Shown in pieces: positions 1 through 64,000 of a stretch of DNA of 64,000 nucleotides. Both the position numbers and the translations under genes were made by a program. Under the pieces are notes generated by a model. It searched no databases, was not told the origin of the DNA, and saw only the letters and a program-made list of their open reading frames with translations. How positions within the stretch are numbered: position 1 is the first letter of the stretch; the number at the start of each line of letters is the position of its first letter. The DNA comes from Blasia pusilla (taxonomy: Eukaryota), in assembly GCA_050084515.1 (NCBI GenBank), contig CM114271.1, positions 6,572,001 through 6,636,000 on the forward strand, given 5' to 3'.

Positions 1-520
1 AGCCCGTGGCTAATTTCAAGATGCTAAAAATCAGCCCCAGACGGCGGCTAATTTCAAGATGGAGGTATGACCAGCTGCCGACGGCTAATTTCAATATGGC
101 AGAAATTAGCCGCAGCCGGCGCCTACTTGCAAGATGTTAGAAAACAGCCGCACAACCGCGGATAATTTTGAGATGGTAGAAATTAGCCCCAGACGGCGGC
201 TAATTTCAAGGTGGAGGTATGACCAGCTGCCGGCGGCTAATTTCAATATGGCAGAAATTAGCCGCAACCGGCGCCTAATTGCAAGATGCTAGGAAACAGC
301 CGCAGAACCGCGGCTAATTTCGAGATGGTAGAAATTAGCCCCATACGGCGGCTAATTTCAAGGTGGAGGTATGACCAGATGCCGGCGGCTAATTTCAATA
401 TGGCAGAAATTAGCCGCAGCCGGCGCCTAATTGCAAGATGCTAGGAAACAGCCGCAGAACTGCGGCTAATTTCGAGATGGTAGAAATTAGCCGCAACCGG
501 CGGCTAATTTCAAGATGGTA
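1..520. repeat. 152-bp higher-order tandem repeat of four ~38-bp monomers
   Basis: GGCTAATTTC-type cores at 8, 46, 83, 121, 160 and 198. AGCCCCA(G/T)ACGGCGGC recurs at ~33, 185 and 337. Monomers contain the AATTAGCCGC...GCGGCTAATT inverted repeat. Confidence 0.9.
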
Positions 521-1639
521 GACTTCTCCTCCCTTCGGGAGTTTTCATGGCGCTTGCAGTTAATTGATACAGCGGTTCATGGTGAGATTATCCTAGATGC
601 GAGGCCTACGGGGACGTCAACTCTTCAATTTTGTGGCGATGAATGAGATCTCCTGCGAGTGGTTTTGTGGCTCTTGGCTTATATTTCGGAGATTGATTCG
701 CAGGAAAAATGTCTCCAAATATTCTGGACAGATGACTCAAAAGCGGTTCAGGCTGTTGCGCTTTCACCGATACTTTCCGTGCTGGTTCCTAACGTCACGA
801 GGAAATACTCTTCTGCCGTGGAGAATGCTGCACTAACAGGTCTTTTCCGCTCACTACTATCTCTCAAGCGGAACGGTGAGGCTGGGAAGGATAGGCAGTT
901 GAGAGAAGGCAGGGCATCTTGTTTGTAATGTACTTGCATCACTCACTACATATGATTGATATGAATAAGACCAACGAATGAAGAAATTTTCTGCACGGTT
1001 TAAATCCATTCTCGTTAACTTTGGTGTGGACTCTGGAGCGTCACGCTTCCTGGACCAGCTTAAATATACCTCTGAACATTTGGTTAGAATGCATTCAGAA
1101 TTTGGAGATACGCTTCACGGCTAGAGTTCTGCTACTTCAATGCTACATTGACCTCTGCAAAGGCTTCATTTGGGTAACTTCACTGCTTTTGCTTACCTAG
1201 CCAATGCCACTTGTCCTGAGCCTCCAGGAGATGCAATGTTTTCTTGGATTGCTCACAATCACCAGAAGTTATGACCATCACTTAAGTATTTCTTCTGTGT
1301 TTGGATGCAAAAATCTGAATTTACACTTAATTTCATTATCAGTGGTTTATGTAAATACACAAATAGATTTTTGGCATGGTCCAAGCTCTTGTAATGATTT
1401 TTCATCCAACTTTCCAACCACTTCTTAGAAAGCAAGAACTTATTCTGTACTGACATTATGTGTATGCAGATGCTTGCAACATTTAGTGCTGATCACAAAA
1501 TTGTGTATCATGAAACAATTTTCAATTTTGAGCTGGAGGTATGAGAGCTTTGCCTCTTCTTCCTTGTATTTTATACATACAAGAGAAAACTGGTAATTTC
1601 CTTTGTTACTGTTTCTAACTGGGCAGGTGGACAGTGTCT

Positions 1640-2325
1640 CCTTATGAACTGGGATGCCTGCTCAGTCATGTCAGATGGGGACTCCAGAAGTGCCTCACAT
1701 ATCCTCTTGTGTGGGACTTCTATCTTTTTTCTCCTGCAGAGATTCACTCAAAGATTTGAGGCTTCCAAAACATCACAGATAGTTGATTCCTCAGCAATTG
1801 AAATTGGACTATCGACCATAGGACCTGAGCTTCCCTCCGGTAAAGCCTCAAGTACAGAGTCCTTGGGTAATTTGATTGGGCAGAATTTGTTTTTTCATCT
1901 GCTCTTCTGATCTCTGGTACTGGCTAATATCAAGAGGGTAGTAATTAGCCGCAGCCGGCGGCTAATTTCAAGATGGAGGTATGATGGCTTTGACAGTACT
2001 TCTTTGTATTTGATTCTTTCTAAGAAATCTGGTACTTTCCTTTGTTCTTGCTTTCTAATCGGGCGGCGGCTATTTTCCTTATGAATCGGGATGATCGCTC
2101 GGTCATGTAAGATGGGGACTCCATAAGTGCCTGACATATCCTCCTGTGTGGGACTTGGATCTTTTTTCCCCTGTAGAGATTCAATCAAAGATTTCACATT
2201 TCAAAACATCATTGACAGCTGATTTCTCAGCAATTGAAGCTGGACTTTCGACCATAGGACCTGAACTTCCCTCTGGTAAAGCCTCTGGTACAGAGTCCTT
2301 GGGTAATTTAATTGGGGCAGATTTT
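1640..2325. repeat. ~250-bp diverged direct duplication (1640-1888 and 2077-2325), probably duplicated decayed exon of a minus-strand TE ORF
   Basis: CCTTATGAA..GGGATG...GATGGGGACTCCA...CGACCATAGGACCTGA.CTTCCCTC.GGTAAAGCCTC...GTACAGAGTCCTTGGGTAATTT occurs twice, offset 437 bp. The minus strand reads PIKLPKDSV(L/P)EALPEGSSGPMV in both copies. Confidence 0.85.
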
Positions 2326-2795
2326 GGTTTTGCATCGCACTTCGATCTCTCAGTATCTCGAGACGGTAAATTGCGAGCAGATTGAAGCGTCTTTGGATGA
2401 AACTTCCTTTGCTACTTCTATGCAAATGGCATTTGTTTTTGTATCTCATTCTTCATTCTGACAGATGTCTTTTTGGTAGGCGAATCGACGGATCTACCTA
2501 AAGGGTTGGGTAAGTGGAATAGCATACTCCTCTACTAGTGTCAGATGAGACTACATGCTTAATTCAGCGTCTGAACACAGGTTATTTGTCGTCACATCTG
2601 GATGATTTATTCGCTCTCACAGAACTCCATTGGAAGTACTTCACATTCTATGTTTGTATTCACCAAGGGCTATACCCTCCCATTGATAGAAAGTCCTATC
2701 AGAGTTGTCACTAATGTGCTTAGTTGGGTTTGGTGCATTTACCATACAATCTCCCTCTTCTTAATTTCTTGCAGGGACAACATCTAAGTCAAGCT

Positions 2796-5700
2796 ATGGA
2801 AGCAGGGTTCCCATTACAAGATGTCGTTTATCGGACAGACTTTGCTAGGTTGGAGGAGAATGTAGATAAGGACATGGTCATTTTTGTTACCATGGGAGTC
2901 ATTTGGAGTGTGGAAGGTGGATTGGACCGTCTGTGATAAGGATATGGTCATAAACTTCTTGACCACGTTCAACCCCGACACTTCAGAGGGGATGCTTCGA
3001 CGAATCTACGGGCATACAATGTCAGAGTATGCGTTATGCATCTCTCCAGAACTCATAGCAAATGCTTTCCAATTCAACCACCTTGGCTCATTCTTATCTA
3101 TGGAGCGCCAACACACTGATCAAGAGGAGCCAAGAATTTATTCCAAGTACCTCACCAAGCTGGACAAGAATAGCCACGGATACAAGCTAGGGTGTGTTGT
3201 GCCAGAGAACTTTCGGGCACTACTATTAAAACCGAATCGTTGCTTTCATATGAAAGCAAACCCGAGTGTGTCCTGCAAGCATGTTATCAATGGCATGTCG
3301 GGCTTGGGAAGGCATTCCGGTGGATTGGGCAAGCTATGTCTACAAGAAACTCATGCTTGATATCAGGCAAGTCCTCCGACCAAGAGCCAAGAGAGAGAAA
3401 GTGAGAGAAAGCGGAGTTGGAGTTATTTTGACCATTCTCTTCAACCATGGCGATGATCCGACCTCACATGAGGTGATCAGAAAGAGGCCACCCTAGTATC
3501 AGATCCAAAATTGAAAGGGAAGGCAAAGCTGAGTGGGACTCCACCGACCGAGCCCAAGAATCCTCGGAAGAGGAAAATTGCAGGAAAGGAGGAGAGTGAG
3601 CCCAAAGACAAATCAGACCGATTGCGCATAAAATTGAAGCTACCTACCAAAGACACTACTACAGGGAAGGCACAAACTTCAGATGATAGCGATGATTTCA
3701 TTGCAAAAAAGAAAATACCGAGAAATAAGAATTCCTCACATGGAGCCGGGAAGGAGCTTCCACAATCGCAGATGAAGAATCCGAAGTCTCGGCCAAAAAC
3801 CCAAGGAAAGAAGAAAGTGAGGGTTCTAACCATTTCTATTCATTTTGTTTTACTTTCTTGGCTATATGCATGAACGGCGGCTATTCACAGCCCAGGGCAC
3901 TTGCAAGCATTAACCTGCGGCTAAATTGTAGACTAATAGCAAATGGCCGGCGCTATTCACGACCTTTGCACAAAGATGCCAGAATGAACCGGCGTCTATT
4001 ATAGCAGAAGGCGGCGGCTATTTTAATTCTCTGGATGGCGACTAAGAGCAGCCGTCGGTGACTATTAAGCCCGCTTTTGGACAAGGCTACCAGAAAGAGT
4101 CGGCGTCTATTCTAGCACAGGGGGGCGACTATGCACTCTCTTTGGACTAAACAAAATAGCAGCCGGAGGGGGCTATTCACGACCATTGTACAAGGTTGGC
4201 GGCTATCCACATCGTTTGGGAAGGCTACTAGCTTACACAAGGATGCCTACACTTTTTTTAGTTTTCTTTATATGTAAATATAACTTTTGGGGTTCATTGG
4301 TGTGTACTAGGAGACGTCTACACTTCCAACAAAAGTCAAGAAGGAAGATGATTCAGCAACTCTGCCGATTGCTACAAATTTGAATCCAAGTGTAAGTAGA
4401 GTAAGATTTCATTATAGCTTGGTATTCTTTCATGTAGACATGTATAAACGTTTTCTCAAAAACCAGATTCCCCTAAGGACTCCTCCTTCCATAGAATCCA
4501 AAGCGGGTGTATAAAGACTTGCTATCCTTTCCTTTTGCAGATGAGGATGTCAATTGTGAAGTTCGTAGTCTTATAAATTTATTTTTGGGTGGTACTGAGA
4601 ATACTACTACGTCTAGTCGACCTCGCCGTGCAAGAATGGCGATTTCAAGGTTGGGTATTGCGAATGAGGGCTGCGCATGAGAGCAATGTCATTGTAGAGG
4701 AGCATATTTCAGGCCTCCCTACGGCTTCAGGGGAAAGTGAAGGTCTAAAGGAACCCCATGTCGAGGAGGAGCAAGGTGAACCCGTCTGTGAGGTGGGTGT
4801 CATTGATACTCAGAAGGTAATAGATGAGGTGATCAAAGGCATCACAGAGGAATTGAATACTGCTGAGGACAAGGCAGCGGAGGATTCAGAAGATCATGTC
4901 ATTCATTTGGAGGATAGTGAAGCAAAGGAGCCTGAGAAGAAGGATGCGGCTAGCCCTCAGTCCAATCCAAATGACACTCACACCAACAGGCATGATTCAC
5001 CTTCACCTGTACATGGAGTGAAGAGTGGAGAAAGCAAAGGGAATGAGCAACGGAAGGATGGTATCGATGGCTTGGATTGGCAAGAATTTGGGAACTTGCC
5101 TGAATGGAACACTCAGAAGGTAGGAGGTTGGGAAGTTCCCAATGTTTCTCGTTCGGGCCTTCACAACACCGTAGGGAGTCTCTAGGCACAACAAGGAAAG
5201 ACACGGCAGATGCACCTATGAAGATCACTACTGAGAGGGCCCTCATGGGAACATGGCAAGCGCACACCACGTGCTCACCCTACAACAACGACCAGGGCCC
5301 GGCTTTTACCGTGGAGCCTATGGTGATTACCCGAGGCTCTCAAACCATGGACAAGTTTCTTGTGAAGAATGAGTCAAAGCGACCATATGTTCACAAAGTG
5401 GATCAACAATTGCAAAGATAGTATCCCCGAGGTGCACATGGTTAACCGATTATGATCGAGAGCGTGTACCATGTGAACAACTATGTGCAAGCGAGGACTC
5501 CACATGGTGGATGAATCACATGCGGTCCAAAGCGCTAGCAATGGTTCCAACACGCGGTGCTCCACAACCCACACCATCAAGTGAAGATGATGTACTCCCT
5601 AATGATGGGGGAGCTGAAGGTTTGGACGGAAAAGAAGATGGGCTCAAATCACAGAAGGTATTCTGCCAATCTTCAATTGCCCATCTTCCTTTATGTGGCC

Positions 5701-6553
5701 TCTATTCTCCAATCGTTCTTCACAAATTGCACTAAGTTCTTATGGACTTTTGGCATTCTCAGTGGAGGACTCAACCTATAGGTGAAGGTTTACTCTATAT
5801 TTGTTGGATTGTCCCAAAACCCTATCCAAAAATCCTTAGTGATCTGCAGGGCCTATTCTTTGTGGGCGGCTATTCACACTGGCCTTAGTGATCACAAGCG
5901 GGTAAACATAGCCGGCGCCTATTCATAGTGGGCGGCTATGCACACCCAATGCCAATTTCTAGGCGGCGGCTAATCACAATCAAAGGCTTTGTGCTAAGCA
6001 CAAAGTGGGGCTAATCACACACGACGGCTTTTTTCCATTGTAGGTTATTTCATGTACACATTCCGTTTGTCTTTGGATGTAGGGACCAACGAAAGAAGTA
6101 CCAGAGGAAGAGCCGAGTGTGCCACAAGGAGGGTTTCTGATTGATGAGAGAATCATACAATTGTGGATTAACCATTTGGGGATGCCCGCGGAAGATGTGG
6201 TGCATTTGGAGTGTTGGGAGGACAAAATTCATCTCACTGAACGAACCACAGCTAGAGTAGACAAGTATGTTGAAGTCCTGGAGCTAAGGCACGCAGCTCT
6301 TCTCGCTGACAGAGGAGATCTCATTACAAAGTTAGGAGTGACCGGCTATGACAACAAAGGTGGGTGGGAAGAAGCCTTGGGTAGAGTGACAACCTTGCAA
6401 GATTTGGCAGCAAGGAATTCACAATTTATTCGTGATCTCTTGAGTAGGCTAGGTGTGTCATCAGACAGCTTGGACGAGGCATCATGCTTCTCCAGGGCTC
6501 TAGTGGCTATTGTTGACTTGCAGCGGTTGGATTCTTCACGTCCAAGCATGTAA
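2796..6553 (+). pseudogene. Frameshifted, spliced TE-associated gene: N-terminal plant-transposon-protein-like domain, low-complexity K/E-rich middle, helical/coiled-coil C-terminal exon
   Basis: ORF pieces 2796-2936, 2884-3360, 3266-3496, 3511-3818, 4589-5185 and 6119-6553 are joined by frameshifts and GT-AG introns (e.g. ~3819-4310, ~5782-6082). Motifs ...INFLTTF...ISPELIANAF...GY...VDWASYVYKKL resemble plant TE accessory proteins (family assignment inferred). Confidence 0.5.
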
Positions 6554-6659
6554 TAAATCTTTGTAAAGTTCCTTTTTGTTTTATGGTGAAACGATGATCA
6601 CATCCATGTTGTATAATGTATGTCAAGCGCTGGAATTTGTGCACTTCCACCCAAACCCT

Positions 6660-7060
6660 ACAACCTGCGGCTAAAACGCTCATCAACCATGGGGCTACGG
6701 CTACAACCTGCGGCTAACTCCAAACCCTAAACCCTAAACCTGCGGCTAAAGCATGCGGCTAAAACCTGCGGTTAAATTGGTCCATCCTCTCCCCCTTGGC
6801 TGAAACTTCATCAGCTCACTGCAATGCCATGACACATTGGAGATGCGGCTAAATCCAAGCTTCCACCTTAAACCTGCGGCTAAAACCTGTTGTTAAATTC
6901 GTCCATCCTCTCCCCCTTGGCTGAAACTTCATCAGCTCACTGCAATGCCATGACACACTAGAGCTGCGGCTAAATCCAAACTTCCACCCTATACCTGCGG
7001 CTAAAACCTGCGGCTAAATTGGTCCCTCCTTGGCTGAAACTTCAGAACTTCTGCGGTTAA
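6660..7060. repeat. Subterminal tandem repeats (121-bp period) rich in ACCTGCGGCTAAA
   Basis: TCCATCCTCTCCCCCTTGGCTGAAACTTCA at 6781 and 6902, partial at ~7023. About a dozen GCGG(C/T)TA motifs. Confidence 0.85.
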
Positions 7061-7893
7061 GTGCAAAGGTCTACTACTATAGAAATGGTACTAGAACAAT
7101 CACCGGACTTCCCGGTAGCTCATATCCCAACCGGTGGGAACTCTGACGTGGCAATTCATAGGGGCCACTCAAGCAAGAGATTTCGTAGGGGGGCCACTTA
7201 AGCAACATAAGTAGGGCAGGGGGCCACTTAAGCAAATACCTGGGTTTAGAGGGCTAAAGAAGAAGTTCAATTGGTGTTTACTATTGTCAAGCCCATGATC
7301 AAAATTAAATTTTGACCATAAATTGGAAGTAGTTATACTAAATAATTTTTAAAAAAATCCACCCCCTTTCACATTTCTCCCAACAAATAAAACCCTTACC
7401 CATGTAAGATGCTACATCTACCTATGTCCCTTAAATATCATGATAAATGAATAAAAAGAAAGTTCCTAATTTTTGTATCTTTTTTTATTTGGCTTATAAT
7501 CATCTTTTCTCATTTTTTATTTACATATGTGGCCATTCTTGTGAAAAAGAAAAATTAAATCAGATCAAAGAGATTTTATCTTGTTCGTATAGTATCATGG
7601 GTATGATTTACATGGGAAAATCTTCATTGTGTAAAGTAAAGAAAGATGAGAGGAAAAAAACTTTGAAAAAATAACATCCACTCATAGTCTAGTATTTATG
7701 GGTTAACTTAGTTCCATGATAAGAATGCTGGTTCTAGAAAAATGGGACTCAAACTCTATGTCCAAATGTGTTAAAAAGGTGAATAAACTTATAAGTTTAT
7801 AATCCTATTCCTTTCATTAAGGACTAGTTCTACATTGCCTGCTTGTGCCCTTTTCAGGATCTTGAAAAAAGAAACCCCATTACCCTCATTTCA

Positions 7894-8252
7894 TCTATAC
7901 TATTAAAAGAGTCTGGGGTTTCAGGCAGGGGTTTCCTCCGCATGACACGTATGCATTTTAGGCCCTTCCCGTGCTGACATGTGGCGGGTTTAACAGGAGC
8001 TAACATTTAAGTTAAGGGGGACGGGGCTGGTTTCACCCGTGCATCGCACGAGCACTGGCTATAAATTAAAAGAGGATGGGGTTTGAGGACCCCATCCTCC
8101 GGTGATGACACGTAAACACTTTGGTCTCCTCCCGTGATGACACATGTAACAATGAACAAAATAACTAAATTAACATAATAGCCTTTTTCACGAGATGCCC
8201 TTCTCACCGGTGATTTTCATTTCGCCTATGCATAACACGAGTATTATACTAG
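7894..8252 (+). mobile_element. Non-autonomous Helitron (two head-to-tail units)
   Basis: 5' A|TCTATACTATTAAAAG and 3' ...CTAG|T preceded by a degenerate hairpin (GCCTATGCATAACACGAG), i.e. inserted between A and T. An internal hairpin CCCGTGCATCGCACGAG (~8036-8052) is followed by a second 5'-like start CTATAAATTAAAAGAG. Confidence 0.75.
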
Positions 8253-10644
8253 TAAATTTTATTTAAGACTTCACTTCTTTTAGTAAATGTCAACTTCCGT
8301 ACCAAGGAAAAGCCTTAATGTCTTAACAATAAAGATGCCTATGTTATGTCTCATCATCACATGTTGCCTTTTGCATTGAAAAAATTAATTTTTTTTGAGA
8401 AACCTCTACACTCTTTTCAACTTTGTCTCACATAAATCATGCGATATGTTGCTCCCTTGAAAATCATAATTCTAATTTCATTGGATAATACTATGGATTT
8501 TCTTTCATAAACTTCCTTGGCCCACTCAAAACTAAGTGGTTACAATTTTCATGGTCATCTCAAAGAAAAGGCATAGGTTATGAAGTCTTCCATGTTTGTC
8601 TTTGACACACAATGATACACCATAGATCCTCCATGATAGTAGGAGGGAAAAGTTCAAACAATAAGAGACCACCTTTCATTATTTTTCTAATTTTAATCAA
8701 CTAGAATTGAATTGGATAGAAGGAGGAGTTATATTTATTCACCTTCAATAATTAAGTCGCAAAAATTTAAAGTAAAGATTGTGTGGGCTTAAATCTTAGG
8801 GATTCTTTAAAAAAATTCATCTATAATTGTTCGTATCAATCTCATGTAAATCTGACTTTTCATTGATGGATTGCATGCAACCAATGGTATGTGGGAAATA
8901 TGAGGTGCTAAAGACTTTATCTAATACATGCATCAATTGAGTAGTGGTGTAAAGATTTTCTTGGCTTAGGTTTGGTTGGGAACTTGCAAATCCTATATGC
9001 AATATTAATTGTGTCTCAAAAATATTTTATCTCAAAAATAAATTTGTGCTCTCCATAACACCATGGTTACTTACTAATGAGAGTTGATATTGATCCAAGT
9101 CTTCTTCTTTTTCAATAAAGCAATAATAAATTTGTATGAGACAATATGCCATCTATAGCAAATATATAGGTAGCGGATATTCCTTTCTGTAACTCCACAA
9201 ATTTAAAATTATACGTTCCACTTTAAGAAATTGAAAACACAACCATATGCTCCCAAAACCATATGAGGTTGGGTATATAAATTGTGTATAGGAAGCTATT
9301 GAAGAGATTGGGGGTGGGGTGGGGGTAGGGCGAAGGGAGGAGGGGGTGGATCATCATCTAATATTCTTCATTCAAAATTTGACAAAGAATTTATAGATCT
9401 TGAGCTACCATTAAATTGTGACTCGATTCTAATTTGTCACATCTGGATAGCCGATAGGCCAAGATCTATCGTGGATAGGGCGTAGGAGCCAGCGGACTAT
9501 CTTGAGTGTAACTTTGTCCCATTGTGTCGGATGAGGTTGAAGATAGGTCCATTGTGTCAGGAATGTTGTTTCTGACAACTTTCATGTCGAGGTCTTTCAC
9601 AGCCGGATGACTTGTATGCACATGATATGAGAACATGTGCATGCTGGTCAAGCCCAGGTCTACTTTGTGGATCGTGTGGGTTGAGGGAACCCGAGCCCGC
9701 ACAAATATGTCCCTCCCTATGACGGACACAAACACATCCGCAGACAAGCAATTTGTCCGTGTGCAACCTTGTTATAGTTAGAATAATAGATCCACTTCCT
9801 TAACATGGCCACATGATCTATGTATATATATGTAAAATGTATATATATATACATATTTTCTCAGAGAAATCTCAAAGTCATATTAGGGGGAGACAGTCCT
9901 CGCACTGCTCGGAGACTAGAGGCCCACTCTCTAAGAAAGCTTATGGTACATACATGCATGTGCATGAAATCCCCATATCTCTAAAAGAAACATGCAAGAT
10001 CGCTCTTAAGGTGATAGCAAGTGTAGGTAAGGCCCCAAGCTCAAAGTAGCTAAATAAAGTGTTGAAAATATAAGAAAGAAATTTGATAGTAATTGATATA
10101 AAAAAACTTATTAAAAAAATGCTCCAAAAGAAAAGGAAGAAAAACTAAAAAGCTGACCTGGAATGAAAGGAATATACTAGAAAAAAATCCTAATAACACC
10201 AACTATATCCAAATCCAACGCTACGTGAAAAAGTAACTAAAAAAATAAAACACAAATAAAAGAAATTTTGAGTTATGAGAAAATGAAAACTACCCACACA
10301 TGATTAACATGAAAGAATGAAATAATAATGTTGAATCCAACAAGTAGCAAAGATTGAGAAAGTTAGGTAAAACGACTTTAATGAAATTGTTGTATTTATT
10401 TGCAAGAACTTTTCGAATAAGAAAACGAGACACCAAGAAAATATTTTCCCAACACATTTGTTTTTTTCCTAAATGTTAAATCCATATTATGGATGTTATT
10501 TATAGTTTTTTTTTTTTTTTTCCATTCCAGTACCATGCAAAGTCATCACGACCTCGACATACACTTGTTGTTTCTTTTCTTTTCTCACTATCTAACTTAT
10601 CCACGTTAGTTATTATCCAGTTGACAATAACTAATTCTCGTCTC

Positions 10645-13600
10645 AACCTCCCTCTATCTGCCCCCCTCCTTGTATCCTGAAGGGTTTTCCATCAAAGTTT
10701 TCCAATAAAGTTTTATATTTCTCACTCGTTCTCCAAAGTGTCCAGACTATGTCTTTGGTTCGGAAGCCCGAACCAAAGCCATGCGAGTGCAAGCGTGTTA
10801 AGGCCGCCAGCAGGATCGACGGATCGGAAGCCCCGAGCCAAAGCCATGCGAGTCCCCACTCCCCTGGCTTTGAAACATTTGCTCGGAACGTTCCAAGCCG
10901 TGTGGAAGTCGCAGCTTTTGAAGCTTTTCTACGGGACACTGGGATTCATTAAAAGCAACAGCGTTTGCAGAATCTTTGACATCCGGAGCCCAGCGCGCAC
11001 GATCGGCTGCGGCTGACCGGCAAGTGCAATTCCGCGTCGGGATTGAATTCCACCCGCATTCCGACGAATCTGAGCCGTCGACTGAGCGTCGGGACTCGGG
11101 GAGTTCCGCCGATCACTACTTTTTTGAAAGACCTTCATGAAGAAGATGCACTTCGATAAAAACGAGTGATGGAAAACCCATCGGAAATACAAAAGAGGGG
11201 GATTCAAAGAGTCAAAACCTGAAGGCCACAACAGGACCAGAAAAGGAAGAAGGGGGCATTCCCCTCTTTAACGACGAAACTCACCAACAGCAGAGACAAT
11301 ATCAGCAACAACAAGAGAGCTATGACTACTACTAAGTGGGCCTCTCACTACTTTTACCGCTTCATCCGGTGATCGATCGCTCGCTTGCCGCGAAAAAGCC
11401 CCCGAATCCCATTCACCTCCGTCGACGGTGCGCTGATCCGATCCGAACTTGTGAAGTGCCCAACAACTTCCGAAGTGGACTGAGTCTTGCGGTACCACTG
11501 TCCATCGCCCGATCCGCATGCTCTCATGAGGACTCGGTACGACCTCGGCGCATCCGACTCGCGATGCAACGTCTCCACCTCAATGTTGTCGGTCTAGTTC
11601 GTTTTGTGCTTCGTGTTCGCATTTCCCGAGCGAAGGACGATGACTGACATTTCCGCTCTCGAGATGGGCTCATCTCGACAGAGGAAATGCCAGCCATCGA
11701 GCTGATGGGGCCACGATTTCCATGGACTCGGTTGAGCACGCCTCATGTCGGACAATCGCGTTCAAAGGACGTTGGAAAATGTAGGTGCAACTGGAGAGAA
11801 GCGAAGTGAGTCCACTTCAGGAGAATTCGTAACTTGGCTGAAGTGAGCGAGGGGAGAGCTTGAGATGAGGACGTGAGTGCGTCGTCTCAGATGGCACCAC
11901 ATGCAGACGTAGTCTCTTGCCGTATATTTGGGATCCCGGGTCTTAGATTGAACCACATGCGTACGTGAGTATACATCCTATATCGCTGGATATTAGAGCG
12001 TTCCAAAGGGTCTCCCGTGAGTCCCCCCCATAGTAAAGGACGTGTGGTGCATCGCCCAAAGTTGCCCCGTTACGGCGGTCGTCGTGACCGTCGAATAAGG
12101 AGGAAGGCTGCGTTCATTTAATAGTCATGAATTTTAATTTTCTGATGGTTGAAGTCATAGTTGAGCTCCTCGACTTGCAAAATTGACCCCGAATTTGTTA
12201 TGTTGTCCCGTGCTTTCGGTGGTCTGGTCTCGTTTCGAGTCACCTAATCGCGCTATGTCTTCATGATGGACATCTTCTTGTCCCTCTAGCCATAGCATGT
12301 ATGGGGTTCTAGAAAAAGGGTTTGGCTCGTTTCTTACATTCTTTGTGGTTCTCCATAGTTTTGCAAGGTACCCAACCTAATCTACTTTTAGCTGGCTCAT
12401 GTAGTGGAACTAGAGCCCTTCTTAATGTTAATCATGTCTTAGATGGAGTTGATATCCTTTATGTCGTTGGGTGCATTTAACCCTCATGAGGTACCCCTTT
12501 CCTTTTCTTGGGCCTTTACATACTCTACTCTTTCATCCCCTCTCCTGTATTTCAGAAAATTCCTCTTTTATCCTTCCATTCCATTTCTTTAAATGGAATG
12601 AGCTCATAGCTCCATGTCTCCTAGTTCATATATCGGACAGAAACTCACGGTTCCATTCAATGAAAGGGCATAATCAGTTCCATTCAATGAAAGGGCATAA
12701 TCGTTGACAATGAAAGGGCACAATCGTTGACCGTTACGGAAGAATTTCAAAATTTCTGTTTCAATTTCTCAAACACCCGAATAGACAAGGTCTCCTTTGT
12801 ATTAGTATCAAAATAACTGTTACAATTTTTTTTAACTTCAAAATATACCGTCTACCGGAAGTGTACAGGTACTCCCAAGAGAACTACGCGGACCATGGTC
12901 TCCTAGTCCATAGAGCTCAAGGAGCAACGGCGGCAGCAAAGAAGACCCATATTTATACTTGACTTCATGATGGACATCGATTTGTCCCCCTAGCCATTGA
13001 GATGTACGGGGCTAGGGGGGGAGGTTTGACTCATTACTTACAGATTACACCCATCATCTCCAATCAAGAAATGGGTTGTCCTTAGCTACTGCAATTCTTA
13101 TTGTAGGTAACGGGTCTCCATAGGTTTGTAGCATGCCCAAGCAAATGGGCTTTTGGGGCGGGCTCAAGAGGTTGAAGACACCAATTCTAGAGGCCCACTT
13201 AGTGGTAGCCATAGTTCTCTAGGTGTTGCTGATATTGTCTCTCCCGTTTGTGAGTTTGGTCGATAGGGGGGAAGGCCCCCTTCTATCTTTTCAAGGCTAT
13301 TATTGGCCCTCGGGTTTTTGGCTCTCTATGCGCCCCTCCCTTTGTATTTGTGATGGGTTTTCCATCAAGCGTTTTATCAAAGTTTACCTTCCTCTTGAAG
13401 AAGGCTTCGTCCATTGATGGCAACAAGAAGAAATTCTTCGAAAAGGTTCTTCTCGCGGCGCCTTTATGCACATTCCAGCTAGCCATGAAGAGCAAAGCAC
13501 AACGTAGAAGAAGGTTTTCCACATCTCCTTCCCTTAGGTGGGGGGGTTCAACTTTGATGAGCAAAGCACACCATAGAAAAAACTTCTCCAGGTCTTCTTC

Positions 13601-13700
13601 CCTGGGACGTGGGGGGAGTTCAACTTTGTTGAATAGATGCCTATTAGCCAAAGACACACGTGGGGTCTTGGAAGATGAGTCATGCATGACTCATCATCAA
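10645..13700 (-). mobile_element. Degenerate retroelement-like internal/3' region
   Basis: The minus-strand purine tract GGAGGGGGGCAGATAGAGGGAGG (~10647-10669) resembles the PPT at 60698-60708. Also CpG-rich stop-interrupted ORFs and several internal direct/tandem repeats. No recognisable domain. Confidence 0.3.
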
Positions 13701-15156
13701 ATATCAATGTAAGAAGAACATTGATTTCAACATCAAATCGGGCTACTTATCATGCTAGAGAGATGGTGAGTACTGAAATGGATCCAAGTCATAAAACAAG
13801 CATATACCCATGCACATATGGAACCATCCACGGAGGAGTTTCAAATTTTGTGAAAGGGAGTAAATGTAAACAACAAGAAGGTGATGGATTTGAAGAATGA
13901 GGCAAAGTCTTCTACCAACAATGAGAGGGAAATCAATATTTCTGCATTTGGCACTTTGTTGATTAGATACAACTCTAAGCCCAATTTAGGAAACTGATAT
14001 ATTTAAAGAAAGATTCCAAGTGCTCACATATTACCATGCAAAATCAACATTTTGAGGGGTGCAACAACCAGACGTAGCAAAACATGCAATATTATCCATT
14101 AAAAAAATTTCTAGTCCAAACTTTATTGAATTCAACTTTTTTTTAGCACAATCATCAAGTAACTACGAGTGGCTGGGACTCTCCTTTAATAGCAGATATG
14201 AAGACCGTTCTATCAGCCATCCCTGACAGTTTGTGACAATCATAAGCCCAGTTTTGGAGAAACGACTTCAAATCGCCATGGCAGGCTAGTCATCGGTATT
14301 CTGCAAAGATCGAGAAAAAGCATTCAGAGCTCCCAAAACCTTCATAATCAGGCCACTAGATCAGTCTAATCTGAATTGAAGGACATCATTCCTCAGTATG
14401 GTGTAAACATAATCAAACGACTTGTCAATTTACTGGAGGACGTTCCATGTACCAGATGTAATCCCCATAAAACATCGAGCAAAAATTCATGCCAGCTGAC
14501 CTAATCTTCCTGCATAGGATAATGGGATACACTTTCGGTCAGGAAATCATCATTTAACCGCACTATCCCTTCATACACCTCATACATGGCAGAACTCCTA
14601 AACCTAAAACATCCAAATTATGAACCTGTCGCATGATCAAGCACCCCCGGACATCTTCAGAGTCTATTTTGGTTTTTCCAGAACGAAGTAAGTCAAGGTG
14701 CTCATTTCAATGGCTAGTATTGAATTCACAGATTGCGAAGAGTTTGTGAAAACCTGCTCCTCCGAAAAAAAAGAGCTTCCTTCTTCCTGCATCAGTCGAA
14801 GTCTAAAAACTTGATTCCACCGTGGTAGACCTTTTGTTGTTCATTTCACCATTCAATGTGGAGTAATTACACGATGTGGATTCTCCATCTTGACATACAA
14901 TATTTCCGCACTAGTTAGTGAGAAAAATATGAAGGTTGCTCAATAGATATGAATTGAGGTAGAAATTAATGTACATCCTAGTTAAACTCACCCTAAACCA
15001 TAGTTGACTCATACAATGGTTAAATCTGACCCATTGTATCAGTCTTTCCAGAAATCTCGATAGGTAGGGTTTAGGGTTTAGGGAATTGTCACTTCACCCA
15101 ACCTTGGAACACTGGTTGAGATTCTTTCAGGTCACTAAAATCACAAAAGAGCCTGC

Positions 15157-15628
15157 CGGAAATATTTTTGCTTGGAAGGGCCCATGAGCGGCAGAAGCAC
15201 GTGTAATAATAATTGCCCCTCCTGAAAGGATGATGTTTGACAGTCGCCCGTACGTTGGGCCACAATAGGGCGTTACCAGAGTGTCTGGTTGGTAGGGCAT
15301 CTAGGGTGACTGCAAACCCTCATCGCTGGAATTCTGTGGGTCCGCTTCCTTCCTTCTCATTCTTCTGTAATCAGTCTATGGTGACTTCGTCCCTGCGGTT
15401 GGGTAATTGGAATAGATACTTGGAAAGGATATCTATGAGACAGATAGGTGATCTTCCTGGAAAAAAGAGAACCTCCCGGGAAATTTTCGCGAAATCCTGA
15501 AAAACCGTCTTCACTACAAAACCCAACCATAAGAAAATCCAAGGCCGTTCGGAGAGGCTATGCCATGGTACATGATAAGGGGCCTCTCAAGTAACAATAT
15601 TTCCGTTGGGGGCCTATAAGCAATATCC
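15157..15628. mobile_element. Degraded MULE-type MITE/remnant
   Basis: Imperfect inverted repeat between 15157-15183 (CGGAAATATTTTTGCTTGGAAGGGCCC) and 15579-15605. Right end GGGGGCCTATAAGCAATATCC resembles the 7240 terminus GGGGGCCACTTAAGCAAATACC. Confidence 0.5.
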
Positions 15629-15878
15629 TGTTATATTTTAGGTTTCTTTTCGCACCCTTTCAGCGATTTATGAAGCCTGGTTTGTACTCTTTCCTAAAAC
15701 TTAGGAAAGAGTAAATTTTTAGGTTCACCACGGAGAGGTTAAGAAGCTGTTTGCGTTACTACGCGGTTCAAAACGAAGCTTGCACAACAAGGAGATATCA
15801 ATTATCGGACTAAAAGCACATGAGGCTTCAACGATTGTGCCAATGACAAGTTTTTACCAAGAATTTATGCGCACCTCT

Positions 15879-18800
15879 TCAGCCTGTGTCCGACTTCAGT
15901 TGTTGTTTCAAATTCTGCAAAGCACCTAATACTTCTGGATCCAAATTGTGCTCCAATAGTTTACCCTTGACGGAATATATGCTGCATTCCAAGTTCGTGA
16001 AAGCGAAATACCAGTTCTCAAAAATTTGAAATCATTCCACGACTGTCTCAACGTAGATCCTAGAAATGCCCACTTTAAAAACAGTCTAATCCCTTAGTTG
16101 TCTTATAAACGGTCGCCAAAAATGAATTCCTCATTCAAAACCTGCTCATCAGACAAAGAAGAAAATACAATTTGACGACAATTATAATACGCACCTATCA
16201 TCATGCATCAGCTCTTGTAACTCCTTCTTAGCATCCTTAATCTACCACATGAACTCCATTGCAGCTAAAAGAAATCAGAACCATCAGAAAATTGGCATTT
16301 GATCAAACACATCAACACAAAGCACGCAATAGATTTTAACACATCACATCCAAATCAAAACAAATAATGATCAGTCTTCTTTGTTGCCCAATTTTAACCA
16401 TCTACACATGGCATTGTGATTTACAAAATGGATTGAAGCAGTTCCTTTACACATGTATCAAACCCAAGTATAGACTGTCAACACCCACGAACAGAATTTA
16501 AAATACCATTCAAGAGAATTGCATTACTTCAAAAACATTGATTACCTCGGCAATGAGGACTTTGCAGTTCCAAATGTAAGCGCCCTACGAAAAATCCAAA
16601 CAATATAAGTTAGATACGTCTTATGAGAGTTGTAGACTACAATCGAGAGTATTTTATCTGACTAGAGAAAATTTCAACCTAAAATGCTATGATTTGCATT
16701 TTTCCCTTCCCAGTACTGAGCAGAAAGTGGAGAATAAAGATATCATACTGCTCCAAATGCTGCATGCTGGTGCATGGTATCAGATGATACTACCCAAACT
16801 TTGGGACAACCATCTGCAACCAGCATCGATACCTGCATCACAAGACACCTGAATTATGCCCAGCAAAACTCAGTCATAGCGACGAACGCTTGATACTCAA
16901 ACCCTGGCCAGTGTTCCCTTACGACTGAACATTTGCAAGACTTTGTTAGCTTCAAGCGTCATGATCACACAAAACCCCTATAGGACTTGCTATCCATCTG
17001 GAATGAACGATAAATGTATATCCAAAACAGATGGAAGCACTTGCCTCCCTCTCAATCCAGGAGTCAGCACAAGCCTCAACTGTGTACACCACATCTACGC
17101 TGCAATATTGCCAAACATAAATTATCAAGTTAAATACCAAGCAGGAAAATAGCAAACAAACATAAATAGGTAATTACATCTCAAGTAAGTTTTAGCACAT
17201 CCACATTTGGTGCACACATTTTACTTTAACCTTAATTTATCTCACATCCTATACACCTGAGCAATCATGTGAACTGAAGCCGCGAACCATAAGACTAGAA
17301 TTTTTCTGTCTACTCTTTCCAGTGACCCGAAACTGCTTTCCACCATTTCAAGAGGTTCGTACGTCTTTTAATGTCAGGTACTCCCAAAGACCAAAAGTGT
17401 TCGTTATCAGAAGTTTGTAACAACTTAAGATCCTGAAGATTAATCTTCAAGTCCGCAACAAACTGCAAAATTTCTTGTATGTCTCTTGCATTAATCTGCC
17501 TGTATTTCCAACTCGACACAATACATGTGCCATGCAATATGTGGGTTTGGAGAAATGTTACATTGTCTGGGTTCATACTGAGTTATGAAGTCATATCCAG
17601 ATGATTGCTTCTCATTTAAGAGCTTGGTCCAAAACTCACTCATTCTAATACAGTCCGGTAATTTTCTGGAAAAAGCCCACGATCTCCTTCTTTTTTTGAA
17701 GGTACATGAACGTTCATACTCACTTTTGCAAGGTCTCCTTCCGAGTGCTTAATCCTGACAATGTTGCATCAAACACAACCACCACTTTGACAGCTGCACA
17801 AGTCCAAGAAGCCATCAATCTACAATGTTTGTTAAACGGTACAGAGCTCAAAGAACAATTGAGAAGACATCATCTGATCCATCCCATTCTTTGCACAAAC
17901 TGCTGATTGAAAAAGCTTAGCACCTCTGTCATAGAGTCCTGCTCACTATAGTACCTTTAATGGCACTGAAACTGACTAGTTCATCCACCAGCTTTTGACG
18001 TGCAGTCTCCAGATCACCTTTAGAAAAATGTTTCTTCAGCTTAGGCCAGTACCCACACACATTGTATCCATCAACCAAAAGAACTGGCGTGGCCAACTCT
18101 ATTCCTGAATTTGTACTGTGTCGAAAACAAAAAAATACAAAGATTATCATCTCATACAAGATCGAAGCAGAAGAGCAAGAATCCATCTTATTCAACAACA
18201 GTTCTTCAGGTCATTTGTTCATGCAATTTAGAGTCCCTCAAAACCACAAGTCGATGGCTTGTCACTGACATCCATGATGCATCTGGCATAGAGAGTAACA
18301 AAGTATCTGGATTTAGCTTCGTTTTAAGAAACCTCGCAATCCACATGAAGCTGACACTTCTAAGCAAATAAATAAGTGAATGAATCTTTAAACAATAAAC
18401 AAATAAAGCATATTGTTACATTTTGCTGAAGAAAACCAGCATAGCTTACTTACTAGTACAGCTTCGTGGTAGGATCCTCATAACTGTCAACATCATCAGG
18501 TATATCACTCTTCTCCACCTTCTTCTTTCGGTAACTTGTTGCTGGCTTTGGTGAACTTGACTTTCTTTGCTCCCACTCCTGCTTATACATAAAGGCTGTC
18601 ATGTTATAGGCTGTACAACCCCTTCTGATTATTAGAAGGTAATCAGCTGCCCAGATAAAGTTCGGCAATTTCTATCTAAAGAAGATTCGAAATGTGCAAG
18701 TCCTTGGGACACATGTACCTTCACAAGCTTCACATACTGCAAATTCTGTTTGACATTCGATGTAATCCTGCGAGGAGGCTGTTCCGGATTCTGTAATTGA

Positions 18801-19243
18801 AAGAGTTTTAGACCTAAAGGCAAGCAGTCCAAACATACACAGACACCAGCAACAATCGCTGATCAAGACTCTCCAACTATGCAATCTCATTCTGCTAGAC
18901 CTCTAAGGTACTGATGACTTGTAACTCTCGCAGTCTTGCCGACATTTATCGGCAAGGCTTTCTCACTCATGCTCCCTAAATTTCTACAACACAGAAGCAC
19001 AAAGACATCCCCAAACAACCTAGAGGAATATGCCATAGTCCCAAAAAGCCATATGAACTTCAACCTCCGAACAGATTGGGGTTGCTCACTAAACGAAAAC
19101 GTGAAAATACTAACCTGGGACTTTTGGCCCGATGCAAGCACACAGGAGGAGCATGTAGGTGATTTGTAGATCACCGTGATCATAACCGGCACTGTAAAAG
19201 CCATGAACTCTGCCCTAGTAAATAACGAAGAGAACCCCCTCAT
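15879..19243 (-). CDS. YacP/Rae1-like NYN (PIN-fold) domain protein, plant organellar type
   Basis: Exons (minus): 19243-19115 (tentative first), 18790-18719, 18578-18454, 18115-17955, 17793-17724, 17099-17045, 16832-16749, 16584-16546, 16241-16195, 15981-15879. Spliced protein contains PRRITSNVKQNL, PVLLVDGYNVCGYW, VKVVVVFDA, CADSWIERE, PKVWVVSSD and GKLLEHNLDPEV. Exon phases are consistent. N-terminus uncertain. Confidence 0.9.
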
Positions 19244-21549
19244 TGATTACATTGGTGGTCACCAGTTGACATTCATTCTACCGGTGAGAAATCGTTGAAA
19301 GTTCACATTAAGCAGAAAGTTTTCTCCCACAGCATGGCAACAGACTATGCATTGTTTCTGATGCTCCTCAGACATGCCACAGCAGGCATACCTAGTGCAT
19401 AACGAGACGAAATTTTCAGAAACCGAAAGTTTATTTGTTTACGTGGATATGTACAAAACGAGAGAAACGATCAGAGACATCAATTTGCGCATGTATCAAG
19501 CTACGTGGCATTCTGGATTACTTTAATACGAAGATGCATTTAAAAAAACTCATAGTGATCAAATGCACTGAAAACTTTCAGAACACAGTAGAACACGAAC
19601 GACATTTGAACAAAACAAGTTCGAAAGTCCGGCTTATCCACATTTCTTGTAGTCTTAGTCGGCCATTGTCATAAGAACTGGCCGTCAGTCCATTTTCGAA
19701 TCATAAAACTTTACGATGCAACCAGAGAGAAGTTTTTACAAACGCCGTTTTCAAGGATGCATTCAAGAGTGCAGCCTATGTCGGGGAATCGATAACCAGG
19801 GCAAAAGGAAGTTTACTTCAAACAAATGGCCTTGAGATACCGCTACAGATTGCTGCCGAGTCGCATGTCATCAAAGCCGTACTCAGAACACACCGCGTTA
19901 TGACGACGACGTCAGTGACCGTAGACGAGCTAAAATGACCGGTGATCACTAGCTTAATAGCTGCAAAAATCCCTCTAAAAGGGAAAAATTCACAATGGAG
20001 GCGGATTTGCATTGCATTTCAGGAGGCACGGGCACGGGCCATTTCCACTCGCCGCCCGAAAACTTCCCAATGACCAAAAATTGAATTAGCTTTACCACAC
20101 CGCACCATTGACGAAAGCCTAACAATATCGATAAGAAACTGCACGACATGCAGTACCGCCCAGACTTTCCAAGGCCACGAAATTCCCACGGAGCAGCTGA
20201 TACATATGAAGATAGAACCATATTACTTCTAGTTCTTGGATCGTATACCCCGAATCGTAATGATAATGCCAAAATCTCAACGCTAGGGAAATCTCAAAGA
20301 TGATTCAATCAACCAGCTGCTGAGATTCCCAGAGAAATCCGGTAATCATCCTCCCACGGAAAGTCTCCTTACAGTAAAGTTCTCCAGCAAAATAAGTCGA
20401 TAACTATACCAACCACAAGAATTTTCAGTCTCTGTACCCAGATTCATGGTAGGAAACCCTTCTCGGTTTGGTACATGCGAATTTATATGATTGAAAACTT
20501 ACGTCCGCTCTTCATCTGTTGAAACAAATGATGAATTACAATTGAAATAATCTTCTCACGTTGGGACATGCTGTCCGAGAGGTCGTTTTACGGATATGGA
20601 CCATGTAACTTACCCGCTGAAAAATATTTCGCTTCATAATGCCGACAGCTTCCCTCCGATTCTAATCAGATGGATGAATTCACCGTTCGAGTCTATCGTA
20701 TTTGCGAGTCTCTGTACCCTCGAAAAAGATCTTCAAAATTTCCCGTCATTAGAACCTCATTGCACATTGCATACGCTCACTTCCACCATGACAATGCGAG
20801 TGAATTGTCAAGATAGGCAGGTGAAATAGAAACACCAAATCTTCCAGTCACGCAACCTGCGGGTGCAATCGGCATACATGTACGTGTACCTCCAAAGCGA
20901 ACGCAAAGTCTCACCACTCGACCATGATTCAGTCCTGCCGCTCAAACCTCATGATAACGATGCGAGTGATGAAATCACGAGAGGTAGCCAAACGCCGGAC
21001 ATCAAATCTGCAGAAGGAATTGCCATTAACATGAACCCGAGCTCTTTGGCACGCTCTCCATCACTCGACGACTCACTCTTGGATGCACCAGCGATCAGAG
21101 CTCTCACCCGCCGCGCCTCTCGGTTTTTCATTACAAGAACCTGTGGAGTGAGAACAAAGGATGCCCTTCAGGCGAAACGTTCTTCTAATCCCCAATGATG
21201 CTCTTTATTAGAGACACAATTCTGAGATGAGAACATGGCCCAACTGGACCATTGTCTGGTACACCGGCGTAGAGCCATCCGAGAGCCTCACCCAGCCCCA
21301 CCACTTAACTGCTTCTTACAAGAACTTCTGGAATAAGAACGGGGAGAGCTTCACCTCCTTAATGCTCCTTACAAGAATTTATGGACGGAGAGCGCTATCC
21401 GTTGGAGAGATATATTTTTATGAAATCAAATTTATTCTTGATATTATTTTTCCCCCTCCCTCTAGGCTATATGTGTCCTCCATTTGATTTATTTTTTCTC
21501 TCTCCCACCCGTCTCAAAGAGTTGCTTTTAATTTAATATTCTATCACGT

Positions 21550-24500
21550 GAACCGTTTGTGAAACTAGAGTTTACATTTACCCATAAGTCCACATAATTT
21601 CAAACTTCTTGTTGCTCTTGCAATTCACATCAATAAATTTTGAATTATCACATAATTGAATGATTTAATTTTGAGTGATTTTATTGGTTGAGATGGTGAA
21701 TAGTGTTGTTGGTTGAAAGGGACTAGTGTCAAGAAGAGAAGAATTTGAATATTTCAAGAACACTCTCTCTTAATAATTTTAAATGATAAAATTAACAAAT
21801 TAATCACTAGTATTCCAAGTTAATTTGTATAACAATACACCAACTTAAAGATGATGAATAGGATTTAGGATTTATGAACATATCCTACATAATTACAAAG
21901 AGGAAAAACCCATGTTGATTCTTTCATAACAAAAATTATTTTATCCATCATGATGTGTGAATGTGAGATTTGGATCCCACCGCTTATATTTCTTTTATAT
22001 ATTTTAGCATAATATCATAATAATAGGAGGGTATTGATTAAAATCCTTAATATAGAAGGAGAGAAGAGAGGCAAGAGAAGGATTTTTTTTAAAGTTTGAA
22101 ACAAAATAATTTGGATTTAAGCTCATGTGGAATTTCAATCCTAATCTTGAATGTGGAGAAATTTCACAATCAATTTTCAAGATCTTCTGGGATGTTTTTA
22201 GAATCTACGCAACTAACCACTTAGAATATGCCTAAGGGTTATTTTAACTACTTGGTAGAACTGGTTGAGATATCTCTAATTCTACAAATATTTTATTATT
22301 TTGATGTTCTTCGCTCTTGTTGTTATAATTTTAGTAGAGGAAAGTATATTGAGAGAAGAAGAGTTGTGCAATTTGCTCTTTCTATGGTAATTTTGACTTA
22401 TTCTTCATACAATCGATCAATTTTGACGAATTTAATATTTCTTTCTTTGTTATCGTGGTCTATGTTCTAATTGGATCAATGATAAGCCTAAGGAAATTAT
22501 GTATAAATATAATTAGCCTTGATGGACCTTTCCCCAATGGAAAGTACAAAGAAGAAGCGGAATTAGCAAAATTATAATATTTGGTAGTTTCAAGAAATAT
22601 GGCTTCTCATGGGGAAAGATCTATGAGAGCTTATCATAGATGATGAGGCTAATCTAGGAGTTCACATGGTAAAACTAGGCATTTATGCTTGAAAAAAATG
22701 CTTTATAAATAATCCACTACGTCCTAATAACAATCAAATTGTCTATGATTGGTCACATTCAAGATGTTGATACTTCCAGATGAGCTTAGAAGGAGACTTA
22801 GAATATGTTAGAGAAAATTATTCAAAAGATCTATAAAGGCTAGGAAGTTTCATTTGAAACAAAAATTAAATATAGTGAGGAAAGGATGACATAATATTAA
22901 TGATTCTAATTTGAGTATTAGACATATTTTTGATTAATTGATTTATATGAAATAACTATTCAAGACGATGATGTGATTTTTTTGACTTTTCAAGGTCTTT
23001 CAAAACAATCTTATTTCTTTAATTAATACCTCTATCCCTATGAGAGAGAAATATAATTTATTTTAACAATTAATTAATTTAGCTCGTAAGGAAATGCATC
23101 TAGTAGGTATTGATAACTCATTTGGTACGTAAGAGAGTGTCATATTTGCAAATATTGGATAAAAAAGAGTCATGGCTAGGATTGTAATAGTGTATTTTGT
23201 GGTCATAGTGGATGTCAAGATTATTGTAATGACCCTAATAACCAATATATGATTGGTAGTGGAAAAGGTCAAATGGAATAAATGCTAGGATCGATAACTA
23301 TTTAAAATCCAATACCAATAGAAAGTCTTTCCAACTCACTAGTAGAAGGTATAATATGAATGTCTAGGATTTTACAAACCAACGAGAAGGTTGGGAGCAA
23401 GTAATAAGACAGTCTACTTGATCTAACTAAGGACATGAAATCAAGGAATTGGGATATGTCCCTTGAAAGTTGGTAGTTTGGGATGCTACGGGAGCATTTG
23501 AGCAAGATGACCATGGATATTATAATCAAATTGTATTTGAAGAGCATTGTGAAAATTTTTATGATGATGATGCATCTATGAAAAAATGATATATAACCAC
23601 CTATTTTGTGTGAGTTCAAAATCTAGTAGTTCATATGCCCAATAAGCGTGACTTTCACTCAATATTAAATATTAACGACCATTTTCTCTTATAGATTCGT
23701 ATGGTATGAGCAAACTACATCTACATGTCAACAAAACTAAATTGAGGGTTCTAAGTTTGAGAAACCTACAAGAAGGATATTTGTTCACAATCCTAGAAGA
23801 TTTTTTCTATTTTTTCTTTGCTCTCTTTTCCATTCTTAGACTTGAAATTTTATTTATCGTATGTGATATGGGAAATCAATTTCATTCATTAAGAATATTC
23901 TTTTTGGTCGCAATGGATATATTCAAAATAATTTGTGGATTTTTTCTAACGGGGATACATTTAGTGAGACGAAACTTACTAGTTTTATGATAAGGACCAC
24001 AAAAGAAGAAAAAAATGTTGATTATGAAATTGTATTCTATAGTTCTTAAAAGAATATGGTCAAATTCAACCAAATGAAGGAAGAGAGTTTTAGTTCTTAC
24101 CAAGAGAAATCACATGCTAGAAATATTATTCTTGAGGAGTTATGGACTTATATTCATGATTTCCTTCAAACTCACATGAGACATTAATATAGAATATGAT
24201 TCAAAATTTTCCACAAAATAATGGATTGAATTGAATTTTTAATGTCACTTATGTCACACTCGAGAGAGAGTAAGAAGAGGGTTAAGTAGGAAAAATATGT
24301 TGCGGAAATTGTGTATCACTTTGTCCATAATCCAGAACTGTCATGCACCTATTATCTTGCATGTTAATTTTATGTGTCATGGAAGCTTGTGTTCAACAAT
24401 TCATTCTCTCGTTATGGATCTACATCCAAACACACTCATATTAATTACGCTTACGGTCAATCAACCTTATGTCTTCCAAGTTCGACCAATTTAAGGGAAA

Positions 24501-26400
24501 AATACATAAATATATCCATATGTATGGAGTTTCACATGTAAGAGAAGCCTTAGATGGATCTCTCGTGAAACTTAAATTGAAATTTTCAACATACTATATA
24601 CCTTACAAAAAATTATAGGAATCATCAAACTTATTATTTTGCGCTTCTACAAAATTTTTGTGATACTTATCTAAATTTTTGGGACCTAGGTTGTATTAAA
24701 TTTGGTTCCACTAATGATGGAATATGTTATAGCCATCCACAATGCAAGAATGCAGTAAAGAAAAACAAATACTTTCTCAACCAAAAATCACTTCACCACT
24801 TGAGCAAGGAGAATTCAAGTTTTACTTCCTATACTATTTGGGGAGATTGCCTATTTCCTTCAACCGTGGTTTTTTAAGTGTTTCCATTGATACATCCATC
24901 ATTATGATACATAAGAAAATATATTTGATAGATATATATATATATATTAAAGACAAGAATAATAATTAAACATTACTACTACAGACTTATGCAATGCACT
25001 AGTTTAAATTGATTCCTATCATTTTCAAAATTTTGAAGTGGCATTTTAAATCAACTTCTAATGATCGTATTGGCTTAGAATGCCAAGTTTTAGGAGGAGA
25101 AGAAATTGCAAAATGAAGGGAAAATCTCCAATAATAGTATAGATTTTGGTCATGTAAAAGGAAGATAGACGATTCTACACATTTATCTAATGCCTTTGGA
25201 GATGGTTTCTAAACTAATATTTGTATGCGTAGTGTTGCATAACTTTATTATGCAACATTCTATACACAAATTTTAATACAAGACATGAAACTAGTGGTTG
25301 ACAAAATCTCGGAATTATCGAATCATTTCATGGATACTCTGTAGAAAGGAGATGAACGACTTGTGATGAACTACTATGAATAATAATATTCACAAAATTT
25401 TGTGATACACAGGCATACTCGAGTGATGTTTGAAATTGAGATAAGTCATATTTATTGACTTTTCAAGCTCTATGCAAAGAAGTTAAAATATTTTATACAT
25501 TAGCTCAAACTTCTTCTCTTCTTGGTAGGATTTTCTTCGTATTTTTCTCCTTATTTCATTTTTCCACTTTCCTAAACCATCTAGTATGTTTCTTAAAGCC
25601 TTCGGCTCATATGGTAAAATCACTAATGATCTTTGATCGATGTGATTTGCAAGCAATTGCGATTGATCTTCACTCACGTTATATAGATTATAATATTATG
25701 GATGGAAATAACACTCTTCATGCAAATGGAAGAAAATTATGTCATTTTCTTTATTCCAATCAACTTTGGCTTTTTTTTTAAAAAGTTAGGGGAAAATAGG
25801 ACATCACGAATAATATCTATGGGACCATTTTAATGAGAAATTTGTTTTGACATATAGACTAGATATAGATTCATGGGATTTACAACATAGGTATCCTAAA
25901 ATTTGACAAAATTAGAGATCTATTATTCAATGGAAAACATAGTTACAAATTCAACGATCAAGCCCATTGTCAAATCAACAATAGAGTAAGATCATTTAAT
26001 CATTGAAGCCCATCAAGCATTGAAGAATCATAAATGAAATGAAGGTTAAAATTATTTATTAGCAGTATTACCTCAACGAATTTATTTGAAGCGTAGGTCT
26101 TCACATTCATGTCACCTTGCTTACATGTTGCTTCTTGTTGTGCTTCATATGTCCATATGAAATTGTTGGAATGATAAAATAGTGAAAGTTGAACCTAGAT
26201 TCATACTTACATGTTAAAATTGTCTCCTCAAGAAATCCCCAATAACATTCAATCCACCATCTAGGCTAAGCAATTGTGAAATATGGAAGAAGACAAATGC
26301 TTCACAATCTCATTGAATCTATGACAATTGCTCCTTGTTCACCACCTCACACATCATAAATGTCTTCACACTTTGAAATGTGATTAGATCGCCACTGCCC
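21550..26400. mobile_element. Very AT-rich, highly decayed TE-derived sequence (possibly hAT transposase remnants on +)
   Basis: CpG-depleted, no long ORFs, only faint hAT-like fragments. Not reliably classifiable by eye. Confidence 0.2.
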
Positions 26401-28263
26401 ACTTTTGTTCATGGAGGAAAATATCACTAAAATACCAATAAACCTTCATGAACTCTTGCATGTTAGAAACTCTAGAGGACTAATTTGAATTGAGCTAGTT
26501 GCCATGGAGGGCAAACAACATCCCATTGGAGGACTCCCACTCTCCCATACAAAAATTACCCGCATGATAAGTCCACAATGAGTTCCAAATGGATAAAACC
26601 AATGTGCGGTCCTTTCATGGGTTCGCTCAAGCTCTTGGAGATTTTTGGACAACTCTGGAAGCTCAGATAGTGGCTCCTTATAGAGTATGGCTGTAACATT
26701 TTCATCTTCGATAGCGAGAACATAAAATGCAACCAAGTCTTGTATGAAACGGACAAAGGATGCTACGGTGTTATAAAGATTGGAAATGCAAACCTTCCTT
26801 AGGTAATAACCATCCTCCTCTTCACTCGATCGTAACAATTGATCGCTTTTCCTCAAATGAGGGATGTATGCGCCTCTTTTCCATGAGACGTAGTTCTCAT
26901 ATTCGGCCGGAAGCTTAAGGAGCGCTTACGATTCCATTTACCTCTAGAGAGTGAAGTAGGGGCAGTACCAGGTGCGACACTCTGGGGAGGCGAATGAAAC
27001 GCGGATGCGGATCACTTTCTCCAAAATTGTTGATAGAGGATATGTTGGAATTGTCCATGTTGACTGGGCCACAATAAGCCGAACGTACCCGAGTGCCTCC
27101 GCAAAAAGTGAGAAAATAAACGAACCTCCTCCACAAGAAGTAGACCCACCAAAGAGGAAACAACATGCAACCAGCAAAAGAAAACCTGCCTGCAAAATAA
27201 GCCAATGGACACGCCAAAGCTTGGACAAACAGCGCGATGACTCAGCAGCGACTCAACACGACGACTAAAGGAAACACCAGCAGAATGGCCAAAATGCCAA
27301 AATCATACCTGTTATAATCGTTGGAAGCGGCTAGTGTTCCAAATAAACAAATCAGAGATTTTTATTGGCCTTGTAGTGGCGCCCCGCCAAAATTATTCAA
27401 ATGCATTCATAGGCATGCGTCCCGGGCTGGCCTGACAAGATACCATCCCATCTCACATGACATCCCATATGAACTCATCCACGCATTCATGTGCACATGA
27501 ATGCATGGATGATTGATTTGGGCACATGAATGCATTCTCGAATGGATGAGCGCAGGCGGCGCGCGTGGCTTGTAGTCAACCAAGGGATAGCCGCAGATAT
27601 GGCGAACCACCGAGCAAATATGGCACCACGGCGAGTAGATATCGGGCGGCCTAATGACGGTTTTACGAGCTCAGATGGTTGAGCCGGTTGGCCAAGAGGA
27701 GTTCATGTCGAGGATTTGTTATTTAACGCAAGGCGGCATTGAGAGGGGTGGGAGGAGACAAAAATAAATAAACAAGTGTAGAGAATACATGAATAGCCCC
27801 GATGGAAAAAAAACTAGCTCCTCGTTTCGAGGGGTTAGAACCAAACTACCGAGTTAATTGAAAGTTTAAGACGGTCGGGGTAAAAAAAGACACGGGTAGT
27901 AGCAGCCAGTAATGATCGGAGTTGAAAATTTGCCATGCCTTCGTCTCCGCATGGCAGGGAAGTGGGAGCAGCAAACGAACAAACGGGCAACGGTTATGCG
28001 GTGGATCGCGGGCCGGGTTGAACGAAGCGTTGAAGACGCGCGTTGGGCGTGGCGCAGGGGAAGCGGGCATGCAATGCGAAGTGCAGCTCCCGCGTTCTTT
28101 GTCCAAGCCCGGCCGTCCGATGGACGAAGAAAGCGAAGCCAGAGGGGAGCCAAGAACAGACCGAAGACGGGAGGGACAGACTACGGTCGTGGGAGAGGGA
28201 AGAAATCGCTCGAACTGAACGTCGTCACAGGGTCAGTGAAGAAGGAGCACGAACTGCAGAGCC

Positions 28264-31200
28264 ATGGGGCGATCGAGAGGGCCTCTTGCGGCCGCGATAG
28301 ACGAAGATGGCGGGTGGTTCGGGCACCGGTAGGAAGCTTGACTCGTGATGATTTTGAAAATATTCGCTTTTTCGCTGGACGATTGTCGTACGCGTTTAGT
28401 GGATTGGGAATCAAAATATTTGAATGGATGTTTAGGGTTGGGTGAAACTGCCAAATAGTGCTGGGAGGGGATTGGAAATGCTGGTGTCTCGGAAGAGTAG
28501 GGATGGGATTGGGATTGGGATTGGGATAGGTGCGGGATGGAGTGGTGCCGTGGAGAAAGCCAGATTTCTTGTATCATGAGTGTTTAAGAGGAAGCTTTGA
28601 CAGTCAGTTGTGAATTTTGAATTATGAGCATCTTTTTGGAGGGAAATTAGCGTGAGTGTGCATGGCATTCCGATTGGCGATCACTTATCATGGTTCGACT
28701 TTCGGAGCTGAATCCGCCCTCATATTGTCCGGGTTGCAGTGTTAAATGAATAATTGTCTCAGACCAGTCAAACTGACGTAAGTTTTAAGAAATTCGGGAA
28801 TGCGAGTGACGCGATGCATTTTGAAATGCGGTGCTTTCAAGGTAATAAACAGAATTGTTACGGATTAGACCATCGAGGACAATTATAAACGAGGAAAGAT
28901 AATCTGAAGAATCGTTATATTATCTGGTGAAGTACTGCCGTAAATGGTGGATTGTTGCAGACCTCATTAAATCTTATGGAGACCTTCTCTTTTAATTGCT
29001 TCCCTGACATGCCTCGGACTCTACAATTGTATTTTGCGACTGTCAAAATTTGACCTGTGTTTTGCTCTCCAAGGGGCCCAATAGACATCAGAGACTAAGA
29101 ATTCCTCCGAAAGGAAACTTATCCTGGAACATTATGATTCGAAACCTTAAAACATCTACTGTCAGCTACTCCTTCTGTTGTTCCTTTGACGTAGGTCTCT
29201 ACCAGCGTGAAAAATATCCCTCTGTTCTTATTAAATCCATTCAGATCTACTCATCAGAGTTTTTTTGGATTTCCACATTCCACCAGGTTTTATATTATTT
29301 TGATGGCAAGAAGAGTTTTGATCATGTCCACTTCAGTCAGAAATATCAACGGTGTACAAACGATTCCTGGCCACACCTAAATTATAGTTTCCCAGTCTCG
29401 TCGTTTTAACATGATTTACGAACGGCCTCCCCATGGCGAGTTTCTTCTCTCTCCTTTAGCAGTTGTATGCAAAGTTTCTAATTGTTTAGTTTATATTTCC
29501 TCGGAGGTCCTAGGTAATCTGTAGGGTTAATCACTTAGCTGACTGCACAAGGGTGTGGACTAGATTGAATGTTATTTGCAATCAAGTATCTTGAGTTGGC
29601 AGTTCGTGTTCCCTGATGGTTGTAATGCTTAATAAATGCAGTTTACTTCAACTGCACAACTGTCCTTCTTTACTCCTTAAAGTAAGAAGATAAACTAAGG
29701 AATGGACTTGTATGAAAGTCATCTCCTCCATGCCATACATTTTGACTTGAAAATTATCTCCAAGCCATTGAGAAGTCCAGGTCACGTCGGCCTGTGTAAA
29801 AGTTAGGTGTCCTGCTCTACAGTATCTTGGATGAAAATTTGTGATAACTTTTCTCAATGCTCAAGATTTTCAGTGTGTTGCAGTAAGCTCCATTCACATA
29901 GTAGTCACAAGTTTGTACTGGTGAGTCAAAGGTATATCTCACTCTCTCATTGAACAGGAGTGCGACTCATAAGTCTAATGGAGCCTCAGGTACCCTCATC
30001 TATAAGAAGTAACTCAAGCTGTATAGATTGTCACTCAAGTCAGTTATCAACGTCCAGATCTAAGCACTCGAGGGTACTCTAAACTGCACTAAGATTATTT
30101 TAGAAACTGTAATGGAGGAACACAGAATTCTAACCACAATGTCACCCAATCTCTAGATGTATTCCATGGCTCGAAGGCTGTGGAGTTGTATCTCTAGGTG
30201 GTCTGATCATTCATAGGGTTAGGTTGGCCAGTTGAGGTCATAATGGTTGGCATTTATGCAACTCGACAAATCGGTGCATCTCATTTCCGGATCTTCCCAT
30301 GAAGGGTTCCTTCTGCATCCTGGAAATGTCTGTGCCTTTGTGCGAAAAGCCTTCCCATCCAGGAAGCTAATGAACTTGTTCACCTCAGCCTGAACGTTAC
30401 ACCTTTGAGAATGTTGCTCTAATGGAATGTAACATTTGCTGTATGCATGAACGGTAAGCCGAGTGCGGCAGAAGTTAGACAAGCAAGAGCAAGCTTGCAA
30501 CCTAGCTAGGTGGCATTGCTAGCAGTTATGAAGCGGTCTGCTTGTTAAGGCGCAGAGTTGAGATATTTTAAGTTTATTTCCTACAACATTTTGGGTTGCA
30601 CTAAAAAGAGTTCTCAAGAAAGACAGTTATTTGGAATCCTGTGCAAAGTGAGTTTATTCTGATGTTGTTGCGCTAGATGAGCCCTATGTCTTGACTAATC
30701 TTATGCCTAACACAGGTTCAAAACAGATCCTCCAACTCAGTGTTTTGATATATTTTGCTACAACATGTACTTTTGTTGCCCCGTGGAATCGTTTCATGTT
30801 TCCCCTTCTGAAATCTGCCTTACTAGTCCTTATCCTTGACCTGCTGTACTGTTGGTGACATACAGGTCCAAGCGAAGACGGCTTGTGTTGGGTGGAGATA
30901 ATCTGGATCCTGGATCAGCTGGTGAGTGGAGCGATTACGAAATGATTTTCTGTGTACTTCTAAGAATGTTTGTTTCTGCTCTAGAAATTAACAAGAATAT
31001 TGTCTACTTCGAGGGATAATCATAACAGCAGTTATCTCGTACATTTAGTTTCCCTACTCCAGGACAAACTATATCCTTTTTATGTGCTCACCATCCTCAG
31101 TAATCATGTATCCTGGCTTGATCTAGATTATCCCATTGATAAGTGAATTTTCTGAAGCGCCAATCTTATGTCGAGGATACTTGTATGGGATTGCCGGAAT

Positions 31201-34200
31201 CATTGAATTGATACAAATGAACTTTGATCTAATGGTTATAAAGAGTTTCATTGATAACTAGGCAACCTCAAGCATTCATTTTTAAGTCATACTTGGCAAG
31301 TTCCTGGGACAAAAATAGGCAACCATGCAATTAGTGACGAAAATATTTGAGGAGAATGTGAATGTTATTTCTATGAAGATCACCATAATCACCATAAGAT
31401 ATAAATTAGTAATCCTCTTTTGAGGAAGCCTTAGCAGAAGAAAGAAACACAATTTCAGGGAACCGCTCCATTTAATTCCACTCAGATATCAGTAATTTCA
31501 TTATATGGTAGAGTAATTGGGGTAATATTGAGCTGCCAGTGCAACTAGATAGGATGAGGATGGGTGTTCATGCTGAGGGGAAAGCAAGCTAGAGTATATT
31601 TTTAAAACAATCATGAAGGAAACCAGATGGGCTGACTCTCATCCAATTGCAGGTGACGCGAAACGGGCCCCTTTGTACCATTGCAACTACTGTAACAAAG
31701 ACATCTCAGGAACCATTCGTATCAAGTGTGCAAAATGTCCTGACTTTGACCTTTGTGTGGAATGTTTCTCCGTTGGTGTGGAGACATATCCTCACAAGTG
31801 CAATCACCCTTATCGGGTTATGGTGAGCGCACGTTCATCTGCCTAAGGAATGCTAGATCCACACGCTGGGTAGAATTGTTTGTTGTTGGATGCAAACTAT
31901 TCTACATTTTCCTATTCTTAGTGGAGTTCAAACTAATTATTATGAGCACATATCATAGTTTATGATGCCGTCTTGGCCTCTGTAAAAATTCAAAACTTTA
32001 AAGTCAGAGTGAGAGGGTGTGGGTCACCGATTATTTTCTCGTGAAGATAAGAACAGCATAAGATCTGGTCCGAGCTTCACTTTAATGGTTTTAGAACTTA
32101 ATTGTATTTGTGTGCAACAACCTCTGTTGCCTCTGGAGTAATATACTTGGCCTTCTAGTCTTCCTTTCCTTACTCCGAACTAATGAAACCTGAATGAAAA
32201 AACTTGGTATGCTTATCCAAACCTGTAACTTATGACATTGTCACAGGCAGATCTTTAGTTAACATGAGCTGGCCTTTTGGGAAATCCTCCTTGCTTTGAT
32301 GAACAGTGCTAGTTGGTTCACTTTAATCGAATGGATTTGAACAGAGGGATCCTTGCTTAAGTTTGAGTTATCATGCAGATACAACCTCTCTGGTGGGCAA
32401 GACTAACCAAGTAGTGGTAGGCATGTCCAAATCTAGACAGACTAAGGACTGATTTAAACACAGAATTCTTTGTCAATTATGTGGATGCTGGTCAGTCAGT
32501 CTGGTAACTTGTTGTCTGGATGATCTCAGGATAACTTGGCTTTCCCACTCATAGATCCTGACTGGAATGCAGATGAGGAAATATTGCTACTTGAGGTATG
32601 GAGCTTTCAGCTAAATTTAACATTTTGAGTCTGAAATGCCTGGTGTTTGTATTCTCACCTAGTAAAAATTATGTCATACCCCACGAAGAAAAGTTTCTTT
32701 CAAGATAAACATTGACCTATTAATGTGGAATGGACCATCTAGGGAGTTGAGATGTATGGAGTGGGCAACTGGGGAGCAGTTGCGGAGCACGTTGGAACTA
32801 AGAACAAAGTCCAATGCTATGACCATTACATGACAGCTTATATGAATTCTCCTTTTTCTCCTCTTCCGGTAAATATTTTCTGGAACTGTAATATATTTAA
32901 GGGCAGTTTAGTTGATATAGATTCTCTGGAAATGTTTTGTAGCAGAAATTACTTGGTGTAACTAATCAGTACTAAGAACTCCTCTTTCATCCAGAACCCA
33001 AATCCCATCCATAGAAAAGCTACTTCAATACTTTGTTGCAATCAAAAGTGTCATCTCCACATCCTGTTTTTTTCAGAATGGTATTTAAGCCAAAGATTAA
33101 CCATTAAGTCTCAACTATGTCCAGACTCATAGCAAGGAATTCTTTGTCCTGAGTGCGTTTTCACACTGCGTATATTGTTACTGAAGAGGAAAACATGTAA
33201 ATGGTTCTGGTGGTCTCTCTGTAATCTCACATGTGATGCCTTCTGCAGGATATGACACATGTCATGGGGAAATCCAAAGCAGAGCTTCTTGCCATTGCCA
33301 GAATGCACATAGAAGCAAAGAAAAGTAAGTTACCCTGTGCTTGCAACTAATGAAGCAGCATGCTGTCATGACTTCAGGAATAGAGTGACCATGTCTATCA
33401 TCCAAAAAGATCCTATCTGGCTGTGCTGCTTTGCCTGTTACTCAGTATATCATAAAATTATTTGCATTAGCGTCTTTCTTGGAAAGTTCTCCCTGCATGC
33501 TTTGTGCGCGATCTCACACTAGAGTTTGTTTTCATATTACCATATCTATACTAAGCTAAGGGGAAAATGGAAAAAGAGATGATAAAGGTTTAGTTATTAA
33601 TACAACAATTTTTTATCTTACAATTATTTTTAGATTTGAAAATTCTTCCCGAGTCTCCCTCCTATTAATCTCTTGTTCCCATATTCTAAAAAAGATTTTT
33701 TTAATGTGGAAATTTGTGGAATTTTCAAGCTTGGTTTAGAGAAATTTGAACTAGATTTAGAAAAAAAATTAAAATTTTGGGTCAAAACAAATGATTTCCA
33801 CAATGGTTAGAGGTAATAAGGTTTTATCTTTAAAATAAAGGATTTCAAGTGACGTTTTTCATGGTCAGAAAAATGTCACTTGAAATCCTTGAAGTTGACA
33901 TACACTGTAGTGTATGTCAACTTCTTGCGTATTAAATTCCAAATTTGCGACATGTTTCCAAAGGTTTCAGATTTTAGTTGTCCATTTGCTGGGCTTGCAT
34001 CCAACATAAAAAAAAATCGAGTGAAATTTTCAGCCAAATATATCTAACCACGAAAGTTTTCATTTCATACTTCCATGGCCAAAAATATTGTATCAAAAAT
34101 AGGAACCAAATTTTTTTCCCCATTGTTAATTGGAAATTCATTTGGTCCTTCAGTATCGTTTTTCACTTCCATCCATCCAACCCCAGTGCATCTCACGGGC

Positions 34201-37200
34201 TCCAAATCACCAGTGGCTAAATTTTTTTCTTGGCTCTGTATTTACAACTTTGGCCCTTGGGTTGAATAAGAATGAATCTTGTGGATGTACTGTACAGATT
34301 CATCAGTGGTGGGAGAATCCCTGAGGCCAGTGAAACAAGAGCCTTCAATATCTCCTTCAAGAATCAAGTAAGTCTACTTGACATCTTCCACCTTTATTTT
34401 CAAGCAACTGCTCCTGATCTTACTGGTCAAATTTCTGCCCTCTTCTCACTCTTTTACTTTCCAGTTGTACTTAGAGATAATCTTCACGCTACTTGTGAAT
34501 TTGCTAAGTCTGAGTTTTCTGGTTTTATATCTTGTTTGGTTTAAGTTAAAGTTGGTAGAAAAATGTCTTTCCTACAAGCAGTTGAGAGCTGTAATTGTAG
34601 AGTCCAAGGAAACACTAGTACAGGTCCCTGCATTCCTCCCAGCTCATATTGCATCAAGTCCTTTGGGTACAATACCATGAAAATGGTCTTGTCAAGGTGA
34701 GTGGTGCTGGTCATGTTATTGCTGTTTTGCTTTCAAATTTTTATCCTTGTGGTTTATAAATCGGTAATGTGCCTTATTTGCTTACTATACTTTCTTTTAC
34801 GATGTCTGAAATGAAGAACTGAGGATGTTAAGGAGTTGGCTGAACGAAGGTCACCATCAGGCCTCTCTCTAGGTTTGTTTCCAAGACTAAGGTTTAATGT
34901 GGGTTCTGTAGACAACTGCTGCTTGAGGTTAAGCTTGTATTTCAGGGTTTAAAGTTTTCAGGGACAACCACGTCTTACTAGTGTTATGTCCTACTGGCAT
35001 TAAAGCTCTTGGTTTTGACTTATTTTGTGAGGGGTGTGAGAACGTTTTTTGTGAGATGCTCTTCAATACGAAGAGCCTGCATATTGCCAAACATTGCCTT
35101 GAAGCTATGTTTGCTTTCTCCACTAGACCATGAAAGACGATTCCCTTGGAAGTATCCATATGTGTTCAGAGAATATCTCTCTACCTGAATTCTGGCAGAA
35201 CCTGTGTTCAATCCCCTCAACATTGTTTGTTGACCTGAACAGCTTGAAAACCCAATTTTAATGGATGTGGCTGTGCCTGTGGCTGTGGGAGTAAATTTGC
35301 TTGTGAGCCCTGACACCTAAACCTTGCATTTCAACAGGGAACAAGGATGGCAAGCCGGAAGGAGACCAAGGGGAAGGAAATTCCGGTGCCCCCATGTCTA
35401 CAGCGAAAAAGACTGCCGCAGGTGGTCTAGTGAAAGAGATTCCTGATGGTACAGGCATTGTTACTGCTGAAGGTAGGTTCTCTTCTGCCTCTAAAATCAA
35501 AAGCAGAGTCTAACCGCTTCAGGTTACACTTCTTGAACTTCAAGGGTAATCTTTTTTGAATTACAACAAGACTGTTATCTAGATGCCTGTGTAGTGACTG
35601 ACCTTCATTCAACTTGTTTCTTCATCGATGATTGGCCTTGACCTAATTTTAAATCTGAACTACATTTACCTGGTAGGTCCTGCAAACAATACCTGTCTCT
35701 CTCGTCCTCTCTTGTTTTGTTAGATTTTTTCAGTATCCTTTTAGCTAACTTGAACTGGTGTCATCAAGTTCTCTGACCTGTCAGTGTACCCCTTTATTCC
35801 CCTTTTTTTTCTTCTTTCTTTCCTTTCAGACCTAGAGATACAATGTGAAGAGGTCCCAAAATTAGAGAGGAGAGATATTCCCCAATGTGTGTTGGATGCA
35901 CTAGACTACTAGAGTACCACATTATGACTTGTTCCATGAAACTTCCTTAACTATAAGAGTAGGGTCACTTGGAAAGTGTAAGGTTGCCCAAATTTTATGT
36001 AGACCTTATGTCATCCTATGGTCTGAATTTTTTTAATAAATGATAACATGGGTATAAAGTGGGTAGCATTCAGGGTCCTACTGTGCTAAATTACCAATAA
36101 TTGAGGAAGTCAGTCTGGATTCGAGAAATAGACTCTTTTCACAGCTGTTTAACTAATTCCAGAAGTAGTTAATAAAATCTATTTGAGGCAGTCCCCATAG
36201 GACTGTGCTGCAAGTGCTTTGGTGAGGGCACAACAGCAGAGCCAGCCATGAACACACTTCACCGACAAGCTAGTCCTCACCACTCATCCATCTTATTGGA
36301 AGGATTTCCAACAAGTCATCTTTGAGCCTCTAGATCACTTTCTAGATATGTGATTGCTAGAGCTGAAGGTTTTATTTACAGAACTGAGTGCATCTTTAAA
36401 AAGCCATGAAAATCTCCCTTTTATCTCACCATATATTTGGTTGAGGAAGACCATTTAAGTTCGATCTTTTCCACATGCCAACAAGTTTTCTCCTGGAAAT
36501 TGTAGAAATCAGCTTAACCGATACAGTATTGTGTTGTTCATCGAGAGGAGAACCTAGCAGTCATTTTTCTAGGCTGTTTCTGGTATCTATAACCACCATA
36601 GACCTGTCTTTGTATGATCTGGCTAGTCGAAGTCCTGAAAGCATGAAGCCGTAAGATTTTTACTGCCATGGCTCTTGTGGATCTTGGTGGACTTCAAATT
36701 AGTTCATTTATTCTTCGCTAAATTGCAAAATTTTGCAGACATCTATGCTTCTATAAGTGCACAATCTTAAAGTATTTCCAAGGTGATCCGAAATTTCTTT
36801 TGCTAAGAGTGACTTCCCATCTGTACCGTCTTTGCAGAAGGTCACAGTAATCGTAGCATTGGCGGAAAGAAGCCAAAGCCCCTGGCTGAAGAGAACAAGG
36901 CAGGCACTGCCGCTACAGAACAGACAGGTTACAACCCAAAGAGACAAGAGTTTGATCCAGAGTATGACAATGATGCAGAGCTCCTTCTGGCGGATATGGA
37001 GTTCAAAGATAATGATACTGAAACTGACCGTGAGCTAAAACTCCGAATGCTGCACATATACCTTTCAAGGTAAGACAGACATGATTTGTGGTGACTTTCA
37101 TTTTTCCAGGGATTGAAAGAGAAGAAGCAGATGGTTTGACTAGTCCATCACCTATAACTCTTCTGAACTTCCAATACTATATGGCATTCCACACCATTAT

Positions 37201-38652
37201 CCTAATCAGTGAAACGTACTATATGGGTCAAAGTAATTTAGTTAAGATAATCCATGACTTGTGGCTGTATTGTCAGACTCGATGAAAGAAAGCGGCGGAG
37301 GGATTTCATTATCGATAGGGGGCTATTGAATCTGAAGAAACAGCAAGCATTGGATAGAAAGAGAACAAAGGAAGAAAGAGAACTTTGTCAGCACTTTCGT
37401 GTTTTTTTGCGCTACCATTCCAATGAGGAGCATGAGGCCCTCCTGATGGGTTTGTTCAAAGAGCGCAGATTGCGACAGCGAATTGAAGAACTACAGGTTT
37501 GAAGCTCAACAAATGCTTGAAAGATTTAAGGGTTGTTGAGTTCTCCTCCATGATCCAAGCTGTCCTTTTTGGTAGTGCCCTACTTTGAGGCTTGCTCCAA
37601 CCCCAGAGGAATCAAATTTGCATGGTTTTGTAGTTCAAACCAGATCCCTGTCATTACTTGTCCCTGTCATTCATGATCTGCTCTCCACTTGGAATTGAAA
37701 TGCCATTGTGTGTGCACTCTTGACAAGAGAAATTGTTAGAACTGAAATTTAACCAGTTTTTGCTTGGTTTGAAGGTAGTATGATGTGGGTTTGTTCATTT
37801 CATGAGTTGTCTGTGTAATAACTGTAAAGTTTTCTTTGTCTCCAAAATGATTCTGCAGCCGCAGTAAAGCCCTCTTGTTCTCTGCCATAATTTTAATGTG
37901 CGAAAAATCTGAGAACTATATTCCATCGTCGTATGAGAGGGAGGTCCAATACACAAGTCTGACATTTGGACGGTTTGCAGGAATTGCGCTCTGCAGGATG
38001 CCGATCACACCTAGAAGGAGATTTATACTTCATAGAGAAAAGGAAGAAGGAGACGGAGGCCAATATTAAGAAGGCAAGAGAAAGTACCACTTTTCTCCAG
38101 GGTGGCAAAGTAACACATCGATCCAACCGTTACATGAAAAGGGAAATGGGGGATGGGGAGCCCAGTTCATCTGGAGATGTGAGAAGTAATCAGAAACCTC
38201 GTACCAGTGGTCATCATATCATGAGCGGGGGCTCTGTTCTAACTAGTGTAAGTAGTAAGGGTGTGAAGAAAAGTGGCGTTCTTTCAGATATGGCAGGTTA
38301 TCCTGGGATGGAGAGTTTATCTATGACTGTGAGTTTCCCTCCACCTTCAATCTATCTTCTTTCCACTTTAAAACTTCATTCAGAGACTCGTTTTTTTCTT
38401 CATGATACTTAAATTTTGATGGGCTTGTCGCGATTACAGGAGAAGGAGCTGTGCTTGCAGTGTAGACTACAACCTAATCACTATCTCAAAATGAAAGAGG
38501 TGCTCATGTTGGAGAGTCTAAAAAAAGGACAAGTCAAAAGATCTGATGCGTACGACATGTTTAAGGTGGAACCCATCAAAACTGACAGGGTGTACGAATT
38601 GCTGAAAGGCATGGGATGGATCCAAGGCGAGGGCGCTTCAGTCGACAGGTAA
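28264..38652 (+). CDS. ADA2: Transcriptional adaptor ADA2 (SAGA/GCN5 HAT module; ZZ zinc finger, SANT, ADA boxes, SWIRM)
   Basis: 13 GT-AG exons: 28264-28328, 30866-30921, 31653-31822, 32530-32595, 32743-32868, 33249-33324, 34298-34367, 34817-34872, 35338-35472, 36838-37069, 37277-37496, 37981-38328, 38440-38652. Motifs: MGRSRG...[38 protein letters not shown] (ZZ); [22 protein letters not shown] (SANT); [23 protein letters not shown]...HYLKMKE...[12 protein letters not shown] (SWIRM). Confidence 0.97.
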
Positions 38653-39077
38653 AGATGACAGACGTTCAATTTTTTTCCCCTAGTACTTTTTCAGATTGTT
38701 TTGCATCGGGAACAATTTGAGATTTTGAAAGTGAATTGATTTTAAGAAATATTTTGGTTTTCTTCATGCACCTAATCCAACTGAAATTGCACCGGAATTG
38801 ATTTGGAAATGTTTTGAATTTTTGCAGCAAATCGTATATTTGAAAAGAACGATGCGACGATGCGGTGTATTTTAATTCATTTATTTCCTTCCATTTTCTC
38901 GGTTATCTGGTCAAGCCGATGTAGTGGTTAGGACCCAACATATCATTTGTACATACATTTCAATAAAATAATTCAAAATCTCTTTATATCCGGAAAGGTC
39001 CAGATGGCATAGTTCAAAGTCTCTTTATATCCGGAAAGGTCCAAAAAGCATTTAAGGTTATATATGATGTGACATGG

Positions 39078-42000
39078 CTACACATTTGGAGGTGGCCATA
39101 TTTTAGCAAAATATTGTTCTATTCTTGTCGTCTGTTCCACATTTCCCAAGAGACTCGCGCGTAACATCTGTTCACCCAATGGCCCAAGTTTTTCCGCAAA
39201 TCGTGCTTGATCCCATCTTTTGGTCTGGACAAAATTTCCGATGTTCTAATGAGCATAGTAAGTGAACCGCTATAAATAAGACCAGAAAATATCTAATAAG
39301 GAACACCCAAAAATAGGAAATCTATTTTTTGTATAGTATGTACTTACCTCATAATCAGAAAACTCTATTGCCCTTGCAGCAGATTTGGTCAGCCTCGGCT
39401 CAAATGCGTACTTTTCCCCCAAGTCAGCTTTTGATTCCTTCAGAAATTGCAAAATCTTGACTGGCACAATTAAGTAATCCAAGCTGCAGCAGATTATCAC
39501 AACAAGAGTCATTAAAAAGCTAAGCCTGACAACAATGCCTCTGGATTAAGAAGCTAACTCTGAATATAATATGTAACGGTTGATTTGAAGGTTAATTGAG
39601 TTTCGGTTCCTGCCCTAAAGGTCTAGTATTCTTCTCACCCGAGCAGGCTGAATACGTCCTGTTTGTTTCGTATGGCGGCAGCCATCACTTTGGACTTATA
39701 TCCATATCTGTGGATGTGGTTGTACGTCTTCATTGCCTACCACAGTTACTCCACGGAAGAACCTCATTGGACGTACCAAAATCTGCTCAAAATGTATTTC
39801 ATGAAAGGAAACAATAGCAGTTTATTCTATTCTTCGAATTTCACACCTGGTCTAATTGAAAAACGATGAGATAAAGATAAAGATAAAGCGAAGTGAAGAG
39901 AGACCAGACGTTGAGTATATACCATCAAAGTCCGTGAGGGAAAGACTCACCAATGCAACTCCAGGATCTTGACCCATTTGAAGAGCTGCGTCTACGTCCT
40001 TATCACCGGAGTGATTCCGGGCCCAATCCTAACACGCCAAAAAATTGCAGGGAATTTAGAGCCATAAAATCAAAATCCACCTTGGGAGTGCTTTGAACAA
40101 GCAAAGCATCCTAATTGGAAAACCTGAAATTGATATGTGAGGATTTCAGGAAATAATTCTTTGGAACTTAACCCTACCCGCACTCGACCAACGTACACTT
40201 GAATGACAGAAGCTCCAGCTTGAGCTGCTGCTGCGGCTTGCGTGAAGCTGCCACATCAAGCAAGCAACATATCTGCAGTCCTGAAACTCGGTCTACTCCA
40301 ACCTCAAACTCATCGTAGCCCAGGCACAGACGATCAAAGCCTAACTGCTGTCATGATTTGCCCCTAATGCATCTGAGAAAGAAATACGATTACTTAACGC
40401 CAAGTCAACCTTCCAGGTATGCAATTTAAAATGAAGTCAACAGAACTCTTTAGGCATCTTGGACCTTTCAGTACAAGGATCATACACAAGATTCTGTACA
40501 GCGCAATTCTGGTAAGTAAGCAAATCACTTTAGGGAAGTGACGTCAAATTAAATGCGTGACAATAAGTTTGTTGAAAATCAGGTGCTCTTATCTCACCCT
40601 CTGTAGATATGGGGCCATCAATTCAAATCCAAATATCTCCATAGGACCAAATCTAACCTGTAGACATGGGTGATGTGTGTTTGAACACCCTCTTTCTCTA
40701 GGTGTCTAGCAGCATCAATTCCCTGCACGGATCACGCGTCAATAAGCGCCTCGTCAAAGATAAGGGAAAGAAATACCTAGTTCAGGGATCACTCGAGACT
40801 CATTTAAACTAGCAACTCTCTGCAAATCTTCCCCATGATCAGCTTAGGTTATTTGGGTCAGTAGATCTTGAAAGGAAAAGTTCTGAAAGATGACCTTTTG
40901 GAAGTCTGAATCAATTAAATTCTGTGAATTGCGTGAAGATTACTAAGAGGGAACTGGTTGACAAGTTGCTTCAGCTAACATGATGCACGAAAGTCTCTTC
41001 CTATTGCCCTGCAAAGCAAACAATCAAATCGCTAAACAAACGAAACACTGGCATATCATTCCCAGTAGAGACAGATTCTACCTGCCAAGTTCCTGAGATT
41101 TTGAACAGAAGACGCTCTCTTGCAACCTCAACCTCGTCATACAAAGAAAGAAGTTCCTGCACCTGTTCCCATTACAGCTACACGACTTTACAATGAGCGG
41201 CCCAAACGGAACAACCGAAGAGAATCAATCTTCTCCTCCATAACAGCGGTCTCTTCGTTTTGACGTCAGTACAATGGAACGGTTGTGCAGCTATAAGTAC
41301 CTCAGCATCTGATCGTAACTATCAAAAGATGAACTTCATAAACTCCAAAAATTCTTTTCATGATGCCCTTCGACAAACTGGTCATTTGTCCAATGCCTTT
41401 CGACTAGTTCACCCCGGCCTCAAATACATTCTCTATGATGTCTGGGGCATGATTCAGAATCTCGCATCCCGTCACTGAAAACCCGAGACAATTCCCCCGG
41501 AAAGTTTGAGTCAGATTCCCATATTGTTTGGCCAGTTGCGCTTAGCATCAAATACCTTCTCTATTATGCCCGGTGTATCATATGACAATCTGGCATCCAC
41601 CTCTGTCGAAACCCGTCCTGGTACCAACTTCACAAGGTCTGCTCCGACGTTAACTAAAGCCTGCCGCACGGCTGATTAGTCAAATTATCGCCGCCCGACT
41701 GAAAAAAAGGTGAAACAAATGTCTTCGGGGGCACATGCAAAGATCCATCAGTCACATAAACAACTTTCGAAGAGTTGGTATTTAGCAAAATATCTCGTCA
41801 ACCGAACAAGGGAGTCACTTGATGTGGATCAATACTTTGCTTAGAAAGCAGGAAAGTCTGCCAGGAGTGCTCTGAATCGTGTAGCATTTCCCATACGCCA
41901 ATGCTCTCTCAATTGCGCTCTGCAAAACGACATCACAGTTGCTGTCTCGTGAGAGTGTTGTCCACTTTCGAGAATCTCCTTCATATGCGATACACTATCA

Positions 42001-43242
42001 GAAGGATCTTGCTCGAAACATTGATATGACATAACCGTCCCACATACGAGTGACGGTCCACTCGAAAGCGTTACGCTTACGTTGTATCTCGCTCGTGGAA
42101 GACCGGTTATGCCAAGGAGTACTGACGGGCTCACTGTAGCGGCTGTCGGGGGGAATCTGTTTACGACAAACACCTGCTGTCAGACATAATTCCTGTGACC
42201 GATAGAGATGTCGATTCCAGTGTCATCTCGCAGCCTCTTCTTAAGAATGTTCCAGAATTGCGACAAGATGGGAAAGAAAGCACCACTACATCCATTCTAC
42301 CTCTCAAAATCGTCGAAGATAACAGTGTCAGGAACAATTTCGCTGAATTTTGATATGGCATCCAGCTCCGTGCCTGCAACTGCTCATGCCTAATAATCAA
42401 GACAGTGCTGAGTACATTTCAAGAAAAAACTTACTTCTGAACTTCTACCCTTTGAAACTTCCTAAGAAATTCAACAAAAGTTGTGGCCATCGACTTCAAA
42501 TGCAATTCTCCGATTCAAGCTCTGCACTCCGGTGTCACAGAGATAGGAAGGCAAAGTGTGTAACCTACCAACGCTGATTTCTGCACGGGGAAATAACACA
42601 GCTCTACGGGCGGTTGATGATACTCGCGGGTTGTGGGGCACAAGACTCCTCCATTTAACCGCAGGTATGGTAGACACAAAGTTACGAATACAAGGCTGCA
42701 ACAAGAAATTCAAGGACGACCTTCAATAATAGAGTACGCCCCAGACCAAAGGACGTTGATGCACAAGTTAATATGAATGTCTCACTGCGGCGCGTTTCTT
42801 CAATAAACAATTGCTACTCGCTCTGTGTTGTGTGACAGTACATGCATGAAATTTTGAAATTCCTTCACATACAGGGCACCGCTAATTCTATCCAATTTTA
42901 AAGTGGCATGTGCCCATGCTTACGAGTCGCCATCGGTTGCGACATTCGTACTCTAGTTAGATTTCTTAGAATCATTTCCTTTCGAAGAGCATCGGAATTT
43001 TGGACTGATCATCTACGTAGTGGAAGCAGAAAAACTACAATACGAGGCATGAAGATGAACTACAGCTTCAGAAACGTGTTCATCATAAACCATGTCAATA
43101 GACCCTCATTCTGTATAAGAGGCTTGAGCGCCCAAGAATTTGCCTTGGAGCCATTGTGCACCCGAGAGAAAGGTGTCCGCGACGAGTCCGCCGATGATCG
43201 TCGGGTAGAGGGCAAAACAAAGAGACCAGCTGCGATCGCCAT
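39078..43242 (-). CDS. Transaldolase, plant plastid-type (Arabidopsis AT1G12230-like family) with transit peptide
   Basis: Exons (minus): first from ATG 43242 ([17 protein letters not shown]..., donor uncertain), 42695-42569, 42373-42301, 42156-42081, 41919-41836, 41660-41556, 41162-41082, 40722-40658, 40247-40178, 40028-39951, 39736-39639, 39483-39348, 39224-39078. Motifs: [50 protein letters not shown] (Schiff-base Lys), [10 protein letters not shown]-terminal KIWPPPNV*. Confidence 0.93.
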
Positions 43243-43884
43243 TACACCAACTACTAAAAGCGCTCCGAGAAAGGAGCGACTGCCGATTGCTATGAAGGCA
43301 CAAGGGATATCGTTCAAGATCCTCCAGGACTCGATCAGACACCGTGAGCGTGCATACTTTGTTCGCGAAGTCCAAAAGCAGACGCCCGAATTCCCGGCTG
43401 ATGAACAAAGGCAGGTAGAGGTATGTGCGAGGTGGCTGCGCTCACAATCGTCCTTGAGGCGGAGTGGAGTAGGTGGATGTCGTTACCGAGCGCTCTTCTC
43501 GTGTCTTCTTCAACTCCCGTCCAGAGAGTTTTGTCAGACTTTCCTTGCCGTGCTATGCTGTAAGATGCAGCAAAGTGGACATCACAGGTTGGACGCCTGT
43601 ATGAGCTCTCAGTCCAGGCGCCGATGATGTCTGTCATTAACCATGAACCGCGACCGAGTGACTACTCTTGTGAACACAACGACTATGGTTGGTTGCATTA
43701 TACTACAAACACTACTAAAATACGCGGTTCAAATACTAAAATACGCGGTTCATGAGAAAACTGTTGGGAAATTCTCCAAGTTCGATTTGCACTCCTTACG
43801 CAAAGGGATTATCGTGGCTGTGTTGCAATGAGATACATCGCCGGCGTGGTTAGAGGAGCGGACGAATGACCATAGCCTTCCGAG

Positions 43885-44099
43885 CAATGATCGGGGAGAT
43901 TCGGGGTTACGAGTAAGGCTAGCCGGTTAAATTTGAGAATTCCCGACTAATTTTAAAGCTGCCTACGAAAAACCGGTTAGATTTGAGGACGCTCTTTGTA
44001 TTTCGTATCTGAAAACCGGTTCAAAAACCGGAATTCCCGTTCCCGATTTACCATTCCCGGGAATGTACCGGGTCCCACGAAAAAACTCCCCGAACCCTG
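43885..44099. mobile_element. 215-bp hAT-type MITE
   Basis: Perfect 8-bp TSD CTTCCGAG at 43877-43884 and 44100-44107. TIRs CAATGATCGGGGAG / CTCCCCGAACCCTG (11/14 match, CA...TG). Internal AAACCGGTT/TTCCCG subterminal repeats. Confidence 0.9.
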
Positions 44100-45499
44100 C
44101 TTCCGAGAACTGCGAAAGTCAGGTCACCGGCAATAACGAAGGACCGCGCAGTTCACGAGAAACACACTCACTGACACCCGCCTGCCTAATCTCCCCGACT
44201 TCGCCTTCGCCGTCAGGCCCATTCTCATCCTGTGCTTACCATACGGCAACGTTATTCTAAGACAAGCTCGCTCATGAGTCATGACATGAGTTGCCAATAT
44301 CGTATCCCTCCGGGAAATGCTGCCTGTCACTCTGGGCCATATCAGCATTTAATGCAGACATCAGATCTGCCAACAAATGGCGAAATCCGCCTAAAGGACT
44401 CCCAAACTATTCATGAAAGGACACGATAGCCAGCATCATGATCGCAATGCCCTCGTGCCAAGCACAAACTCCGGATGGCGTTGGCATTGAGGTGGACGAC
44501 GGGCGTGCTGGTGACTAGATGTGGCAGCTACGCCACGGCCAAACGCCCTAGCTGCTGCGCTGTTGCGCGCATTAATGGCCCGAACACTTCCGAACCCTAA
44601 TCTCCCACATCTAGCCCGCCAGCGAGGCCTCGTGCTATCCGCTCCGACTGGGTCCAATGGGATCTGGGAATTTCGGAAACCCGGTCTCTCATTATTCTGA
44701 CTTCACATGACTTCCGACGGAGTCGGACGGACGTCTCTCTTTACCTCCCAACCCTTCACAGTCGTCGGAGTGAAAAACGGACGACGACGAGACACGTCAA
44801 CGGAAACCATCGTGCCGATGCCAGACAGTTTGTTAAGAACGGAGATATTATTGACGGGACGAGCCGAGCTTTTGGGAGAGGGACGGAGCACGGGCGGTCG
44901 GTCGGTCGGTCGGTCGGCCGGGGAATCCTTTTGTCCACCGTTAAACATGCTTCCCACGTTGTTGGTACGGGGCTAAATAGGGCAATTCAAATCGGCCCCC
45001 GTCCGGTGTCACCTTCTATCGCCACAGGGATCACACATGTGTTTTTTTTAATATTCTTTATTCTTAAATTTATATTATTATCGGAGAACGTTTTCTTATT
45101 TGTAAATAAGAAAACGTTTGGTTGAGTACCAAAAACTCACGGTTGAACATTTTTAGGTACTTGAGAGACCTCCAAACGCTAATTGGGTCAAGTTTCCCCA
45201 AATGCATACCATCTCCTTGGGAAGTCCCTTCTCCAAACTTCAATCAATCTTCCCAAGTGGCTTGCCTATCTATACCCAAGTGCATTGATTATTTCTTCAA
45301 GGTGCATCCCCTAGCTCAAACTTTAAACAAGGCCAAAAACGCATCACGGTTAGTTTCTGGTTCAAGAATTTGAGCGGGTAGGGAAGGAGAATGTTCCCCC
45401 CTATAGATATTTCTAGGATTCTCCGTGAGAACCCCACCTTCCCCATTGTCTCACTCGGGCCCTTAATTTCGGCCCTAAACCCAAACGTGGTTCGCGACC

Positions 45500-47650
45500 C
45501 GTAGATCGGCGTTTGACTAGCTATCCATCAAGATGACTTGGTGGATTCTTCATGTAGATTATGCAACTCTCGGCTTCCCAAATGCATCTTGGAGCTTTGG
45601 ACCCGCATTTTGTGTGTCTCATGGCTACCATACGTCTCGAGTCCTCGTTTGGTGTCTTATAATTGTCTTGCCATCCATTGCTTTTTGTGACTAATCTCGT
45701 GGTATCTTGCTCATCTTGGCTACTCACCTGTTCCTTGCTTCTTGCCCTTCATTCGGCATTTTGCTCTAAGATCTCGAACCTTGCTTGCTTTGCCTTTTTC
45801 CCTGCGATTAGCAATGCCCCTCTTTTGCCTCTAGCTAGTCATAAGACACGTGCACATCTCGCCTAACATGAGTCTTGTGGCCAATTCTGCGACCCTTTCT
45901 AATCTCGCGACTAACTAGACAAGGTTCCAACCCCATTAGGTCATACCAAGGTCTTCCCTTATTAGACTCGCGATCATGACTCACTTCTTGGATCCTCACT
46001 GGCGTGAATGCCATAGACTTAGCTACTTGCGACGCAGTCACATTTCTATCTCCTCTAGAGTCAACTTGATTGGATGTAATTGTGATTCTTTGTGTAATAC
46101 CTTTGGTATGGCTTCCATGGCATATATATTTAATCTCTTATCCTTTTCTTACTATTCCTCTACACATCTATATATTTAAAAGACCCCTTTGTCATCCTCA
46201 CTCTTTACTATATATTAAAAAGATATTACGATATATGTGGTGTACCTCTTAGTTGTGACCCTAATCCCTCACAACTATGATCTCCCAAAGACTATCTCAT
46301 ATTCACATTTGATCTCCCATCTAGAAGAATCATCTAAATCACTTGATCATTGCTCATTACATTAATCTCTCGAGCCCTCCGAAATACCTCAAGGCTTGAA
46401 GCCTCAATACATATTTGGTCCATGTTGATGATCTTAAACTTATTCTTCAATTGTCACGAACTCAATCCTCTATGTAAATTCCTTCTTACACTTGGGGTTA
46501 AGGCTATCAATTGCCCAAATTTTACTTTTGCTTTTAGACCTCCAATATCCTCCAAATATCATACTAATCTTGATTTTTGGAAATGGGGAAATTGCTCACA
46601 TGCAACTTTCTCCTTGATCCCTTTTCCTTCTTGGCTATTGAACAAGAATTTGGGTTCAAGGAAAAGATTGTTTCAATGACTTCGTCCATTGGGAACTTAA
46701 TCTTATTCCTTTCCTAAGCTAGTAAATTCATCCCCCTCCATCTTTGAACTCTTAAGGTGTCTTTTAAACCTCAATAAAATACCAACATTTTGAATCACTG
46801 CCCTTTTGGGTATCCCCACTCATACTAGCCCCATTATTATTCTCTAAAACTCTTGGAAAATCTCTTGCAAAATATTTCGTTCCACATCTTTGACATATAA
46901 TCCTTCCATAATATCCTCTACCTTGGTAAGTTACTTTGTAATATTTTTCCCTTGAATATTGGTAATTTAAAAATCTAATTTTAATCCTCTCATAACCATT
47001 ATGTCCTCGTTTGTAGAATTGAATGCTCCCCCCTACATTATCTCTCCTTTCCACCGATTCAACTAAATTCAAACTTAATTGCTCCAACCTATAGGTTAAA
47101 TATAACAAGTTTACCATAAAAGGTTTAAATATAGATAAATATGACTAATGTTGCATCTGATTCGCAATGGCTTAAGCTTTCTCCCATCTTTTTTCCTCCA
47201 AGCTTGCCTTCATTCTAATTACTATATATTTGTATGACTTGTTTATGAGTTCTAGGCCTCTTATACTTCACTTCCCCTCACATGTCTAGTCTCAAAATAA
47301 AAAATGAAATGCCTTGCCAACATTTTCATAATACCCATCATTAGAGATATCATCATCTTCGTCCCTCAAAATAGTTTGAAATCTCTCTTCTAGATTATCC
47401 ACTTGCTCTACATACTTCTTCACTCATTGTAAAATCCTCCCTTGAAGGTTACTAATTTCATGCAACAATATTTCATACTTTTTCACTCAAAAGAAACTCC
47501 TTCCTCAAAGACTTTGCTAGTCCATGTCACATTTCTTTGACTTTATTTGATAGATCTCCATAGCATTGTAATGCATTTTTTCCAAAAACTCAAGACAAAA
47601 TGCAACCCAATCTCCAAGTTTCTTCTTCCAATTCCCAATACAAGCATAAC
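45500..47650 (-). mobile_element. Heavily decayed Ty3/gypsy gag region
   Basis: Minus-strand fragments include a degenerate zinc knuckle (ICQRCGTKYFARDFP) and KAKVKFGQLIALTPSVRRNL, similar to gypsy gag-protease linker motifs. Many stops. Confidence 0.4.
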
Positions 47651-47690
47651 TTAAATCCCTTAAAATATCCCTTGATGTTCTCTCCTTCCT

Positions 47691-47695
<5 letters not shown>

Positions 47696-47748
<53 letters not shown>
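47696..47748. repeat. (TA)n microsatellite, ~26 units
   Basis: Uninterrupted TA run. Confidence 0.98.
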
Positions 47749-47751
<3 letters not shown>

Positions 47752-48990
47752 ACATTGGAATATGACATGTATACGTTGAGTATATCACGATAAGAAAAGC
47801 TTGCATTTATGACTTTCATATACTAGATTAAATCTTTGATGATATGAAGTGACTTGTAATTAGTGATGGTCCATAGAGTCATAAAAACTAAGTTATTTAC
47901 AATTAATGATGAAGGCTATCGGGCCATTAATATGGCTGATACATCAACAAAAATATTTATTTGCTCCTCATTTTTCGTACTCCATCCATCCATTTTTCCC
48001 TTGACCAATCATCCATCCATCATCCATAACTCCATTTTTTGTCCATCAACCCTCCCTCACTCCATCCATTCATTTTCCTCCCTCCAGGGTCCACCCTCTA
48101 TCCATTCATTTTACATATGTCTGCACTCCATCGAAATGTTAATTCTCTCACTCTCAGTTTCGTTTGCCCACCATCCATTTATTCGTTATTCTTCCATCAA
48201 AATTATAAGGATATGGGATTCAAATCTGAACCACCTTCTTGAAAATGAGTCTTGGTACCATTTCCCCCAAACATTACACATGTAAAACACTAATACATTT
48301 TAATACATTAATAAATATTATATGCCAATTTGATAGTTTTCTTTTAACATGCATATTTCTTATTAAAATTATTTTAGAAAAAGAAGTGATAACCTACATG
48401 GATGACAAAGAGTAGATAGTTTCTTAAGAAATTAAGTCGTTTGAAACATAGAAATATGAAAATTTTGATTCTTGAAATGATTAAAGTTTTTTCTAACTAT
48501 CGAAACCATTCAAAAGAAAACATAATGTATTTGGCGGTTCATGTACAAAATTTAAGTCCTTCAATTGTTGTAAAAATATTCTACATAAAATCTTACCAGA
48601 AATAATTACATCTTATACTTAATTGGAAAAATAATTATTTAAATAGTCTTGGTAAATAATTATTCTTTATAAAAAAATTTTGTTATCACTTTGTTGTTTC
48701 AAAATAGATGAGTACTTACATGTAAAAATAAGAAGTAAATGATTTTTAAAACATAACATTACAAATCCATAATTTAAAACGAAATTTTAATTTTTAAAAT
48801 AATATTCTTAAATTATGGGAAGATCTACGATGTTCACATCAAAAAAATTACAAATAATTTTTTAAGTTTAAATTAATATAATGATTAATAAATATAAAAT
48901 TACTAAAGATAATTTGGAATAACATTGATAGTGACTTTGATAATATTATTCTTGATGAGTATTTTTTTCGATTAGTGCATTGTCTCTTGA

Positions 48991-50305
48991 ACATTCACCA
49001 TATTGATGAACATCGTCTTTCATAAGAAGATAGATGGGTATGTTATCAACTTTATTGATAACATATAAATTTACTTGAAATCACTAGAAGAGCATGCTCA
49101 CCATTTGGAGGCAGTTTTTTCAACATGTAGGATCGCGTAAGAACAAGTTAAATGGCAATGTGGAGAAGAGTATATTCGGCTTGAGCAAGATGATGTTTTT
49201 TGGCTATATAATTAGTGCAAATGGAAAAGGTCTTGACAGGCATAGAGCCAAAGCTATTGATGATTGCAAACCTCTATCATTATGAAGGTGATGAGAAGGT
49301 TCATTGGATTTTTCCAATTCTACTAGACTTATATGAGGAACTTTTTAGTTATAGTGAGATCTCTTACAGATTGGACCAAGAGTTTTCCAACACCGCATAG
49401 ACCCAAGAAGTCAATGTAGCAATCTATTGATTCAAAGAGATCTTATCACACAAGCCTATGCTAAACATGGACATGTTCGCGAACATAGATATTTTCGAAA
49501 TGAAAACATGATGCTAAAGCTAGTGGAGATCAAAAAATCGTTCGAGGTGCATACGGATGCTAGTGACTATGTCATTGTAGGAATGTTGATGCAAGAAGGG
49601 AGACATGTAGCATACAAAAACAAGAAGCTTAGCAATGTAGATCATAGATGGCCTACTCACGAGAAAGAGTTGTTTGTAATGGTTGATTTTATGAGGAAGT
49701 AACATCATTATTTGGGGCTTTACTAGACTTGGATGTACACTAATAACATATCCCTCAAGCACTTTGAGATACATAATCGCGTTACACCAAAAAAACTTTG
49801 ATGGCATGATACCTTGGTGCTCATGAATGTGAAACTAGTCCATAAGCCACTAAAATCTAATGTCAACTTTAGGCATTGAGTCACAAAGATGAATACGTCC
49901 CATCAACTACACAAGTCATGAGAGCTATGTTTCCCAAAGAAATAGATCTAGATAGACGACGTTGTGAGGGATACAGGAAGGATTCTCAAGCACATGAGTA
50001 CTTAAGGAAGTTGAAGTGGGAAGATAAGATAGCTAATATAAGTTCGAGGCACGATTTGCTAAGGTTTAAGCAAAGCCACATCTATGTCAATAAGAGTAAG
50101 TTGTGGACTAAGATGGCGATCACATAGGTTACCAAGGAGCATTATTTCAAATTGAGATGGAAAGTTCACAAGTGCATTTTGGAAATATTTTTTTATAAGG
50201 TTGAGGACAAATTTGAGCATAAGCATAACTTTCCATCCTCAAACAAACGGACGGATGGAGTGAGTAATTTTGGTCATGAACCAATATCTAAGGAATTATG
50301 TGAGT
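48991..50305 (+). pseudogene. Old, internally deleted Ty3/gypsy pol fragment (RT C-term, RNase H, partial integrase), same family as 57.7-59.7 kb
   Basis: Colinear with 58043-59665 (e.g. FEVHTDASDY...QEGR.VAY..KKLS...RWPTHEKELF; TQVMRAMFPKE). Lacks the segment equivalent to ~59115-59480. Many stops and frameshifts. Confidence 0.9.
49466..49510. mobile_element. 45-bp insertion with 8-bp TSD (minimal hAT-like element or footprint)
   Basis: ATGCTAAA at 49458-49465 and 49511-49518. Insert begins and ends with CATG. It is absent from the paralogous pol (GAACCAGTGTTGAAGCTG, ~58500). Confidence 0.7.
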
Positions 50306-50726
50306 AGTAAGACTTGATAATTTAGGAAGTTATATCACCAGATTAGATAATGAAAGACTATAGTCTTTGAAGACTCATATGCCCAATTCTCTTATACCAC
50401 ACATTGAGGCTCGTAACTTGATGCCTAGTTTGATTATACAGTGTCGTTTGAATCTATGATAGAGAAACATCTAATTTCAACATTTAGCCATATCTTGTTC
50501 CTTTGGCTATTATAGTCTGGTCATCCATTGTTTCAATCGAGGTTTCAATGAAGCAACCATACATTTTAAACTTTAGCTTATAACCTTGTTCAACTATCTT
50601 CCAAACATCAAGTTTCTTGCAAATGGTAGGAACAAAGAGAACATTTCCAAGAGCACAAAGACCACCTAATGCTACGAAAACCTTATGAGTATGCCTGATA
50701 CGATGTTGTGTATTTTTTGTCGCGCC

Positions 50727-51500
50727 TGTTAGGATAGATTGACAAGATGTAGTTAAGCGCCTTTGAGGATAGTGGAGGACAACCTCAAGGAGTCAAGGAT
50801 GGCATGTTGAGGCCAAGGTTTACCCGAGAGAGCAAGTTTTCCCTTCGTTTTGGCTCGTTTGGAGCCAAATATATACTATTTTGGGTAAGTTATTATTTTG
50901 AGTAGAGTTTACTTTCCACTTTGGGAAGTGACCATTGATCCTCTACAAAAGGTCAAGAGCCAAGGAGGTAGCCTACGAGCATAGGTTAGGGTGAAGAGAG
51001 CTTGGAAGAAGGAAGGGTTCGAGTATGTCCAAGGAGAGAGAGTTTTGGAGGTCATTCTCTCTTTGTTGAACCTCTTGGGATGAGTTGGTGGAGCTATGGT
51101 CCTCCTTGCCTTATGTGTAGCCCAAGCCTTTCATGAGGAGAGTGGGTTTGGTTTGACATGAGAGAGAGTGAGAGATTTGTGTGCACCATGGAAAGTCATT
51201 ATTGACAAAGAACCTTGATTTACAAAGACAAAATGAGAGATTGAGAGCATTGTAGAGAGCTCTATAATGTACACATTGTAGAGCTTTATATTATGCACAT
51301 GGGAGATTGATGGTGTCTCATTGTGTATACAGGTTGGGGACTATGTTCCCTCACGGTAGTGCTCATGGGAGCAAGAGCAATCCATTTGAGTGCGTTGTTT
51401 GTTGTTTTTTCATACAGAAGAGTCGCACGCAGAAGCCCCTCCCAAGTTTTGCTACGAATTGAGTATGGGGGTAGGTTGCTCCATGTTGGTGCTTCCAAGA
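50727..51500 (+). mobile_element. Possible solo/remnant LTR
   Basis: Begins TGTTAGGA with an abrupt compositional change to GA-rich, LTR-like sequence. No partner LTR or PBS confirmed. Confidence 0.25.
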
Positions 51501-54143
51501 GTTGTGTGTAGCTTTTTCGTTTTTTTTGTACAAGTTTGCAAATTTTAGAGGGAGAAATCAGCGAGGAATCGCTACCAAAATTTCCATTAGAGAGGACATG
51601 GCTGGCTTCACAACACTCCCTGCCTATTTTTTTATGAAAGGTTGAATCAAAGAAATGATTTAACAATGTCGTAGATCAGGAAGTTGTGCATGTTGTCAAA
51701 GAAATGATGCATAATTTGGACATTTAAGCACAAAGTTATGATTGTTTCCATGGGCTACCATAGCCAACTTGTGAAGGAAGGAGAAATTTGGAAATTTGTG
51801 GTAAAATTCTTAGTTAAGAGACATAAAAAGTTTAAAAAATCATTTTATCTTAAGGCATAGGACAAGGATAAAAATTTATTTGAGGGTAAATTGAAGTGGA
51901 AAATTTATTTAATGGATGTTAATCCAAGATTTACGGGGCTTAGTGGAGTATAAACCAAATGTGAGATAATTTTGGTGAGTTGATCGTTGGTTTAAGGGGT
52001 TAGTGGAGTGGGAAAAAACAAAAGATATAGACTTTTAAAGAAGTTTTAGAATAGAGCCATATTTACCCATATGTGAGATATCATAATTATCATTGACCTT
52101 CACCATATGTCTAAGCCACCCTTGCTCCGTCTATTGGCGCCCGTCGACGACGTCAATGACCGTTCGCGGACAGTTTCTTCACTTTTATTGATTGGACGGT
52201 AGGCATAGACAACCGTCACTTTTTGTTACTTGTGACTTGTGACCACTTTCTTTTGTATGACCACTAATAGTTATTGATTCCTAGCAGCATCGGTTGAAAC
52301 AATACAACTATGGGGTCATCCACCATCGCGGACTCATGATCACTATTTGCGAGTAGGATCAAGTAATGGAGTTGAACTTGTGATTGATGGGGTTTGAGTT
52401 TTTGCTTTGCTTTTCTATTTTTCTTGATTGGTAGCTACTTGACGACCATTGAGTACTGTATCATGATGCCCGTAGTTGCAATACGCCAACAAAAATTGCC
52501 GCGTCGTGTCGTTGCTGGTCACACCGTACCATCTTGATGGCAGAGCCACTCCAGCATCCATGAGCAGAGTGTGTATTTTTTTATAAAGGAGGATATGCCT
52601 ATGCGTGCCACATCTCATCATCAATTTTTGTTTGTAGTTGTTCCCTACCGCCAGTGTTGCATCGTACTGCTGTACCCGCATCGCCCCTCAAGGAGATTTG
52701 AGCATTATCAATACCAAGAAGTACAACCCATTGATTGACAGAGGTTTTCTTTACGATCAAGTTGGGGTTGAGTTTACACTTGGTGAGGAGTGACACCAAC
52801 ATCATTCAAGTTACCTATTTTGGTCCTTTTCCATTCATGTGTGAGGGATTTCCATATATTGGGTTGTTATTTGGGATATTTGGTTTGTACGAACGTTAAG
52901 AGCATTATTGATGTATGAGATTAGGGGACATAGACCTTTGTGGGATGTCCATAGTTGAGGGTATGCAATGTTGATGAGACGATATACCATTGATTTTGTG
53001 CACCATGCCGCTTGTTGCCGCAACGTACACATCTTAGTGAGAGGAAGTGTATGTTAAATGCTACATATTTAGATTGAGTGTTTGAGTGATTACTCGTGAG
53101 ATTGAGATTGACCGTGTGAGAGGGGCTCATGGGTCATCACGACATGCTTTTAGGATTGTGAGAGGCGAGGTGGTGGACTTGAGAGTAGCTCTAGGGAATT
53201 TATGCAGAGTGGTGCGAGATTTTGAGAATGTCCACGTGAGAGACCACCTCGACCTCATGATGTGTCATCCTTAGACGAGGGAGAGGCTATAAAGGAGTTT
53301 GTTTGTATGTTATCGCACATAGTGAGTGGCCCTATCATCTGGGCATACGAGATGGACGACCAAGATAGAGGACCGCGTATGTTTTTGGGAGCTATGGATA
53401 CTATAGACTTGCATGACTTCATCCCGGAGTTTAGGAGTTTGCATAATTTGTAGAGGGCTAGGAATTCTAGAGAGTTGAATCCGTTCACAACGTGGAACAA
53501 AATGTTCCAGCACTCACAGAGGGCGCCCGTGGGCAATTACCATGAGTTTTCCTAGAGGTACGCACATGAGATTGAGGCCCAAAGATCCTACTAAGATCCA
53601 TATTACGTGTCATTAATTGAGCCATTTCTAGATGAGGAGGAGGAGCTAGGAGAAGCCACATCCTCAGCCACTAGTGAGGTTTTGGGAGGGATGAGTCGGA
53701 TTGGGGCAATTGCAATGTCTTGTCGGATTTTTTGTAGGTTCAACCCCGTAGTTGAGTTCTTTGCGGAGTTGTGGAGGAACTTCCAGCCTTTTCCAAGCAT
53801 GCATGACTTCCATACGCATACGAAAGAGAGTTTACGAGAGGCAAAGGTCCAGGTCGTCCAGGCATGGTAAGGGATGCTATAACAAGACCTACAGAGATGA
53901 GTGAGGAATGCGATATTTTTTATCCGTACCTCACATATATTGAGGGAAGTGTTTGAGATGGTTTACGCCTCCATTTTCCCAACTTGTCATTTGCATCGGC
54001 CGTACAAGGGTTCCAAAGTTCCCTCCCGAGGGAGATTTCTTTGCTAGGGATGTAGGACTTGCAGCGAGTAGGGACCATTTATTTGGTAATTGTAGGTTGG
54101 CCATGTCTAAGGTCAATTGAATGCTGGACAAGGTAGCAGTTTA

Positions 54144-55365
54144 TGTGATACCCACAATTTTGTACTCTTGAAGAATATCTCTTTTTATTCAACGAAGACT
54201 CTTGTACATTATGATTTTGATTATGATTATTTATTATTATGAGGAAGAATGAGTGAATCACGAAGCTCCTGGGACAAGGCAGAGAGATGGAAGATCAAGG
54301 ATTTCCCTTAGAGGAGAGGAAAATGCAATAACGAAGTCTCAAGACTCAGAACGAAGCTTAACGAAGCTCTGTCTACGAAGTGCTTCACTACATGACAAAG
54401 CATAACAAAGAAAGGAAGAAAAGAAGAAAGAAGTACTTCGCTCTTGTACGAAGCGTGAAGCACGAAGCACTTGAAATAAGAACGAAGCATGGAGTACTTC
54501 GTCCTCATGAAGTCCAGCAAAGCGAAGCTAAGAATGACTGTGATTTCAAGCGACGCATGTTAGAACAGTTAGACTAGGAAAGGGCGCGACCCTTTGTATC
54601 AAATTGGTAGTTAGGACAGTTTTGTACCGCGGATTCACAAGGATCGTAGGAAAAGCTAAGAGAACCATAGATCTAGGTAGTTATAAATAGTGAAGAGGCA
54701 CTAGCTTCATCAAGAACGTTTCAAATCTTTGGATCACTTCCACTCCAACGAATATTTAAGAAGCAAGGCAGAAGCCATAATCATCATTCTCTCACGAAGT
54801 CCTTATGTTGTAGGAATGGTCCAAGCAAGAGAGTAGTACCCTCTCGAGCTTGTATACACTTTGAAGCTTTCTCGTTCTTGATGGAGTAGTAAAGCAATCA
54901 TTCATTCATTCTGATGTGCGATGCTTATGTCTGCATATTCTTTTTGGGTCTGCAGAATGAAGAGTGAATCAGGCGAACCTTTCTCATCAGTGAAATAATC
55001 AACCTGAGTTGTAGGAAATCTGTTTGATACAGAGTAGCCTGCCGAGACGGATTGAGTTCCGAAAGTAGGAGAAGCCAGCTTTTGTGTTGAGATCTCTGTG
55101 ATGTTTCATGATGTCGAGAGGAAAATCTACATGAACATGCTGTCAATTCCACTAGAGAGAATCGAGAAAAGATCCTTTGGTACTAAGAAAGGTCAGAAGA
55201 TATTGATACGACATTGAATATAACCCACACACATTTAAATACAACTATTACAACATAATTGTAATTCCGAACTCTCTTTTCATCAAACAATGATCCTCTT
55301 GGGGATCGAACTTATTAAAACGACTATAAAATAGAAAGTCTTCTACATTACATATAGCAAGAAAC
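54144..55365 (+). mobile_element. 5' LTR (~1.2 kb) of Ty3/gypsy element
   Basis: Starts TGTGATACCC, has TATAAATA at ~54682 and repeated ACGAAG motifs, and is immediately followed by PBS and gag. Confidence 0.7.
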
Positions 55366-55369
55366 TTTT

Positions 55370-55389
55370 TGGCGCCGCTGCCGGGGATC
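55370..55389 (+). promoter_or_regulatory. Primer-binding site complementary to tRNA-Asp 3' end (Athila-type)
   Basis: TGGCGCCGCTGCCGGGGATC, one mismatch to the complement of the plant tRNA-Asp 3' end (TGGCGCCGTTGCCGGGGATC). Confidence 0.85.
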
Positions 55390-55419
55390 ATATTCTTTGT
55401 TGAAAAGGGAGAGAGATAC

Positions 55420-58400
55420 ATGGGGAATCCGGGAGCGGGGAAAGAAGCCTCGTCTCTTGGAAGACCCAACCAACTAGTTCTTACTGAAGACCATATGATA
55501 TCTCTGGCTATCCCCCTCAGGAAATGGATGAAAGAAGATAACAATAGATTTGCTACATTGATGCTAGAAAAGATAGAACAATTAATTAGTCTTGTCAATA
55601 AACTAGGCGCCGAACGGTGCTCCGCCCATGAACGTCGGTTGTACTTGGTGATGACCCGATACTTCTGTTTATGGGAGGAAAACCTCGCAGGAAGATTAAG
55701 AGCACCTGGCACACTCCTGTAGGCTTAGGAAGTAGAAACATTTAATTTCCCTCCATGGACCCCTACCTTCTTGCGACCGTGGGTGCGGAAGCAAGCTCCC
55801 TAATCCCCGAAGGGGCTCGTGGAAGGCTCCCGGCCCTCTTCGCGAGATCAGCAAGAAGATCACCCGGCTTGGAGACCTCCTGGGCTGTCTCCCGGTCTTC
55901 GTCTTTGCACGAAGCCCAAGAGCAAGAAGAGAGACAGGAACAAACTCTCCACTACGTCCCCTGCCAGTTCGCAGTCGGACGAAGAGTCAACCTGGGACCC
56001 CTTTGGGGAGTCAAGGGACGCGGAGCCGACCAAATCAACTAGAGCGGAGCCGCTACCTCCTCCCTCCCGAGCCTCAAGCCCGGGACCCAGCAGCAGACCA
56101 TTCCCCATGGCCAATACTAAGAAGACGCTGCTAAGGTACCCCTCCTTTGCTGGGGGACGGCGAGATGATGTGGACAACTTTGTGCTTGAATTTACCCATG
56201 TAGCCAAGGCAAATGGGGAAGGCTCAGAGGAGGATTTGTTGTGAGTCTTTCCTGGCCTACTCAAGAAGCGAGTAAGCCAGTGGTATGAGGGTCTCGGAGC
56301 GGACGTCACGGAAACATGGAAAAGGGTATTGGAGTCCTTCCTACATGAGTTCTGCGACCTGGAGTTCGAGGACAGGCTTCTTACGAAGCTTCGCGACCTG
56401 AAACAAAAAAAGAGGGAAACTCTCCGGGAATACACACAAAGGTTTCGCAGCCTGGTGAATAAATTGGAACACACCACTACCTCGCAATTGGTAGATTGGT
56501 TCGTGTCAGGACTGTCCAAAGAAATGGACCGGTACTGCCGGCGAGGCCAACGAGATTCCCTGGAAGCAGTCATAGCCTCCGTAGAGGCTTTCGAAGCCTC
56601 AGAGAAGTCCCGTAAAACAAGAAAACGGCATCACCAACGATGAGGTTCGTTGCAAACTAGTGCTTCATCGGAGGACAAAGCGTCTTCCACAGACACGGAA
56701 TCCTCTATGGGGGATACTCCGGAGTCCTCAGACTCTGAAAAAGATTTAAAATCTAAACGGAAAAGAAAAAGCACGCGCCACCACTCTCCCAAGCATCGAA
56801 GGAAAACCCAACCCACAAAGCACCTTCCCCAGCGATCGGAAAGTCCAGTAAGGGGCAAGGTCGTATGCTACAACTGTGGCGAACCGGGGCACCTGGAGAA
56901 AGTGTGTTCGAAACCGAAGGTTAGTAATGGGAGTATGATTGCGTTTGCTGCTAAGCATTCATTGGCGGGCGATCTCGAGACGTCCCTTCAAGTCACCAAG
57001 AGGACGCACAATTTGGTGTACCTAAGATCCAAGATTGCTGATCGCGATGTGTTGTTGCTCGTGGATACAGGTGCTTCGCACTCCTTCCTAAGCCCGAGAA
57101 TCGTGAAGGAACTGGGGCTGTCTACCTCTAAGGCGGATGAGCCCATTCGAGTAGGATTTGCAGGAGGCAAGTCTCATCAGACTTCTGATTTGGTCTTGGG
57201 TTTGACAGTAGGATGCGGGGTATTTGAGTTGAAGGAGAATTTCACTGTGTGCGAAATGGATGGCATTGACGGAGTCTTGGGGAATACATTCCTAGACGCA
57301 TATGAGGTGGAGTTAAGACGTAGATCCTTGAGGTTGAGCGTCTTGCTAAAAGGCAAACGGTTACATGTGCGGTTGGTCCGTGAGGTTCCAGCAAAAAAGG
57401 AGTTATTGAACTCGATCACAAGGAGGAGCATGACTGAGTTGGAGGATGGATTTCTCTGCTTGATGAGACAAGTGGAGGAGGCTACAAGCGATATCTGCAG
57501 AGATCGGACACTTTGCCGAGGGGAATCCCAGAACCACTCTAGGAAGTGGTCAAGGAGTTTGAGGATGTCTTGACAAATGAGCTTCCGACTGAATTGCCGC
57601 CGCATAGAGCCGTTGATCATAAGATAGAGATCATACCCGGTTCCCAACCGCCTTCAAAAGCACCATATAGGTTGAATCAGAAGGAACTTCTTGAGTTGAA
57701 AAAGTAGTTAAGTGAGCTCTTGGAAAAGGGTTACATTAGGACTAGCAAGTCACCTTATGGAGCACCTGTTCTCTTTGTAAAGAAGAAGGATGGAAAGATG
57801 AGGCTGTGTATTGATTACCGTGCACTGAACAAAGTGACGGTTCGGAACAATTATCCTCTTCCAAGGATAGATGATCTCTTTGATAGGCTGGCAGGCGTGA
57901 GATGTTTCAGTAGGATTGACTTGAAATCAGGATATTACCAGATTCGGATTGTCGAGGCAGATGTGGAGAAAACTGCGTGCAGGACGAGATACGGTTCCTT
58001 TGAGTTTGTAGTAATGCCTTTCGGTCTATGTAACGCGCCTCCAACGTTCACCACATTGATGAACTCCATTTTTCACAAGGAAATGGATGAGTATGTTATC
58101 ATCTATATTGATGACATACTTATCTATTCAAAGTCACTAGAGGAGCACGTTTGACATGTGAGAGCGGTCTTGTCTAAGCTAAGGGCAAATCAGCTGTATG
58201 CGAATGTAGAGAAGAGCGAATTTGGTTTGAGTAAGATCAAATTCTTGGGTCACGTGGTCAGTGCAAATGGCGTCAGTCCATACATGGAAAAAGTGAAAGC
58301 GATTTCCGAGTGGGAACCCCCATCCACTGTAAAGGGGATGAGGAGGTTCATAGGTGCGGTGCAGTTTTATCGTACTTATTTGAAAAAAATTTCGGGAATT

Positions 58401-60409
58401 GTGAGACCTCTCACGGATTGGATAGCAAAGTTTGCCAACACGACCTGGACCCAGGAAGTTAATGAGGCATTCAACCGAGTGAAGCAGATTCTATCGCAGG
58501 AACCAGTGTTGAAGCTGCCGGAGTTTGACAAACCGTTCAAAGTGCATACCGATGCTAGTGATTTTGCGGTTGCAGGAATGTTGGTGCAAGAAGGGAGACC
58601 GGTGGCATACGAGAGCAAGAAGCTTAGCGATGCTGAAAGGAGATGGCCTACTCACGAGAAAGAGTTGTTCGCGGTGGTACATTGCTTGAGGAAGTGGCGG
58701 CATTATCTAGGGCTCCACAGGACTCGAGTATTCACCGATAATATATCACTCAAGTATTTTGAGACCCAGGATCGAGTGACGCCGAAACAACTGCGATGGC
58801 ATGATACCTTGGCGCTGATGGATATTGAGTTGATTCACAAGCCAGGTAAAGATAATGTGATTCCAGATGCGTTAAGTCGCAAGGAGGAACACATGCCATC
58901 GATGACTCAGGTCTTAAGAGCAATGTTCCCTAAAGAAACAGATCTGGAAAGAAGGATTCGTGAAGGATATATGAAGGATGCTCACGCAGGGGAGTACCTG
59001 AGGAAGTTGAAGCAAGGTGAGAAGGTGGCCAACATAAGTTTGAGGCACGGTTTACTAAGGTTCAAACAGAGTAGGATCTATGTAGGGCAAGGAAGGATGC
59101 GAACCAAGGTGTTAGCGGAGTGTCACGACGGACCCTCGGCAGGACATAAAGGAGAGAAATCTATGCTAGTTGTTCTGTCGAAGCGGTTCTTTTGGCCCAA
59201 CATGAAAGAGGATGTTGCTCAATATGTGAAGACCTGTGTGACCTGCCAAGCGAATAGAGTCTCTTATGATAAGAAACAGGGCTTGCTGCATCCCTTTCCG
59301 ATCCCAGAAGGACCCTTGCAAAGTGTGAGTATGGATTTCATCACGAGTCTTCTGGAATCTGAGGGATACAACGCTATACTTGTGATTGTTGATGGGTTTA
59401 GCAAGTTGGCGAGATTCGTGCCGACAGTGGATTCCACAACGGCTTATACGACGGCGCAACTGTTCCTCGATAGCTGGTGGCGTACTCACGGTTTGCCGAG
59501 GAGCATTGTTTCAGATCGGGATCCAAAGTTTACCAGTGCTTTTTGGAAGCACTTGTTCAGAAGGTTTAAGACCAAGCTGAGTTTCAGTACGGCTTTCCAC
59601 CCACAAACGGATGGACAGACTGAAAAGGTAAACTCTATCGTGAATCAAGACTTAAGGAATTATGTCGAGTCTTTGATCAACGCGATTGGGTCAAGTGGTG
59701 AGCATGGCGGATCATCGCTACAACTCGACCAAGCATTTCGCGATCGGAGAATCTCCGTTTTCCTAGAAAATGGACGAGAGCCGGAAGGGCCTCTTGATCT
59801 AGCCCTTTCGAAGGGTACTACATTGGCACAAACACGACAAGTTTACGGCGAAGGTTTGTTGGTAGAGATGCGAGAACAGGAAGAGCGCGCGAGGCGAAGT
59901 CTTGCAAAGGCTCAAATGAGGTACGTTAAGCATGCTAACAAGAGTCGGCGCCAAGTACGATTCCAAGTTGGAGAACAAGTGTGGTTGAGTGTAAAGAACC
60001 TCACTCTTCCGAAAAGAGTTGTCTCATGAAAGCCGCTTTTGCCAAGTATCTTTGGACCGTATGTGATTGTGGCAAACCCGTTTGAGGATGTGTACACGTT
60101 GAGGCTGCCGGACGATTCAAGATTCACCCGACCTTTCATGTGTCATTGTTGAAGAAATATCTTCAAGATAATGGACGTTTCGCGCGGAGACAGGTGGTGA
60201 GACCGCACCCGGTCATCATAAATGAAGAGCCGAAATTTGAGGTGGAGACCATCTTACGTTCGAGGCGTCGAGCCAACAAGTATGAATACTTGGTAAAATG
60301 GAAGGGCTACCATGTGAAGGAGGCGACTTGGATTACGGAGGCGGATTTGGAACATGCGCAAGACTTGTTGCGCGACTTCAAGCGAACACAAGCGAAGCAC
60401 ATACGTTAG
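55420..60409 (+). pseudogene. Ty3/gypsy gag-pol polyprotein with C-terminal chromodomain (chromovirus-type pol), inactivated by stops/frameshifts
   Basis: Gag (RYPSFAGG...LKQKKRETLREYTQRF), CCHC knuckle CYNCGEPGHLEKVC, protease LVDTGASHSF, RT ([35 protein letters not shown]), RNase H (TDASD, EKEL, TDN), integrase (HHCC, SMDFI, SDRD, QTE, GPY), chromodomain FEVETIL...YLVKWKGY...TW. Confidence 0.97.
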
Positions 60410-60697
60410 TACAAGGAGAAGCTAGAGACATGACATGTAACCAGTGGAATCTTGGGCCGAAGGCCGTTGTAACTAGAATATGCTAGTGTTGCAATAAAGG
60501 AGTGTATGGATTTGGAGATTCGATGCCAGAGTTGATTGCAATTTGTATGTGGTAGTGCATGGCTATGATCGTTCATCATAGGCTTAGGATGTACGACAAG
60601 AGGACATACAAGGAGTATTTGAGGTGAGAGCTCGTATGTGGATAAGCACTTAGAACAGGACCTTGTGTTGGATTACACTCGGGCTCGCCCTAGCGTC

Positions 60698-60708
60698 GGC
60701 GGGGCAGA
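60698..60708 (+). promoter_or_regulatory. Polypurine tract followed by TG (putative start of a 3' LTR at 60709)
   Basis: GGCGGGGCAGA|TGAAG about 290 bp after the chromodomain stop. Confidence 0.6.
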
Positions 60709-62080
60709 TGAAGTCTGTCTTGGGGCTTGGGGTGATCTTACTTGTGGCCACATAAGTAAACTTAGTGACGCGCCTAAGTCGAATACGAGAGCGACCCAAT
60801 AGTAGTACGATTTGTAGACCAGGTAAACAGGTGTTATGTTTACAGGAATGAGTTAGAAGAGTCTAAGGTTGCACACTTAGTTAGCTTATTTGATAGGTTA
60901 GTTCCTTGGAACTAGTCCAGGCTTATCAAAGAGGAGAGGCTAATAATTCTAAGTGGGGAAAAGCGACAACTAGAGACTAAGAGGAATTGCGGGTTAGCCA
61001 CCAGAACGCAATTCAATGTCAAGGGGTAGGCTGCCCATGAGACTTGACATAACAAAGGTTTGCGTTGATGAGGGCATCAACCTCTAAAGAGGGGTGAGTG
61101 TCGCGACCCTCATGACCAAACAAGTGCCAAGCGGGACATCGGAACATTAGCGGGCTCACGCTAAGATGGTTTGCGCGTTGGAGTAGTCTCAAAGAGGAGA
61201 CAAGAGACGAGACGCGAGCGAGGAGTCGCATTTCAGATGTTATGGTTGCAACCGAGAAACCTGGACCAAACGCGGAATGAGACTTGAAAGAAGTCGAGTC
61301 TAGGAAGTGGGTTGCCAAAGGAAAGATCCGGATTTGGAACGCCACTAGCGTTTGAGAGTTTTTTACTGTATTTATGGCCATAACTTTTAGCACCGAGATG
61401 CGTTTGGATCAAATAAGGGTGCGTTGGAAAGCTTATGGAGAGCCGGTCCAAACAAACCAAGATCGCTGCAAACGCATGAGCAGCGGCTGAGAAAAAACCC
61501 GAAAACGACTGTAAGTGGAGTCAGGTTGAGGGCCACAATGAAGGGCCCGACCCTCTTTTTCCAAAGGGGGGTTATTGGAGAACCCCAGAAGTACCAGTAA
61601 GGGGGAAGGTCTCCGAGAGTGCTTGGAACCCAAACCCCACTTTGGGCGCCGCGGGGCGGCTCAAGGGCATGGAACGGAACGCGAGTTTGGGGGTTGGGTT
61701 GGAAAACCTGCACCAAGTCCATTGAGGAGATTTTAGACATCCCTCTTGGATTTCACCCCGCGACTCAATTACTTGGGTCTCGGTTCGGACTCACCCGAGG
61801 ACCGTTGAACAGTTGGGATCGCTAGGCGCGCAAGTGCCGTTTCAGATCTCTGGACTAACCAGGAAGTCTGTTCCAAGTCTTGAAGGACTTGCCATGTTTT
61901 GGAAACTAGGAACTAAGGAAGGTTGAGCTTGATGAGACGCCGAGTTGAGGACTCAGTGGATTGGAACGCTGGTTGGCCCAGACCCGACTAACGAGAGTGC
62001 GTGTTTGGGTGCAGATCGGCGATGAGTTCGTGACCTACTGAACGTACGCTTCCGCAACACTAAAGATTGACGTTCAAGGA
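60709..62080 (+). mobile_element. LTR-like non-coding region, not homologous to the 54144 LTR
   Basis: Starts TG directly after the PPT and has LTR-like content (CATAACTTTT...CGTTGGAAAGC). Right boundary not defined. Confidence 0.45.
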
Positions 62081-62082
62081 GA

Positions 62083-64000
62083 GTAGGGGCGCAACAATTG
62101 GGCTTGACGAGAGCCGATGTGGAGCGTTTTCCATTCCGAATACATACATCCTTGGGTGGAGCGAGTGCCACACAGTATATCACCCGACATGAGGTCATGG
62201 TGAGGATTCATCCTGGACACCCTACAAATAAGTCTATGGTGCGAGCCAAGGTGATAGTAACTGATGCAGAGTCCTATGACGTCTTGGTTGGTGGAGTAGT
62301 GTTGTACCCGATGGGGTTTTCCCTGGATCGTTGGGAGGAGTCAGCGTCCTATAGACCAGGATGGCAGTCAAATGACGGGCGCCTTAGCTCATTACCCAGT
62401 CGATTTACAAGTGCAGTGATTGAGCGACGGCCAGGAGAGATGGCGAACTTAGCAGCATTTAGCAGCGTCATCACTTGGCCTATTGACTTGATTGAGGGAC
62501 ATGTCCATGTAGAGGATACTCCCGTTCTTGACATTTCTATGGAGAGGAGTATCATGGTAGCCGCATCAGTCCGTGGAGGAGAGGTGCCGCTTTGGGAGCT
62601 TTGACGCTTAGCCATTGAGCATGTGCAGACTGCGTGGAGCGAGACCTTTGCCCCAAAGGATGACGGATCAGAGGAACCCGAGGTAGCCGAGAGTGCTATG
62701 ATGACGCCCTTGGATACCACACCCATTATGTGGCGCATCCAAGAGGAGGGTATTCAGATGTTGGATCTCTTTGGAGGGATCAACCTTGGGTTAGCTGTTG
62801 TTTTGGAGGCAAGAGTACGCGTGCAGTAGTACTTGTATGTGGAGATTGATCATGTTACGAGGCGTGATTCACTTCACCATGTGGGGAAGTTACGCCTCTA
62901 TTTTCCTTACTTATTGTCTGCATCCGCTGTCCAGGGATACCAAAGTTCCCTACCGTGGGATATTTCATTGCTGGGGGCACAGGACTTGGAGCGGATAGGG
63001 GCCATAGATTTGGTCATTGCTGGTTGGCCGTGTCAGGGCCAATCGCGTGCTGGATGAGGTAGCGGGCTAGTTGACACTCGGTCCATGTTATTCTGGGAGA
63101 CAATGCGGATTGTGCGACACTTGCAGGAGCATCAGTCCCGTTCTTTACCATACATTTTGGAGAATATGCCAATCTTTGGCAATTCGAGATCACTGGCGGT
63201 GACGAGTGCAGATCATGTGCGTGCATGGATGGCTCGCCAAGATTTTTGGATGCGACGAGTGTAGGTTCTAGACCACACTGCTCGCATCTTTGGTGGTCCC
63301 ACATGAGGTTTTACGGAGGGCGTATGCTCGCGTGGAGCGTCCCTCCGATTTGTTGGTGGATTCTATTCTACATCCAGCTCATCGAAAATAGGTAGGTAGG
63401 CATGATGATCGACCGCCGTTGAGTGTGGTCAACAGGATTGGCATGCCACGGGCAGCCTTTCCCACATTTGTGAGTTTTTCTGCTTCCTATGCATTCCAAG
63501 AGGCTGAACCTAGCTAGGTTTGGGATGACCAGGTAGAGAGGTTGGTGGAGCCCAACGTTGATGAGCGAGAGCAAGGGATGGGATTCCCCACATGAATGAC
63601 GATAATACCGTCACTATCACAAGCATCACGACGTCATGTCTTGGGTCAGGCGATGGACCTGAACTGCTTGACATGGATTTTCACCTTAGTCATAGCTGAG
63701 CAGCGTCTTTTGAGGATACGATAGATCACAGCTATTGCACGGGTGAGCCCCATGCCTACCGAGACGGTGGAGGCAGTGGCTGGGGGCGAGATCCATCATG
63801 GGTGATCGGGAGAGACACCCTTGGACTTCTTGGGATGTTTTGCAGGTACGCATGGAGATGATAGCCACAATATCAAGCGCGATTTCGGGTACTGCACGTG
63901 GAGAGGAGAGTTCTGTTGTCCATAGCAACCACCAACACCCGCGCCGGAGAGTCGTACCGTAGTCACGATGGAGACTTGGGAGCTAGATATGGGCCCTAAG
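62083..64000 (+). pseudogene. Second retroelement polyprotein fragment: 5'-truncated retropepsin-like aspartic protease + C5-cytosine DNA methyltransferase + linker (RT expected beyond window)
   Basis: Protease C-terminal half ...IHTSLGG...VIVTDAESYDVLVGGVVLYPMGFSLD is in the same frame as the MTase N-terminal half (ORFs 62098, 62623, 62833). Interrupted by stops and frameshifts. Confidence 0.8.
62749..63690 (+). pseudogene. C5-cytosine DNA methyltransferase catalytic domain (DNMT3/DRM-like, motifs I-X in canonical order)
   Basis: Motif I LDLFGGI (62761); II YVEID; III WDI; IV DLVIAGWPCQGQSRAG (PC at 63028-63033); V DTRSMLFWE; VI YILENM (63160); VIII LDATSVGSRPHCSHLWW (after frameshift); IX EPNVDEREQGMGFP; X RRHVLGQAMDLNCLTWI (~63630-63680). 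Confidence 0.92.

Follow-up and report, generated by a model that had tools for sequence, protein, structure and literature searches.

The closest described counterpart of the element analysed here is KnitGypsy-Dnmt3 of the charophyte Klebsormidium nitens, a gypsy-type element that carries a Dnmt3-type domain (de Mendoza et al. 2018, PMC5890265). Klebsormidium, the only streptophyte host described, holds few copies according to that paper; its methyltransferase domain gave no methylation when expressed in yeast, a result that the authors call inconclusive. The same paper describes two retroelements with a C5 methyltransferase in Symbiodinium, SymbioDIRS-Dnmt3 and SymbioLINE-Dnmt, which resemble the elements reported here in this cargo, but belong to other element classes (DIRS and LINE) and to another host lineage, and whose methyltransferases were judged to be independent acquisitions (PMC5890265). 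De novo CG methylation by SymbioDIRS-Dnmt3 in yeast is the only functional precedent. The first-pass annotation of the present locus had named Symbiodinium and Klebsormidium as known carriers, in agreement with these descriptions (PMC5890265). A third group, the EpiLTRs of Cymbomonas and Euglena, consists of LTR elements in which DNA methyltransferases likewise occur together with a chromatin reader; these are an adenine methyltransferase, a DNMT related to DNMT4 and placed at the 3′ end of pol, and a chromodomain, as opposed to the predicted Dnmt3-type domain behind the protease and the PHD finger of the elements here (bioRxiv 10.64898/2026.05.21.726589).

The stretch of DNA analysed, hereafter the window, spans 64,000 nucleotides of Blasia pusilla (assembly GCA_050084515.1, contig CM114271.1, positions 6,572,001 to 6,636,000). 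Judged by homology, its right end (62080–64000) is what appears to be a dead, 5′-truncated copy of a Ty3/gypsy-type LTR retrotransposon, whose 3′ side is cut by the window end. The plus strand of 62080–63922 encodes the rear of a protease, a linker and a C5 DNA methyltransferase (Table 1). Alignment of residues 206–821 of an intact relative, the predicted protein P0152, gives 53% identity with an E value of 4e-159 (tblastn), which excludes a chance resemblance, and the coding sequence is contiguous across the methyltransferase domain. Frame 1, read from 62071, holds the protease rear (YDVLVGG, 62275–62295), the linker and motifs I (LDLFGGINLG, 62761–62790), IV (GWPCQGQS, 63022–63045) and VI (YILENMP, 63151–63171). 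Motif VIII (63264–63296) lies in a different frame, and motifs IX (63563–63589) and X (63635–63658) in a third. The motif labels follow the usual signatures: FxGxG for I, PCQ for IV, ENV for VI and RxR for VIII. Motif VI of the window copy reads ENM, both arginines of motif VIII are replaced, and the others (I, IV, IX and X) can still be made out, with the order from I to X kept. With X placed at its stops, frame 1 matches PF00145 at 35.2 bits (cut-off 22, E value 1.2e-8). The motif series with its PCQG and EN signatures, as first reported from the letters alone, is thus located between 62761 and 63658; the accompanying claim that the methyltransferase is in frame with the protease stands for motifs I to VI, and fails for motifs VIII, IX and X.

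Table 1 Features of the DNMT-bearing copy and its neighbours in the window.
Feature	Position	Strand	Basis
Second, more degraded DNMT-family fragment	53484–54137	+	Gag-front-like 53484–53786 and DNMT piece 53957–54137
Chromovirus: gag CCHC, protease, RT, RNase H, integrase, chromodomain; no DNMT	56107–60409	+	Pfam; tblastn; translation
Unclassified high-copy repeat adjoining the DNMT element	61015–62087	.	DNA read depth
Retropepsin (aspartic protease), rear part, of the DNMT-bearing element	62080–62418	+	tblastn of P0152 residues 206 onward, 55% identity
Breakpoint between unrelated high-copy repeat (left) and DNMT element (right)	62088–62096	.	Loose read ends
Variable linker, protease to methyltransferase	62419–62748	+	In-frame stop 62602; poorly conserved alignment columns
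Predicted Dnmt3-type C5 DNA methyltransferase domain, degraded	62749–63700	+	PF00145; motifs I–X in canonical order
C-terminal tail of ORF1	63701–63922	+	tblastn of P0152 residues 781–821; HPWTSWDV at 63816–63839
ORF1 stop and context, TAG CAA CCA	63923–63931	+	Homologous to the relatives' conserved stop between DNMT and RT
Second ORF, first ~25 codons (pre-RT stretch), ends at window end	63926–64000	+	METWELDMGP match

On the left, homology to P0152 begins at 62080, about 7 residues behind the catalytic DSGA of the relatives (P0152 residue 196), and the protease of the window copy thus lacks its catalytic Asp. The loose ends of DNA reads place the breakpoint nearby: 1538 reads break before 62097 (agreement 0.92) and 720 behind 62087 (agreement 0.59). 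The adjoining repeat shows a DNA depth of approximately 1140–1440x at a likeness of at least 85%; the depth steps up at 61015, and reads have loose ends at 62087. The repeat has no Pfam match and no match to the terminal repeat of the relatives. No gag was found upstream of 62080 by Pfam or tblastn, and blastn with word sizes of 14, 11 and 7 found no direct repeats flanking the copy within the window. Many reads of the family diverge behind 62596 in the DNA read mapping, within the linker. On the right, what had been noted as further polyprotein-like sequence proves to be the ORF1 tail, its stop at 63923 and about 25 codons of the next ORF, where METWELDMGP matches KETWEPLIGPKL of the relatives directly behind the stop, by comparison of translations.

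The window copy is dead, as first proposed. It contains 7 in-frame stops, one in the linker (62602), five in the methyltransferase domain (62827, 63055, 63389, 63515 and 63593) and one in the ORF1 tail (63722), and at least 4 frame changes, including those near 63234–63293 in the methyltransferase domain and two in the tail. Given these stops and frame changes and the loss of both motif VIII arginines, its methyltransferase is a member by descent, not a working enzyme. As neither RT, integrase, gag nor terminal repeats are seen for this copy, its family membership rests on 1.9 kb of homology; that it belongs to the Gypsy-DNMT3 lineage is very probable.

The relatives supply the parts that the window copy lacks. 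Protease and DNMT are joined in this order in 31 of the 155 relatives fetched and in 18/18 close metagenome loci, which were found by a scan with a 5-sequence alignment; the junction is therefore not unique to this locus. In 15 of these 18 loci, RT, RNase H and integrase follow directly behind the DNMT in the same orientation, with RT starting roughly 200–450 nt past the end of the P0152 match. One relative, P0056, holds the full series in a single protein of 2188 aa: CCHC, protease, DNMT, RVT_1, RNase H and integrase (Pfam). The CCHC knuckle is above the Pfam cut-off in P0023, P0056 and P0062 and just below it in P0024; protease families are above the cut-off in P0023, P0016 and P0014, with the catalytic DSGA present in relatives, and PF00145 scores 31–51 bits. 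Intact relatives were considered possible from the outset, and P0152 is intact. The metagenome locus L009 is nearly so, with ORFs of 1369 aa (protease and DNMT) and 1047 aa separated by one stop, the second ORF encoding RVT_1, RNase H, H2C2, rve and PHD domains (Pfam). The PHD finger behind the integrase (PF00628, 40.6 and 34.6 bits in relatives) recalls the chromoviruses, which also carry a chromatin reader at the integrase C terminus, except that theirs is a chromodomain. L001 and L015 have flanking direct repeats of approximately 340 bp (91–94% identity), spaced 8.75 kb apart. In L015, and partly in L001, these terminal repeats are laid out as A1 ... B1-A2-B2, that is, as split direct repeats, with an extra B1/B2 pair in L015; the sequences of L005 and L011 end after B1. 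Close copies carry 4–15 stops each.

A stop codon between DNMT and RT is conserved among the close relatives. In 14 of the 18 close loci the same site reads TAG or TAA and then CAA CCC/CCT or CAG TTA; counting readable loci, the stop is at the homologous place in 14/14, across two subfamilies, and in the window as well. Of the 15 loci that extend as far as RT, 13 have RT, RNase H and integrase in frame behind the stop. This conserved in-frame stop makes the DNMT part of a first ORF in the close relatives, rather than of one continuous polyprotein. The gag-PR-DNMT-RT-RH-INT gypsy family proposed earlier is thus borne out in its content and order, by P0056 and 15/18 loci, and amended in that the stop splits DNMT from RT in close relatives. 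Read from the domain matches, the elements very probably form a Ty3/gypsy lineage in which ORF1 encodes gag (CCHC), protease, linker and a Dnmt3-type methyltransferase, followed by the stop and by RT, RNase H, integrase and PHD finger.

Stop-codon readthrough is known from gammaretroviral gag-pol and the tobamovirus replicase, where CAA or CAG follows the in-frame UAG or UAA that separates two ORFs. Here the stop stands behind protease and DNMT, not behind gag. Subfamily 2 reads TAG CAG TTA and the window TAG CAA CCA, which fit the CAR-YYA context of tobamoviruses. Subfamily 1 reads CAA CCC and also has an ATG two codons behind the stop, and reinitiation is therefore possible. RNA structure predictions downstream of the stop in five sequences gave z-scores of −2.95, −0.89, −0.52, −0.87 and +1.37 and no shared fold, which leaves a readthrough structure unsupported. 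Possible readthrough is suggested only by the conserved stop and the CAA or CAG codon that follows it.

Sequence and structure comparisons of P0152 point to a Dnmt3-type methyltransferase rather than DNMT1, CMT, DRM or DNMT2. Among PDB sequences, 27 of 28 matches are DNMT3A/B/C (best E value 6e-9), and in a Foldseek search all listed ranks to 49 are DNMT3A/B/C, with TM scores of up to 0.82 on the target. A protein atlas search returned generic DNA-methylase clusters only, with scores of at most 0.80. The AlphaFold model of P0152 shows a beta-rich domain at residues 164–318 (pLDDT 84–92) and a linker at residues 317–370, predicted to be disordered (pLDDT below 50), between two confident domains. 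Residues of motifs I, IV and VI are invariant or nearly so across 25 aligned members. The elements share the catalytic fold and motifs with plant host DNMT3 and DRM, but are without introns or accessory domains, lie between protease and RT and are high-copy; their motifs are not permuted, unlike those of DRM. In the window, PF00145 is the sole family found by Pfam in three plus-strand frames of 60400–64000, with no BAH, chromo, UBA, PWWP or other host-type domain. The contiguous coding, the unpermuted motif order and the high read depth agree with the initial reading of an intronless gene that is not a host MET1, CMT or DRM.

The dN/dS check suggested in the first-pass annotation gives, between the DNMTs of L009 and L010, a dN of 0.031 and a dS of 0.266, that is, an omega of 0.12 over 310 codons, equal to the omega of their proteases (0.12). 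The signal of purifying selection rests mainly on this one pair, since dN/dS between subfamilies is saturated (dS 1.9–4.5) and was left unused, and close dead copies have an omega of 0.4–1.1. A linker dN of 0.69 for the same pair was dropped, as it looks like a misalignment on the P0152 anchor.

In the organism, the DNMT element is a high-copy, transcribed family. Its DNA depth is 348–2020x for reads of at least 85% likeness, compared with at most ~5x for reads that are 99% alike. RNA depth is 5–54, on one strand, in 3/3 RNA runs, where the strand assignment presumes a stranded library of the common type; as most of the RNA reads are less than 95% alike, they stem from other copies. A sequencing-run index listed no RNA run, and the six DNA runs that it returned share at most 0.17 of words. 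Relatives with a named source belong to Marchantia (19 of 57 rows), Calypogeia, Sphagnum, Closterium, Coleochaete and Mesostigma, and at least 19 gene models of Marchantia polymorpha are of this kind; the searches for relatives returned no Klebsormidium sequence. The relatives in Mesostigma, Coleochaete and Closterium are spread across streptophytes. In the tree, the window copy falls in a clade with the Marchantia, Calypogeia and Sphagnum copies with a support of 0.997. The notion that such an element is exceptional for land plants does not survive the many copies in Marchantia, Calypogeia and Sphagnum.

Likened to the published description, the element appears to belong, within a bryophyte clade, to the Gypsy-DNMT3 kind known from Klebsormidium. 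As with KnitGypsy-Dnmt3, an intronless, non-permuted Dnmt3-type methyltransferase is predicted inside a streptophyte gypsy coding region, relatives have a DIRS-like repeat layout, and the DNMT is under purifying selection (Ka/Ks below 0.2 there; omega 0.12 here, for L009 and L010) (PMC5890265). By the same description, KnitGypsy-Dnmt3 has its DNMT in the Pol polyprotein ORF, whereas the close relatives here have it in the first ORF with gag and protease; the elements here also differ in their liverwort and Sphagnum clade and in the PHD finger behind the integrase (PMC5890265). In the literature searched, no paper names DNMT-carrying retrotransposons in liverworts or mosses, although the DNMT trees and tables that supplement PMC5890265 and PMC12344493 may include such copies.

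The neighbourhood is a nest of broken elements, the gypsy nest that had been noted at the start. In the chromovirus to the left of the DNMT copy, CCHC, Asp_protease_2 and Chromo (57.9 bits) were identified by Pfam and RT to integrase by tblastn and translation; it is a separate element from the DNMT copy, and blastn with the same word sizes as above found no LTR pair for it in the window. A further chromovirus piece lies at 49517–50087. The DNMT piece of the second, more degraded fragment of the family has 77% nucleotide identity with 62890–63063. Pfam found nothing on the long ORFs at 4577–5185, 27903–28445, 42902–43627 and 44601–45125.

Such a setting could by itself have placed a host DNMT3, as a fragment or a processed pseudogene, beside a piece of protease, and the copy taken alone is without the parts that define a retrotransposon. 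Yet the junction, the order and a homologous linker are shared by the 31 relatives and all 18 close loci, the P0152 alignment runs unbroken from protease through DNMT with no host-type accessory domain found, and the depth of the stretch is hundreds of times that of near-identical reads. We reject chance juxtaposition, now vanishingly improbable, on the shared junction, the unbroken alignment and the read depth; the same depth is that of a repeat present in many copies, not of a lone processed pseudogene. Decay of a domesticated, immobile host gene composed of gag, protease and DNMT would fit the predicted proteins P0024 (2159 aa), P0005 (1775 aa) and P0152 (827 aa), all of which end after the DNMT, without RT. 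The conserved stop explains these ends, however, with RT, RNase H and integrase in frame behind it in most loci that reach RT, and the window retains both this stop and the first codons of the next ORF; a large repeat family accounts for the depth and for the range of likeness among the reads, and close copies carry many stops. This makes domestication very improbable. Similarly slight is the probability of a tyrosine-recombinase retroelement in place of a Ty3/gypsy one, a reading raised by the terminal repeats of L015 and, in part, L001. The A1 ... B1-A2-B2 layout of split direct repeats is that of Ngaro and DIRS-like elements. Against it, the relatives have a DDE integrase (rve and H2C2 above Pfam cut-offs) behind RT and RNase H, which is the gypsy order, and Pfam found no tyrosine recombinase in them. 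The repeat structure of the Klebsormidium element is itself called DIRS in the legend to Fig. 4 of its description (PMC5890265).

On the Ty3/gypsy reading, Gag-PR-DNMT would be the main translation product, with RT and integrase added by occasional readthrough of the stop. The protease might then cut the linker, a cleavage suggested by its predicted disorder alone, and so release the methyltransferase within the particle. Either in the particle or in the pre-integration complex, the enzyme could methylate the new cDNA of the element, and the insertion would arrive already marked. This last step, which we put forward tentatively and not as the expected outcome, has been published as a speculation for DNMT-carrying elements (PMC5890265). 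The wider proposition, that bryophytes including M. polymorpha harbour a high-copy, transcribed LTR lineage with an active methyltransferase in Gag-like amounts, a leaky stop and a PHD reader, writing 5mC on its own cDNA or insertion sites, is doubtful.

With the element identity unchanged, the methyltransferase may instead methylate the RNA of the element, act with the PHD finger as a tether to methylated or hemimethylated DNA that steers integration, or methylate integrated copies and so curb both the activity of the family and its harm to the host, a set of alternatives that we also hold to be rather unlikely. RNA methylation and self-limitation are raised in the discussion of the Klebsormidium element, whose domain gave no DNA methylation in yeast (PMC5890265). 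The family couples its methyltransferase with a chromatin reader located at the integrase end, which suits a targeting role, and the CpG depletion of the elements (0.54–0.73 observed over expected) fits methylation of integrated copies, whatever its source. A purely non-catalytic tether is disfavoured by the catalytic Cys and the ENV residues, invariant or nearly so and under purifying selection, and an RNA role by the fold and the nearest sequences, which are those of the DNA enzymes DNMT3A/B/C and not of DNMT2. Between methylation of cDNA and of genomic copies, the evidence here bears equally on both.

Taken by itself, the copy in the window is a dead fragment of an ordinary sort. Since hosts rely on cytosine methylation as their main weapon against transposons, a transposon that brings a de novo methyltransferase is a paradox. 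The kind of element is already known from KnitGypsy-Dnmt3 (PMC5890265), and the addition here is a high-copy, transcribed family with members in liverwort and peat-moss genomes. The question of what use a retrotransposon makes of a Dnmt3 thereby moves into a land plant, Marchantia, with genetics, methylomes and methylation mutants, and experimental handles are offered by the PHD finger of the integrase and by the conserved stop, which assigns the methyltransferase to the abundant first ORF. If the elements do write methylation on their own DNA, they would be the first case in a land plant of a retrotransposon that encodes a DNMT, and part of the transposon methylation of bryophytes would be written by the transposons themselves.

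The end of the window carries the rear part of a retropepsin followed by a C5 methyltransferase with motifs I-X in order, as the first-pass annotation had read it. The methyltransferase family PF00145 scores 35.2 bits against a cut-off of 22 (Pfam, on a read-through of the frame with X at stops), and no other Pfam family was detected in the three forward frames of 60400-64000. Residues 206-821 of P0152, an intact 827-aa relative, align to 62080-63917 with 53% identity (E 4e-159). The proposed shared reading frame stands for motifs I, IV and VI, which are in frame with the protease part, but not for motifs VIII, IX and X. Along the P0152 alignment path there are seven in-frame stops (62602, 62827, 63055, 63389, 63515, 63593 and 63722) and at least four frame changes, and both arginines of motif VIII are substituted; the copy is dead, as had been supposed. 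Since the catalytic DSGA of the protease is at residue 196 of P0152, the window copy begins approximately 7 residues past it and lacks gag. Over 54001-64000, the window shows A or T against G or C in the family reads at 249 + 200 sites, with the reverse at 183 + 137, an excess that fits C-to-T decay of the locus.

Features of the window copy, its neighbours and two close metagenome loci (L009, L015) of the same element family
Feature	Position	Strand	Remarks
More decayed fragment, same DNMT family	53484-54137		9 kb upstream of window copy
Chromovirus with long ORFs	56107-60409		624-aa RT-integrase ORF; chromodomain 57.9 bits; read depth ~160-600x
Unclassified repeat	61015-62087		DNA depth ~1140-1440x; adjoins DNMT element at 62088-62096
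Retropepsin rear part, YDVLVGG	62275-62295	+	Frame 1 from 62071
Linker, weakly conserved	between retropepsin rear part and motif I	+	Frame 1
MTase motif I	62761-62790	+	Frame 1
MTase motif IV, catalytic PCQ	63022-63045	+	Frame 1
MTase motif VI, reads ENM	63151-63171	+	Frame 1
MTase motif VIII	63264-63296	+	Frame other than frame 1
MTase motif IX	63563-63589	+	Third frame
MTase motif X	63635-63658	+	Third frame, shared with motif IX
PHD finger	L009:5086-8226, ORF2 residues 990-1034		Also L015:14501-15901
Split direct repeats A1 ... B1-A2-B2	L015:7164-7507, 15810-15924, 15922-16264, 16264-16378

The junction of protease and methyltransferase recurs in relatives. When the 398-residue read-through of the window copy (P0001) was run with HMMER against 1.84 billion representatives, 1177 matched at E ≤1e-3, 19 of them at E ≤1e-30. 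Of the 155 proteins collected by that point, 31 have both protease and DNMT parts in the window's order, 20 the protease part only and 103 the DNMT part only. The 2188-aa relative P0056 runs CCHC, aspartic protease, DNA_methylase, RVT_1, RNase H, integrase zinc finger and rve. Scanning metagenome contigs yielded 215 relatives; 80 were retained, and 18 of these are close (L001-L018). RT-RNaseH-integrase lies behind the DNMT in 15 of these 18, in the same orientation and approximately 200-450 nt past the end of the P0152 match, and in 13 of the 15 also in the DNMT frame; the other three are too short (L012, at a contig end, and L017) or break within the DNMT (L007). The nearly intact L009 has a first ORF of 1369 aa, with protease at 708-763 and DNMT from 940, and, one stop later, a second of 1047 aa that encodes RVT_1, RNase H, H2C2 and rve and ends in a PHD finger. 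The gag-PR-DNMT-RT-RH-INT order proposed from the window thus holds for the family, and the PR-DNMT junction is a family trait. Neither of the refuting conditions that the first-pass annotation had named is borne out: the junction is shared with relatives that have RT-RH-IN and direct repeats, and the sequence belongs to a high-copy repeat, not to a lone processed pseudogene. A predicted protein of Closterium sp. NIES-54 (P0035) shows rve, RVT_2 (the copia order), a protease-like piece and a terminal DNMT; it is either a DNMT-carrying element of copia type or the product of a gene model that joins nested elements.

Between DNMT and RT, a stop occupies a homologous position in all 14 readable loci of the 18 (for example, L009:5083 and L015:12512). 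It reads TAG or TAA, then CAA CCC/CCT, in subfamily 1, which has an ATG two codons downstream, and TAG CAG TTA in subfamily 2, to which both open copies (L009 and L010) belong. In the window it survives as TAG CAA CCA (63923-63931), and the beginning of the next ORF lies behind it. The dead close copies have 4-15 random stops each; this one, common to all of them and to the open copies, is therefore ancestral and places the methyltransferase alongside gag and protease in ORF1. The stop is absent from remoter members, P0056 for example. A stop followed by CAA or CAG suggests programmed readthrough, which would leave the methyltransferase in the abundant first ORF.

The PHD finger (40.6 bits in L009 and 34.6 in L015; Pfam cut-off 24) forms the C-terminal end of the integrase, where chromoviruses have a chromodomain, and 9 of 13 longer proteins have it in precomputed Pfam lists, together with DNMT, RT, RNase H and integrase. 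L001 and L015 have direct repeats of approximately 340 bp, 8.75 kb apart; the layout of L001 follows that of L015 up to its contig end, and L005 and L011 stop at B1 and have no A2-B2. These split repeats, in an element with a DDE integrase, agree with the DIRS-like repeats of the Klebsormidium element KnitGypsy-Dnmt3, as its Fig. 4 legend describes them (PMC5890265). The DNMT is under purifying selection: L009 and L010 differ by dN 0.031 and dS 0.266 (omega 0.12, 310 codons), with an equal omega for the protease, and in a 25-member alignment motif I and the ENV residues show no variation, with P-C-Q-G conserved at 90% or more. The elements are CpG-poor (0.54-0.73 observed/expected), with TpG/CpA in excess.

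As to the type of METHYLTRANSFERASE, P0152 matches 28 distinct PDB sequences at E ≤0.01, of which 27 are DNMT3A, 3B or 3C (best 6e-9) and one is M.HaeIII. An AlphaFold model from 25 family members (mean pLDDT 66) has confident domains at residues 164-318 and ~430-760, with a predicted disordered linker at 317-370 between them. In Foldseek against the PDB, all ranks listed to 49 are the methyltransferase domain of DNMT3A/B/C (target TM up to 0.82, best E 3e-15). The motif order is not permuted and hence not DRM-like, in line with the earlier reading.

Among named organisms, relatives occur in Marchantia polymorpha, Calypogeia fissa, Closterium, Mesostigma viride and, as a transcript, Coleochaete scutata. 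When the DNMT part of P0152 was used for a word-indexed search, 57 proteins were returned, including 19 Marchantia polymorpha gene models (Mp_4g09160, Mp_8g17980 and Mp_6g11220 among them), 2 from Calypogeia and 2 from Sphagnum; MARPO_0091s0058 and Mp_2g26090 carry RT and RNase H besides DNMT, and remoter DNMT matches are likewise transposon proteins, such as a Scenedesmus 'pol'. A FastTree analysis of 315 DNMT columns anchored on P0152 (all 51 rows, each at least 180 residues, with no named host DNMT as outgroup) places the window copy within a Marchantia/Calypogeia/Sphagnum clade (support 0.997) and beside P0152 (0.85), which fits the 'land-plant-type genome' of the first-pass annotation; L001, L005, L006 and L015 group with Sphagnum (0.999). 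P0188, a 455-aa member with 49% identity to P0152, is filed at NCBI under a 'Candidatus Obscuribacterales' MAG; its contig is probably eukaryotic and ended up in a bacterial bin.

One DNA and three RNA runs with the same species label were mapped to 54001-64000 at ≥85% likeness. DNA depth over 62017-64000 is 348-2020x (both mate directions summed), and 318 of 53,990 mapped DNA reads are ≥99% alike, which bounds single-copy depth at approximately 5x; from the ratio, as a rough figure, the family has at least tens to hundreds of copies. Loose ends in 1538 DNA reads before 62097 (agreement 0.92) and 720 behind 62087 (0.59) place a junction of two different repeats at 62088-62096, and other copies run on upstream into the protease. 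The repeat on the far side (61015-62087) has no protein family match and no likeness to the relatives' terminal repeats, and no LTR pair of the chromovirus is detectable in the window. In the upstream fragment, a piece resembling the front of gag is joined to a short stretch of DNMT (77% nucleotide identity to 62890-63063), an arrangement that implies large deletions within the element. In all three RNA runs, first-mate depth is 5-54 on the minus strand versus 0-7 on the plus strand, which means sense transcripts, assuming usual stranded libraries. Most RNA reads are <95% alike and so come from other copies, not the window copy; the DNMT-bearing family is transcribed.

We propose that Gag-PR-DNMT would be the main translation product, with RT-IN-PHD added by rare readthrough of the stop; in subfamily 1, reinitiation at the downstream ATG is a possible alternative. 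The protease would release the methyltransferase within the particle, where it could methylate new cDNA or the integration site, and the PHD finger may direct integration. Methylation of cDNA, an idea already put forward in PMC5890265, is a tentative assignment to which we give somewhat less than an even chance; tests of the Klebsormidium domain in yeast yielded no methylation, a result that the authors call inconclusive. Other jobs that the enzyme could have are methylation of RNA, a tether to methylated DNA, or limiting the element's own activity; taken together, we give these a chance only slightly lower than that of cDNA methylation.

A streptophyte Gypsy-DNMT3 was published in 2018 and is so cited in 2025 and 2026 papers. 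In our literature searches no paper turned up that names members from liverworts or mosses, or the conserved stop or PHD finger, although supplements may hold such data. On sequence grounds, we identify the window copy as a dead fragment of a bryophyte-clade member of Gypsy-DNMT3. The paradox of a transposon with a methyltransferase is already published; the worth of this copy is that it points to an abundant, transcribed land-plant family, a genetic model included.
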